Source of the DNA: Parachlamydiales bacterium
Lineage (GTDB): Bacteria; Chlamydiota; Chlamydiia; Chlamydiales; SM23-39
Assembly: GCA_050302075.1 (NCBI GenBank)
Contig: JBNLAH010000005.1
Span: 128,001 to 192,000, forward strand
Reading direction: 5' to 3'
DNA: 64,000 nucleotides
Position 1 is the first letter of the stretch. Each line of letters starts with the position of its first letter. This document shows, piece after piece, positions 1 through 64,000 of the stretch. Under the pieces are notes generated by a model. It had not been told where the DNA came from and did not search any database. It saw only the letters and a program-made list of their open reading frames with translations. The translations under genes and the position numbers were made by a program.

Positions 1-1
1 G

Positions 2-199
2 CATAAGGATTTAGCTAGAAAGTATATGCATATGACGGCAAAGCAGGCAGCTTTAATTGCAAAACAAGCAAATGTTGAAAAATTGATCCTTACACACTTT
101 TCTGCTAGATATCAAGACCTTAGCCTATTTGAAAAAGAAGCGAAGGAGGTTTTTGAAAATGTTTATGTTGCTGAAGACTTTAAAAGGTTTTTATTTTAG
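2..199 (+). CDS. rnz: Ribonuclease Z, C-terminal part (gene begins before the window)
   Basis: Manual translation of frame 2 gives HKDLARKYMHMTAKQAALIAKQANVEKLILTHFSARY...AEDFKRFLF*. The HxT..A and LxLTHFSxRY motifs are typical of RNase Z/ElaC. Confidence 0.9.
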   Translation, partial: HKDLARKYMHMTAKQAALIAKQANVEKLILTHFSARYQDLSLFEKEAKEVFENVYVAEDFKRFLF

Positions 200-609
200 C
201 TTTCTTGAATATACATTTCTAGATGCTTGGCTAGTTCCTCAATCACATGTAAGTCTTTTTGGGTATGCCATGAAATAAATTTTTTCAAAGCAGTTAAGCT
301 GCGGTAATGACTTTCGTGTAGCTCAAGTAAAAGCTCACTCAAAGAATTGCTCTTTCCTCTAGCATCTTTAAACCAATTATTTACTCGAGAAAGGCTCTTA
401 GAAAACCTGGGACTGTGATGGAGTTGATCCATAGCTTTATCTAAATCAATGGCATTTTTTGCAAACATTGTAATCCATGAGTGGCTCGATGCTAATTTAA
501 GATCTTTTTGAAGTTCTTTTAAATCATTTAACACTAAAAGGGCCTTTTTCTTTGGCTCTATAGCTGGGTATTTACCAGGCCACCCGCTTATTGGGAGTAT
601 TTCGGTCAT
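196..609 (-). CDS. Hypothetical protein (137 aa, helical)
   Basis: ORF co-oriented downstream of folE with an ATG start. No motif recognised. Confidence 0.6.
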   Translation of the reverse strand: MTEILPISGWPGKYPAIEPKKKALLVLNDLKELQKDLKLASSHSWITMFAKNAIDLDKAMDQLHHSPRFSKSLSRVNNWFKDARGKSNSLSELLLELHESHYRSLTALKKFISWHTQKDLHVIEELAKHLEMYIQES

Positions 610-650
610 ATATTTCTTTTCTTTTTATAAATAATTAAATCCTTGTGATT

Positions 651-1277
651 CTATCTAGAACTTTTTAAGTAAAATTCATCTTGCAGAGCCTGCTCAGATT
701 GAAATTTACCAAAAAACTCAGATGTTATAGTTTTACTACTCGGATCCTTAACTCCTCTAAATTGCATACAAAAGTGTGTTAATTCAAAATATACAGCTAC
801 GTCAGGAGTGTCTAATACATTACTGATGCACTCGCAGACTTGATGAGTTAACCTTTCTTGTATTTGAGGCCTTTTTGAAAAATATTCGACCAATCGATTC
901 AACTTTGATAAGCCAATAATTTTCTTGGTTGGTATGTACGCTACATGAGCTATGCCGGTCATGGGTAAAAAGTGGTGCTCACAAATGCTTTGAACTAAAA
1001 TGTTTTTAGTTAAGATCATCCGATCTTTTGTAAAGGAACTACTAATCGGGATAAAAGTAAGTTTTGGGAAATTAGTGGGCAAAAGTCCTGAAAAAAGCTC
1101 AGTTACATACATTTTAGCAACTCTTTTTGGAGTATCTCTTATTGAAGGATCTTCTAAATCAAGGCCTAGTGTCAATAAGATCTTTTCCATATGCTCTTCA
1201 ATAATATTTATCTTTTCGTTTTTCGATAAATAAATGTCATCAGTTTTTGAGTTTTCTAAGAGAGTATTATTTGGCAT
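651..1277 (-). CDS. folE: GTP cyclohydrolase I
   Basis: Motifs DTPKRVAKMY, SICEHHFLP, GLSKLNR, RPQIQERLT and HFCMQFRGV (Zn ligands C/H/C). Confidence 0.97.
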   Translation of the reverse strand: MPNNTLLENSKTDDIYLSKNEKINIIEEHMEKILLTLGLDLEDPSIRDTPKRVAKMYVTELFSGLLPTNFPKLTFIPISSSFTKDRMILTKNILVQSICEHHFLPMTGIAHVAYIPTKKIIGLSKLNRLVEYFSKRPQIQERLTHQVCECISNVLDTPDVAVYFELTHFCMQFRGVKDPSSKTITSEFFGKFQSEQALQDEFYLKSSR

Positions 1278-2016
1278 ATGATTTAATGTGTTGTCTTCTA
1301 ATTTCTGCTGCAGCTATTGAGTATGCACATGCAACATTTATGGAGTTTTTCTTCCCATATAATGGGATATCAATAAAGTAATCAGTTCCTCTGAGAATCT
1401 CATCAGATATTCCGAACTCTTCGTTGCCTAAAATTAAAGTAAACGTTTCAGGAAAGATAAAATCGCTTACAGCTGTAGCATCAGTTGCAGTCTCCAGTGC
1501 TATCCAGGGCCTTGGAAGATCAAGTAAGTTATAATTGTTGTGACACTTAACGATACTTGATGCTCCCATAGAGGTTTTTATCACTTTGTTATTGTCTGTA
1601 AAAGGGGTCTTAACTCCAAAATAAAGATCTCCGATTCTGAGAGCTTCAGTAGTTCGTAGAATGCTTCCAACATTGTAAGCTGATCTAATATTGTCTAAAT
1701 ATATCGCAATATTTGAAAAGTCTAAAGTCGGGGTATGGTCTCCTTGGCGAATATGGGGTAAAAGATTATGTTCTTTAAGCTCAATGCTAGCATTTTTTAG
1801 ATGGTAGTGGTATCTATCCGATATTTGTTTTAAGTCGGAAGAGAGGTTTGCAAGCTCTAAGTTCATCCATTTTAAATATTTTAAATATTGGCTTTCGATT
1901 TCTTGGTAGTCATTTTTGCCAGTCAGTATTTTTTCATAAATACAACGTAAAATCTCTGCACATTTTTTATGTTGTTGTTTTAATTCAAGTCTCTCAAATT
2001 TTCTTGATGTGAACAT
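1267..2016 (-). CDS. TrmH/SpoU family RNA 2'-O-methyltransferase with N-terminal helical extension
   Basis: SPOUT motifs LDNIRSAYNVGSILRT, LILGNEEFGI and IPLYGKKNSINVA. Confidence 0.9.
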   Translation of the reverse strand: MFTSRKFERLELKQQHKKCAEILRCIYEKILTGKNDYQEIESQYLKYLKWMNLELANLSSDLKQISDRYHYHLKNASIELKEHNLLPHIRQGDHTPTLDFSNIAIYLDNIRSAYNVGSILRTTEALRIGDLYFGVKTPFTDNNKVIKTSMGASSIVKCHNNYNLLDLPRPWIALETATDATAVSDFIFPETFTLILGNEEFGISDEILRGTDYFIDIPLYGKKNSINVACAYSIAAAEIRRQHIKSYAK

Positions 2017-3599
2017 TATTTTGCTCGGCTTAATAAATATTCATCTAATGTTCCGTCAAAAACGATAGGGCCTGTGCTTTCTAGTGCAATAATTTTAGTT
2101 GCAAAGCGGTTAATTAAATCCCTGTCGTGAGTTGCTACAATAGCGGTTCCTTGAAATTCTTCAAGCCCCCATGCCAGAGCGGATACGGACTCCAAGTCCA
2201 AGTGATTGTTAGGTTCGTCCAAAACAACGGTGTTTGGCTCGTTTAACATAAGCATTGCCAAAATGAGTCTGGCTGTTTCACCTCCTGACAAGGCAGATAT
2301 CGGCTTAAACGCATCATCGCCACCAAACAGCAGCTTTCCTAGGACACTGCGAATTTCTACATCATAGACTTCGGCTTTCTTGTCTTTTAACCAATCAAAA
2401 AGTGTAGTTTTCGATTCTTTATCTACAACGTCTTGGTGGTTTTGGGGAAAGTATCCCATTTTTACATTGTGCCCAACAATTATATCGCCAGATGTTGGAT
2501 GTATTTCCTTCGCCAATAATTTCAATAGTGTACTTTTCCCGATCCCATTACTTCCAATAACCGCTACTTTGTCGCCTCTATGTATTTCAAAGCTGAAATT
2601 TTTAAAAATCTGTTTTTCTTCAAAATTAATGCTAATATTTTTTACATTAAAAACGACTTGTCCTGAAGTTATTTCAGGAGGAGTAAATCTAATGTAAGGT
2701 CTTTGTATGTTAGATTTTTTTAAATCTTGCGGTTGAAGTTTTTGGATTTCTTTTACTCTAGACTGGACTTGACTTGCCCTAGTTCCTGCTCCAAACTTTG
2801 CCACAAACTCTTTTAGTTGAGAAATTTTCTTCTCTTTTGCTTTGTTCTCATTTTCAGCTTTTTCCCTTACGGATGTTTTAGTGACAAGCATTTGATCGTA
2901 GTTCCCGGGGTAGAAAATAATTGTCTCGTAATCAATATCTGCAATTGTTGTAGTTATGGCATTTAAAAAAAAGCGGTCGTGAGAAACTACAATTAAGGCC
3001 CCTTTGTAGTTGATCAAAAAATCTTCTAACCAGCTAATTGTTTGCATATCTAAATGGTTTGTAGGCTCGTCCAATATCAATGCTTGTGGATCTCCGAATA
3101 AAGCTTGGCAAAGCAATGAGCGGAACTGGAAATCAGTAGGAACCGATTTCATTTTGACATTGTGGAACTCTTTTGCAATTCCCATACCAATTAAAAGCAC
3201 TTCAGCGTCAGCTTCTGCGCTATATCCATTTTCCTCTGCGATAATTTCTTCTAAATCCCCGAGTCTCATTCCAATTTTATCTGTCATCTCCACCTCGTAT
3301 AGGGAATCCCTCTCGCTCATGGCGCTCCAGAGCTTAGTATTTCCCATGATGACGGTATCAATCAAAGAATACTCTTCAAATTCTTCAATATTTTGTTTTA
3401 AATACCCGATTTTCTCAGGCAGAGAAACAGTTCCTGAGGTTGGAGGTTCAATCCCCATTATAATTTTTAATAGCGTGGACTTACCAGCACCATTAGGTCC
3501 AGTTAAGCCATATCGGCACCCATCGTTGAATGTCATAGTGACATTGTCAAATAAAACTCGTGTACCAATTTTTTTTGAGACAGAATCTAGTGTTATCAT
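2016..3599 (-). CDS. ABC-F family ATP-binding protein (ribosome-associated, YbiT-like)
   Basis: Two ABC domains (GPNGAGKST...LDEPTNHLD; GSNGIGKST...LSGGE...LDEPNNHLD) and no transmembrane segments. Confidence 0.93.
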   Translation of the reverse strand: MITLDSVSKKIGTRVLFDNVTMTFNDGCRYGLTGPNGAGKSTLLKIIMGIEPPTSGTVSLPEKIGYLKQNIEEFEEYSLIDTVIMGNTKLWSAMSERDSLYEVEMTDKIGMRLGDLEEIIAEENGYSAEADAEVLLIGMGIAKEFHNVKMKSVPTDFQFRSLLCQALFGDPQALILDEPTNHLDMQTISWLEDFLINYKGALIVVSHDRFFLNAITTTIADIDYETIIFYPGNYDQMLVTKTSVREKAENENKAKEKKISQLKEFVAKFGAGTRASQVQSRVKEIQKLQPQDLKKSNIQRPYIRFTPPEITSGQVVFNVKNISINFEEKQIFKNFSFEIHRGDKVAVIGSNGIGKSTLLKLLAKEIHPTSGDIIVGHNVKMGYFPQNHQDVVDKESKTTLFDWLKDKKAEVYDVEIRSVLGKLLFGGDDAFKPISALSGGETARLILAMLMLNEPNTVVLDEPNNHLDLESVSALAWGLEEFQGTAIVATHDRDLINRFATKIIALESTGPIVFDGTLDEYLLSRAK

Positions 3600-3797
3600 T
3601 CGAAAAAAAATACTTTAATTTGAAAAATACAATTATGGTAACAAAATGATAAAATATTCAAAAGCTTTCGATTTATTTTAAGGTGAGTTTCTGTAAACTA
3701 GATTTTTTAGTTCATAGCTAAAAGTGATTCAAACATTTAAAAAAAATGCAGTCAGTGTAATAATAATAGGCACTTATAAAGAAAAGTAATAAAAAAA

Positions 3798-4091
3798 GTG
3801 ATAAATTATTTAATTCGCCCAAAGCAACAGCCAAGCTCAGGCTGGCATGTTTTTAACTCTTTAAGTAACCTTGATAAAATCCAAAGACAGTTAAACGTTG
3901 GCTTAAAGGTTTTGTCAATGCTTGGAATGGTTTTTTCAGCTATGACTGGGTTTTATAGTTTTCAATTTATTGCAACATCGGTAAATTCGGTTGAACACTC
4001 ATTAGCCATTGGAGCATTTTTAACGAGCGTTATTTCATTTGCTCGGCTAGCTAAATATAGCTATATTCACTCGTTTTATGAAAAGGTCTGA
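3798..4091 (+). CDS. Small hypothetical membrane protein (two hydrophobic segments)
   Basis: 97-aa ORF with a GTG start and two hydrophobic stretches. It overlaps the mntR start by 14 nt. Confidence 0.5.
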   Translation: MINYLIRPKQQPSSGWHVFNSLSNLDKIQRQLNVGLKVLSMLGMVFSAMTGFYSFQFIATSVNSVEHSLAIGAFLTSVISFARLAKYSYIHSFYEKV

Positions 4092-4479
4092 TTCTTTTAT
4101 AACAAAAAGACAGAGGAGTCTAAAAGAAGCTGCGGAAGATTACACGGAGCTTATCGAAGACTTTATTCAAAATAAAGGTGAAGCAAGAGTCTGTGATCTT
4201 GCAAAAGAAATGGGGATATCCCATGTTACAGTTATTAGGACTTTAGCAAGGCTAGAGGCAGAAGGCTATTTAAAAACATCACCTAGAAATCCTATTGATT
4301 TGACTCAAAAAGGTAAAAAACTAGCAAAATCAAGTAAAAAAAGGCATGAAACCATCTATTCATTTTTATTAAAAATAGGGGTTTCAAAACAAAATGCCCA
4401 AAATGATGTCGAGGGGATTGAGCATCATATAAGTGATGAAACATTATCTAGAATAACAGACCTTTTAAAAAAACTTTAG
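4078..4479 (+). CDS. mntR: Manganese-dependent transcriptional regulator, DtxR/MntR family
   Basis: EDYTELI...GEARVCDLAKEMGISHVTV winged HTH, plus RHE and DVEGIEHHIS metal-binding motifs. No SH3/FeoA domain, as in E. coli-type MntR. Confidence 0.88.
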   Translation: MKRSDSFITKRQRSLKEAAEDYTELIEDFIQNKGEARVCDLAKEMGISHVTVIRTLARLEAEGYLKTSPRNPIDLTQKGKKLAKSSKKRHETIYSFLLKIGVSKQNAQNDVEGIEHHISDETLSRITDLLKKL

Positions 4480-4571
4480 GACACTAGCTATACTTTATAT
4501 CTGATTAGCAAAGAAAATTAATATTAAAGTTCTCCTTGTGATAAAATGATGAAAACGAAGGGGAGGTTGCT

Positions 4572-5480
4572 TTGGATTTTTTAGAGGGCGTAAAGCAGTT
4601 TGTTGATCACTTGAAGTTTGTTAAAAATGTATCTGAGCATACCATTAGGTCATATAATATTGACCTTAACTTTTTTTACTCAGAGCTTTCTAAAAAATAT
4701 AGTTCTTTAAAAATTGAAATGGTGAAAAAACTTGATGTCAGGGATTTTTTAAACATTCTTTATATAAAAAAAGAAAAAGTAGCTACGATTTCACGTAGAC
4801 TTTCTACTTTAAGGTCTTTTTATAGGTTTGCATTAAAAAACGAATGGATAAAAGAAAATCCACTTATTGAGATCCATTCGCCAAAAAGTGAAAAAAAACT
4901 CCCAGTTACTCTTACATATTCACAAGTTGAAAGCTTACTCCAACAGCCAGATTTAACTTCTTATCTAGGTTTTAGGGATCGAGCTATCATGGAACTTTTC
5001 TATAGCTCAGGTCTTAGACTTTCAGAATTAGTTTCATTGAATAGAGATGATTTGAACCTTTCGCAGTTGATGGTCAAGGTAAAAGGAAAGGGTAAAAAAC
5101 AAAGGGTAATTCCAATCACACAAACTGCAAAAAAATGGATTTTGGAATATTTGCAACATCCTCTAAGACAACTAGATTCCAAAGAACATAAAGCTCAAGT
5201 CGACTCAAAAGCCGTGTTTTTGAATAAGTGGGGAAAGCGAATCTCGCCTAGGTCAATTGATAGAAATTTTAATAAATATTTATTGATGTCCAACCTTTCT
5301 ACGAAAGTGACCCCTCATAAAATTAGACATACGATAGCAACTCATTGGCTGGAAAATGGTATGGATTTAAAAACAATTCAGCAATTATTGGGACATGAAG
5401 TCTTATCTACAACTACAATCTATACACATGTCTCGACAAAACTTAAGAAAGAAGTCTATAAAAAAACTTTTTCTAGATAA
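4572..5480 (+). CDS. xerC: Tyrosine recombinase XerC
   Basis: SAM-like N-terminus (SEHTIRSY), RDRAIMELFYSSGLRLSEL, KGKGKKQR, HKIRHTIATHWL and LLGH...TTTIYTHV. The R-K-H-R-H-Y catalytic set is intact. TTG start. Confidence 0.9.
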   Translation: MDFLEGVKQFVDHLKFVKNVSEHTIRSYNIDLNFFYSELSKKYSSLKIEMVKKLDVRDFLNILYIKKEKVATISRRLSTLRSFYRFALKNEWIKENPLIEIHSPKSEKKLPVTLTYSQVESLLQQPDLTSYLGFRDRAIMELFYSSGLRLSELVSLNRDDLNLSQLMVKVKGKGKKQRVIPITQTAKKWILEYLQHPLRQLDSKEHKAQVDSKAVFLNKWGKRISPRSIDRNFNKYLLMSNLSTKVTPHKIRHTIATHWLENGMDLKTIQQLLGHEVLSTTTIYTHVSTKLKKEVYKKTFSR

Positions 5481-5507
5481 AAAAAAGGGCAGATTAAATC
5501 TGCCCTT
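5479..5507. terminator. Intrinsic terminator for rnpB (minus strand); may also end xerC
   Basis: Inverted repeat AAGGGCAGAT-taa-ATCTGCCCTT preceded by an A-run (U-run on the minus strand), between convergent xerC and rnpB. Confidence 0.8.
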
Positions 5508-5508
5508 C

Positions 5509-5852
5509 GGAAAAACTGTAAGCCGGATTCTGTAAGCAATAAGGTTGCTTTGCAGTCATTCATCTAGGGATTTTGTCGCCAAAATCCTCAAGCGATCTAC
5601 TTAAGCTAAAGCCTGGAGACAGCTTATATTAGCTATATTTGATCTTGCTTCAGATGGGGTTTATAATCATTCTTAAGTTGCCTTAAGAGGCTCGGCTCTT
5701 TAAGCCGAGTTTTCACTCTGTCCACAATGTGGCGATTTGTTTTCTGTTACACTTTCCGTAGCCTTTCGGCCCCCAGTATTTCGCTGGCATCCTCTCCTGT
5801 GAAGTCCAGACTTTCCTCTTTTAGAAGTCTAAAAGCGACTGCACGTTTTTCC
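5509..5852 (-). ncRNA. rnpB: RNase P RNA (type A)
   Basis: The reverse complement contains GAGGAAAGTCTGGAC, GGAAAGTGTAACAGAAA, TAGATGAATGACTGC and ACAGAATCCGGCTTA. The ends GGAAAAAC / GTTTTTCC pair as P1. Confidence 0.96.
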
Positions 5853-6617
5853 TTAAACTTTTGCAAGCCTGCGTCTTCTTCTTTTTGTTGAATCCGTACC
5901 TTCTGTAGGTTCTATTTCTGACCAGAAGTGTATTCTAGAGCAGTGTTCACAGAAAATTAATCTTTCGCCTTTTCTGACCAGGTTCTCGTGTTGAGCTGTT
6001 AAGCTGATGTGGCACCCGCTACAAGTTCTATTTTCAATAGGGACTATTACTCTGTCTTTTTTGTTTTGCAGTAGTCTTTCATAGATTTTTAGCACTTCTT
6101 CGTCAGCACCTTGAGCTAGAACATCTCTTTTGAGTTTGAGTTCTTTGCCTTCCGTATTAATTGTCTGGATTGAAGCCCTAATTTCACTTAATAGGGTTTG
6201 AGAGCTCTCTTCAGATTCTTTTAAAGATCCTTTGATCTTTTCTAAGATCTCTTCTTCTAAATTTCTTTTGTCGATTAAGTCAGATGCAATCTGTTCAGTT
6301 GCTGACTTTTCCCTTTCAGATTGAGTAAGTTCTTGGGTTAAGGCATTAAATTCATCAACCTTTTTAACATTTAATTGTTTGGCTTCAAGTTGCTTGATTC
6401 TCTCTTCAATTTCAACAATCTTAGTTTCTTGATTGGAAATATTCTGGTTAAGTTCAGATATTTCATTTTCTTTTTCTTCTAGCTGAGCTTGAAGATCTCG
6501 GCGAAGTGAGTCAATATGGTCCAGTTCCTTTTGGCGCTCTTTTTTTAGGCGCATTAGGCGGATCATCTTCATATCAAATTCTTGTATATCAATAATTTTT
6601 TTTAAACTTTCTAGCAT
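5853..6617 (-). CDS. cdsZ: Coiled-coil/zinc-ribbon protein, CT398/CdsZ (FlgZ-like)
   Basis: Long coiled coil ending in CSGCH...CEHCSRI zinc ribbon and a basic tail. The N-terminus IIDIQEFDMKMIRLMR matches my recollection of chlamydial CT398. Confidence 0.88.
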   Translation of the reverse strand: MLESLKKIIDIQEFDMKMIRLMRLKKERQKELDHIDSLRRDLQAQLEEKENEISELNQNISNQETKIVEIEERIKQLEAKQLNVKKVDEFNALTQELTQSEREKSATEQIASDLIDKRNLEEEILEKIKGSLKESEESSQTLLSEIRASIQTINTEGKELKLKRDVLAQGADEEVLKIYERLLQNKKDRVIVPIENRTCSGCHISLTAQHENLVRKGERLIFCEHCSRIHFWSEIEPTEGTDSTKRRRRRLAKV

Positions 6618-6899
6618 ATTACCTCAGAGGATCAGAATAAGAGTTTTATATTTATGACGTCACAAGAACTTTATATCTATTTAGAGATTCATTCAAGACA
6701 AAATCTTTTTTCAATGGCCAAAAAGGATGAAAAGATGTTTGTAAATTTTTTACTTACATCAACTTTGGCTAAAAGCAAATTGCAACGTAGCGATCAAACA
6801 CTTCTTGTTTAAAACCGTCTAAATCTAGTAGATTTAAGGTTCAAATGCAATTTCGCTTCAAAAAAAGTTATTCAAAGCTTGAATTCAGAGGAGTTTTTA

Positions 6900-8420
6900 A
6901 TGGGATTTTTAAATAGGTATCTAGAAAACATACCAAAAGAAAGTAGAAGTTCAAAGGCTATTGCCTTTATGGCCTCATTAGATGCAATTCAACAATCTCA
7001 TCCATTAATTAGCAAAGAGATTGTAAAAGAGCTCTTTGACCAAAGGTCCCATTTGAAACTGATTGCATCGGAGAATTTTAGTTCATTAGAAGTCCAGTTA
7101 GCAATGGGCAACCTTTTTACCGATAAATATAGTGAAGGGTTTGTAGACCACCGCTTTTATGCAGGATGCGAACAAGTAGATAATATCGAAAGACATGCAA
7201 ATAACTTAGCAAAAGAGCTTTTTAATGCCGAGCATGCTTATGTACAGCCTCATTCGGGAGCTGATGCTAATCTTGTTGCTCTGTGGTCTGTATTAGTTCA
7301 AAGAGTTCAGAGTAAAGAGTTGGAAAGGCTTTCTCAAAAAACAATAGATGAGCTTACTGATGAAGAACATGAGCAAGTTAGAACTGCTTTGGTTTCCCAA
7401 AAAGTTATGGGAATGTCTTTAAACTCTGGAGGACACTTAACTCATGGATATCGTCATAATGTAACAGCTAAAATGATGCATTCATTTCCTTATGATGTTG
7501 ATCCAGAAACCGGTTTAATTGATTATGCAGCTTTACAAAAACAAGCAGAGGAAGTTAGGCCATTAATTTTAATTGCAGGGTATTCTTCTTACCCCAGATT
7601 AATTGACTTTGCAAAAATGAGGGAAATTGCAGACTCTGTTGGAGCAGTTCTTTTAGTCGACATGGCCCATTTTGCTGGGTTAGTAGCAGGTAAGGTAATT
7701 CAAGGGAATTATAACCCTATACCTTTTGCGCATATTGTGACTTCGACTACACATAAGACTCTTAGAGGGCCTAGAGGGGGACTTATCTTATGCACAAATG
7801 AATTTAAGGAAGTTGTTGATAAGGGATGTCCATTGGTTTTAGGCGGGCCAATGCCTCATGTAATAGCTGCAAAAGCAGTTGCATTCGAAGAGGCAAAAAG
7901 ACCAGAGTTTAGCTTATATGCTCATCAGATTGTTAAAAACTCTAAAGCTTTGGCAGAAGAATTGGCTAAGCAAGGGGGGCCTTTAGTTAGTAATGGCACT
8001 GATAATCACTTGATTGTTATGGATGTGCAAAAGGGTTTCGGAGTTTCAGGAAGACAGGCTGAGCTTGCTTTAAGAAAGGCAATGTTGACTTGTAACCGCA
8101 ATTCTATTCCATGTGACAAAAATGGACCATGGTACACTTCTGGAATAAGACTTGGAACAGCTGCCGTCACAACGCTTGGAATGAAAGAAGATCAAATGAC
8201 TGAGATTGCAAAAATTATCGCTCAGGTTTTAAAATCTACAACGCCTACTAATACGAAAGAAGGTAAGTTGTCTAAAGCAAAATTTGAGATTGAGGATAAA
8301 ATTTTACAACAATCTCAAAAACAAGTAGAAGAAATATTAAAAGGATTTCCTCTTTATCCTGAATTGAGCATTTTTGAGGAAAATACCTTGAAAAAAACTG
8401 AAACTGCAAGCAAATTATGA
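6900..8420 (+). CDS. glyA: Serine hydroxymethyltransferase (long chlamydial form); start taken as ATG 6900 rather than TTG 6879
   Basis: Motifs [34 protein letters not shown] and [12 protein letters not shown] (PLP lysine). A GAGGAG SD sequence precedes 6900. Confidence 0.97.
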
Positions 8421-8439
8421 GTTAGATATAGGGGATTTT

Positions 8440-9030
8440 ATGCCAGAAAACGAATTAAAAAGTCTAGAAGACAGAATAGAAAAGGCTCAACTTTCAAACA
8501 GAAGAGTATTCTTATCTGATCAAGTTGATCAAAATAGTGCTAAAGATATTATTAGGAAGCTTTGGTATCTTGAGTGGGAAAATCCTGGTAAACCAATTCT
8601 TTTTATAATCAACTCACCTGGAGGGTCTGTTGATGCTGGTTTTGCAATCTGGGATACTGTCAAACTGCTATCGAGTCCCGTTATAACTTTAGTTACTGGA
8701 CTGGCAGCTTCTATGGGCTCACTTTTAAGTTTGTCTGCAACTAAAGGTAAGCGACTAGCGACACCTTATGCCAGAATCATGATTCACCAGCCATTGATCG
8801 GTGGTGTTATTAAAGGTCAAGCAACAGATCTAGAAATCCAAGCAAAAGAGATGCTTAAAACCAGATCAATCATTGTTAGTATCTACGCTGAATCTACAGG
8901 TAAAACTAAAGAGGAGATTGATCGATCATTGGACAGGGACAACTGGATGACAAGTGACGAAGCTAAAGATTTTGGTCTTCTAGATGGGATAGTCTCAAGT
9001 GGAAAAGACTTAGAGAAGTTCTTAAAATAA
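8440..9030 (+). CDS. clpP: ATP-dependent Clp protease proteolytic subunit (ClpP1 type)
   Basis: Motifs [22 protein letters not shown] and DRDNWM. Sits in the glyA-clpP-dapF order seen in Chlamydia. Confidence 0.95.
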
Positions 9031-9034
9031 TTTA

Positions 9035-9868
9035 ATGTCTTATCCATTTTTTTTCAAATATCAACAATCTGGAAATGACTTTGTAATTTTAGATGATAGA
9101 GCTACTTTATTTCCGTTAAGTAGTTCCTTCATTAGTCATATCTGCGATCGAAAATTTGGAGTTGGTGCTGATGGGTTGATCTTACTTCAAAATTCCATTA
9201 AGAATGATTTCAAGATGCGAATCTTTAATTCGGATGGAAATGAGGCTGAAAGTTGCGGAAATGGAATTTGCTGCCTTGCTAAATTTATCAAAGACCAAAG
9301 CCTAATGCTTGACGAGAAAGTCACTTTAGAGTTGACTGACTCGTTAGTAAATATTATTTATAGAGATAATGACATTTTGGTTCAAATGGGTAGGCCTTCT
9401 GAATTTAAATTTAATCAAACAATTAGCATTGATAAAGGGGATTTAACTTACCACTTTATGAATACAGGTGTTCCTCACTTTGTATCATTTATTGAGAATG
9501 TTAGAAATTTTGATTTAAAGCAAATTGGGCCCAGCATTAGAAACCACGAGAATTTTATGCCAAGCGGTACAAATGTTAATTTTGCTGAGTTAAATAAAGA
9601 TCAGGAAATTGCTGTTAGAACATATGAGAGAGGGGTTGAAGGGGAGACCTTAGCTTGTGGTACCGGTGCATGCGCTGTAGCATTAATAGCCTCTTTTATA
9701 TATAATCTACCGAGCCCTATTAAAATTTGTCATCCGGGTGGAAAACTAACGGTTCATTTTGAAAGAAATCAAGATGATTTTAAAAATGTATCAATAGTTG
9801 GTCGAGCTGAAAAAGTTTATAGTGGGCAGTTGATAATGAACAATAATGATGGAGAAACGATATGTTAA
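9035..9868 (+). CDS. dapF: Diaminopimelate epimerase
   Basis: Motifs GNDF, GVGADG, NSDG..AESCGNG, NTGVPH and ERGVEGETLACGTG (both catalytic Cys present). Confidence 0.96.
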   Translation: MSYPFFFKYQQSGNDFVILDDRATLFPLSSSFISHICDRKFGVGADGLILLQNSIKNDFKMRIFNSDGNEAESCGNGICCLAKFIKDQSLMLDEKVTLELTDSLVNIIYRDNDILVQMGRPSEFKFNQTISIDKGDLTYHFMNTGVPHFVSFIENVRNFDLKQIGPSIRNHENFMPSGTNVNFAELNKDQEIAVRTYERGVEGETLACGTGACAVALIASFIYNLPSPIKICHPGGKLTVHFERNQDDFKNVSIVGRAEKVYSGQLIMNNNDGETIC

Positions 9869-10986
9869 TTGGAATTCCTAAGGAAGTAAAAGCCAGCGAA
9901 TTTAGAGTTGGAGCTACTCCGCATACGGCCGCAGCTCTTATAAAAGCAGGTCACAAAGTTTTTATTGAAAAAGATGCTGGGAAAGCAATTGGATTCACAA
10001 ATGAACAATATACTTCGATTGGCGCTGAGATCAAAAATACAGCTAAGGAAATATATGAACAAGCTGAAATGATAATCAAAGTTAAAGAGCCTCAGCCATC
10101 CGAATTTCCGATGTTAAGAGAAGAGCAAATTCTATTCTGTTATTTGCACCTGGCACCAGATCCTGAACAAACAGAAGCATTGATTAAACAGAAAGTTATC
10201 GGCATCGCTTATGAGACAGTTACAGATGATAGAGGACGTCTTCCTTTATTGCTCCCAATGAGTGAGGTAGCCGGAAGAGTATCTGTACAAGCTGGTGCGA
10301 CAGCTTTGCAAATGGTAAATGGTGGAAGAGGGGTTCTTTTAGGTGGTATTCCAGGGGTTAAGCCAGGTAAGGTAGTAGTTCTAGGTGGTGGAATTGTTGG
10401 AACAGAGGCAATGCGAATGGCATTAGGCCTTGGAGCTGATGTAACAATATTTGATGTTAATTTTGGTAGACTGAGGGAACTTAATGAACTTTACGCTCCA
10501 GCTTTAAAAACTAGATATTCAACTCCTGCCGCAGTTGAAGAAGAGCTAAAGGACGCAGACCTTGTGATAGGCGCCGTCTTAATTCCAGGGAAAACTGCCC
10601 CAAGGCTCATCACACAAGATATGCTTAAAAATATGCAAAAAGGAAGTGTTATTGTTGATGTTGCAATTGACCAGGGAGGTTGTGCAGAAACATCAAGGCC
10701 AACTACCCATGAAAATCCTACTTATGAAGTTGACGGGGTTGTTCACTATTGCGTTACAAATATGCCGTCTGCTTGCGCTAGGACATCAACAGAGGGATTG
10801 ACCTACACAACATTGCCTCTCGCACTAAAATTGGCTAACTTAGGTTATAAACAAGCCTTAAAAGAAGATGTTCACTTAAGAAATGGGGTTAATGTATACC
10901 TAGGAAAAGTAACTAATGAGCCAGTCGCAAATGATTTAGGGTATGAATATATCCCAGTAGATAGCTTGATTTCCTCGACAAATTAA
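9862..10986 (+). CDS. ald: Alanine dehydrogenase
   Basis: Motifs IGIPKEVK..EFRV, KVKEP, YLHLAPD, PMSEVAGR, GGGIVG, VDVAIDQGGC and HYCVTNMP. Confidence 0.96.
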   Translation: MLIGIPKEVKASEFRVGATPHTAAALIKAGHKVFIEKDAGKAIGFTNEQYTSIGAEIKNTAKEIYEQAEMIIKVKEPQPSEFPMLREEQILFCYLHLAPDPEQTEALIKQKVIGIAYETVTDDRGRLPLLLPMSEVAGRVSVQAGATALQMVNGGRGVLLGGIPGVKPGKVVVLGGGIVGTEAMRMALGLGADVTIFDVNFGRLRELNELYAPALKTRYSTPAAVEEELKDADLVIGAVLIPGKTAPRLITQDMLKNMQKGSVIVDVAIDQGGCAETSRPTTHENPTYEVDGVVHYCVTNMPSACARTSTEGLTYTTLPLALKLANLGYKQALKEDVHLRNGVNVYLGKVTNEPVANDLGYEYIPVDSLISSTN

Positions 10987-11028
10987 TAATAAGTTATTAA
11001 AAAACGAAGTTAGGGGTTTTGTATTTTT

Positions 11029-14000
11029 ATGTCTATTCCTAGCTTCGCGATAAAATATAACGATCTGGCTAGAAAGCTTATCTCAGAAAAAAATGTTAAA
11101 GACATCATATTCTCAGATGGAAGCTATCAAGTAGGGGTGTATGACAACGTAGAAAAAATGCTCTTCTGGCCCTTCATTCAGCTTGATGATAAAGCAAACG
11201 TAAGGGATGCATTTTGCAGTTGTTATACCTCTGAAGAAAAAGGAGAGTGCGTTCATTTAGCTGCGGCTTATTTTGTAATTTTTAAAGACTCAAAAGAGCC
11301 GTTAGCTAATCGGTATTATCGTTCGTTCTTTCATCAATTATGTCTTTTGTCATGTATCAGAATTGGACCAGATCCAGATAGTTTAAAAAAAATTACAGAT
11401 GATACTTTTCTTTATACCTCCAAAACAAATAAACAATTATTTAGGGTTTATTTGGAGGATAAAAAATCTAAAAAGAAGTTTAAGGAAATTATACAGCCAG
11501 AGACACTAAGTAATGAAACAACTTCTTTAAAATACTCCCAAATCACGGAAGAAGAGTTAAAGCTTTGGAAAGAAGGTAAAGCCAGTAAAGATATTACGTA
11601 TGAACTATCTTTTTGGTCGGATTTAGGAAAATGGATTTATTTTCTTCAAGAGCAAGGCTATCATTATCAAGTAAATTTCAAGATGTTAGATTCAATACCC
11701 CCAAGAGAAGTTGAAATAAAATTTCAAGGGTTGTTTGAGATATTTTTTTACATCTCTGAAAGTAGCTTAAAGTATGTAATCCCATCACTTAAGACTATTG
11801 TCTCACCAATAAAGGTAATAGAACAAACTCAGCAGCGCATTTCAGAAATAGTATTTCATGAAAAAGAGAAAGCTTTTGAAATTATCAGCAAACCGTTTGA
11901 AGAGAAGCTAGAAAAAAAAGGGTATTCAATAGGTGAGTGGGAATATATTAAGAATGTGGGGTTTTATAAAAAGTCTTTAGATCCTCTAGCTGAAAAAAAA
12001 TGGATCAAACAAGAGGAAATTTCATTTTATCTCTCCGAATACCTGCAAACTTTTCAAGAAAAATTAAAGAAATATGATATTTATCCCCATGGGATAGAAC
12101 CTAGCTATCACCTTTTTTTTGATGAAAAAGGCAATTTACATATTCAGATGTATATTTTTGATTTAAAGATATGCTTTGAAGAAGAAACTTTTCTATCTTG
12201 CCCGTGGCTTTTCCTAAAAGATAAAGGGTTTTACTTACTAAAAGATCCAATGTTTTTTAATATTGAGACTGTAGTCAAAAAAAATGAAATATCAGATTTT
12301 ATTCACAAACACCGATTATGGCTTCATCAGTTTGAGGGCTTTCATACACATTATGGAGTTTTGCCGACTCAGTTTTTTTATAAGTTGACAAGTGATAGAG
12401 AGCTTGAATTTCTGTTAAGAATTGATTTGCCTCAAAGTCCTGATAAATTTGTAGATTTAGACGACTGGCTATATGTAGAAGGCCATGGATTTTATTTAAA
12501 GAAGGACTCGATAGGGACTTTCCCGATAAGATCAGGGCTAAAGATAAGCAAAGATGATGTATCCGAATTTATTGAATCTCATGTAACTGAACTTGAATCT
12601 GTAAATGGTTTTTTTGCAAGTAATACACCAATTGAAGATGCAAAGTTAAAGATTTATACAGAAAATGACCAAATTGTAGTGGACCCTATAATCCATTTTA
12701 AAAGCGGGTATGATGCTTCAAAAGTTATTTTTTTTGGTAAATATGTATATGTAGAAAATGAAGGTTTTTCAAAAATTCCTATTCAAAAAAATATTTTTGA
12801 GAGATTTTGGAAAAGGACAATAATACCTGAAGATAAGATTCTTTATTTTCTAAACTATGAGTTAGATTATCTAAGACAAAGTATTGATTCTTTAGATAAA
12901 AGTCTCAATAAACCTGCCAGATTACACTTAAAAATAAAAAGCCTAAAAAAAGAGATCAAAAGATCCAAAATATCTTGGCTAGTAGATTTATCATATAAAT
13001 CTGACTTGGGAGAGGTAAGTGTTGTAAAGCTTTGGGAGTATATTCAGGAGAAAAGAAAATTTGCTTACACAAACGCAGGTTTTTTAAGCTTAATAGACCA
13101 TAGATACAACTGGATTTCTCAAATAAACAAAAGAAAGATCAATCTTAATAAAAAATATATCAGATTAAATACACTAGAGTTTATTCGTTTGTGCATTTAT
13201 GAAAAAATCAAACCGCCTAGAGGTGCATCTAAAGAAGCTAAGGCTGCAAGGGAATTCATCCAAAATATTTTTTCAATAGAAACTGATAAAACGATTGATT
13301 TGTCATATTTAAAATCCACTTTATGGCCATATCAAGAAATGGGTGTTAAATGGCTTTGGTTTTTATATTCGTATGGACTTTCAGGGCTTTTATGTGATGA
13401 CATGGGGCTTGGTAAGACTCACCAAGCAATGGCGCTCTTAAGTGCTGTTTTGTTTGTAGATTCGGACCGTACAAATAAATATCTGGTTATTTGTCCAACT
13501 TCAGTGATTTATCACTGGGAAAACCTTTTTAAAAAGTATCTACCAGAAATCAGAGTGCTGACGTATTACGGAGTTGAGAGGTCTTTAGATAATTTCGAGG
13601 ATAGTTATGATTTAATCTTAACTTCTTATGGAACCCTTAGAGCCAGTATGGAAAATCTGAAGAAGTATAATTTTGAAGTTTCGATTTTCGATGAAATACA
13701 GGTAGCTAAAAATCCAAGCTCCCAAACACATAGGTCGCTAAAAGCTTTAAAATCCAGCGTTGTAATCGGTTTGACCGGTACGCCTATTGAAAACAGTTTG
13801 AGAGAATTGAAAGCTCTATTTGATTTAATACTGCCATCTTATATGCCGTCTGATAGTGTTTTCAGAGATCTTTTTTTGAACCCAATTGAAAAAAATGAGG
13901 ATAAAGAAAAAAAAGAGCTGTTATCTAAATTGATTAATCCGTTTGTGCTTAGAAGAAAAAAGGTTGATGTTTTAACAGATCTTCCAGAAAAAATTGAAGA

Positions 14001-14748
14001 GCTTGCATATTGTAAACTGTCTGAAGAGCAAGAAGATTTGTATAATATGCATTTAAGAAAAAAACGAAATGAGTTGATTGATATTTTAAAAAAGGAAGAA
14101 GATCCTATTCCTTACATGCATATTTTTGCTTTATTCACCAAACTAAAGCAAATTTGTGATCATCCTGCCTTGTTTCATAAGGATTCCTCGAATTATCAGA
14201 AATACCAAAGCGGCAAATGGGAGCTTTTTGTAGAGCTTTTACAAGAAGCTAAAGAGAGCAATCAGAAAGTGGTAATATTTTCCCAATACTTAGAAATGAT
14301 AGAGATCATTGAAAAGTATCTTAGGAAAAAAAATATTAATTATGGAGTTATTAAAGGATCCACTAAAAATCGTTATCAGCAAATTCAAAAGTTTCAAACT
14401 GATCCTAATTGTCAAGTATTTGTGGCTTCACTTTTAGCAGCTGGTGTGGGAATTGACTTAACTGCAGGATCTGTAGTTATTCATTATGACAGATGGTGGA
14501 ATCCAGCCAAGGAAAATCAGGCTACTGACAGAGTGCATCGAATCGGTCAAAATAGGGGCGTACAAGTCTTTAAGCTGATTACAAAGGGCACAATAGAAGA
14601 ACATATTCATAAGCTAATTGAAAAAAAGCACGGGTTAATGGAGGAGCTTATTGGCCAAGATGAAAGTGATCAAATCAAAAGGCTTACTAGAGATGAACTA
14701 TTAGAAGTCTTAGAGCAAACAAAAGGAAGCTACTTAGATCAAACCTGA
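11029..14748 (+). CDS. SWIM-zinc-finger SNF2-family helicase (probably CT555-like)
   Basis: N-terminal CSC...CVH (SWIM); SNF2 motifs [30 protein letters not shown] and [11 protein letters not shown]. Confidence 0.92.
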   Translation: MSIPSFAIKYNDLARKLISEKNVKDIIFSDGSYQVGVYDNVEKMLFWPFIQLDDKANVRDAFCSCYTSEEKGECVHLAAAYFVIFKDSKEPLANRYYRSFFHQLCLLSCIRIGPDPDSLKKITDDTFLYTSKTNKQLFRVYLEDKKSKKKFKEIIQPETLSNETTSLKYSQITEEELKLWKEGKASKDITYELSFWSDLGKWIYFLQEQGYHYQVNFKMLDSIPPREVEIKFQGLFEIFFYISESSLKYVIPSLKTIVSPIKVIEQTQQRISEIVFHEKEKAFEIISKPFEEKLEKKGYSIGEWEYIKNVGFYKKSLDPLAEKKWIKQEEISFYLSEYLQTFQEKLKKYDIYPHGIEPSYHLFFDEKGNLHIQMYIFDLKICFEEETFLSCPWLFLKDKGFYLLKDPMFFNIETVVKKNEISDFIHKHRLWLHQFEGFHTHYGVLPTQFFYKLTSDRELEFLLRIDLPQSPDKFVDLDDWLYVEGHGFYLKKDSIGTFPIRSGLKISKDDVSEFIESHVTELESVNGFFASNTPIEDAKLKIYTENDQIVVDPIIHFKSGYDASKVIFFGKYVYVENEGFSKIPIQKNIFERFWKRTIIPEDKILYFLNYELDYLRQSIDSLDKSLNKPARLHLKIKSLKKEIKRSKISWLVDLSYKSDLGEVSVVKLWEYIQEKRKFAYTNAGFLSLIDHRYNWISQINKRKINLNKKYIRLNTLEFIRLCIYEKIKPPRGASKEAKAAREFIQNIFSIETDKTIDLSYLKSTLWPYQEMGVKWLWFLYSYGLSGLLCDDMGLGKTHQAMALLSAVLFVDSDRTNKYLVICPTSVIYHWENLFKKYLPEIRVLTYYGVERSLDNFEDSYDLILTSYGTLRASMENLKKYNFEVSIFDEIQVAKNPSSQTHRSLKALKSSVVIGLTGTPIENSLRELKALFDLILPSYMPSDSVFRDLFLNPIEKNEDKEKKELLSKLINPFVLRRKKVDVLTDLPEKIEELAYCKLSEEQEDLYNMHLRKKRNELIDILKKEEDPIPYMHIFALFTKLKQICDHPALFHKDSSNYQKYQSGKWELFVELLQEAKESNQKVVIFSQYLEMIEIIEKYLRKKNINYGVIKGSTKNRYQQIQKFQTDPNCQVFVASLLAAGVGIDLTAGSVVIHYDRWWNPAKENQATDRVHRIGQNRGVQVFKLITKGTIEEHIHKLIEKKHGLMEELIGQDESDQIKRLTRDELLEVLEQTKGSYLDQT

Positions 14749-14804
14749 TTAAAACTTATCTTTCAACCTTGCTTACTTTTAATTAAAAATGTTAACGAGA
14801 AGTT

Positions 14805-15878
14805 ATGGAAGAGAAAAAAGACATTGTTTTAATTACCGGTTGTACAGGCACAATTGGATTCCGCTGTGCTGAAAAATTAACCTCTGAGTACCAAATAATA
14901 GGCGTTGATGTTTTTTTGGTGGGTCATTTACCTGGTATTGATTTAGTGGGTATTGATTTAGCTTCAGAAAAAAACATAGAAGAACATTTGGATCTAATTC
15001 AGGAAAGATTTGGAAACAAGATAGTATCTGTAGTTCATTTGGCCGCATACTATAGTTTTACAAAAGGAGGATGGAAAAAATATCAGCAGATTACGATAGA
15101 CGGTACCAAAAATCTTATTGAGGGACTATTAAAACGATTTGAGGTAGGTCAGTTTATTTTTTCTAGCTCTATGTTAGTTCATGCTCCTTGTGAAAAAGGA
15201 GAGAAAATTAATGAACTATCTCCAATTGAACCTAAATGGAATTATCCAAAGTCTAAAGTGATAACTGAAGATATAGTTCGAGATCTCAAGGGAAAAATTC
15301 CATATGTCATTCTTAGAATAGCTGGAGTATATGATGATGAGTGTCACTCTATTCCATTAGCTCAACAGACCCAAAGAATTTATGAAAATAAATTAGAAGC
15401 TCATTTATTTCCTGGTGATTTGACGCATGGAGCCGCTTTTGTTCATCTAGAAGATGTAGTTGAAGCTATATATTTAAGCATTAAAAAAAGAAAAGAGTTG
15501 CCTGAGGAATTAGTTCTATTGATTGGAGAGCCGAACACTTTAAGTTACGGAAAGCTGCAAGAGGCAATTTCCAAAGAAATTTTCAACAAGAAATGGAAGA
15601 CTTACCAAATCCCTAAACCTCTAGCAATAATAGGAGCTTGGATAAAACAGCATATGCCATTTATGAAGAAGGGATTTATCCAACCTTGGATGATCCCAAT
15701 GGCTGATGATAACTATGAGTTAGATATATCCCAAGCTGAAAAATATTTAGGATGGCATCCAAAAAAAACTCTTAAAGATACTATTCCAAAATGGATCGAT
15801 TTATTAAAAAGAGAGCCTCTTGTTTGGTATGACATAAATAAGCTTCACTTCTCAGGAAAGGTAAAAGAACGTGATTGA
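14805..15878 (+). CDS. NAD-dependent epimerase/dehydratase (extended SDR)
   Basis: TGCTGTIG Rossmann motif, HLAAYY, FSSS and catalytic YPKSK (YxxxK). Confidence 0.88.
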   Translation: MEEKKDIVLITGCTGTIGFRCAEKLTSEYQIIGVDVFLVGHLPGIDLVGIDLASEKNIEEHLDLIQERFGNKIVSVVHLAAYYSFTKGGWKKYQQITIDGTKNLIEGLLKRFEVGQFIFSSSMLVHAPCEKGEKINELSPIEPKWNYPKSKVITEDIVRDLKGKIPYVILRIAGVYDDECHSIPLAQQTQRIYENKLEAHLFPGDLTHGAAFVHLEDVVEAIYLSIKKRKELPEELVLLIGEPNTLSYGKLQEAISKEIFNKKWKTYQIPKPLAIIGAWIKQHMPFMKKGFIQPWMIPMADDNYELDISQAEKYLGWHPKKTLKDTIPKWIDLLKREPLVWYDINKLHFSGKVKERD

Positions 15879-16737
15879 CCGAAAAAGAAGAGAGTTTTCT
15901 TTTGTCCTTTTAGCAATTGGCCTTTGGTTGATTGCAACTCCAATTACATATAATTTTTATCAAATAGCTTTTTATAATGACCTGATTTGTGGCGCTTTAC
16001 TAGTATTATTTGGATTGATAGCTTTGGTAAATCTTACTTCAATTTATTTTATCCCTTTTTTATTGATTGGTCTTTGGTTACATTTTGCTCCACTTCTTTT
16101 TTGGTACCCAAAAAGCATTAATTATCTTAACGATACTCTTATGGGGACAGTTGTTTCAATTATTGCTTTTGGCTTTCTTCAAAAAAGTGAACAACAAAAA
16201 GAAGAATATTCACCATCATCTTGGACTCATAGAGTTCCAACTATTTTCATAGCACTTATCTGCTGGTTATTAGCTAGATATTTAGATGCCTATCAATTAG
16301 GGTATATTGACAAAGTATGGGATCCTTTTTTTAAAAGTGGAACAGAAAAGGTACTTACATCAAGTGTGTCCAAAGCATTTCCTATTCCGGATGCAGGTCT
16401 TGGAGCTTATGCATATTTTCTAGAGGCCTTACTTGCTTGGCAAGGTGGAGAAGATAGGTGGAAAAACATGCCATGGGTAGTCTTATTATTTGGAATTTTA
16501 GCGTTTCCTGTTGGGATAACTAGTATAGTTCTTATCATTCTACAGCCGCTTGTTGTCGGTTCTTGGTGTTTCATATGTCTTTTAATAGCATTTCTAATGC
16601 TTATGATAGTTCTTCTTTCTATTAAAGAAGTCATTGCTGTTTTTAGATGCATTAAGGTGCAGGTTGTGCAAAAAAAATCTATCTGGAAGTTTATTGTTTT
16701 TGGTGATGCCACAATGGAACTTCCAAATATTAAGTAA
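15871..16737 (+). CDS. SPW-repeat / vitamin K epoxide reductase (VKOR) family membrane protein
   Basis: N-terminal GLWLIATP and GLWLHFAP SPW-like hairpins; VLTSSVSKAFPIPDAGLG and WCFICL (CxxC) of VKOR. GTG start overlaps the upstream stop. Confidence 0.82.
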   Translation: MIDRKRREFSFVLLAIGLWLIATPITYNFYQIAFYNDLICGALLVLFGLIALVNLTSIYFIPFLLIGLWLHFAPLLFWYPKSINYLNDTLMGTVVSIIAFGFLQKSEQQKEEYSPSSWTHRVPTIFIALICWLLARYLDAYQLGYIDKVWDPFFKSGTEKVLTSSVSKAFPIPDAGLGAYAYFLEALLAWQGGEDRWKNMPWVVLLFGILAFPVGITSIVLIILQPLVVGSWCFICLLIAFLMLMIVLLSIKEVIAVFRCIKVQVVQKKSIWKFIVFGDATMELPNIK

Positions 16738-16809
16738 TACAGCTTAACCTATAGAAACAGGATTATTTATATAATGATAAGCTCATAAGACTTTTGATTT
16801 TAAAGAAAC

Positions 16810-17160
16810 TTAAGAAAGAAATTCTCTTAAAAGTTTAATCTCCGATTTAGGAATTATCTTATTTGCTTTGATTGTATCATTATAAGGAATCCTCTTTGAA
16901 GCTTCGGTTATTTTATATTCAAGAGAATCTTTAAGAACTAAAATTCTTTGATAAGAGCGGTTGTTCATAATACTATTCATATCGCTATAAGTAACTTTTA
17001 ATGAAGAAAAGTCGCTGATCATATTTGTGATCATAGTATCAATGGTATTTATTGTAGTCTTTTTTTTTGAATCAAGAATGTCTAACACTTCCTTTAATTT
17101 TAATCTTAACACCTCTACTTGTCTCGTGACGGAGTTGTTATGTTGAGCTTCAGATATCAT
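16810..17160 (-). CDS. Hypothetical protein (116 aa, helical)
   Basis: Standalone ORF with ATG start and an AAAGGA SD-like sequence upstream. No motif recognised. Confidence 0.6.
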   Translation of the reverse strand: MISEAQHNNSVTRQVEVLRLKLKEVLDILDSKKKTTINTIDTMITNMISDFSSLKVTYSDMNSIMNNRSYQRILVLKDSLEYKITEASKRIPYNDTIKANKIIPKSEIKLLREFLS

Positions 17161-17377
17161 ATTTTTTCCTTTGTAAATGTAGTTAAAAATTTTTTTATAT
17201 ATCTAAAATTAAATAAAAACAATTATTAAATGATTAAGTGTTCTAAGTGATTGTTTAGTAGTAACTAATGCGTTGCAATTTTTTGATACATATAGTTATG
17301 AACTTATTCATAAGATTGATCTTTAATTGCTTTTCATGTTATTTTTTATTAGTTTTCTTTGGGGTATCTCTAAAAAA

Positions 17378-18685
17378 ATGAAAATTGCACTTGTCGGAAG
17401 ACCTAATGTAGGCAAATCAGCTCTATTTAACCGGATCTGTCAGAAACGAATTTCTATTGTGGAAGATGTTGAAGGGGTAACTCGTGATCGAATTTATGCT
17501 AAAGCTGAGATAAATAATAAAGAATTTGAATTGATCGACACAGGAGGAATCTCGTTTGAGAAGAACATGCCTTTTATCGATCAGATTAGGATGCAGGCTG
17601 AGATTGCCATTGAAGAGGCTGATGGTATTATCATGGTCGTAGACTTAAAGGCTAATGCTCAACTTTTAGATAAAGAGATAGCCAAAATACTTTTAGCTAC
17701 TAAGAAACCTGTCATCTTAGCTATCAATAAAGCCGATGATCAAACTGTTAAATACGATCTTTTTAGCTTTTATGAGTTAGGAATAGAGAATTTATTAGCT
17801 GTCTCCGCCATACATGGACACAATGTTTTTGATTTGATTGCAAAAATGTTTGAACTAGTTCCTTTTGAAGCTGATGAAAAAGAAGAAGAGAAAAGTGTAA
17901 ATGTAGCTGTTATCGGTCGAGCAAATGTTGGTAAATCCACATTATTAAATGCAATGCTCGGTAGTGAAAGATGTATTGTATCTCCAATAGCCGGAACAAC
18001 AAGAGATGCTGTTGATGTTTTATTAGAGCATAATAAAGAAAATTTTCTATTTATTGATACAGCTGGCATTAGACGAAAACATAAAGAAAAAGAAACAATT
18101 GAAAAATTCTCATCTCTTCGAACACAAAATGCACTAAAAAGAGCGGATATCTGTATACTTGTTCTAGATGTAAATGAGGGGATGACAACCCAGGAAAAGA
18201 GAATTCTAAAAGAAATTGAAACTCTGGGCAAAGGATGTATTATTTTTATTAATAAATGGGATTGCATTAAAGGGCACCGCATGGAGCACTGCATTTTATC
18301 TATTAAAAATGAATACTCACCTGCTAAAAATTTTCCAATCATTGTTGGCTCTGCAAAAGAAAAACGAAATATTGATAAAGTGTTTCAAAGTCTTTTAGAT
18401 CTAAAACTACAAATCCAAAGAAAAATCTCAACTCCTGAGTTAAACCGATTTATTGAAAAGAGCATGCAAAGAACCCATCCACCAATGATAAAAGGAAAAA
18501 GACTTAGAGTCTTTTATATGGTTCAGAAGACAACTCATCCAAAAAAGTTCATTTTATTTGTTAACTATCCCAATTTAATGACAAAAGCCTATAAGCAATA
18601 TCTAATAAATTCCTTAAAAGATACTTTTTCGCTCATCGGCTGTCCAATTGAGTTTACTTTAAGAGCTAGAATGTTGCATAAGTAG
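17378..18685 (+). CDS. der: Ribosome biogenesis GTPase Der (start taken as ATG 17378)
   Basis: Tandem G domains (GRPNVGKS/DTGG/NKAD and GRANVGKS/DTAG/NKWD) and a KH-like C-terminus. Confidence 0.96.
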   Translation: MKIALVGRPNVGKSALFNRICQKRISIVEDVEGVTRDRIYAKAEINNKEFELIDTGGISFEKNMPFIDQIRMQAEIAIEEADGIIMVVDLKANAQLLDKEIAKILLATKKPVILAINKADDQTVKYDLFSFYELGIENLLAVSAIHGHNVFDLIAKMFELVPFEADEKEEEKSVNVAVIGRANVGKSTLLNAMLGSERCIVSPIAGTTRDAVDVLLEHNKENFLFIDTAGIRRKHKEKETIEKFSSLRTQNALKRADICILVLDVNEGMTTQEKRILKEIETLGKGCIIFINKWDCIKGHRMEHCILSIKNEYSPAKNFPIIVGSAKEKRNIDKVFQSLLDLKLQIQRKISTPELNRFIEKSMQRTHPPMIKGKRLRVFYMVQKTTHPKKFILFVNYPNLMTKAYKQYLINSLKDTFSLIGCPIEFTLRARMLHK

Positions 18686-18720
18686 CTTTTTATCTTTCTT
18701 CGGCATATAAATGTTATATT

Positions 18721-20466
18721 ATGAAGAAAAAAGAAGAGACGCTTTCTTTGCTCCCTTTTGTCAAAGAAATTAAGCGTTACCATTTATCTACTTTCCGATC
18801 TGATTTATATGCTGCATTTGCAGTCGCATTGCTTGCTATTCCTCAGTCAATTGCGTATTCATTACTAGCTGGACTTCCACCAATAGCTGGTTTTTATTCA
18901 GCCATTTTTGGAACAATTTTTGCGTCTACTTTTGGCTCTTCAAGACATCTTATATCAGGGCCTACAACAGGGGTCGCAATCCTAATTCAAACAACTATTT
19001 TTGATACTCTACAAAACTACTTCCCGGATGCCGTAGGGGCTGAAAGGCAGCAGCTGGTTATTTTAATTTTAACACATATTGTGTTCATTATTGCAGCGGT
19101 TCAAATTTTTAGCGCATTTTTTAATGTAGGTAAGCTGCTACAGTTTGTATCAAGGTCGGTAGTGCTTGGGTATTTTGCTGGGATAACGTTAGCTATTTTA
19201 GCAAACCAGCTATATTATTTTGCTGGAGTTGAATTAGGTAAAGAAGAACTGTTAATTTTTCGCTTGGCATATTTTTTTACAAATCTAAAAGCGATTAAAG
19301 TCGGGTCAATAATTGTTGGGCTTGTAACACTTTTCCTTTTGATTTTTGTGAAAAAGAAGTTGCCTAAGTATCCAGATGCATTAATTGCTTTAGTTGTAGG
19401 TAGCATTGTTGCAGTATTAATAAACAATTATTTTACTAAAGAGTTCAGCGTTAAGACGTTTGCAAGTACAACGGATTCTCAGTCACCTAGCTTGCTAGTT
19501 AGTTTTCCTATTTTGCAGCTCAAAATTTTTAAAGAGGTTTTTTTCTCTTCTGTTGCAGTTGCTTTTGTTGCTATTTTGGAGGTTTTTTCAGTTTCTAGGA
19601 ATTTAGCAGCTAAGAGCGGACAAAATGTTCGCTCCAACCAGGAAGTTTTTGGTCTTGGGATCAGCAACTTTATCCTTTCCTTTTTTCTATATGTAATCCC
19701 AGCATCTGGGAGTGCTTCGAGGAGTGTCCTAAATTATGAGAGTGGGGCTAAGACAAGGTTCTCTGCAGTGTTAAGTGGAGTTTTGATTGCAATTTTGATC
19801 TTAGTTTTTTGGCCCTTAATTCGAGTGATTCCATTTGCATCGCTTGCCGCTATTTTACTTTTCACATCAATCAAACTGATTAACTATGAGAGTGTGAAAT
19901 TATGCTTTAGAGCGTCGAGGGGAGATGCGATTGTATACATTTTGACAATGGCATCATGTCTGGTATTCAACTTGGACATTGCTTTTTTTGTAGGAATTGT
20001 TATTTCGATTATTTTTTATCTTAAGCGCTCCGCTGAGCCTCACCAAGTTGAGTATGCTTTTGATTCAGCTGGTCGGCTTGCTGTTGTCAGCCCTGATGAA
20101 AAAAAACGAAGAAAAGTTAGGATTATTGGAGTATCTGGAGAGCTATTTTTTGGGACTGTAGACCTCTTTCAAAATACAATGCGGACAATTGCAAAAGATC
20201 AGCATGTTAAAGTGATTGTTCTCCGGTTAACTGGAGTTTATCATGTCGATGCTTCTATGTGTCTGGCCATATTGATGGTGTATGATTATTTGAAGACAAC
20301 AAAAAGGTATCTTGTTATCAGCGGTATTACCCAAGAGGTATGGGCTGTTTTTTCCAAAACTAGCCTCATCAAAAAAATTGGAGTTGAAAATTTATTTTTA
20401 TCTGATGAAGCCTCTCCGCAATTATCAACTTGGAAAGCCTGCTTAAGAGCGCAAGACTTACTTTAA
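18721..20466 (+). CDS. SulP/SLC26 anion transporter with STAS domain
   Basis: Motifs AIPQSIAYSLLAGLPP, FGSSRHLISGPT, NQEV and SASRS; C-terminal GELFFG...VDAS STAS domain. Confidence 0.93.
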   Translation: MKKKEETLSLLPFVKEIKRYHLSTFRSDLYAAFAVALLAIPQSIAYSLLAGLPPIAGFYSAIFGTIFASTFGSSRHLISGPTTGVAILIQTTIFDTLQNYFPDAVGAERQQLVILILTHIVFIIAAVQIFSAFFNVGKLLQFVSRSVVLGYFAGITLAILANQLYYFAGVELGKEELLIFRLAYFFTNLKAIKVGSIIVGLVTLFLLIFVKKKLPKYPDALIALVVGSIVAVLINNYFTKEFSVKTFASTTDSQSPSLLVSFPILQLKIFKEVFFSSVAVAFVAILEVFSVSRNLAAKSGQNVRSNQEVFGLGISNFILSFFLYVIPASGSASRSVLNYESGAKTRFSAVLSGVLIAILILVFWPLIRVIPFASLAAILLFTSIKLINYESVKLCFRASRGDAIVYILTMASCLVFNLDIAFFVGIVISIIFYLKRSAEPHQVEYAFDSAGRLAVVSPDEKKRRKVRIIGVSGELFFGTVDLFQNTMRTIAKDQHVKVIVLRLTGVYHVDASMCLAILMVYDYLKTTKRYLVISGITQEVWAVFSKTSLIKKIGVENLFLSDEASPQLSTWKACLRAQDLL

Positions 20467-20540
20467 AAAATCATTTTTTCTATTAGATTTAAATTTAATC
20501 AAAAATATAAGCTGCTAAAAAATTTTGATCAGCAGCTAGG

Positions 20541-21914
20541 ATGGCAATAAACTCGCTCACAAAATACCCAGCAGGTGGAGTTAGAGAGCTTTTATCTCTT
20601 TCAGTACCAATATTCTTCTCAATTATTTCCTCTAATTTGATGCTTTTTTGTGATCGTTACTTTCTTTCTCAATTTTCACTAGAAGCATTCAATGCGATCG
20701 GAGTTACCAGTTACTTAGTTCTTTTGTTTCAGCTTACATGTATTAGGTTTACTTCGATTAATCAGATTTTTATTGGAAGGTGTTTAGGAGATAATACGGT
20801 TCATAATATTGGGCCTTATACTTGGCAGATGATCTGGGGTTCTTTACTTACATTTTTTATAATAACCCCTATAGGTATAGCGGCATCTGAGCTTTACTTT
20901 ACAAACATTGAAAATGGAAGCTTAGGGAAAACTTATTTTCTGATTATGCTATTTGGGAATTTTCTTTTTCCGCTAGGCGCTGCTTTGGCTGCTTTTCAAC
21001 TAGGTCTTGGGAAGACTAAAATTTTATCAATAGTTGCCCTTATTTCAAATTTTTTAAACATTGTACTAGACTACTACTTGATTAATGGAATATCAAATCT
21101 TTTAGATCCTATGGGAATTAAAGGGGCGGCAATTGCAACTTTAATCTCTCAAGGAATTTACTGTTTCATTTTGTTTCTTCTATTTATTAATCACCCACTT
21201 AAAAATAATTATAAGACAAGAGATTTTTATTTTCGCCCTGCTCTTTTCAAGGAAAGCTCTTTAGTAGGTTTTAATGGTGCATTTTCTAAGGTTGTGGGTT
21301 TTTCTGCTTGGACTATTTCCATGAACATAGCAGCAAGTAAAGGGGCTGATTATATAACCCTTATTTCATTCGGATCGACAGTTTGTATATTACTTTCTAT
21401 TATTATTGAACCTATATTAAATGGTGGGACTATACTTTTTAGTTATTTCTTGGGTCAGAATAATTGGGAATGTATTTGGAAAAGCTTTAGATCAGGAGTT
21501 ATTCTTATAATAATGGCGTTTGGATTGCTGACCATTCCTTTTGTCATATATAACCGTTTATTAATAGATGCCATAATTGGCACAAGTATCAATAAAACTA
21601 CTTTTGAATTTCTTCGTTTGGGTTGCTATTGGCTCTGGGTTTATTTTCTAATACATGGGAATAGTTTTCTTTCTTTGCACCTTATCTTAGCTATGAAAGA
21701 AGTTTTCTTTTTGTTTAAGGTAGTTATTCCACTCTCTTTTTTCTCAACATATCTGCCTTTTTATTTATCATTTAAAATTTGGAATCTAAATCCGGATAAA
21801 ATTTGGGTAGTTCCGTGGGTAAATTTTGTAGCTAGTGGTTTAATTTACTTTCTTAAAATCTTTAGATCATATAAAAAATCTCAAAAAATTATCTTTCAGG
21901 AAAATTCTATTTGA
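20541..21914 (+). CDS. MATE family efflux transporter
   Basis: About 12 TM segments; motifs ELLSLSVP, DRYFLS, NIVLDYYLI and MGIKGAAIATLISQ. Confidence 0.88.
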   Translation: MAINSLTKYPAGGVRELLSLSVPIFFSIISSNLMLFCDRYFLSQFSLEAFNAIGVTSYLVLLFQLTCIRFTSINQIFIGRCLGDNTVHNIGPYTWQMIWGSLLTFFIITPIGIAASELYFTNIENGSLGKTYFLIMLFGNFLFPLGAALAAFQLGLGKTKILSIVALISNFLNIVLDYYLINGISNLLDPMGIKGAAIATLISQGIYCFILFLLFINHPLKNNYKTRDFYFRPALFKESSLVGFNGAFSKVVGFSAWTISMNIAASKGADYITLISFGSTVCILLSIIIEPILNGGTILFSYFLGQNNWECIWKSFRSGVILIIMAFGLLTIPFVIYNRLLIDAIIGTSINKTTFEFLRLGCYWLWVYFLIHGNSFLSLHLILAMKEVFFLFKVVIPLSFFSTYLPFYLSFKIWNLNPDKIWVVPWVNFVASGLIYFLKIFRSYKKSQKIIFQENSI

Positions 21915-21956
21915 AATTTTTTTGAGATAAATTCAAGATACTGACTTTCCAATAAA

Positions 21957-22517
21957 ATGGAGTCTATTATGAAAAATACTTTAGTTAAGACACTAATAAT
22001 AGCAGCATTACTTTTATGCTCTAACCTAAGAGCAAAAGCAAATAGTTGCATGGCCACATTAAAAAAGGTCAAGATGCAAAAAAGCTTTTACATAAGCAAA
22101 AGTAACTACAACCATCAGCTTGCTCGAATGTATGGTTTGCAAAATAGAGAGAATTTAAAGGCCTATCATGTAGGTTCTAAATTTTTTGACCCTTCACATA
22201 AAGTTCCGACAGTAGAAAATCTTGCGGATAGCATTAAGTCTCATCCATATTTTATAGGCAGCTTTGCAAATGAGCCTAGCTACGATGAATACATCAGCCT
22301 CAAAGCTAAAGTAAAGCATCCGTTCTTTATTTTAGAAACACGTCAAAATGAAAGAAGTGATTTTTATATGGTGCACTCAAAAGGAGTTCGTCATTTTTCA
22401 ATTAAATCCTTAAATAAAATTGATAAAAATAGCATGGCTAGTATAGATAACTCAGTTGTTATAGATTATCCTGATTTATTATCTTTTATTAAGTGCACTC
22501 TTAACATTCCATGTTAA
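21957..22517 (+). CDS. Hypothetical exported protein
   Basis: Signal-peptide-like N-terminus (MKNTLVKTLIIAALLLCSNLRAKA). The real start may be the second Met. Confidence 0.6.
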   Translation: MESIMKNTLVKTLIIAALLLCSNLRAKANSCMATLKKVKMQKSFYISKSNYNHQLARMYGLQNRENLKAYHVGSKFFDPSHKVPTVENLADSIKSHPYFIGSFANEPSYDEYISLKAKVKHPFFILETRQNERSDFYMVHSKGVRHFSIKSLNKIDKNSMASIDNSVVIDYPDLLSFIKCTLNIPC

Positions 22518-22535
22518 CGAGAAAATAAAAACTTT

Positions 22536-22576
22536 AAAGAGACTTTATTTAAATTTTTAAATAAAGTCTCTTTTTT
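22536..22576. terminator. Probable bidirectional intrinsic terminator
   Basis: 18-bp inverted repeat AAAGAGACTTTATTTAAA / TTTAAATAAAGTCTCTTT between convergent genes, followed by a T-run. Confidence 0.75.
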
Positions 22577-22595
22577 CTTAGAAAACATAAGTCTA

Positions 22596-25457
22596 TTATT
22601 TTTTGTAACAATTGCGAATGTCAAATGATTGTGAATTTCCAACATTAATATCGAAGACATCCGATTGAATTAACGAATAAATTGAAGTAGAAACAAGTGG
22701 AATAAGAGGCTTTTCGTCATAAAGTATCTTTTCAGCTTGTTTGTAGAGGCTTTTGCGAGTCTTTAAACAAGAAGTTTTTTGAATTAATTGAATCAGATCA
22801 TTAATTTCCAGGCTATTCCAACTGGCATAATTAATAATATTTCCTAGAGATGAAAAAGAGTTAAGAAAATAACTTGGATCCTGAACTTTATTGATCCAGC
22901 CATATATGTAGAGGCTAATTTGCCTATTACGAATCATTGATAAATATTTAGAGGATTTAACTACGGTAGGTTCGATATTTATATCAAATAGGTCATTTAG
23001 TTGTTTTGCAATAAGCTTTTCAAGTCCTCGAGAATGAACGGTTGCATAAATTTTTTCTTGGTTAAATATGTCAGGTTTTAGTTTCATTTCTTCAAGAGCT
23101 TCAAAAAAAAGTTTTTTTGCAAGTATTTGGTTTTCAACTTCAGATTCTTTTAGGTTTAACTGACTAAACTCAGGTGAATAAGGAGCATAATAAGGTTGAG
23201 ATATATTTGAAAAGGCGTTTGCTAACTCTTCTCTTTGAATGGCTAATGAAAGTGCTGATCTCATTTTTTTATTGGAATAAAGAAACTTTTGGCAATCAAA
23301 ACTAAAGTATCTTACCTCTGTAACATATCTTTTTTTCTGAACTCTTGGAGAATTTAGTAAAGATGAAGATTGTTTTTTGCAAAAAGGATAAAGTAGTGCG
23401 TCAAGTTTCTTTTCTTGAAAAAGTAATTGGGATTCTTCTTCTGTTGTACTAGAAATAATGATCCTTTCAAGTTTGACTTTTTCGTTTTCCCAGAAAAGAT
23501 GATTCTTCTTTAAGATAATTTTTTTATTGCTAAGCGAATCAATAGTGAATGCTCCATTACATGGATATGTTGTACCTAAAGACTTTGGCCAGCTAGGGTT
23601 ATCGATGTCGACTGATTTGCAAACTGGAGAAAAAGCAGAATGTGCACAAAGTTCTAGAAAATAAGGACACGGGTAGTCAAGTTTTACCTCTAAAGTCAAA
23701 TCATCAATTGCTTTAATACCAAGCTCTGAAGAGGGTAGTTTTCCTTCTTTAACTGCTTTGGCGTTTTCTATCGGGTAAAATAAGTAACTCAAAGGGGAGG
23801 AAAAGTCAGGTTTTAAGCTAGTATTCCAGCTATAGGCAAAGTCATGAGCTGTTAATGGCATTTCATTTGACCAGTAACTTTTTCTTAAATGGAAGCGATA
23901 TATAAGTCCCGATTTTGAAATCTCAATTTTCTTTGCAATTGCATTTTCAGGTTTTCCATTTTTACCAATTTTTGTAAGTCCCTCAAAGAGCATTTTGAGT
24001 AAGCAGCTTGGTTCTTCTTCAGTTCCAATCCTTGGGTCAAATGAGGAAAGCTTGGTCGTTAAACTTAATTTCAAGACTTGCTTGAGTTCTTTTTTTTCTT
24101 TCCAATGGTTATAAAATGAAAGAGTTAAGCTTTTAAGTAGTTCACTTTCTAGTCCGGTTTTTTGAAGTGCACAGCTTATAGCAGATATTTCATTCGTGAC
24201 GCTAGAAGCGATAAGAACCTCTGGAAATTTGCTTAGTACGAGATGCTTGAATTCCTTTTCAAAACCTAAATTAATGGTCCTAATTGTAATGCAAATGCTG
24301 TCTTCATCTTCTTTAACAAAATAATCTATTTCTTTTTCAAGACTTCTTCTATTCATTGAAGCAAATACTTTTTTCAGCAATGAAATTGAAGCGGTTGCTT
24401 GCCTTTCTTGAGGATAGATCCCATAGAAAAAGCTTTCTAAAGTTTCGATGGGAGCTTTTATTTCCTTGCAAAGGAGCTTAAAATTATTTTCGATTGTTTC
24501 TAACAAGCCCCCATTGACATCACGAATAGATCCGAGAAGGCTTTCAATAAGAAGGAATACTTTTTTGCGAGCTTCTATAATTGATGATGCAGCTTCAGTT
24601 GCAATCTCAACAGTTAACATAACTCCATCTTTATGATAGCTTTTTGCTTTTAAAGTATTTGAAGCTTCAATGTGAATATCAGGATTACTTAACTTCTTTT
24701 TAAGATGGTCTTTATTTAATTCTCTAGGAGCGCAAATAAGGGCCGAGAACTGAAAACTACTTTCTGTTAGCTTACTAAAATCTATAAAAACTTGAGGGAG
24801 GTCTTTTTTCTTTAGATCATTTATAGCCCACTGAAAGCTTTTAAGCAGCAGCTCACGATTACTTGGAACAATTAATTGTGATTTTGGCCTTCCTAAATAA
24901 TCTTCGATTATTTTTGGAAGGTTATGCTGAAAAGAAGATACTTCTTTTTCTGAGAAAGTATTTTCTTTTTGAACTTCTAAATAGATTTTTGCAGTGTTTT
25001 CTTGTTGGTCGATTATTGATAAAAATGATCCATTTACTAAAGCGATTTCTTTGTAATTTTCTAAGATTAATTTTTTGATGGTGTCGATATCTAAAGAAGA
25101 GTCTCGTATATCAATAAAAAAGCCAAGAACTTCCTTAGTCCTAAATGGAAACCTAAGTATGTGCCTTAATGTATAAAGATTACAGCTTCCTTTAAAAGAT
25201 GCTTGAGAGTAGGACAATTTTTCTAAAAGCCAAACCAATAATTCATCGCTTCTTGTCTCGATGAATGATTTATTTGTGAAACTTAAAAGTTTCATAGTAG
25301 CATCTAGGTAATTCTCAAAATAAAAGGCATTATCATTAAGGTTCCAAAGCAGTTTAAAAATTCTGAGCTTTTCACTCCCAACTTGATTGATGGCTTCTTT
25401 TATATTAAAAATAGAAAAAAATAAATTACTTTTCTTTTTTTTAGGAATTTTTTCCAT
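22596..25457 (-). CDS. OppA-like (SBP family 5) domain fused to a ~450-aa uncharacterised N-terminal region
   Basis: The C-terminal half has SFDPR, LFEGLT, YRFHLRKSYWSN..PLTAHDF, IDDLTLEVKL and NGAF, all family-5 SBP motifs. No signal peptide or lipobox. Confidence 0.8.
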   Translation of the reverse strand: MEKIPKKKKSNLFFSIFNIKEAINQVGSEKLRIFKLLWNLNDNAFYFENYLDATMKLLSFTNKSFIETRSDELLVWLLEKLSYSQASFKGSCNLYTLRHILRFPFRTKEVLGFFIDIRDSSLDIDTIKKLILENYKEIALVNGSFLSIIDQQENTAKIYLEVQKENTFSEKEVSSFQHNLPKIIEDYLGRPKSQLIVPSNRELLLKSFQWAINDLKKKDLPQVFIDFSKLTESSFQFSALICAPRELNKDHLKKKLSNPDIHIEASNTLKAKSYHKDGVMLTVEIATEAASSIIEARKKVFLLIESLLGSIRDVNGGLLETIENNFKLLCKEIKAPIETLESFFYGIYPQERQATASISLLKKVFASMNRRSLEKEIDYFVKEDEDSICITIRTINLGFEKEFKHLVLSKFPEVLIASSVTNEISAISCALQKTGLESELLKSLTLSFYNHWKEKKELKQVLKLSLTTKLSSFDPRIGTEEEPSCLLKMLFEGLTKIGKNGKPENAIAKKIEISKSGLIYRFHLRKSYWSNEMPLTAHDFAYSWNTSLKPDFSSPLSYLFYPIENAKAVKEGKLPSSELGIKAIDDLTLEVKLDYPCPYFLELCAHSAFSPVCKSVDIDNPSWPKSLGTTYPCNGAFTIDSLSNKKIILKKNHLFWENEKVKLERIIISSTTEEESQLLFQEKKLDALLYPFCKKQSSSLLNSPRVQKKRYVTEVRYFSFDCQKFLYSNKKMRSALSLAIQREELANAFSNISQPYYAPYSPEFSQLNLKESEVENQILAKKLFFEALEEMKLKPDIFNQEKIYATVHSRGLEKLIAKQLNDLFDINIEPTVVKSSKYLSMIRNRQISLYIYGWINKVQDPSYFLNSFSSLGNIINYASWNSLEINDLIQLIQKTSCLKTRKSLYKQAEKILYDEKPLIPLVSTSIYSLIQSDVFDINVGNSQSFDIRNCYKK

Positions 25458-25578
25458 GGCAAAAATTTAGTTAAATGCTGCAGTGTATCGATATTCTTAA
25501 AAAATTTGGAGTAAAAAATTGAATGGATGCAGATTTTATTATAAGGCTTTGAAAACCGAATTTTAGATAGATTTTCTT

Positions 25579-25983
25579 CTAATATTTTTTAGGAAGAGAC
25601 TTTTCTTCTGTAGCGGGATCGAATTTATAATCAACGCCATCAATGCGAATAGTTCTATAGACCCAAGGATCACTGTTTTCTCGCATTAAGCGATCACAGC
25701 CCATAATAAATCCTTTGAAAAATCCGTAACGCTTGATTGCGTTTTCCATGTATCTTGAACTAGTTGGTCTAAAGTTGCTTTTAGGGCCATTGGCAGGGGA
25801 GATATTTGATTGGTAAAAAACAATTATTTTATTGGCTATTTTTGCACCGGTAGACTTTTCAGTAAGTTCTTCTTTTGCCCTGTGTTTTTTACTTAACTGA
25901 GATCCTTTTCCCCATGGTTCTTTGTAGTAGTCTTTAGCAAAGACCAAAAATGGAAGCATTAATATTATTAATCTAAAAGCCAT
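25579..25983 (-). CDS. yidD: Membrane protein insertion efficiency factor YidD-like protein
   Basis: FYQSNISP...FRPTSSRY...AIKRYGFFKG...DRLMREN pattern. The usual Cys residues are replaced and the N-terminus is signal-like. Confidence 0.72.
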   Translation of the reverse strand: MAFRLIILMLPFLVFAKDYYKEPWGKGSQLSKKHRAKEELTEKSTGAKIANKIIVFYQSNISPANGPKSNFRPTSSRYMENAIKRYGFFKGFIMGCDRLMRENSDPWVYRTIRIDGVDYKFDPATEEKSLPKKY

Positions 25984-26917
25984 ATTGCAAAGAAAACACT
26001 GGAAATAGTTTATAATGGTTCATTATCTTTGTGGCCATACCCTCGTATAACCTTTCGTTATAGTATCTGGCCTCAAGGCCTGCCCCATGAATACCCCCAA
26101 AATACCAACCAAGTTCGAAGCTTGTAGTAATAACACCCGCAGCTATTTCTCCTTTGGAGAAAAAATGGGCGGCAGCCCCAATGAATAATGCATTTATAAA
26201 AAAAGATGTAACAGCTGCTTTTTTTTGTCCTACATAAAGATAGCCAGTTCCAGGTAGCAGAGCATTAAAGCCCTTGGCTTTTGAGATTGATTTTTTATTT
26301 TGTGAATAGCTAGCTATAAGAAAAGATACATCTTTTTCGTAGTCGGTGGATTTTGATAGTTTTTCCATTTGAGGAATGTTGGCATTTAAGAAGGCTTGAG
26401 ATATTTGAATTTTTTTAGCACTTTTAGGAAAGTCCCTATTCAAAAGACTAAATACTTGTTCTGCCATTTGACAGTTTCCGGTTTTTAAATAGCTAGTATG
26501 TAAAATTATCAAAAGGTCGTGGTAAGGAGGAAAAGATTTGTCAACATGAGCCAATTCCGTTTTTTCAAATAAATTGACTACATCATCGTATCTATCACCT
26601 AGAAAATAGCAGAGTAAAATATTGTACTGTATTTCTAAAGCTCTGTCGGAGTCATCTTCTGTAAGAAGAAACTCAGCTCTTTTAAATGTTGAAACAGCTC
26701 TGTAAAGGTCCATCTCTTTAGCAAATCTAATTGCAATGATGTATTCCTTTGCCCATCCTTTTTCCCTATCAGCAGGATCAATAGGGGAGAAAGCAGGTTT
26801 TAGCTTATTGATATAGCTTTCTTCTAGCTGGTGATTTATTTTTGGCTCTATTTTATCTGGAACTCTATAGCATCCGATAGTAAATAAAGTTAGCAAAAAA
26901 AGAGTGATTCTAGTCAT
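25973..26917 (-). CDS. Putative lipoprotein with TPR-like helices and a C-terminal hydrophobic segment
   Basis: Lipobox-like LFTIGC, helical repeats, and an LLPGTGYLYVG (TM2-like) motif. Coupled to the cdsC stop. Confidence 0.65.
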   Translation of the reverse strand: MTRITLFLLTLFTIGCYRVPDKIEPKINHQLEESYINKLKPAFSPIDPADREKGWAKEYIIAIRFAKEMDLYRAVSTFKRAEFLLTEDDSDRALEIQYNILLCYFLGDRYDDVVNLFEKTELAHVDKSFPPYHDLLIILHTSYLKTGNCQMAEQVFSLLNRDFPKSAKKIQISQAFLNANIPQMEKLSKSTDYEKDVSFLIASYSQNKKSISKAKGFNALLPGTGYLYVGQKKAAVTSFFINALFIGAAAHFFSKGEIAAGVITTSFELGWYFGGIHGAGLEARYYNERLYEGMATKIMNHYKLFPVFSLQYGF

Positions 26918-29900
26918 CTTCGTATGATTTAATCATTTCCATAGCTTCATCTGTTTCATTTTCTAAAGCAGCATTCCCGGCTTTTTCTCTAAAGAAGTCT
27001 TCTTGCTGCTCAGTAATTGCTTGCATGTCTTCTAAAGAAGTAATGATATGCGGCTTTAAGAAAATAACAATATTTCTATCATTTTCAAGATTATTATTTA
27101 AACTAAATGCAGCTCCAATTAAAGGTAGTCCTCCAAGGCAGGGAATACCTGATTTGCTTCGATTTTTGGTTTGAGTTACCATGCCGGTCAAGATTAAGAA
27201 ATTTTTGTTTGGTACATGGAATGTTGTATCTAAGCTTGTTTTAGAGGTGGTGATTCCTTGAACATTATTAACAATCAAGTTTTGTTGGTCAGTTGTTTCT
27301 TGTCTGGAAAGTTTAAGTTGCAATGTCACAACATCCGAGTTACCAAGAACTGGAGTTATTTCCATATCAACACCAATATCACGATATTCAATGTTGGTAG
27401 TAGAAACAGTATTTGCACCTTCATTTTGAACAAAAGAACCAATAAATGGGATGTTAAATCCAATAAATAAATTAGATTTTTTACTGTCTTGAGCAAATAC
27501 TTTAGGGGTAGTCACGATGACAGTTTCATTATCTTGTTGAAGGGCTGTCATAAGCGATCCCATTGAAACAAATGACTGTCCTTTGTGAAAGATTACATCA
27601 CCGATTGCACCTAAACTAAAGCCACTTGAGAATGGGATGTCCGTTGGAACAGGGGTAGTTGTAGCATTGATCTGCTGGAATTGTCCTGGAAACGTTCCAC
27701 TTGCAGTAGAGGTGTTTGGGGGTAAATTGTTGAAGCTGGCAGATGCTTTATCTTTCCATTTGCCCTTACCTAGCCAATCTAGCCCAAAGTTCAAGGTATT
27801 TGTAAGTGATGTTTCGATAACTAGGACTTCAATAAAAACTTGTTTTAAAGGAATATCTAAACTTTTAATAAGCTCTCTTAGTCTTGTTAAAATTGGCTGT
27901 GATCCTGTGATCAGTAGTGAGTTAGTAACTTCTATCCATTGGATTGCATTAATAGTTTCTATTAAGGTTTTGTCGGCAGCTTTAGACTCTAGCAAGTCTT
28001 TTGCAATTGATCTAAGTGCACTTCTAATTTGCTCTCCTTTGTGATACTGAAGCTTATAGACTAAAAAGTTAGTTGAGCCGGTAGGAGACATAGTAGGTTC
28101 GTGGACTGATGATAAGCCATCAGATGGAGAATCAATTTCAGTTATTAAGCTCTTAACTTTGTCAATGGTCTGTTTGTCTCCAGTGACTATTAAAGACTTA
28201 TTAGACTCAACCCATCTTGTGTTGTTTAGCGCTTGGTGAAGTTTAGGGTCACATAAGCCACTCATCTTTAAGTTTTCACCAAATTCTTCAAGCTGTCTTT
28301 GGAGCTCGATTCCAGATAGATATTTTGGCTTATAAATAAAGAACTCTGCTTCTCCTTCTTGAAAACACTCGACGGCCCCAATAGGCGCAACATCAAATTT
28401 TTCAACAAGTGCTTGCGCTTTTTCTAAAGAAGCTGGATCACCTGTGAAAAGTAATGAGTTTGTCTCAGGTACATATTTCATGCTATCAAGGGCTTGAATG
28501 AATCTAGAATCAGCCGTGCCTGATCTTTTCAGGTCTTTAGTAATTTGTTTGACAGATGATTGAATTTGTGAGCCTGATGAGTTTCTAATCTTATACAGTA
28601 AAAATGTTGATTTACCAATTTGCTGAATTCGTGACTTGGATGCTTCATCATCGATATTGTCTAAAAGTGCTTGTAACTTTTTTAACGCTTCAGGGGTACC
28701 TGTAAAAATAAATGATTGAGTTGTATCGTTGTATTTCATCCCCTTAATTGCGCTAAGAAGGGCAGAGTCAGCCAGATCAGACTTTTTTAAGTTGCTAGCA
28801 ATTTCGTCTAACGATTTTTGAATAATCTCAGCTGGAATATTTTTTGGTTTATACATCAAAAAGTCAGTCTGTCCAATCCCAGACATATCTCTTTTTACAT
28901 CGAACTGAGCTACGATATTTTTAGCTTCTTCTAGAGTCTTAGGATAACCTGTTAGAAGAATAGAGTTAGTTTCTTTAACCCACTTTGCATTGTCTAAAGT
29001 ATCAATTAGATCGGAGTCTTTAAGCCCTGTTGCTTTTAAATTGCTTGCAAACTTCTCAAGATCCTCTTCGACAATTGCTCCTGAAATATTTTGAAGTTTA
29101 TATAAGTAATAAGAAGAAAGCGCATGTTTTTGGGCTTCTTCAGGTACATCAAAAGAATCTAATAAACTCTTAACCTTTTCTAAAGCAAACTCAGGCCCAG
29201 AAAACATTAAAGATCTCGACTCTGGAACCCATTTCATGGATTTGATGGCTTGAATAATAGGCTCGTTTTTTAGTCCTGATTTAGAGAGGTTTTGAACAAC
29301 TTCTTTTAAATACTGTTCAGCCCTATCTTTTGGTACATATTTCAGCTGATAAATAAAATAAGTTTGTTGAGCTCCTGAAATTTCTTTAGAGTCAATATCT
29401 TTTAGCAACAGCTCCAACTTTTGTAAAGAAGCTGAATCACCTGTAAAGATAATTGACTGTGTATTTTTTATAAATTTCCCACTTTCAATGGCTCTTAGGA
29501 GAGCTGGATTTGCTAAGTTTGAAGATTCAAAGCTTTGCGCCATTTCTTTTAATGACTCCAGGACTTGATCTCCAGTTAGATTTTGAGGGTGGTAAATAAG
29601 AAATTGATTGCTAATTGGCAACAGCCCATTTTTTTGGTCAAAACTCTCTAACAAGCTTTTTAGTTTTTTTATTCCAGACTCAGGGCCTGTGAATAAAAGA
29701 GAGTTTGTATCAGGCATGTACTTTGCTGATTCAATGGTCTCAATCAAATCCTTTTCTTCAACATCAGCTTTTTTTAGGTCCTTAGCAGTAGCTTTAAGGG
29801 CATCTAATAAAGTAGTGTGCGATGTGTTTTCTACTTTGTACATCCAAAAAGTTTTTTTGTGAGATAACAAATCTCCATTTGCTTCAGTGTCAGCTGATAT

Positions 29901-31184
29901 TAGTATTTCTTTTATTTTTTCAAAAACTTCCGAGCTTCCGGTGAATAAAATTGAATTGGTAGAGGTGATCATTTTAGAGTTTTTCAATGCATCGATCAAA
30001 CTCTCGTCAGGATATTTCGAGCTGACTAGCTCTTCCGTATACTTGTCTAAAGCAGTTTTCAAACCGGCTAAGCTTAAGTTTTGTGGCTTATAGATATAAA
30101 ATTTTGTAGAGCCTGCAAAGGTACCTTTGTCTGGATTGTCAATTGTAGCTAGCAGTTCTTTTATTTTTAAAATTGAGGTCGCACTGCCTGTAAATAAGAT
30201 GGAATTTGTTTCTGGAATAAATGCTAATGAATTGATTGCATCGATTAAGTCTTTTTCAGGTGTTCCGCTTTCTTTAATCGAGTCTTTGATTTTGTTTAGG
30301 GCCTTAATAAGCTCTTGTGCACTTTTAGTAACTGGCTGGTAAATGAAAATATTTTCATTTTTAATTTGTCTGCCTTTCATGGGCCCTTTGCTTTCAACGT
30401 CAATACTTGTAAAGACTTTGATTGCTTTCTCAGCAAGCCTTGGTGTTGAGACTATATAAATAGTGTTCGTAGATTCCTGAGGAACTAAAATAAAAGGGTT
30501 TCCTGCTGCGAGGGGAGCCATAAGTTGATTTGCCAAACTGATAATATAGTTTGGATGATTATAACTGGCATGATATGACTTGATCTCGAGTGGAGTGTCA
30601 GGAGAATCTAAATTCTCAATTAACGAGTCGATTTTTTCTAGATTCGTTGTAATATCAGTTAATACAATTTGTCTTGTTTCAGGTAGAACATCTAAGATGG
30701 CGCTTTCAGAGATCATCGATCCAATTATTGCTGCTATAGACTCTACAGACGTGTTTTGTATCTTGAATACCTTGGTTAAAATAGGGGCGCTTGAATCTAT
30801 TTTTTCATTATCTTTAGATACTTGAGCTAGTTGCTTGACATTAGTAGCTTTTGTGATAATTAAATTGTTATCTTGCTCTAAGATATGCATACCGTTAATT
30901 CTTAAGGACTGAATTAACGTGGACATTAAACTGTCTTTAGTGATTGGTTCACTAGAGGTTACAGAGATAGTATAAGGCTCTAACTCTGCTTGATCATAGA
31001 TAAAGTTCAGTGATGCTACTTTTCCAACAAATTTGACGTATTCAATCAACGATACATTCTTGTAGTCAATTGTATACCCCTGACTTGCTTGTTTGTTCTC
31101 TTTTGCTGAAATGCTATGAGATAAAAAACATCCCAAAAGAACAAATGGAAAAAAGAATTTGGTTTTACAAAAAACCATTTTCAT
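26910..31184 (-). CDS. cdsC: Type III secretion outer-membrane secretin CdsC/SctC, with expanded N-domain repeats
   Basis: Signal peptide, N0/N1/N2-like domains, ten N3-like repeats and a C-terminal secretin core (KQVFIEVLVIET, IEYRDIG, GIPCLGGLPLIGAAF, IVIFLKPHII). Located after pkn5, like CT674. Confidence 0.92.
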   Translation of the reverse strand: MKMVFCKTKFFFPFVLLGCFLSHSISAKENKQASQGYTIDYKNVSLIEYVKFVGKVASLNFIYDQAELEPYTISVTSSEPITKDSLMSTLIQSLRINGMHILEQDNNLIITKATNVKQLAQVSKDNEKIDSSAPILTKVFKIQNTSVESIAAIIGSMISESAILDVLPETRQIVLTDITTNLEKIDSLIENLDSPDTPLEIKSYHASYNHPNYIISLANQLMAPLAAGNPFILVPQESTNTIYIVSTPRLAEKAIKVFTSIDVESKGPMKGRQIKNENIFIYQPVTKSAQELIKALNKIKDSIKESGTPEKDLIDAINSLAFIPETNSILFTGSATSILKIKELLATIDNPDKGTFAGSTKFYIYKPQNLSLAGLKTALDKYTEELVSSKYPDESLIDALKNSKMITSTNSILFTGSSEVFEKIKEILISADTEANGDLLSHKKTFWMYKVENTSHTTLLDALKATAKDLKKADVEEKDLIETIESAKYMPDTNSLLFTGPESGIKKLKSLLESFDQKNGLLPISNQFLIYHPQNLTGDQVLESLKEMAQSFESSNLANPALLRAIESGKFIKNTQSIIFTGDSASLQKLELLLKDIDSKEISGAQQTYFIYQLKYVPKDRAEQYLKEVVQNLSKSGLKNEPIIQAIKSMKWVPESRSLMFSGPEFALEKVKSLLDSFDVPEEAQKHALSSYYLYKLQNISGAIVEEDLEKFASNLKATGLKDSDLIDTLDNAKWVKETNSILLTGYPKTLEEAKNIVAQFDVKRDMSGIGQTDFLMYKPKNIPAEIIQKSLDEIASNLKKSDLADSALLSAIKGMKYNDTTQSFIFTGTPEALKKLQALLDNIDDEASKSRIQQIGKSTFLLYKIRNSSGSQIQSSVKQITKDLKRSGTADSRFIQALDSMKYVPETNSLLFTGDPASLEKAQALVEKFDVAPIGAVECFQEGEAEFFIYKPKYLSGIELQRQLEEFGENLKMSGLCDPKLHQALNNTRWVESNKSLIVTGDKQTIDKVKSLITEIDSPSDGLSSVHEPTMSPTGSTNFLVYKLQYHKGEQIRSALRSIAKDLLESKAADKTLIETINAIQWIEVTNSLLITGSQPILTRLRELIKSLDIPLKQVFIEVLVIETSLTNTLNFGLDWLGKGKWKDKASASFNNLPPNTSTASGTFPGQFQQINATTTPVPTDIPFSSGFSLGAIGDVIFHKGQSFVSMGSLMTALQQDNETVIVTTPKVFAQDSKKSNLFIGFNIPFIGSFVQNEGANTVSTTNIEYRDIGVDMEITPVLGNSDVVTLQLKLSRQETTDQQNLIVNNVQGITTSKTSLDTTFHVPNKNFLILTGMVTQTKNRSKSGIPCLGGLPLIGAAFSLNNNLENDRNIVIFLKPHIITSLEDMQAITEQQEDFFREKAGNAALENETDEAMEMIKSYEDD
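27855..30350 (-). repeat. Ten tandem ~83-aa secretin N3-like protein repeats within cdsC
   Basis: Each unit reads roughly F(F/L)xY(K/Q)(P/L)x(N/Y)...L...LxxAIxSxx(W/Y/F)xxxTNS(L/I)(L/I)FTG......K...LL..(I/F)D. Counted by eye in the translation; divergent at DNA level. Confidence 0.88.
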
Positions 31185-31318
31185 AAAATTATAATTCCAT
31201 TAAGGTTCCTAAGATAAAACAACCTACCGTTGCTTAACCACTACTAAAATCGTAAAATACCAGACCAATAAATTCAATCTTATCTGTCTTAATTCGTTAA
31301 TTAAAAAAAAGTTTCTAT

Positions 31319-32887
31319 TTAAAATGTTCTCAAAATACTTAAGATAGCAAAGTTTTGGAAGTTTGCATCTATTTCATTTGTTTTTACATCGCTTAGTATT
31401 TTCTCTGTTTGCTGTTGAGGAGATAAAAGCAGGTGGTTGTTAATAAACTCTGGAAAGTTTTTGCTCATGTTTAATTGTTTTGAAGGTATAAATAAAATAT
31501 CTTCAACATTCCAGCTATCGCTAGTCTCTAAAAAGTAAGTGTTGATATCTTTGCCAAGAGGATCATTGGTCGATTTTAACTCATTTAGTATTTTTGTATC
31601 TTTTGAGTAGTGGAAAACGCTTTTGTCTCCACTAGAGATTAGGCTGAGGCGATCCAAACTGGAATTTAATAAGATTAAAGAGCAGTCGAAATGTTCTGGC
31701 ACTTTAAAAGTGTTGATTATGAGTTTGTTCAACTCGGTAAAAAATTCAGTTAAGTTAAAGGTTTCTTTCTCTTTTGTGAACAGGTTTACTAAAGACTGCA
31801 CTATTCCTTTTAAAGTGGCTGTTGCTACAAAAGTACTTGGCCCTTCAGATTTTGATTCTGCAAAAAAAATAAGAAAGCTTGAGCCAAATACTTTAAAAAA
31901 ATCTAAATAAAGTGCTGTCGAAGATAGACCTTTTTGTTTTTCGAAACCGGCCTTAATTTGTGGCCATTTTGGAAGGTCTACATGGAAAAAATTCTCTGTT
32001 TTTTTTAAAAAGTCTTCAAAGGCATCTCCATATGGCTCTTTGACTTTTTTATTTTCGAATTTTTTCAAATAGGCATTAATATCTGTAATAAAGTCGACAA
32101 TATCTTGATATCTCATTTTTGGGTCGGCCTGAAGAGCTTTGTCGATTATTGGCCTGAGATCACTTGGTAGAAAAGAAAAGTGAATTACTCCATGGCTTAA
32201 TCTTCCTAATATCAATTCATAGGCAATAATACCGAGCGAGTAGATATCTGAAACGAAAGACGCTAAATCTGGATTCTTTTTCTGCTCAGGACTCATGTAG
32301 ACTGGAGTACCAAGGAACTTTCCTTTTTTAAGAGTAGTGTCTTCCGGGATTTCTGTATGTAGTTGTGCAATTCCAAAGTCAATTACTTTTACTCCGCCAT
32401 ACTCGGTTATTAAAATATTTTCAGGTTTTAGGTCTCTGTGGATTACTCCATGGGTATGTAGGTGTAAAAGTGCATACGCAACTTCCTGAATAATTTGCAG
32501 TGCTCTTTTTTGAGAAAGAGATTTTTGTAAAATAAACTGCCTTAGAGAAACCCCTTGAACAAACTCCATAGCAATAAAAAGTCCTTTTTCCCACTTTCCT
32601 TGGTCATATAGCTTTACGATATTAGGATGATCAGTCATGGAAATAATCTCGGCTTCTTTTAAAAACCTGCTCACCATTTCATTATTCGTGATAAATTTAG
32701 GTGATAAGATTTTAACTACGACTGGTTCTCCTGATTTTGGATGTGTTGCTAAGTATAAAAAGCTCATGCCTCCTTTGGTTAGTCTCGATTCAATTCGATA
32801 TGGGCCTACCATTGAAGGGGATGGAAATGATGTAACGTCGGTTAAATTTGGAAGTGTGTTCTGACTATAAAAGTTTTTTTTTGCCAT
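31319..32887 (-). CDS. pkn5: Ser/Thr protein kinase Pkn5 with C-terminal PP2C/SpoIIE-like domain
   Basis: Motifs KGGMS, VVVK, HRDLKPEN, DFG, GTPVYMSPEQ and SDIYSLG. Lies between cdsQ and cdsC, like CT673. Confidence 0.88.
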   Translation of the reverse strand: MAKKNFYSQNTLPNLTDVTSFPSPSMVGPYRIESRLTKGGMSFLYLATHPKSGEPVVVKILSPKFITNNEMVSRFLKEAEIISMTDHPNIVKLYDQGKWEKGLFIAMEFVQGVSLRQFILQKSLSQKRALQIIQEVAYALLHLHTHGVIHRDLKPENILITEYGGVKVIDFGIAQLHTEIPEDTTLKKGKFLGTPVYMSPEQKKNPDLASFVSDIYSLGIIAYELILGRLSHGVIHFSFLPSDLRPIIDKALQADPKMRYQDIVDFITDINAYLKKFENKKVKEPYGDAFEDFLKKTENFFHVDLPKWPQIKAGFEKQKGLSSTALYLDFFKVFGSSFLIFFAESKSEGPSTFVATATLKGIVQSLVNLFTKEKETFNLTEFFTELNKLIINTFKVPEHFDCSLILLNSSLDRLSLISSGDKSVFHYSKDTKILNELKSTNDPLGKDINTYFLETSDSWNVEDILFIPSKQLNMSKNFPEFINNHLLLSPQQQTEKILSDVKTNEIDANFQNFAILSILRTF

Positions 32888-32902
32888 TAATTAGATAAAA
32901 AT

Positions 32903-33961
32903 TTAAATCTCAAGGATTCTAACTCCGATAACTTCACCTACTTTAATAAGCTCTCCTTTTGCAACGGTCTTATTATTTAAAGTAAGCGAAACATTTTCCT
33001 GTGGATTGATCGTAGTTTCAATGACCTCTCCCGGTTGTAGTGACATAAGCTTTTCTAAGCTCATTTCGATCTTTCCCATCTCTATTTGAAGAGAAAGGGG
33101 AACTTCTTTTACTGGGGTGGTGTTTTCGTTATCTTCCATATTGTCCTCTTTTAATTCTGCAAAGTCTAATACCTTCAATTTGCCTTGTTTTACTTTCACT
33201 TGATAAAGAGGGTTTTGATTAAGTGTTAACAAAACACTCCCTTGATGTGTTTTAGGATCATAATAACTGTGGTCTAAAATAACAAAGTCGCCAACTGAAA
33301 TTGCTTCGAATGTAGTATAATTTAAACTAACACTGCCAACATTTATTGAAAGAAAAAAGTCTATCTTGCTGGAAAGTTTTGAAGCCAATAAATCTGGTTC
33401 TTTTAAAAATTGATTTTTCCAAGCTGTTACTATTTCCTTCGATATTACAAGCTTTGCATAAGCCGAGCGTTCTTGATAAATTATTCGAACATCAATGCAA
33501 AGAGAGGGGCTTTTAAGTTCTTTTGAGTCGGATGAAATTTTCAAGGAAAATCCTTCTAAGATTTTATCTTGATCACATACATCCATAGCCTCTAGCATAA
33601 GATAATGATAATATCCCTCCTGGAGAATTTCAGATGAAAATGCTTTAGCTGAAGCATCTTTTGTCATAGCCCAAGTGGTAATTTTAGCGACCTCATTTAA
33701 GTCCATTAACCAATGAAATGTAGCTTCAAGAGGAAGTATATTAAAGCTTAGCTGTGATGAGTCGCTGCTGGTAAGTTGGCTGATTTCCTCATCGGTAAGC
33801 CATTTTGTTTTCTCAACTTTTATTTCTAAATCTTGAAGGTTTAAGCGTTCTTTTAAACGCTTTGACATCAAAGACAAATTTGGACAAAAAAAACCTGGTG
33901 GAAGTTCAACAGTTTCCAGAATTTTTTTTGAAACTTGGCTGTAGTTAAAAACATTTTCCAT
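32903..33961 (-). CDS. cdsQ: T3SS cytoplasmic ring protein CdsQ/SctQ
   Basis: C-terminal SpoA domain (VPLSLQIEMG...LQPGEVI...AKGELIKVGEVIGVRILEI) plus operon position. Confidence 0.92.
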   Translation of the reverse strand: MENVFNYSQVSKKILETVELPPGFFCPNLSLMSKRLKERLNLQDLEIKVEKTKWLTDEEISQLTSSDSSQLSFNILPLEATFHWLMDLNEVAKITTWAMTKDASAKAFSSEILQEGYYHYLMLEAMDVCDQDKILEGFSLKISSDSKELKSPSLCIDVRIIYQERSAYAKLVISKEIVTAWKNQFLKEPDLLASKLSSKIDFFLSINVGSVSLNYTTFEAISVGDFVILDHSYYDPKTHQGSVLLTLNQNPLYQVKVKQGKLKVLDFAELKEDNMEDNENTTPVKEVPLSLQIEMGKIEMSLEKLMSLQPGEVIETTINPQENVSLTLNNKTVAKGELIKVGEVIGVRILEI

Positions 33962-34935
33962 TATCTTCCTAGTGGCCCTCCACCAACATCACTTCCACCC
34001 GGCCTTTCTTTTCTACGAAATAGCGGGCGTTCTGTTTCATATGCTGCTTCAATTCTACCAATCCGAAAGTTAAAGTTTCCGCGGCTGAAAGTTTCCATTA
34101 ATATATCGATATTTCCATTAAACATCGCAACTGCCTCTGGATTTCCAGTAAGCTTGATATTAAAAGAATCGGGGGCAGTCGAGTATTTTTCTAGTACAAT
34201 TTTTGAACCATAAAATACAGAGCCTTCCATTTCCGGGTTATTTAATAAGATCTCAGTTTGCATAATGCCCTCTTTTGAGTTCATTACCAAAATTTGACCA
34301 ACCATTTGCTCAAAAACTGGAGGCACCTCAGATGTTAAGCTAACTTTTAAGTCATTTGCAGCCTCATGGGCTATCTGGGCGATATCAGGTGGGATAACAG
34401 GAGCTGCAGTGATAAAAGGAATTTCTTTTTTTCGTTGTTCTAATGGTTGAGTGTCTTTTGCTTCTTCAGACTCAGTTTTTTTCTCTTCTAAATCTTCTAA
34501 AGGCTCTCTAGGCTCTTTTTTAGAAGGGATTTTCTTTTGAGAAGGCACGAATAGATTTTCTTCTTTTGCAACCTTTCTTCTTTCTTCGTTTTCCTGCATT
34601 TCAAGCTCATCAATTGATAGAGGCGCTTTTTCGGCCTCAATTTTTGACTTTTCTTCAATGTAATCATGAGCTGGAAGTTTTTTATCTACTTTAGCAATTT
34701 CAGCTGGGCCTTTATCGTAGAAAGCTGATTCATATGGAGACGGTTTTTTATCCGTTTCAGGCTCTTTTTTTTTCTCTTCTAAATGCTGTTGGAACTTGCG
34801 TCTTTTTTTCTCCTCAGGATCTACTTCACTGGCTTTTTCAACATGATAATCTTTGCCTTTAACACCGCCAAATTTGCCGGCTTTACCGCGTTTAAAAGGA
34901 TCATCAGCAGACTGTTGATTAATTCGGTGTATCAT
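33961..34935 (-). CDS. cdsP: T3SS protein CdsP-like (CT671; proposed needle-length ruler)
   Basis: Charged low-complexity N-terminal half and a compact C-terminal domain. Lies between cdsO and cdsQ; its TAA overlaps the cdsQ ATG. Confidence 0.72.
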   Translation of the reverse strand: MIHRINQQSADDPFKRGKAGKFGGVKGKDYHVEKASEVDPEEKKRRKFQQHLEEKKKEPETDKKPSPYESAFYDKGPAEIAKVDKKLPAHDYIEEKSKIEAEKAPLSIDELEMQENEERRKVAKEENLFVPSQKKIPSKKEPREPLEDLEEKKTESEEAKDTQPLEQRKKEIPFITAAPVIPPDIAQIAHEAANDLKVSLTSEVPPVFEQMVGQILVMNSKEGIMQTEILLNNPEMEGSVFYGSKIVLEKYSTAPDSFNIKLTGNPEAVAMFNGNIDILMETFSRGNFNFRIGRIEAAYETERPLFRRKERPGGSDVGGGPLGR

Positions 34936-34968
34936 TTTGATTATCTCCTAGCTTAATAGTACTGTTTT

Positions 34969-35475
34969 TTAGGATTTTTTATGAGGGTTTTCTCTTTTTT
35001 TTATTTCATGAATAACTGTGCCAAGCTCATCGTGTTTTATTTCTTCTTGCCTTCGCTCTTCTTTTTCATGCTCTTTTAGCCACTCTTTTTTGTGGATTCT
35101 CAGTTTTTCAAGATCCTTTTGTTTTTGTATCATGTCTTGCTTTGCTATTTCCACTTGCTTTTGGGCAAGTTCAACTTGTTCTTTTTGCTCGTCCACTTTT
35201 TTTTGATGTTCTTCAAGCTTACTTTCAACAGTCTCAAGATATCTTTTCATTTCTTGAATTTTGATAGTGCCTTGGCCAGTATCCAAGGCTTCCCTTAGCT
35301 GGGTTAGTTTATCATTTTTATGTTTTAATGCCTCATCTCTTTTCTCTTCCAGCTGCTTTAGTTTTTTTTCCTCACTTTCTAAAAGTTCTTTTTTTGCTTC
35401 AAGAACTCTGACAGATTCGTCAAAGCGTCTTTTTTTTATGTCTAAAACTTCTTCAAGTGGATATTTTGTAGCCAT
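34969..35475 (-). CDS. cdsO: T3SS stalk protein CdsO/SctO (CT670)
   Basis: Starts KYPLEEVLDIKKRR, is entirely coiled coil, and directly follows the ATPase. Confidence 0.88.
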   Translation of the reverse strand: MATKYPLEEVLDIKKRRFDESVRVLEAKKELLESEEKKLKQLEEKRDEALKHKNDKLTQLREALDTGQGTIKIQEMKRYLETVESKLEEHQKKVDEQKEQVELAQKQVEIAKQDMIQKQKDLEKLRIHKKEWLKEHEKEERRQEEIKHDELGTVIHEIKKRENPHKKS

Positions 35476-35478
35476 ACA

Positions 35479-36801
35479 TTATCGAAATAAGTTTTTAAGT
35501 CCGGCTAAAGTGTCTTCAAAAGATGATTTTTCCTGAACGGATTGTTTTAAAAATTGGTTTACTTTGTCAATATGAGAAATTGCAAAATCAGCATCTTTGT
35601 CTGATCCTGATTTATATTCACCGATCCTAATTAGTAGTTCATTTTTTTTATAGTTGGCTAGAACTTCTCTTAAGGTACCGATAAGTTTTTGGTGTTCTTT
35701 ATCAGTAATATGAGTAATTATCCTGCTTACAGATGACAAGATGTCGATTGCAGGAAAGTGATACTGTCGAGCAAGGTCTCTAGATAAAATAATATGTCCG
35801 TCTAAGATAGATCTTGTTTCATCGGCTATTGGCTCGTTCATATCATCACCCGCAACTAAGATTGTATAAAATCCAGTTATAGATCCTTTATCTGAATTGC
35901 CTGAACGCTCAAGTAGTTTCGGCAGTGTTGAGAAAACTGAAGGAGTAAAGCCCGCTCTAGCAGGGGGTTCTCCAGCAGCTAGGCCTACCTCTCTTAGAGC
36001 TCTTGCATATCTTGTTACGGAATCCATCATCAGTATAACAGACTTACCTTGGTCTCTAAAATATTCAGCGATGGCAGTCCCGACATATGCAGCGTTTATT
36101 CTAAGTTGAGGTGCCTGGTCCGATGTTGAAACAATCACAACCGATCGCTTTAACCCATCTTCTCCTAGGTCATTCTTTAAAAATTCACGTACCTCTCTTC
36201 CTCTCTCTCCAATTAAAGATATGACGTTAACATCTGCTTTAGCGTTTCTGGCTATCATGCCAAGTAATGTTGACTTCCCAACACCGGCGGCTGCAAAAAT
36301 TCCAACCCGTTGGCCTTTGCCGCATGTTAATACACCATCTATACTTTTAATCCCGACAGAAAGTGGTTCGGAAATGATTTTTCTTTTTAAAGGACTTGGA
36401 GGTGCGGCAATAACTGGAACCGAATCTGGTAAATCCCCAATAGGCCCTTGAGTTTCCTCATCTATTGGTTTGCCAACTCCATTTAAAACTCTTCCTAAAA
36501 GATTTTTACCAGCTTTGATATGCAAAGATAGTCTCATAGGAATGACTTCAGATGAAGGTCCAATCCCAGACATTTCTCCTAAAGGGGATAGAATTACCTC
36601 GTCTTTAGTAAAACCGACAACCTCCGCAACTAAAGGCTCCATGTTATCTCTTTTAATTAAACAAACTTCACCGAGCTTAACTTGAGGAATTACAGCTTTA
36701 ATTAGCATTCCAACCGCTTCGGTTATTCTGCCATGAACTGTGGTTAACTCTACATCACCTAAGTGTTCGATTAATTTGTCTAGCGAAGAGTCTTTTTCCA
36801 T
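35479..36801 (-). CDS. cdsN: T3SS ATPase CdsN/SctN (start taken as ATG 36801)
   Basis: Walker A AAAGVGKST; motifs LIGERGREVREF, MMDSVTRYARA and DGHIILSR. Confidence 0.97.
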   Translation of the reverse strand: MEKDSSLDKLIEHLGDVELTTVHGRITEAVGMLIKAVIPQVKLGEVCLIKRDNMEPLVAEVVGFTKDEVILSPLGEMSGIGPSSEVIPMRLSLHIKAGKNLLGRVLNGVGKPIDEETQGPIGDLPDSVPVIAAPPSPLKRKIISEPLSVGIKSIDGVLTCGKGQRVGIFAAAGVGKSTLLGMIARNAKADVNVISLIGERGREVREFLKNDLGEDGLKRSVVIVSTSDQAPQLRINAAYVGTAIAEYFRDQGKSVILMMDSVTRYARALREVGLAAGEPPARAGFTPSVFSTLPKLLERSGNSDKGSITGFYTILVAGDDMNEPIADETRSILDGHIILSRDLARQYHFPAIDILSSVSRIITHITDKEHQKLIGTLREVLANYKKNELLIRIGEYKSGSDKDADFAISHIDKVNQFLKQSVQEKSSFEDTLAGLKNLFR

Positions 36802-36805
36802 AAAA

Positions 36806-37441
36806 TCACAATTGAACATTAATCATTTGTTTAACTACGTCCACAGCTTTGCTGAGTAAAGTAGAGGCATACTCTAATGATTGCTGGGCTTGAGCTAATT
36901 TTACTTGAATTAACATCAGATCACCAGGTCTCAACTCACCTCCTTCAGCGCTTTGAAGATCAATTATCTTTTGTTTTGCTTCTTTGAGTTGTTTTTCCCC
37001 ATTAGTAGCTAGTTGCAAAAACCTTTCAATAGGGTTGAATCCTGATGGAGGGGGTTCGCTAGGCAATACATTAGCTCCTACTTTCTCTGCAGCGCTCATT
37101 AGATGGTTGTTTGCTTCTGATAGCTTATTTCGCATCAGGTTTTGTTCAGATCTTTTGAATTTAAGATTTTTGGTTTTTAAGTTCTTTTGTAGTTCGTCAA
37201 AAGTATGCTCAGACTGCCACATCTGTGCGAGTAAAGAGTCTATTGAAGGTTCTGCTATTAGCCCACTTTGAGGCAAGTTCAAAGGTGACACTTGAGATGT
37301 ACTAGTGGGAGGTGCTCCAGGTGCGGGCCTTGGCTCATTCATAGCAGACTGAAACTGCGATCTATCGGGAGCAGGCTTTTGCTCTTGTGGTTTTATAGGG
37401 CCTATATTTTCAGGTCCGATAGGTGGTATTTGCTTTGCCAT
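36806..37441 (-). CDS. T3SS-associated protein, CT668-like
   Basis: Lies between cdsG and cdsN. Pro-rich N-terminus; the C-terminus PGDLMLIQVKLAQAQQSLEYASTLLSKAVDVVKQMIN resembles inner-rod/needle-type helices. Confidence 0.75.
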   Translation of the reverse strand: MAKQIPPIGPENIGPIKPQEQKPAPDRSQFQSAMNEPRPAPGAPPTSTSQVSPLNLPQSGLIAEPSIDSLLAQMWQSEHTFDELQKNLKTKNLKFKRSEQNLMRNKLSEANNHLMSAAEKVGANVLPSEPPPSGFNPIERFLQLATNGEKQLKEAKQKIIDLQSAEGGELRPGDLMLIQVKLAQAQQSLEYASTLLSKAVDVVKQMINVQL

Positions 37442-37878
37442 TATTTACCCTTTGATTTCTTTCCTTCATAAGGAGAGGGTTCTTTTTTGACAAATTTGTC
37501 AATAAAGTCTAGGGCACTTACTGATAGATTATGAATCAAAGTGTCTTTTGATTGAGCTGTGCCTTCTAGTATTTGTTCTGCTTTTGTTACACCTTTTGGA
37601 GTAAACCCTAATGAAAGACCTAAAAATGTTTTAGCCATCTCATTGTTTGGATCCTCTTTTAGAGCATTCTCAAAAAGCTCACATGCTTGTTTTAACTCAA
37701 GCTTGTGCAGATGCAAGTAGCCAATTCCGACTTTTGGGAGGGTGCTTTCAGGGTTTAGGACAGCTGCTGCGTTGAACAGCCTTTTAGCAGAAACCTCATC
37801 AGCTTGGTTGACTGCAATAAATCCAGCTTCCAAAAGTAAGATAAAGTCTTTTTTTTTGTTTTTTTCTATAAATGTCAT
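37441..37878 (-). CDS. cdsG: T3SS needle chaperone CdsG (TPR, CT667)
   Basis: DFILLLEAGFIAVNQADE motif and TPR helices; follows cdsF. Confidence 0.88.
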   Translation of the reverse strand: MTFIEKNKKKDFILLLEAGFIAVNQADEVSAKRLFNAAAVLNPESTLPKVGIGYLHLHKLELKQACELFENALKEDPNNEMAKTFLGLSLGFTPKGVTKAEQILEGTAQSKDTLIHNLSVSALDFIDKFVKKEPSPYEGKKSKGK

Positions 37879-37883
37879 ATGCC

Positions 37884-38132
37884 TTATTGAGTTTTCTGAG
37901 CTCTCACCGCGTTGTTAATAACTGAGTTTACTTGCGATATTAAATTAGAAATAGATTCTCCAATCTGTGTAACGCTGGCCATTTGAAATTGTAATAATAG
38001 GAACTGTCCTGGTGTAGCCTCACTCATTCTTGAAGCTAAGTTTCGGATCCCTTCTACAAGTTCAGACTGTAATCGCTGATAGTTTTTGATTAGGGTTGAA
38101 AAGGAAAGTGTAACCCCTGGTAGTTTTGACAT
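37884..38132 (-). CDS. cdsF: T3SS needle protein CdsF (CT666)
   Basis: 82 aa; GQFLLLQFQMASVTQIGESISNLISQVNS needle-type C-terminal helix. Lies between cdsE and cdsG. Confidence 0.85.
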   Translation of the reverse strand: MSKLPGVTLSFSTLIKNYQRLQSELVEGIRNLASRMSEATPGQFLLLQFQMASVTQIGESISNLISQVNSVINNAVRAQKTQ

Positions 38133-38145
38133 GCTATCTCCTTAA

Positions 38146-38385
38146 TTAACTTTTTTGTTTTGCTACTTTAGATAATACTTTGTTCAGTGCTGTATAACCT
38201 TGTAAAAGAACGCCCATTTGATCAAAATCATCTGATGAATCGCCTTTTCTCATTATGTTTTTAATTTCTTCCGATCTTTTTTTAGCAATGTCCAAGTAGT
38301 GTTTTTTCTTATTAGGATCATTTATAATTTCTTCTTCCAAATCAAAAAGAAACGGTTTTTTATCTTTTTTCTCTAGCCCAAACAT
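38146..38385 (-). CDS. cdsE: T3SS needle co-chaperone CdsE (CT665)
   Basis: FLFDLEEEI...LLQGYTALNKVL pattern plus operon position. Confidence 0.85.
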   Translation of the reverse strand: MFGLEKKDKKPFLFDLEEEIINDPNKKKHYLDIAKKRSEEIKNIMRKGDSSDDFDQMGVLLQGYTALNKVLSKVAKQKS

Positions 38386-38399
38386 CTGTAATTTAGCCT

Positions 38400-40229
38400 T
38401 TATTGGTTGTAATTGATTTTATATTTTAATCCTTCTTTTTCAAGAAGAATTGTATCTTTCATTATTTTAGTAATATCCATCCCGTCAATACTATCACCTA
38501 AAGTTAGGATCCTTCCATTTATGACAACACTAAAATTGTTGCCATCGTATTTTGCAAATCCGGTGACTTGATAATTGTCGGAGATATTAATTCTAGCTGC
38601 TTCAGCTGAAGATGCTATAGCTACATTTTGTACTGACCTAACACCTGGAATATCTTCCAAATTTTGAATAAGTTTTTCAAACTCAGAATTTTTCTTTTCG
38701 TCGAAAAATCCAGATAATAGTACAGCTCCATTAGTCTGTTCAAACCTTATACCATTAAAACCACTCGATTGCAATTTAGCTGAAATTTCTAAATTTAGTG
38801 TTTGGTCAACATACACTTTGTCATCTAGCATATCTAAATGGGGAAAATGAGTAGTTAAGAAATCTCCTAACTGGTCTTTTTGATCAAGTGTTTGAAGATA
38901 GCCTGATACTACAAATTTTCCGGCTTGTGTCGCATAAATATTAATTCCTTCCCATTCAGCATTTTCAGTTAGTATATCATTTACATTCTTCCAAATAAGT
39001 TCATCAATAATTAAATTGTCTTCGATACTCGTAATGAATTTAAGAGCATGTAAATTATATAAAAGCTCTTCTTTGTCAATTGATGTCAGAACATGCCCTG
39101 TTAGAAAGAGTCTTCCTGTGATAGGGTTGAAAGAAAACTGAACATCAGAATATTTAGATAAGGCACTTGCAATTTGACCTGATTGGTTAACTTTAGGGGC
39201 TTTAATCTGTTGTGTCTTAAATAAAGAAAAAAAACTAATGAAGACAATAAACATAATGAATATGAAGGCGCCTCCAGCAATTAAATACTTAGAGGGTATG
39301 ACCCTTTCTTTCCAGTTTACGGGGAGCTCTGCTGCTTCGGGCCTTTCTTCGAGTTCTGCTGGTTCCTCTTCTTCTTCTATATGGGCAAAAGAAGGGGAGT
39401 AAATGGTTTCTTGAGCTGCTTCTTTATCTAAAATAACAAATGTTGTTGTTCCACATGCTATTAAATCCTGAGGTGTGATCTGTTTTTTTTCTTCAATTGT
39501 AATTCCATTAACTCTTGTGCCATTTTTCGAGTGAAGATCTTCAATAAAAAAGGTTCCATCTTCTTGTGCGGTTAGTTTTGAGTGGTTCCTTGACACACTT
39601 AAATCTTGGAATACTATCTCGCAAGAGTTTGGATCTTTACCAATAACGTAGGATTTCCCTTTTTCGATGCCGATTTCAGCTCCGGCATTCGGGCCCGATA
39701 TAACTTTTAAAATCAAGGGAGTATCAGCTATTAGGTGAAAAGGAGCCTCTTCCTCGCTTTCCTCGAATATAGTGTCGTAAACACTAGGTGTTTCGTTTTC
39801 AATTGACGGCTTTTTCTTTACCTTTTCTTTTGGGGTTTCTTTTTCTTCTGCTGGCTCAGGTTCTTTTAAATCAGAAAAAATATCATCAAAATTATTTTCT
39901 TCAATGTCTTCTTCAAAAAAATCTTCATCTTCAGAAAATATAAAAGTTGTTTGCCCTATTAAAACTTTATCGCCATCTTTCAGTTGGATAGTACCGGTTA
40001 CTTCTTCGTCATTGATTGAAATTGGATTAGTTTGACTTAAGTTCTTTAGAAAAAACCCTTCATCAGAACGGGTAACTTCAGCATGTTTTCTAGATACAGT
40101 AGTATCTTCTAAAACTAGATCAGCTTGGTCAGGATCCCTGCCAATTGTCCATGTATTACCAGTATCAAAGTTTAAAACAAGACCTTTTAAAAGTCCTTCT
40201 TCTGCGGATAAATAAGCTGCCATACTCAA
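38400..40229 (-). CDS. cdsD: T3SS inner-membrane ring protein CdsD/SctD with two FHA domains
   Basis: FHA1 (IGRDP...VSRKHA...N), acidic linker, FHA2 (IGKDP...VSRNH...SKNGT), one TM segment and BON-like periplasmic domains. Confidence 0.92.
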   Translation of the reverse strand: MSMAAYLSAEEGLLKGLVLNFDTGNTWTIGRDPDQADLVLEDTTVSRKHAEVTRSDEGFFLKNLSQTNPISINDEEVTGTIQLKDGDKVLIGQTTFIFSEDEDFFEEDIEENNFDDIFSDLKEPEPAEEKETPKEKVKKKPSIENETPSVYDTIFEESEEEAPFHLIADTPLILKVISGPNAGAEIGIEKGKSYVIGKDPNSCEIVFQDLSVSRNHSKLTAQEDGTFFIEDLHSKNGTRVNGITIEEKKQITPQDLIACGTTTFVILDKEAAQETIYSPSFAHIEEEEEPAELEERPEAAELPVNWKERVIPSKYLIAGGAFIFIMFIVFISFFSLFKTQQIKAPKVNQSGQIASALSKYSDVQFSFNPITGRLFLTGHVLTSIDKEELLYNLHALKFITSIEDNLIIDELIWKNVNDILTENAEWEGINIYATQAGKFVVSGYLQTLDQKDQLGDFLTTHFPHLDMLDDKVYVDQTLNLEISAKLQSSGFNGIRFEQTNGAVLLSGFFDEKKNSEFEKLIQNLEDIPGVRSVQNVAIASSAEAARINISDNYQVTGFAKYDGNNFSVVINGRILTLGDSIDGMDITKIMKDTILLEKEGLKYKINYNQ

Positions 40230-40645
40230 AATAAACTTTTGTTAGCGGAAGAGAATTGCACAATCTCGTCTCGAATATAATATACGTAATTTATAAAATC
40301 TTCTAGTTTCTCTTTAAATAGGATGTAATTTAACTCATAGGGCATTAGTAAAGACAGTGTCAAGTTTTTCTCTTCTTCATCTAATCCGATAGCAGAGCCA
40401 CCAGTTTCCTGCCCAATGAAATTTGCACCCATTAAAAAAGTTAAAAGATCTTCTTTTTTCTCTTTAGGCATTTCATACAAATTACATCTTATAAAAGCAT
40501 GGTCATCCAACTCTATAATGTAAAGATTAATATTATCGAATATAGATAAATTATATTCTCTGTTTTCATTGATTGTAGGTTTAGGGTCGATTTCCAAGTC
40601 ATCGCACAATCGATGAATGAAGTCTTGTAGTTTAGCTTGTTCCAT
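40226..40645 (-). CDS. scc4: T3SS class I chaperone Scc4 (CT663, CesT family; start taken as ATG 40645)
   Basis: Acidic ~139-aa protein with ANFIGQETGGSAIGLD and FKEKLEDFINY motifs. GGGAG SD before 40645. First gene of the operon. Confidence 0.85.
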   Translation of the reverse strand: MEQAKLQDFIHRLCDDLEIDPKPTINENREYNLSIFDNINLYIIELDDHAFIRCNLYEMPKEKKEDLLTFLMGANFIGQETGGSAIGLDEEEKNLTLSLLMPYELNYILFKEKLEDFINYVYYIRDEIVQFSSANKSLF

Positions 40646-40872
40646 CTGACGCTCCCTTAACCAACTTATTATGAATGTATGGAACATTTTTATCTAGGAG
40701 GTTTTTAGTTTAGATTAAGTAGCTTAAAACATCGAAGCTAAAATCTTTATAGTATCCACAATATGTTTACACATAAGAATTTTAACATCTAGGTAGGTAT
40801 TAAAAATAGAGTTGGCTAACCTAAGGGTGAAAGAGGATATCAAGGCTAGCTAAAAGTATATCGGTATATATG

Positions 40873-40906
40873 AAAAAGCACTTTAGCGATTAGCTAAAGT
40901 GCTTTT
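40873..40906. terminator. Intrinsic terminator downstream of the 41.0-41.7 kb gene
   Basis: 14-bp stem AAAAGCACTTTAGC-gatta-GCTAAAGTGCTTTT with A/T tails on both sides. Confidence 0.8.
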
Positions 40907-40940
40907 AATTTAAGTGTTCTATAATTTAATTAAGCTGATT

Positions 40941-40988
40941 TTAAGTTTCTAATTTGAGTTGAGATATCTTTCTATTTTGTTTATGTTG
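40941..40988. repeat. Degenerate direct repeat of 41696-41748 (RBS and first codons of the adjacent gene)
   Basis: TTAAGTTTCTAATTTGAGTTG-----AGATATCTTtCtATTTTGTTTATGTT aligns with TTAAGTTTCTAATTTGAGTTGCCATAAGATATCTTCCCATTTTGTTTATGTT. Confidence 0.85.
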
Positions 40989-41000
40989 TCTAATTTATTG

Positions 41001-41720
41001 TTACGGAATCAAAATCAACATAGCTATTATAGCAAGCGCAAAAACTGGATTAATTCCGTTAATCAAACATACTGCAATGAGAGATAGTCCAATTAATATC
41101 GGTAAGACTTTTTTTGCTACGGATGCTGTTTTTAATAAAGCTTCTTTAAGCTTATTCAAAGAGGATTTATTTTCTACAGGAGCATTTTCAGAAGGCTCAG
41201 GCTCTTCAGTTATTTCTGGAGCGGGTAGAGCATTTTTTTCTGAAATTAAAGATCTACAAAATCCCAAAACAGCTAGTCCAGTCATAATCGAAACCGCTAA
41301 TCCAGCAGGTTCCCCAGCTGTTGAACTGTGAGCAAAGAGAGCCGCGCTTACAGCACTAATTAAAGTGGCGCTAACATTTAGAGATTTTTCAATAGATACA
41401 TGCTTGTCTAATTTTTCAATTAGAGGAGCTTTATCTTTTAAGAAGGTAACTGCTTTATTGTCTTTGTTTGAGAAAAGAGCTATGCAGGGTAATGCAATTC
41501 CAGCTATTTTTACGATATTCGGTAAAGCTTCATATGTTAGTAGCAAAGATGTTTGGTTCGTTCCAATTATTTCTGAGGTATTTAGCAGAGACCCAGCATA
41601 CGCTGATAACTGCTCGAACGCTCGGTGTATTCCAGTCATTTCTACGATATTTGACAAAGATTTATATGTTGGTAATGCCTCGTATGCTTGATGCATTAAG
41701 TTTCTAATTTGAGTTGCCAT
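41001..41720 (-). CDS. Hypothetical membrane protein with hairpin hydrophobic segments (Inc-like effector candidate); start taken as ATG 41720
   Basis: Two bilobed hydrophobic regions (VSATLISAVSAALFA...GLAVSIMTGLAVLGFC and VLPILIGLSLIAVCLINGINPVFALAIIAMLILIP), no Sec signal, and a GGGAAG SD-like sequence upstream. Confidence 0.62.
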   Translation of the reverse strand: MATQIRNLMHQAYEALPTYKSLSNIVEMTGIHRAFEQLSAYAGSLLNTSEIIGTNQTSLLLTYEALPNIVKIAGIALPCIALFSNKDNKAVTFLKDKAPLIEKLDKHVSIEKSLNVSATLISAVSAALFAHSSTAGEPAGLAVSIMTGLAVLGFCRSLISEKNALPAPEITEEPEPSENAPVENKSSLNKLKEALLKTASVAKKVLPILIGLSLIAVCLINGINPVFALAIIAMLILIP

Positions 41721-41905
41721 AAGATATCTTCCCATTTTGTTTATGTTTGTTAAATATTATATTAAATTTTTTAATTTAAAATCTATTTAATTGTAATTTA
41801 AAAGAGTTAAAATTAATGTCTAATGTTAAACAACTGAATATTAAGTGTTTAAAATTGTTTAATATTATAAGATAATACTGAGTTAATATATTTAACGCGA
41901 TTAAC

Positions 41906-41934
41906 TTGACAAATTAATTAATTTGTTATATAAT
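41906..41934 (+). promoter_or_regulatory. Consensus sigma66/sigma70 promoter with overlapping 18-bp palindrome
   Basis: TTGACA (41906-41911), 17-nt spacer, TATAAT (41929-41934). The perfect palindrome ACAAATTAATTAATTTGT spans 41909-41926. Confidence 0.8.
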
Positions 41935-42193
41935 TAATAGAGTAAGGTGAAGTATACATACTTAAAATAACAAACCTTAACTCAATTCAATCTAGTATTA
42001 GCAATTAAAAGCTAATAACCACCCTATAATAAGGGATTTAAATCAAGAACAGCACAATACATAAGTAACTGACAGTCAGCTACTATCGAATTATTCAAAT
42101 AAAATTTTTAGTTGCGCGATAAGTATTTAAGCGCAAGAGAGTTAATAATAAATCAGGTCTTTTTTTAGACCTAATAAATAAGGGAGATAATAA

Positions 42194-42586
42194 ATGGGTA
42201 AAAGAGAAGAAAAAATAGTTAATTTTTTCTCAGGACTTTTAACAAATGTTGAGGAAATTAACTTTGACGAGGTTGTTAAGGAGTCTTTGGCTCTTTTCGA
42301 AGAGATCACTCATGTTATGAAAAACGGAACTAAAGAAGAAAAAGATGAGATTGCTAATGCCATGGAATTAGTAAATAAGCGGGTAACTGAGCAGTTTAAT
42401 ACTTTATGTGAAGAGCTAGGATTATCGAAAGAGGAAGTTAGTAAGTTGATAAGTGATCAGAGTAACTTCTCGCCAGAGATATGGTCAGTAATGCAAAACT
42501 TGCAAGATGGACTAAAAGCGGTAGAAGTTAAAGAAGATAAACCAAAAAAAGCTAAGCGTAAACAAGCCCAGTGGGTTTCAGCTTAA
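42194..42586 (+). CDS. CT635-like putative T3S effector chaperone
   Basis: GLSKEEVSKLISDQSNFSPEIW and the basic tail KKAKRKQAQWVSA resemble the NFSPEEW motif and K-rich/Trp tail I recall for C. trachomatis CT635. AGGGAG SD. Confidence 0.65.
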   Translation: MGKREEKIVNFFSGLLTNVEEINFDEVVKESLALFEEITHVMKNGTKEEKDEIANAMELVNKRVTEQFNTLCEELGLSKEEVSKLISDQSNFSPEIWSVMQNLQDGLKAVEVKEDKPKKAKRKQAQWVSA

Positions 42587-42610
42587 AAAATAAAGGGAGA
42601 TTAATAGTAT

Positions 42611-43744
42611 ATGGTAAATTTAATAGAAGAAATAAGAAGTGAAGTTATTAGCCACTACAATAGTGGTGAAAAAAGCACTCAGCTTCCATTAGATCGTTTA
42701 GCTTTGTTGGCAAATTTAAAAGAAATCAATATTGCTAAGATGCAATATCAACTAGATAACGAAGCTGCTAAAGGAAAGCAAGAAAACTATGTAGGTTATT
42801 ATAAAACCCAAAATGGAAATTCTGAGCTAGTTTTTAACCCTGAAATTCTGAGAGCTAACTTAAAGCAAATCAATGTTGCAGAAATACGCAAAGACTTGGA
42901 AAAGCCTAATTTAGAGATAGAAAAGCCATCTAAAGAGATTTCGAGTGGGGTGCCGAGTTGGGTAGAAATGCAAAAGTCAATTTTAATGGGTCAGCTTCAA
43001 GAGCTTTTACATGAGATTGAGGCAATGCAACAAGCTGGTGGAGAATATCCAATTGCCTACATCATCAATGTATCGATGTCAATATTATCGACTCTTTCAA
43101 CTCAGATGCAAGAGTTGACGGCAAAGCCACTAGAGCATTTCCAAGAGATCTCTAAAAAGCAAGCTATTGTGCAAGAGAAGATAGAGGGGCTTAAGCGAAA
43201 ACTCCTATCAAATCCTAGTGCTCCATTAGATAAAGAAGATTTGAAAGGGTTAAAAGATGCTCTTGATGAACTTGATCAAGCGATAGCTAAATTAGAAGAG
43301 GCTTATACATTCGAGGATAATGATGGTAATAAAGTAGTTATCTGGCCAAGCGATGAAGTAAGAGATATCTATGAGAAAGCGAAAGCTAACGTAAATATGA
43401 TGCAAGGGGAAAAAATCCCTGGATTAGATGGAAAGACTCTTAAAGATCTTGATTTAGAAAATCCTAATGAACTGGAAAAAGGATTGAAAGCTCTTAGAGA
43501 CTGGACTCAAGGATCTATCAGAGACAAACCTGAGGGAGCTTTTGTTGAGTGGGATAATGGTAAAGGTGGAGCTCAAGGTAACTCTGTCATGAAGATTATC
43601 TTAGATACTGAGGTAAGTACTTACACAGATAGGTTAAACAGAGATGCTCAGCTTATCTCTAGTGCTCAATCAATGGGTCAGAAGCAGGTAGAAAATGCTC
43701 AGTCATTGTTGAGAGGAATAGTTGGAAACTTTATTTCTAGATAA
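42611..43744 (+). CDS. Hypothetical helical protein; candidate T3S filament/tip-like substrate
   Basis: Coiled coils and an amphipathic C-terminal helix (LDTEVSTYTDRLNRDAQLISSAQSMGQKQVENAQSLLRGIVGNF). AGGGAG SD. The ORF is solid; the function is inferred. Confidence 0.55.
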   Translation: MVNLIEEIRSEVISHYNSGEKSTQLPLDRLALLANLKEINIAKMQYQLDNEAAKGKQENYVGYYKTQNGNSELVFNPEILRANLKQINVAEIRKDLEKPNLEIEKPSKEISSGVPSWVEMQKSILMGQLQELLHEIEAMQQAGGEYPIAYIINVSMSILSTLSTQMQELTAKPLEHFQEISKKQAIVQEKIEGLKRKLLSNPSAPLDKEDLKGLKDALDELDQAIAKLEEAYTFEDNDGNKVVIWPSDEVRDIYEKAKANVNMMQGEKIPGLDGKTLKDLDLENPNELEKGLKALRDWTQGSIRDKPEGAFVEWDNGKGGAQGNSVMKIILDTEVSTYTDRLNRDAQLISSAQSMGQKQVENAQSLLRGIVGNFISR

Positions 43745-43754
43745 TAGGAGACAT

Positions 43755-44522
43755 ATGGAAGTGAAAATTTCAGGAATTACAAAACATGTCGGCTTACCTT
43801 TTGTAGGTGAGCCGGTTGAAAAGCAGTCAGTTAATTATTTATTAATACTGATGCTTTTACAGTCAAAAACTGCTGATTTTGCAGCTCAAAATCAAGAAGC
43901 TGCAGCAAAGAAGAGAAGATCTGCAGCATTTGTACAAGCTTTAAATGAAGAGTTAAAGAAAAAGGGAAATTTTTCTTTAGATACATCAGAGAATCTTAGT
44001 GCATTTATGAAGCAGATAAATGAGCAGTTTGGAGAAAGTAAGTTAGGTTATAGCGAAGCTTTGATGCTAACTCATATGAATGAAATGTTTTCAAAATTAG
44101 AAGCGTTAAAATCAAATATGGAAAAAGTTCAAAAAGAAATAAAGGAACTTAGAGGGCAATTAGATCAGTTGAAGTTAGAGAGAACTCATAATCAAAGAGA
44201 GTTAGATAGCTATACATCTAAATATAAAAAAGGTGGCTTTATAGCTCCTGGTTACAATGCATATTTGATGGCAAAGATTCTAGAATATAAAGGGAAAAGA
44301 GACAGTTCAGTTAATGCTATAGTATTGAAAAATGCTGAAATTGAAATGGTCAAAAAACCAGAACTTAATGCGATAAAAGCAGATATTCAAAGGATCCAAA
44401 AAGGATTTATGGGAAACAAGGAATCTGACACGGCTAAGATGATGACAAGTGCAAACAACGAACTAGCTCAGTTTGAAGCATTGTTAAATGCAGCAATGAG
44501 CTCAAGTACCTTTTTAAAATAA
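43755..44522 (+). CDS. Hypothetical coiled-coil protein, candidate T3S substrate (start taken as ATG 43755)
   Basis: AGGAG SD before 43755; short hydrophobic helix YLLILMLL followed by a long heptad region. Confidence 0.55.
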   Translation: MEVKISGITKHVGLPFVGEPVEKQSVNYLLILMLLQSKTADFAAQNQEAAAKKRRSAAFVQALNEELKKKGNFSLDTSENLSAFMKQINEQFGESKLGYSEALMLTHMNEMFSKLEALKSNMEKVQKEIKELRGQLDQLKLERTHNQRELDSYTSKYKKGGFIAPGYNAYLMAKILEYKGKRDSSVNAIVLKNAEIEMVKKPELNAIKADIQRIQKGFMGNKESDTAKMMTSANNELAQFEALLNAAMSSSTFLK

Positions 44523-44534
44523 TAGGAGATAAAA

Positions 44535-45071
44535 ATGACAGAAATATTATCAATTAGGTCTTTGAGCCCATATCAGGAAATCAAACCTGAGATAGAAAAA
44601 GAAGAGACGAAAAGAAGCATCTTATTTCTTCTTATGGTTTTGATTGGATTGAATGGATCAGACCTCTTAGAGCAAGAAGTTAAGAGCTCTGCTAATAAAA
44701 TAGATGTTTTAAGAAGTAAATTAGAAAGTAAACAACAACTGGTCGATAAGCTTAATAATCGTTTGAATGAGATCAGTGACCTTTATGACAAATTGCTTGA
44801 AACAGGCAAAAAACTAGAAGACTTAACAGAGTCTGAGCAGCATGCCTATTTTGTAAAAAGTAGACAGCTACAAAGTATGGTAGAAGCAGCTCAGTTGGAT
44901 GTTAAGCTTCAGATGAAAAATGTAAATGCGAACATGCAAGAGATTGTCAAGAGTGCAAAAACAGACGTTGAGCCGTTGAAGCAAATAGTAGAAGCTTATC
45001 AAAGCATGGCTTTAGGATTTTCTGAATTAATCCAAAAGTCAGTTGGAAATAATATTAATTTTAGAAGATAG
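44535..45071 (+). CDS. Hypothetical coiled-coil protein, candidate T3S substrate
   Basis: AGGAG SD; ILFLLMVLIGL helix followed by a coiled-coil hairpin. Confidence 0.55.
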   Translation: MTEILSIRSLSPYQEIKPEIEKEETKRSILFLLMVLIGLNGSDLLEQEVKSSANKIDVLRSKLESKQQLVDKLNNRLNEISDLYDKLLETGKKLEDLTESEQHAYFVKSRQLQSMVEAAQLDVKLQMKNVNANMQEIVKSAKTDVEPLKQIVEAYQSMALGFSELIQKSVGNNINFRR

Positions 45072-45082
45072 GGGAGGTAAAA

Positions 45083-45736
45083 ATGGCAACACTACAAATC
45101 CCAAGAAATGTAGATTCAAAAAATATATTTTTGTTGATTCAAGAGCTTCTCTCGAATCAAAAAACAAATGCTAAAAAATATGGTCAGGTTTTAGCTCTTT
45201 CTATTGTAGACAGGTTAAAAAAACAGTACGAAAAGAATTTAGATGAGTGGGCTGAAAAATCAGCTGAGCTTAAAGCAAAACTTTCTGAAGAATACACTGA
45301 AATGAAAGAGTCTTTAAATGCTAAAGCTGGTTGGTTTTTAGGTGGCCTTGTGGTTGCTGGTGCGATATTTGGAGTTCTAGCAGGACCTGTAATAGGGATT
45401 GTAGGCGGGACGGCAGCTCTTCTTGGAGGTTTTGGAGGTGCTGCATTAGCTGGTGGTGGTATCTTAGGCGACTACTTGAGCTCTAAAAGTAAGTCATTTT
45501 TTGATTCAAAGGAAAAAATTGATCCGTTGAAGATGAAAGAAAAAGAGCTTCAGATAATGCCAATTTCTGATGAAGCGCAGGCAATTCAGGTTAGAGCTAA
45601 TATGAAGCAAGGTGAAATTTCTAGGAAAACACAGGCGATAGAAGCTGATCATCAGTTAGTAACAGCAGCATCCAATATGATTGCTTCTTTATTAAAGATT
45701 TTCGGTAGAACATCTGACATGATGGGAAGAGGTTAA
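45083..45736 (+). CDS. Hypothetical protein with Gly-rich bilobed hydrophobic domain; translocator-like or Inc-like
   Basis: GGGGAGG SD; ~45-aa hydrophobic stretch GWFLGGLVVAGAIFGVLAGPVIGIVGGTAALLGGFGGAALAGGGILG flanked by coiled coils. Confidence 0.6.
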   Translation: MATLQIPRNVDSKNIFLLIQELLSNQKTNAKKYGQVLALSIVDRLKKQYEKNLDEWAEKSAELKAKLSEEYTEMKESLNAKAGWFLGGLVVAGAIFGVLAGPVIGIVGGTAALLGGFGGAALAGGGILGDYLSSKSKSFFDSKEKIDPLKMKEKELQIMPISDEAQAIQVRANMKQGEISRKTQAIEADHQLVTAASNMIASLLKIFGRTSDMMGRG

Positions 45737-45737
45737 T

Positions 45738-46364
45738 ATGGCAGTACAAGCAGTTAATATAAACAGTTTTTCGAAGCCAATATCAGAGGAGCTTAAAGGG
45801 CCTTGGGCTATTTTGGGTCTACTGTCTATGGTCAGGGACACTATAAATAAAGGACAGCAAAAAATAGCTGAGTCAACTCAAAAACTCATAGAGAACGGTA
45901 GCAAGATTCAGGATAAGCGTTCTAAAGAGTTAAATCAAGTGACCAAGCTAGGCTTAGAAGCTTTGAAAGAAGAGGCAAAAGCAAAGTTAGTTAAAGATAT
46001 TGGTTTAGGCATAATCGTAGCAACTATAGTTGGGGGACCGATTATTGCAGCTATCTCTGCCGGCAGTACTTCAATATTTGCAGCTGCAAGCCAATTTATT
46101 ACGCCGTTATTAGTAGTTACAAGCGGAGGCTTGGAAATAAGTGCTTTGGAAATGAGTTTAAAGACAGCAGACAAGCAGTTAAAAATTGCCGAAATTGATA
46201 AGCATAACAATATTGATGCAGGGCTTGCTAAATCAAATAATGATGCAGTTTCTTTAGCTGGAAAAACAGTAAGAGATTCTGGTGACGCCGGAGTAAAATT
46301 GCAAAAGGCGATTACAGAAGTTATTAATTCTACTGGATCTGCTTTGCAGAAATCCATTAGGTAA
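45738..46364 (+). CDS. Hypothetical protein with bilobed hydrophobic domain; translocator-like
   Basis: Hydrophobic stretch IGLGIIVATIVGGPIIAAISAGSTSIFAAASQFITPLLVVTSGGL flanked by coiled coils. Starts 1 nt after the previous stop. Confidence 0.6.
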   Translation: MAVQAVNINSFSKPISEELKGPWAILGLLSMVRDTINKGQQKIAESTQKLIENGSKIQDKRSKELNQVTKLGLEALKEEAKAKLVKDIGLGIIVATIVGGPIIAAISAGSTSIFAAASQFITPLLVVTSGGLEISALEMSLKTADKQLKIAEIDKHNNIDAGLAKSNNDAVSLAGKTVRDSGDAGVKLQKAITEVINSTGSALQKSIR

Positions 46365-46378
46365 GGGAGGTATAAAAT

Positions 46379-47254
46379 ATGTCAGTACAAACAGTTAATC
46401 CTAATTTTAACGAAGCTGTCATGAAAGATGACCAACAAAGGCAAGTGGCTGAAAAAAAGGCCATTGTGACAGTGGGTGAAGTCATTGGAATGATTATGGC
46501 CGTAATGGGCGCTATTATTGATGCTATACAAAAGGCAGGAGCGGTTGCTATAGCTTATTTTGAAGCTAGCATAGATGCAATGTTGAAGTCAGCTGGGTTT
46601 AAAGAAAAATCAGCTAAAGATCAAGCTATGGGTACTATAATGGCAGCAGCTATTGGAATAGCGATAACCGGAGTTGGTATGGGATTAAGTATTGCATCAA
46701 TGGGAAAAAACATTAGTAATGCCAATGAGATGAAAAAAATCCAAAGTGCTCCAATTACAGAACCACAAAGAAATATTGGACAAGGTTTAAATGGTAGAAG
46801 AGCAAACGAACAAGAAATTGCTCAAAGAAATCAATTAGCAGAGAATGGTGGGGTTAAAATTGAAATTGAAAGAAATGGTGTCCATCCTAATGCTAATCAA
46901 AATAAAGTTCCACATGGAAGGAGCGATGACGCTACTTCGTACGCATCGGAAGCAGAAAGGGAAAGAGCTATGAGAATCCAGGAAGAACTTAACAAGAATA
47001 ATAAATTAGCGCAGCTAGCAAGTGCTGTTAACAACCAAACTTTACCTATAGGGTCTGTTGCAGACGCTTCTAAAAGAGAAGACGCTGCGAGAGCTCAGCA
47101 TGCAAGTGAAGTAGAAAACACAGTTACTGAAGCTGTTAGAACTTTACAAAATGAGAATACTAACTTCTACGGTGCTTTAAGTGGACAAATTGACAAGCTG
47201 GGTATCGTAAGTGTTGTTACTCAAGCAATTATTGCATCTTCTCAATGGAGATAA
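46379..47254 (+). CDS. Hypothetical protein resembling the minor translocator class (SctB: CopD/YopD/SseD-like)
   Basis: AGGGAGG SD; early hydrophobic helix VIGMIMAVMGAII, one TM-like segment (AAAIGIAITGVGMGLSIAS) and an amphipathic C-terminus. Confidence 0.55.
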   Translation: MSVQTVNPNFNEAVMKDDQQRQVAEKKAIVTVGEVIGMIMAVMGAIIDAIQKAGAVAIAYFEASIDAMLKSAGFKEKSAKDQAMGTIMAAAIGIAITGVGMGLSIASMGKNISNANEMKKIQSAPITEPQRNIGQGLNGRRANEQEIAQRNQLAENGGVKIEIERNGVHPNANQNKVPHGRSDDATSYASEAERERAMRIQEELNKNNKLAQLASAVNNQTLPIGSVADASKREDAARAQHASEVENTVTEAVRTLQNENTNFYGALSGQIDKLGIVSVVTQAIIASSQWR

Positions 47255-47270
47255 TGTTAATCTCTCTTAT

Positions 47271-64000: not shown

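Follow-up and report, generated by a model that had tools for sequence, protein, structure and literature searches.

The cdsC gene and its operon

The window analysed here, a stretch of 64,000 nt with no N among its letters, carries on its reverse strand a type III secretion (T3SS) operon in the order cdsD ... cdsN-cdsO-cdsP-cdsQ-kinase, with cdsC last, an order that is alike in most of the stretches compared from both the expanded and the single-unit groups described below. The Ser/Thr kinase gene upstream of cdsC is presumably pkn5. The features of the locus are:

38400..40229 (-) cdsD, inner-membrane ring, 609 aa, not expanded
35479..36819 (-) cdsN, T3SS ATPase; PF00006 and PF18269
34969..35475 (-) cdsO, stalk; PF16789
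33961..34935 (-) cdsP, predicted needle-length ruler, 324 aa, by position between cdsO and cdsQ
32903..33961 (-) cdsQ, C-ring; PF01052
31319..32887 (-) Ser/Thr kinase, directly upstream of cdsC; PF00069
26910..31184 (-) cdsC/sctC, 1424-aa type III secretin with 13 N-type domains
25973..26917 (-) predicted TPR lipoprotein, 314 aa, overlapping the cdsC stop; candidate pilotin

The reading frame of cdsC (ORF 26910-31184, 1424 aa) is intact and without internal stop, and CdsC is ordered as N0, N1, N2, ten units of ~84 aa and the secretin core. CdsD, made up of two FHA domains, PD1, PD2, another BON-like domain as the third and a C-terminal domain, is not expanded, as a preliminary description of this DNA had noted. 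CdsP, the downstream lipoprotein and two further operon genes of 211 aa and 82 aa matched no Pfam or NCBIfam family.

The presence of a C-terminal secretin domain together with N0/KH-like N domains places CdsC among the chlamydial T3SS secretins (SctC/CdsC), and it clusters with other chlamydial CdsC in trees. Its sequence is T2SS-like and not YscC-like (TIGR02517, 348.9 bits vs. TIGR02516, 109.2 bits); the score of 348.9 against the GspD model compares with a cut-off of 351.35, and since cdsC sits in a T3SS operon the protein is not a T2SS GspD. From what is known of the family, CdsC would be the outer-membrane oligomeric pore holding the needle.

Ten tandem N3-type units in CdsC

The ten units occupy residues 278-1113, corresponding to positions 27846-30353 of the window, in close agreement with the preliminary description of ten tandem N3-like units in a 1424-aa T3SS secretin (27855-30350), whose first and last repeat motifs match units found here. 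As self-BLAST and tblastn of CdsC returned only the full-length match, unit boundaries were set from motif and profile. The domains of CdsC are:

30858..31067 (-) N0 domain, residues 40-109; PF21305 at E 1.2e-5 and 25.5 bits, slightly below the cut-off of 27
30606..30782 (-) N1 domain, ~residues 135-193, AlphaFold model; Pfam Secretin_N at E 2.4e-8
30402..30587 (-) N2 domain, ~residues 200-261, AlphaFold model
30129..30353 (-) unit 1, residues 278-352; motif/profile, AlphaFold model and Pfam
29880..30104 (-) unit 2, residues 361-435; weakest Pfam match, E 0.049
29628..29852 (-) unit 3, residues 445-519; motif/profile, AlphaFold model and Pfam
29382..29606 (-) unit 4, residues 527-601; motif/profile, AlphaFold model and Pfam
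29139..29363 (-) unit 5, residues 608-682; motif/profile, AlphaFold model and Pfam
28890..29114 (-) unit 6, residues 691-765; motif/profile, AlphaFold model and Pfam
28641..28865 (-) unit 7, residues 774-848; motif/profile, AlphaFold model and Pfam
28383..28607 (-) unit 8, residues 860-934; motif/profile, AlphaFold model and Pfam
28122..28346 (-) unit 9, residues 947-1021; motif/profile, AlphaFold model and Pfam
27846..28070 (-) unit 10, residues 1039-1113, the ancestral N3 domain; Pfam E 4e-10
26985..27845 (-) secretin core, residues 1114-1400; PF00263 at E 3.7e-32, with the Pfam secretin domain match spanning residues 1214-1381

Secretin_N (PF03958) was the best Pfam match for 10/10 units scanned singly (E 4e-10 to 0.049), with the curated cut-off passed by 4/10 units scanned alone and a score of 250.7 bits for the whole of CdsC. 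In the AlphaFold model (mean pLDDT 74) all ten units adopt a secretin N-type fold of the order beta-alpha-alpha-beta-beta-alpha, in which an inserted helix follows the first helix and precedes the second strand, while N1 is canonical, with the order beta-alpha-beta-beta-alpha. The prediction for each unit is thus a ring-building motif plus one extra helix, and both checks proposed in the preliminary description, the Secretin_N count and the structural model, agree with its reading of the repeats. Ranks 1-10 of the Foldseek search with the CdsC model were secretin chains throughout. The N0 model superimposed on N0 of ETEC GspD (4JTM; Z 10.9, rmsd 2.2, 80 aligned), N2 on secretin N domains (Z 10.1, rmsd 1.4, 63 aligned) and unit 6 on residues 176-300 of the Salmonella InvG chain 6PEE (Z 7.7, rmsd 2.5, 71 aligned); structural alignments are reported for units 5-7 and 9-10, of which units 5-7 align to GspD N1-N3. 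The predicted folds of N0, N1, N2 and the units are those of T2SS GspD/XcpQ and of T3SS InvG/MxiD/EscC, but these secretins have one N3, and the window units carry the inserted helix. An Atlas search with the unit array gave leads that were all below 0.9 and all in Secretin_N clusters, some from Planctomycetota/Verrucomicrobiota.

Unit 10 was the best match for the last or only unit in 11/11 secretins compared, and on sequence grounds it is an ordinary N3 domain. Hence nine rather than ten of the homologous units are additions, giving 13 N-type domains in total; in the chlamydiae that have been studied well, the domain occurs once. C. trachomatis CdsC, described as a T2SS-like protein of 921 aa with the architecture N0-N1-N2-N3 (PMC4682100, PMC3459982), is encoded in the same operon order (cdsD ... 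cdsN, cdsO, cdsP, cdsQ, kinase, cdsC), and the single unit of the family that we read as Chlamydiaceae matches window unit 10 best. However, the C. trachomatis protein owes its length to a hydrophilic N-terminal region of ~250 residues, whereas the window protein has its N0 from residue 40 onwards and is long through the nine added N3-type domains.

Pairwise identity between the units is 22-42%; in the nucleotide sequence, similarity is confined to short patches (61-79% identity) that repeat at multiples of ~250 nt. Metagenome assemblies can mis-count repeats; no specific evidence points to such an error here, and an assembly or annotation artefact has a negligible probability given the low identity between units and the presence of ten units in register in relatives from other assemblies. 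In addition, a single run-X1 contig crosses the stretch gap-free (this run is a possible source of the assembly and not independent of it), and contigs of relatives from run X2 tile the stretch with depth in 30/30 bins. The old expansion that had been proposed is supported. Runs X3 and X4 covered short parts of the cdsC stretch only.

Unit number covaries with CdsP length

Ten units are present in both nearest genome records. When N-domain number was tabulated across Chlamydiota, as the preliminary description had also suggested, 125/196 chlamydial secretins examined had 4-21 units (mode 7-10) and 60 others a single unit. The 4-21-unit secretins form one clade comprising Simkaniaceae, Rhabdochlamydiaceae and Anoxychlamydiales-type records, and 120/120 homologues listed had 8-21 units, in a list biased to long, high-scoring proteins. 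The variation is therefore common to a whole branch of mostly uncultured chlamydiae and not special to one genome: ten units are ordinary for a large clade. Keyword literature searches found no earlier description of a multi-unit CdsC array. Many relatives also encode another CdsC-like secretin that is much shorter, with N0, one unit and core, and a putative second short ruler is encoded on the Simkaniaceae/Rhabdochlamydiaceae side. The idea that the window family had lost the short paralogue was dropped because in the tree the 11 short paralogues fall within the Simkaniaceae/Rhabdochlamydiaceae side.

CdsP resembles the SctP rulers (Yersinia YscP, Pseudomonas PscP, FliK) in its position between sctO and sctQ, in a disordered, length-variable N-terminal part (residues 1-175 of the model, with residues 176-300 folded) and in the predicted fold of its C-terminal domain, which is that of the PscP/FliK substrate switch. 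Among 48,161 chains the best match was the PscP substrate-switch domain (Z 8.9, rmsd 2.8, 93/94 residues) and the second-best FliK-C (Z 5.9, rmsd 3.0, 86 aligned), and Foldseek likewise placed PscP and then FliK-C on top (E 0.018 and 0.028). CdsP differs from these rulers in its 10-12% identity, in a length that follows secretin length, and in that its translation contains no exact match to the Pro-x-Leu-Gly signature that SctP rulers carry (PMC2835726). Lacking this signature and a Pfam/NCBIfam match, CdsP is classed as a predicted, SctP-like ruler; a review states that CT671/CdsP possibly controls needle length (PMC6717882).

CdsP could be measured for 81 of the 125 expanded secretins, and among these its length was correlated with unit number (Spearman 0.68). 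Independent contrasts (80) gave r 0.77 and a slope of 22.9 +- 2.1 CdsP residues per unit, and 43 of the 50 contrasts of at least one unit went in the same direction. The contrast r was 0.70 once the two 21-unit rows were removed and 0.78 on a separate CdsN+CdsQ tree with 68 rows; in 10 further genomes outside the fit rho was 0.95, not corrected for kinship. Control contrasts against unit number were flat for CdsD (r 0.08), CdsQ (0.07), the kinase (0.12), the N-terminal extension of the secretin (0.08), GC (-0.06) and GspD (-0.07), and unexpectedly negative for CdsO (r -0.34), which is probably a start-codon artefact. Thus, unit number covaries with CdsP length and not with CdsD or GspD length. 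A link of natural ruler length to secretin length was not found in our literature searches, and what is new here is that unit number tracks CdsP length, at ~23 residues per unit.

The relation has exceptions. The CdsP of the window genome (324 aa) lies 127 residues, or ~2 SD, below the regression, and this genome and its two nearest relatives have the lowest ruler-per-unit ratio of the 81. In the window genome's own family, unit number and CdsP length are weakly related (rho 0.37, n=14, p 0.19), 2/9 tip pairs oppose the trend, and a binarised independent-pairs test with only 8 pairs gave 3.2 same and 0.1 opposite (median p 0.25). CdsP is not shorter in single-unit families (median 356 aa, range 267-735, n=35); in these, the length of the N2-N3 insert is weakly related to that of CdsP (rho 0.49, n=35; contrast r 0.31, p 0.07), and the N-terminal extension shows no relation to it.

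Arrangement of the units and envelope spacing

Because unit number rises with CdsP length, the units likely stack into a longer needle base. Our main reading, to which we assign a probability of roughly 65%, is that the tandem N3 copies oligomerise into stacked rings and form a longer barrel, with CdsP lengthening in step. The N3 domain would have been duplicated in tandem to ten copies, which likely oligomerise as ten stacked rings and lengthen the periplasmic barrel; the predicted ruler would lengthen in step, so that the needle still clears the outer membrane. N0 would still dock on the unchanged CdsD ring, and the membranes would be held apart locally at injectisomes and not all round the cell. 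The longer periplasmic barrel of the preliminary description is therefore likely, and is now backed by the covariation with the predicted ruler.

At the ruler scale of 0.2 nm per residue (bioRxiv 10.1101/2020.03.25.007062), 22.9 residues correspond to 4.6 nm per unit, about one ring height. In Thermus PilQ, 35 nm covers six rings and the secretin domain (PMC5745081), so that a ring there measures less than 5.8 nm. With ~3-4.6 nm per stacked unit, the basal body would be ~60-75 nm long here, vs. 34 nm in C. trachomatis, and ~95-125 nm with 21 units. At the 0.37 nm per residue given for a fully extended chain (PMC6972891), the slope becomes 8.5 nm per unit and thus too much for one ring, and, against our reading, the 179-197 CdsP residues before the folded domain in the window genome and its relatives would reach only 66-73 nm when extended, barely the length of the proposed barrel. 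The ruler model is itself disputed for Shigella Spa32 and FliK (PMC2835726; bioRxiv 10.1101/2020.03.25.007062).

The CdsC model (pTM 0.34) is silent on how the units are arranged, and a complex prediction with four copies of units 5-7 gave a score of 0.01 (mark 0.42), which counts neither for nor against stacking. We consider it unlikely that the array is flexible or compressible, a spring or partly ordered sleeve allowing a large basal-body stroke, with CdsP and unit number both following a common factor such as host-membrane distance. The inter-unit linkers (pLDDT <50) and the low pTM would fit such an array, as would the short ruler of the window genome, the missing CdsP offset between single-unit and expanded families, and the C. 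trachomatis basal body, reported to shorten by 4-5 nm on host contact via periplasmic domains (PMC4682100). However, the slope of ~23 residues per unit is stable on two trees and without the extremes and, taken at 0.2 nm per residue, comes to about one ring height; the unit pitch stays at 84 residues (5-95%: 78-93). More improbable still is the earlier proposal of an envelope that is unusually wide all over, with a secretin lengthened to bridge it. Thermus thermophilus PilQ, likewise lengthened by extra N-domain rings, offers a parallel, with six rings over a cell-wide periplasm of ~70 nm (PMC4463427, PMC5745081); as a type IV pilus secretin, it is a precedent outside T2SS/T3SS for more than three N rings (PMC5745081). 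The CdsC clade differs from PilQ in belonging to T3SS, with 13 N-type domains here and 7-24 across the clade, and in being variable and coupled to a predicted ruler. A cell-wide wide periplasm is disfavoured because GspD length, 562-881 codons in 71/71 expanded genomes (the two with 21 units at 760 and 770), is unrelated to unit number. In the window genome the type II secretin, on contig C3 and followed by a GspE-like ATPase (labelled from our reading of the sequence), has only 711 aa; CdsD length is constant, and many relatives also have the much shorter CdsC-like secretin. Moreover, the C. trachomatis periplasm is described as widened only at the T3SS pole (28.6 vs. 13.8 nm; PMC4336559). 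Local widening at the injectisome therefore likely fits better than cell-wide widening.

We tentatively speculate, going beyond the stacked-ring reading, that the injectisome of the expanded clade is a length-tunable machine, in which the number of N3 rings (4-21, up to ~120 nm) might set the barrel digitally and the ruler might be re-tuned by ~23 residues per ring. Simkaniaceae/Rhabdochlamydiaceae cells might build a long and a short injectisome (the latter from the second secretin of N0, N3 and core and the second short ruler) on the same inner-membrane base, e.g., by developmental stage.

The accepted view is that T2SS/T3SS secretins have three or four N rings and that injectisome basal bodies are ~30 nm long. 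Here, ring number seems to range from 4 to 21 within a major chlamydial branch. The covariation lends support to CT671/CdsP as the chlamydial ruler, a name given tentatively so far, and the coupling provides a natural experiment on the disputed point of whether SctP proteins act as length gauges, and whether what they gauge includes the basal body along with the exposed needle. It also suggests that the machine itself sets the local membrane spacing.

The ten-unit secretin of the window

The genes and domains of this part of the window are as follows:

26910-31184, (-) strand: cdsC, an intact reading frame of 1424 residues
CdsC residues 40-109, (-) strand: N0 (Pfam)
CdsC residues 278-1113, window 27846-30353, (-) strand: the ten units, located with a profile built from the units
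CdsC residues 1214-1381, (-) strand: secretin domain (Pfam)
25973-26917, (-) strand: predicted TPR lipoprotein gene immediately after cdsC, followed by a YidD-like gene
42611-47251, (+) strand: six consecutive genes without assigned family

The secretin gene closes a type III operon of chlamydial kind, which also contains cdsD, cdsN, cdsO, cdsQ and a kinase gene. Secretin_N (PF03958) scored 250.7 bits on the whole protein and was the top Pfam match for all ten units scanned singly, four of which exceeded the cut-off; identity among the units was 22-42%. A single contig of a possible source run covers the cdsC stretch end to end, and contigs of relatives from another sequencing run tile it. The ten-domain array reported in the preliminary description is genuine. 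Modelling of residues 28-1115 with AlphaFold (38 sequences, mean pLDDT 74, pTM 0.34) yielded N0, canonical N1 and N2 and then ten beta-alpha-alpha-beta-beta-alpha units, with linkers modelled at low confidence. The top ten Foldseek rows of this model were exclusively secretin chains. Re-alignment placed units 5-7 on N1-N3 of the type II secretin GspD and unit 6, over 71 aligned residues, on InvG 176-300 (Z 7.7, rmsd 2.5), indicating that the units probably have the proposed N-domain fold. Unit 10 was the closest match for the last or only unit in 11 of 11 secretins compared; thus, it represents the ordinary N3 and nine units are extra.

Automatic annotation names some homologues "secretin N-terminal domain-containing protein", hence the architecture is already visible in databases. 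A keyword literature search covering few subscription papers found no description of an expanded chlamydial secretin or of secretin-ruler coupling. The closest known systems are C. trachomatis CdsC, whose length is ascribed to an N-terminal hydrophilic region and insertions (PMC4682100, PMC3459982), and Thermus PilQ with its six rings (PMC5745081, PMC4463427).

Of 122 expanded loci, 110 have a predicted TPR lipoprotein gene directly 3' of cdsC, as do 48 of 60 single-unit loci, but it follows the secretin in none of six loci of family f16 and none of 11 short paralogues; the encoded protein is a candidate chlamydial pilotin. Our impression from N-terminal sequences is that some of the six genes at 42611-47251 resemble chlamydial translocator or secreted-protein clusters.

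Distribution and origin of expanded secretins

All 120 homologues in a score-ranked, hence biased, listing restricted to 783-2492 residues had 8-21 units; in a less biased sample drawn phylum-wide, 296 of 300 genomes had the secretin. We sampled the window, 80 named loci and 140 fetched stretches (long contigs, spread over families). From these 221 loci came 196 complete, distinct secretins, the rest being split, duplicate or truncated at contig ends. Expanded secretins with 4-21 units made up 125 of the 196 and stem from named records and 15 family codes. A further 60, belonging to 20 other family codes, had one unit (one with a weak second match), and 11 were short paralogues.

Table. Expanded secretins per unit count (n = 125), given as units: secretins
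4: 1; 5: 2; 6: 7; 7: 21; 8: 24; 9: 19; 10: 20
11: 7; 12: 13; 13: 3; 14: 5; 16: 1; 21: 2

In the FastTree (support 97, 187 of 196 rows) and IQ-TREE (SH-aLRT 83, 69 rows) phylogenies alike, a single branch separated expanded and short-paralogue secretins from the others, making a single origin of the expansion likely; two long branches stand at the clade base. Named members include Simkaniaceae, Rhabdochlamydiaceae, Ca. Anoxychlamydiales and SM23_39, the secretin of the window grouping in the same clade as records of the latter two, and the clade matches Group 1 of Chlamydiota, i.e., Simkaniales plus Anoxychlamydiales (PMC9816063). Ten units are consequently ordinary for Group 1 rather than a peculiarity of this genome: the variant is clade-wide, real and new, and the gene of the window is not unique.

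Other secretins are lengthened differently. In family f20 (L196:15528-19058, L200:15453-19391) the N2-like units are expanded, with four extra in L196 and at least two in L200, apparently separately from the N3-unit expansion; the genes at the CdsP position encode 391 and 398 aa, compared to 320 in a relative without extras. Family f12 (L216:1015-6306, L225:1123-6945) has an insert of ~1000-1300 residues between N2 and N3, a third mode of lengthening at this site; the L216 insert, the one inspected, is Q/E/K/L-rich with a coiled-coil look by eye. Secretins of family f25 (L237, L240, L243; 1888-2758 aa) have a single N3 and 1150-2010 residues before N0. Tandem duplicates of single-unit secretins occur in a few genomes outside the expanded clade, at L197 (12327-15110 and 16017-18917) and also in G053 and G028.

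The predicted ruler and its coupling to unit number

33961-34935, (-) strand: cdsP, between cdsO and cdsQ, encoding 324 aa

CdsP had no family match in Pfam or NCBIfam. Its model was disordered up to residue 175 and confidently folded at residues 176-300; among 48,161 representative chains, the closest was PscP, a ruler of Pseudomonas, in its substrate-switch domain (Z 8.9, rmsd 2.8, 93 aligned), followed by FliK-C (Z 5.9), and Foldseek ranked the same two first with weak E-values. A review states that CT671/CdsP might control needle length (PMC6717882).

CdsP could be measured for 81 of the 125 expanded secretins, and in these it was longer with more units (rho 0.68), the medians for 7, 10, 14 and 21 units being 343, 486, 578 and 685 aa. 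When independent contrasts were computed on a secretin tree whose alignment left out the extra units, r was 0.77 and CdsP gained 22.9 +- 2.1 residues with each unit; of the 50 contrasts spanning one unit or more, 43 shared direction. The relation persisted minus the 21-unit rows (r 0.70), on a CdsN+CdsQ tree (68 rows, r 0.78) and in ten additional genomes outside the fit (rho 0.95, kinship uncorrected). By contrasts, unit number was unrelated to CdsD, CdsQ, kinase or secretin N-terminal extension length, to GC, and to GspD length (r -0.07, 71 genomes); the negative contrast with CdsO (r -0.34) probably stems from the first-Met start rule.

Many genomes on the Simkaniaceae/Rhabdochlamydiaceae side carry an additional short secretin of 521-625 aa outside the T3SS operon (L064, L077, L090, L091, L096, L097, L100, L103, L106, L108, L110), consisting of N0, one N3-type unit and the core, with N1 and N2 not detected. 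These paralogues form one clade nested among expanded secretins, and genes labeled kdsA-like from sequence lie near several. Many relatives likewise have a short second CdsP-like gene (frames of ~180-265 codons) after the long one, e.g., L132:10366-11145, L139:11458-12159 and L112:12434-13030. Among 80 hand-picked genomes, 77 had a ruler match, and copy numbers, in kin that are not independent, were equal in 62 (39 two-two, 23 one-one) and unequal in 15 (12 with two secretins and one ruler, three the reverse). The more speculative reading that one cell may build a long and a short injectisome rests on these paired copies; the stacking claim does not. The genome of the window has one secretin and one ruler, and its family code one secretin match in 46 of 46 genomes.

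Probable stacking of the units and injectisome length

Each N domain of T2SS and T3SS secretins makes one ring (PMC5745081). If every extra unit contributes one further ring, placed after N2 and ahead of N3, the needle would have to lengthen by one ring height per unit to pass the outer membrane, and the ruler in step with it. With 0.2 nm for each residue (bioRxiv 10.1101/2020.03.25.007062), the CdsP slope equals 4.6 nm per unit, and Thermus PilQ, with 35 nm for six rings plus core (PMC5745081), sets a ceiling of <5.8 nm per ring. The basal body of C. trachomatis is 34 nm long (PMC4682100); with nine more rings of 3-4.6 nm each, that of the organism studied here would, as arithmetic rather than measurement, be ~60-75 nm.

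We consider rigid stacking of the units as rings probable, at 0.65, and not higher because the organism's own ruler is short (127 residues under the regression line), single-unit families have a median CdsP of 356 aa (n=35), not shorter than in 7-unit genomes, the correlation within the window's family code is weak (rho 0.37, p 0.19, n=14), and the 8 pairs available to a test on binarised values were too few (median p 0.25). At a maximum extension of 0.37 nm per residue (PMC6972891), the 179-197 residues of CdsP ahead of its folded domain would reach 66-73 nm, and the needle would therefore scarcely emerge; this ruler and the slope cannot share one nm-per-residue scale. Work on Shigella Spa32 reports that scales vary among systems and that some such proteins are not ruler-like (PMC2835726). 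That the units instead form a compressible array seems unlikely. Less likely still is the wide envelope around the whole cell that the preliminary description had envisaged, since GspD and CdsD are unchanged; we prefer a local widening. Elementary bodies of C. trachomatis show one, their periplasm measuring 28.6 nm at the pole that bears the T3SS and 13.8 nm on the other side (PMC4336559).

Either selection may favour a longer machine, or the array may drift and the ruler compensate. In conclusion, the range of 4-21 units and its coupling to a predicted ruler make clear, testable predictions on injectisome length.
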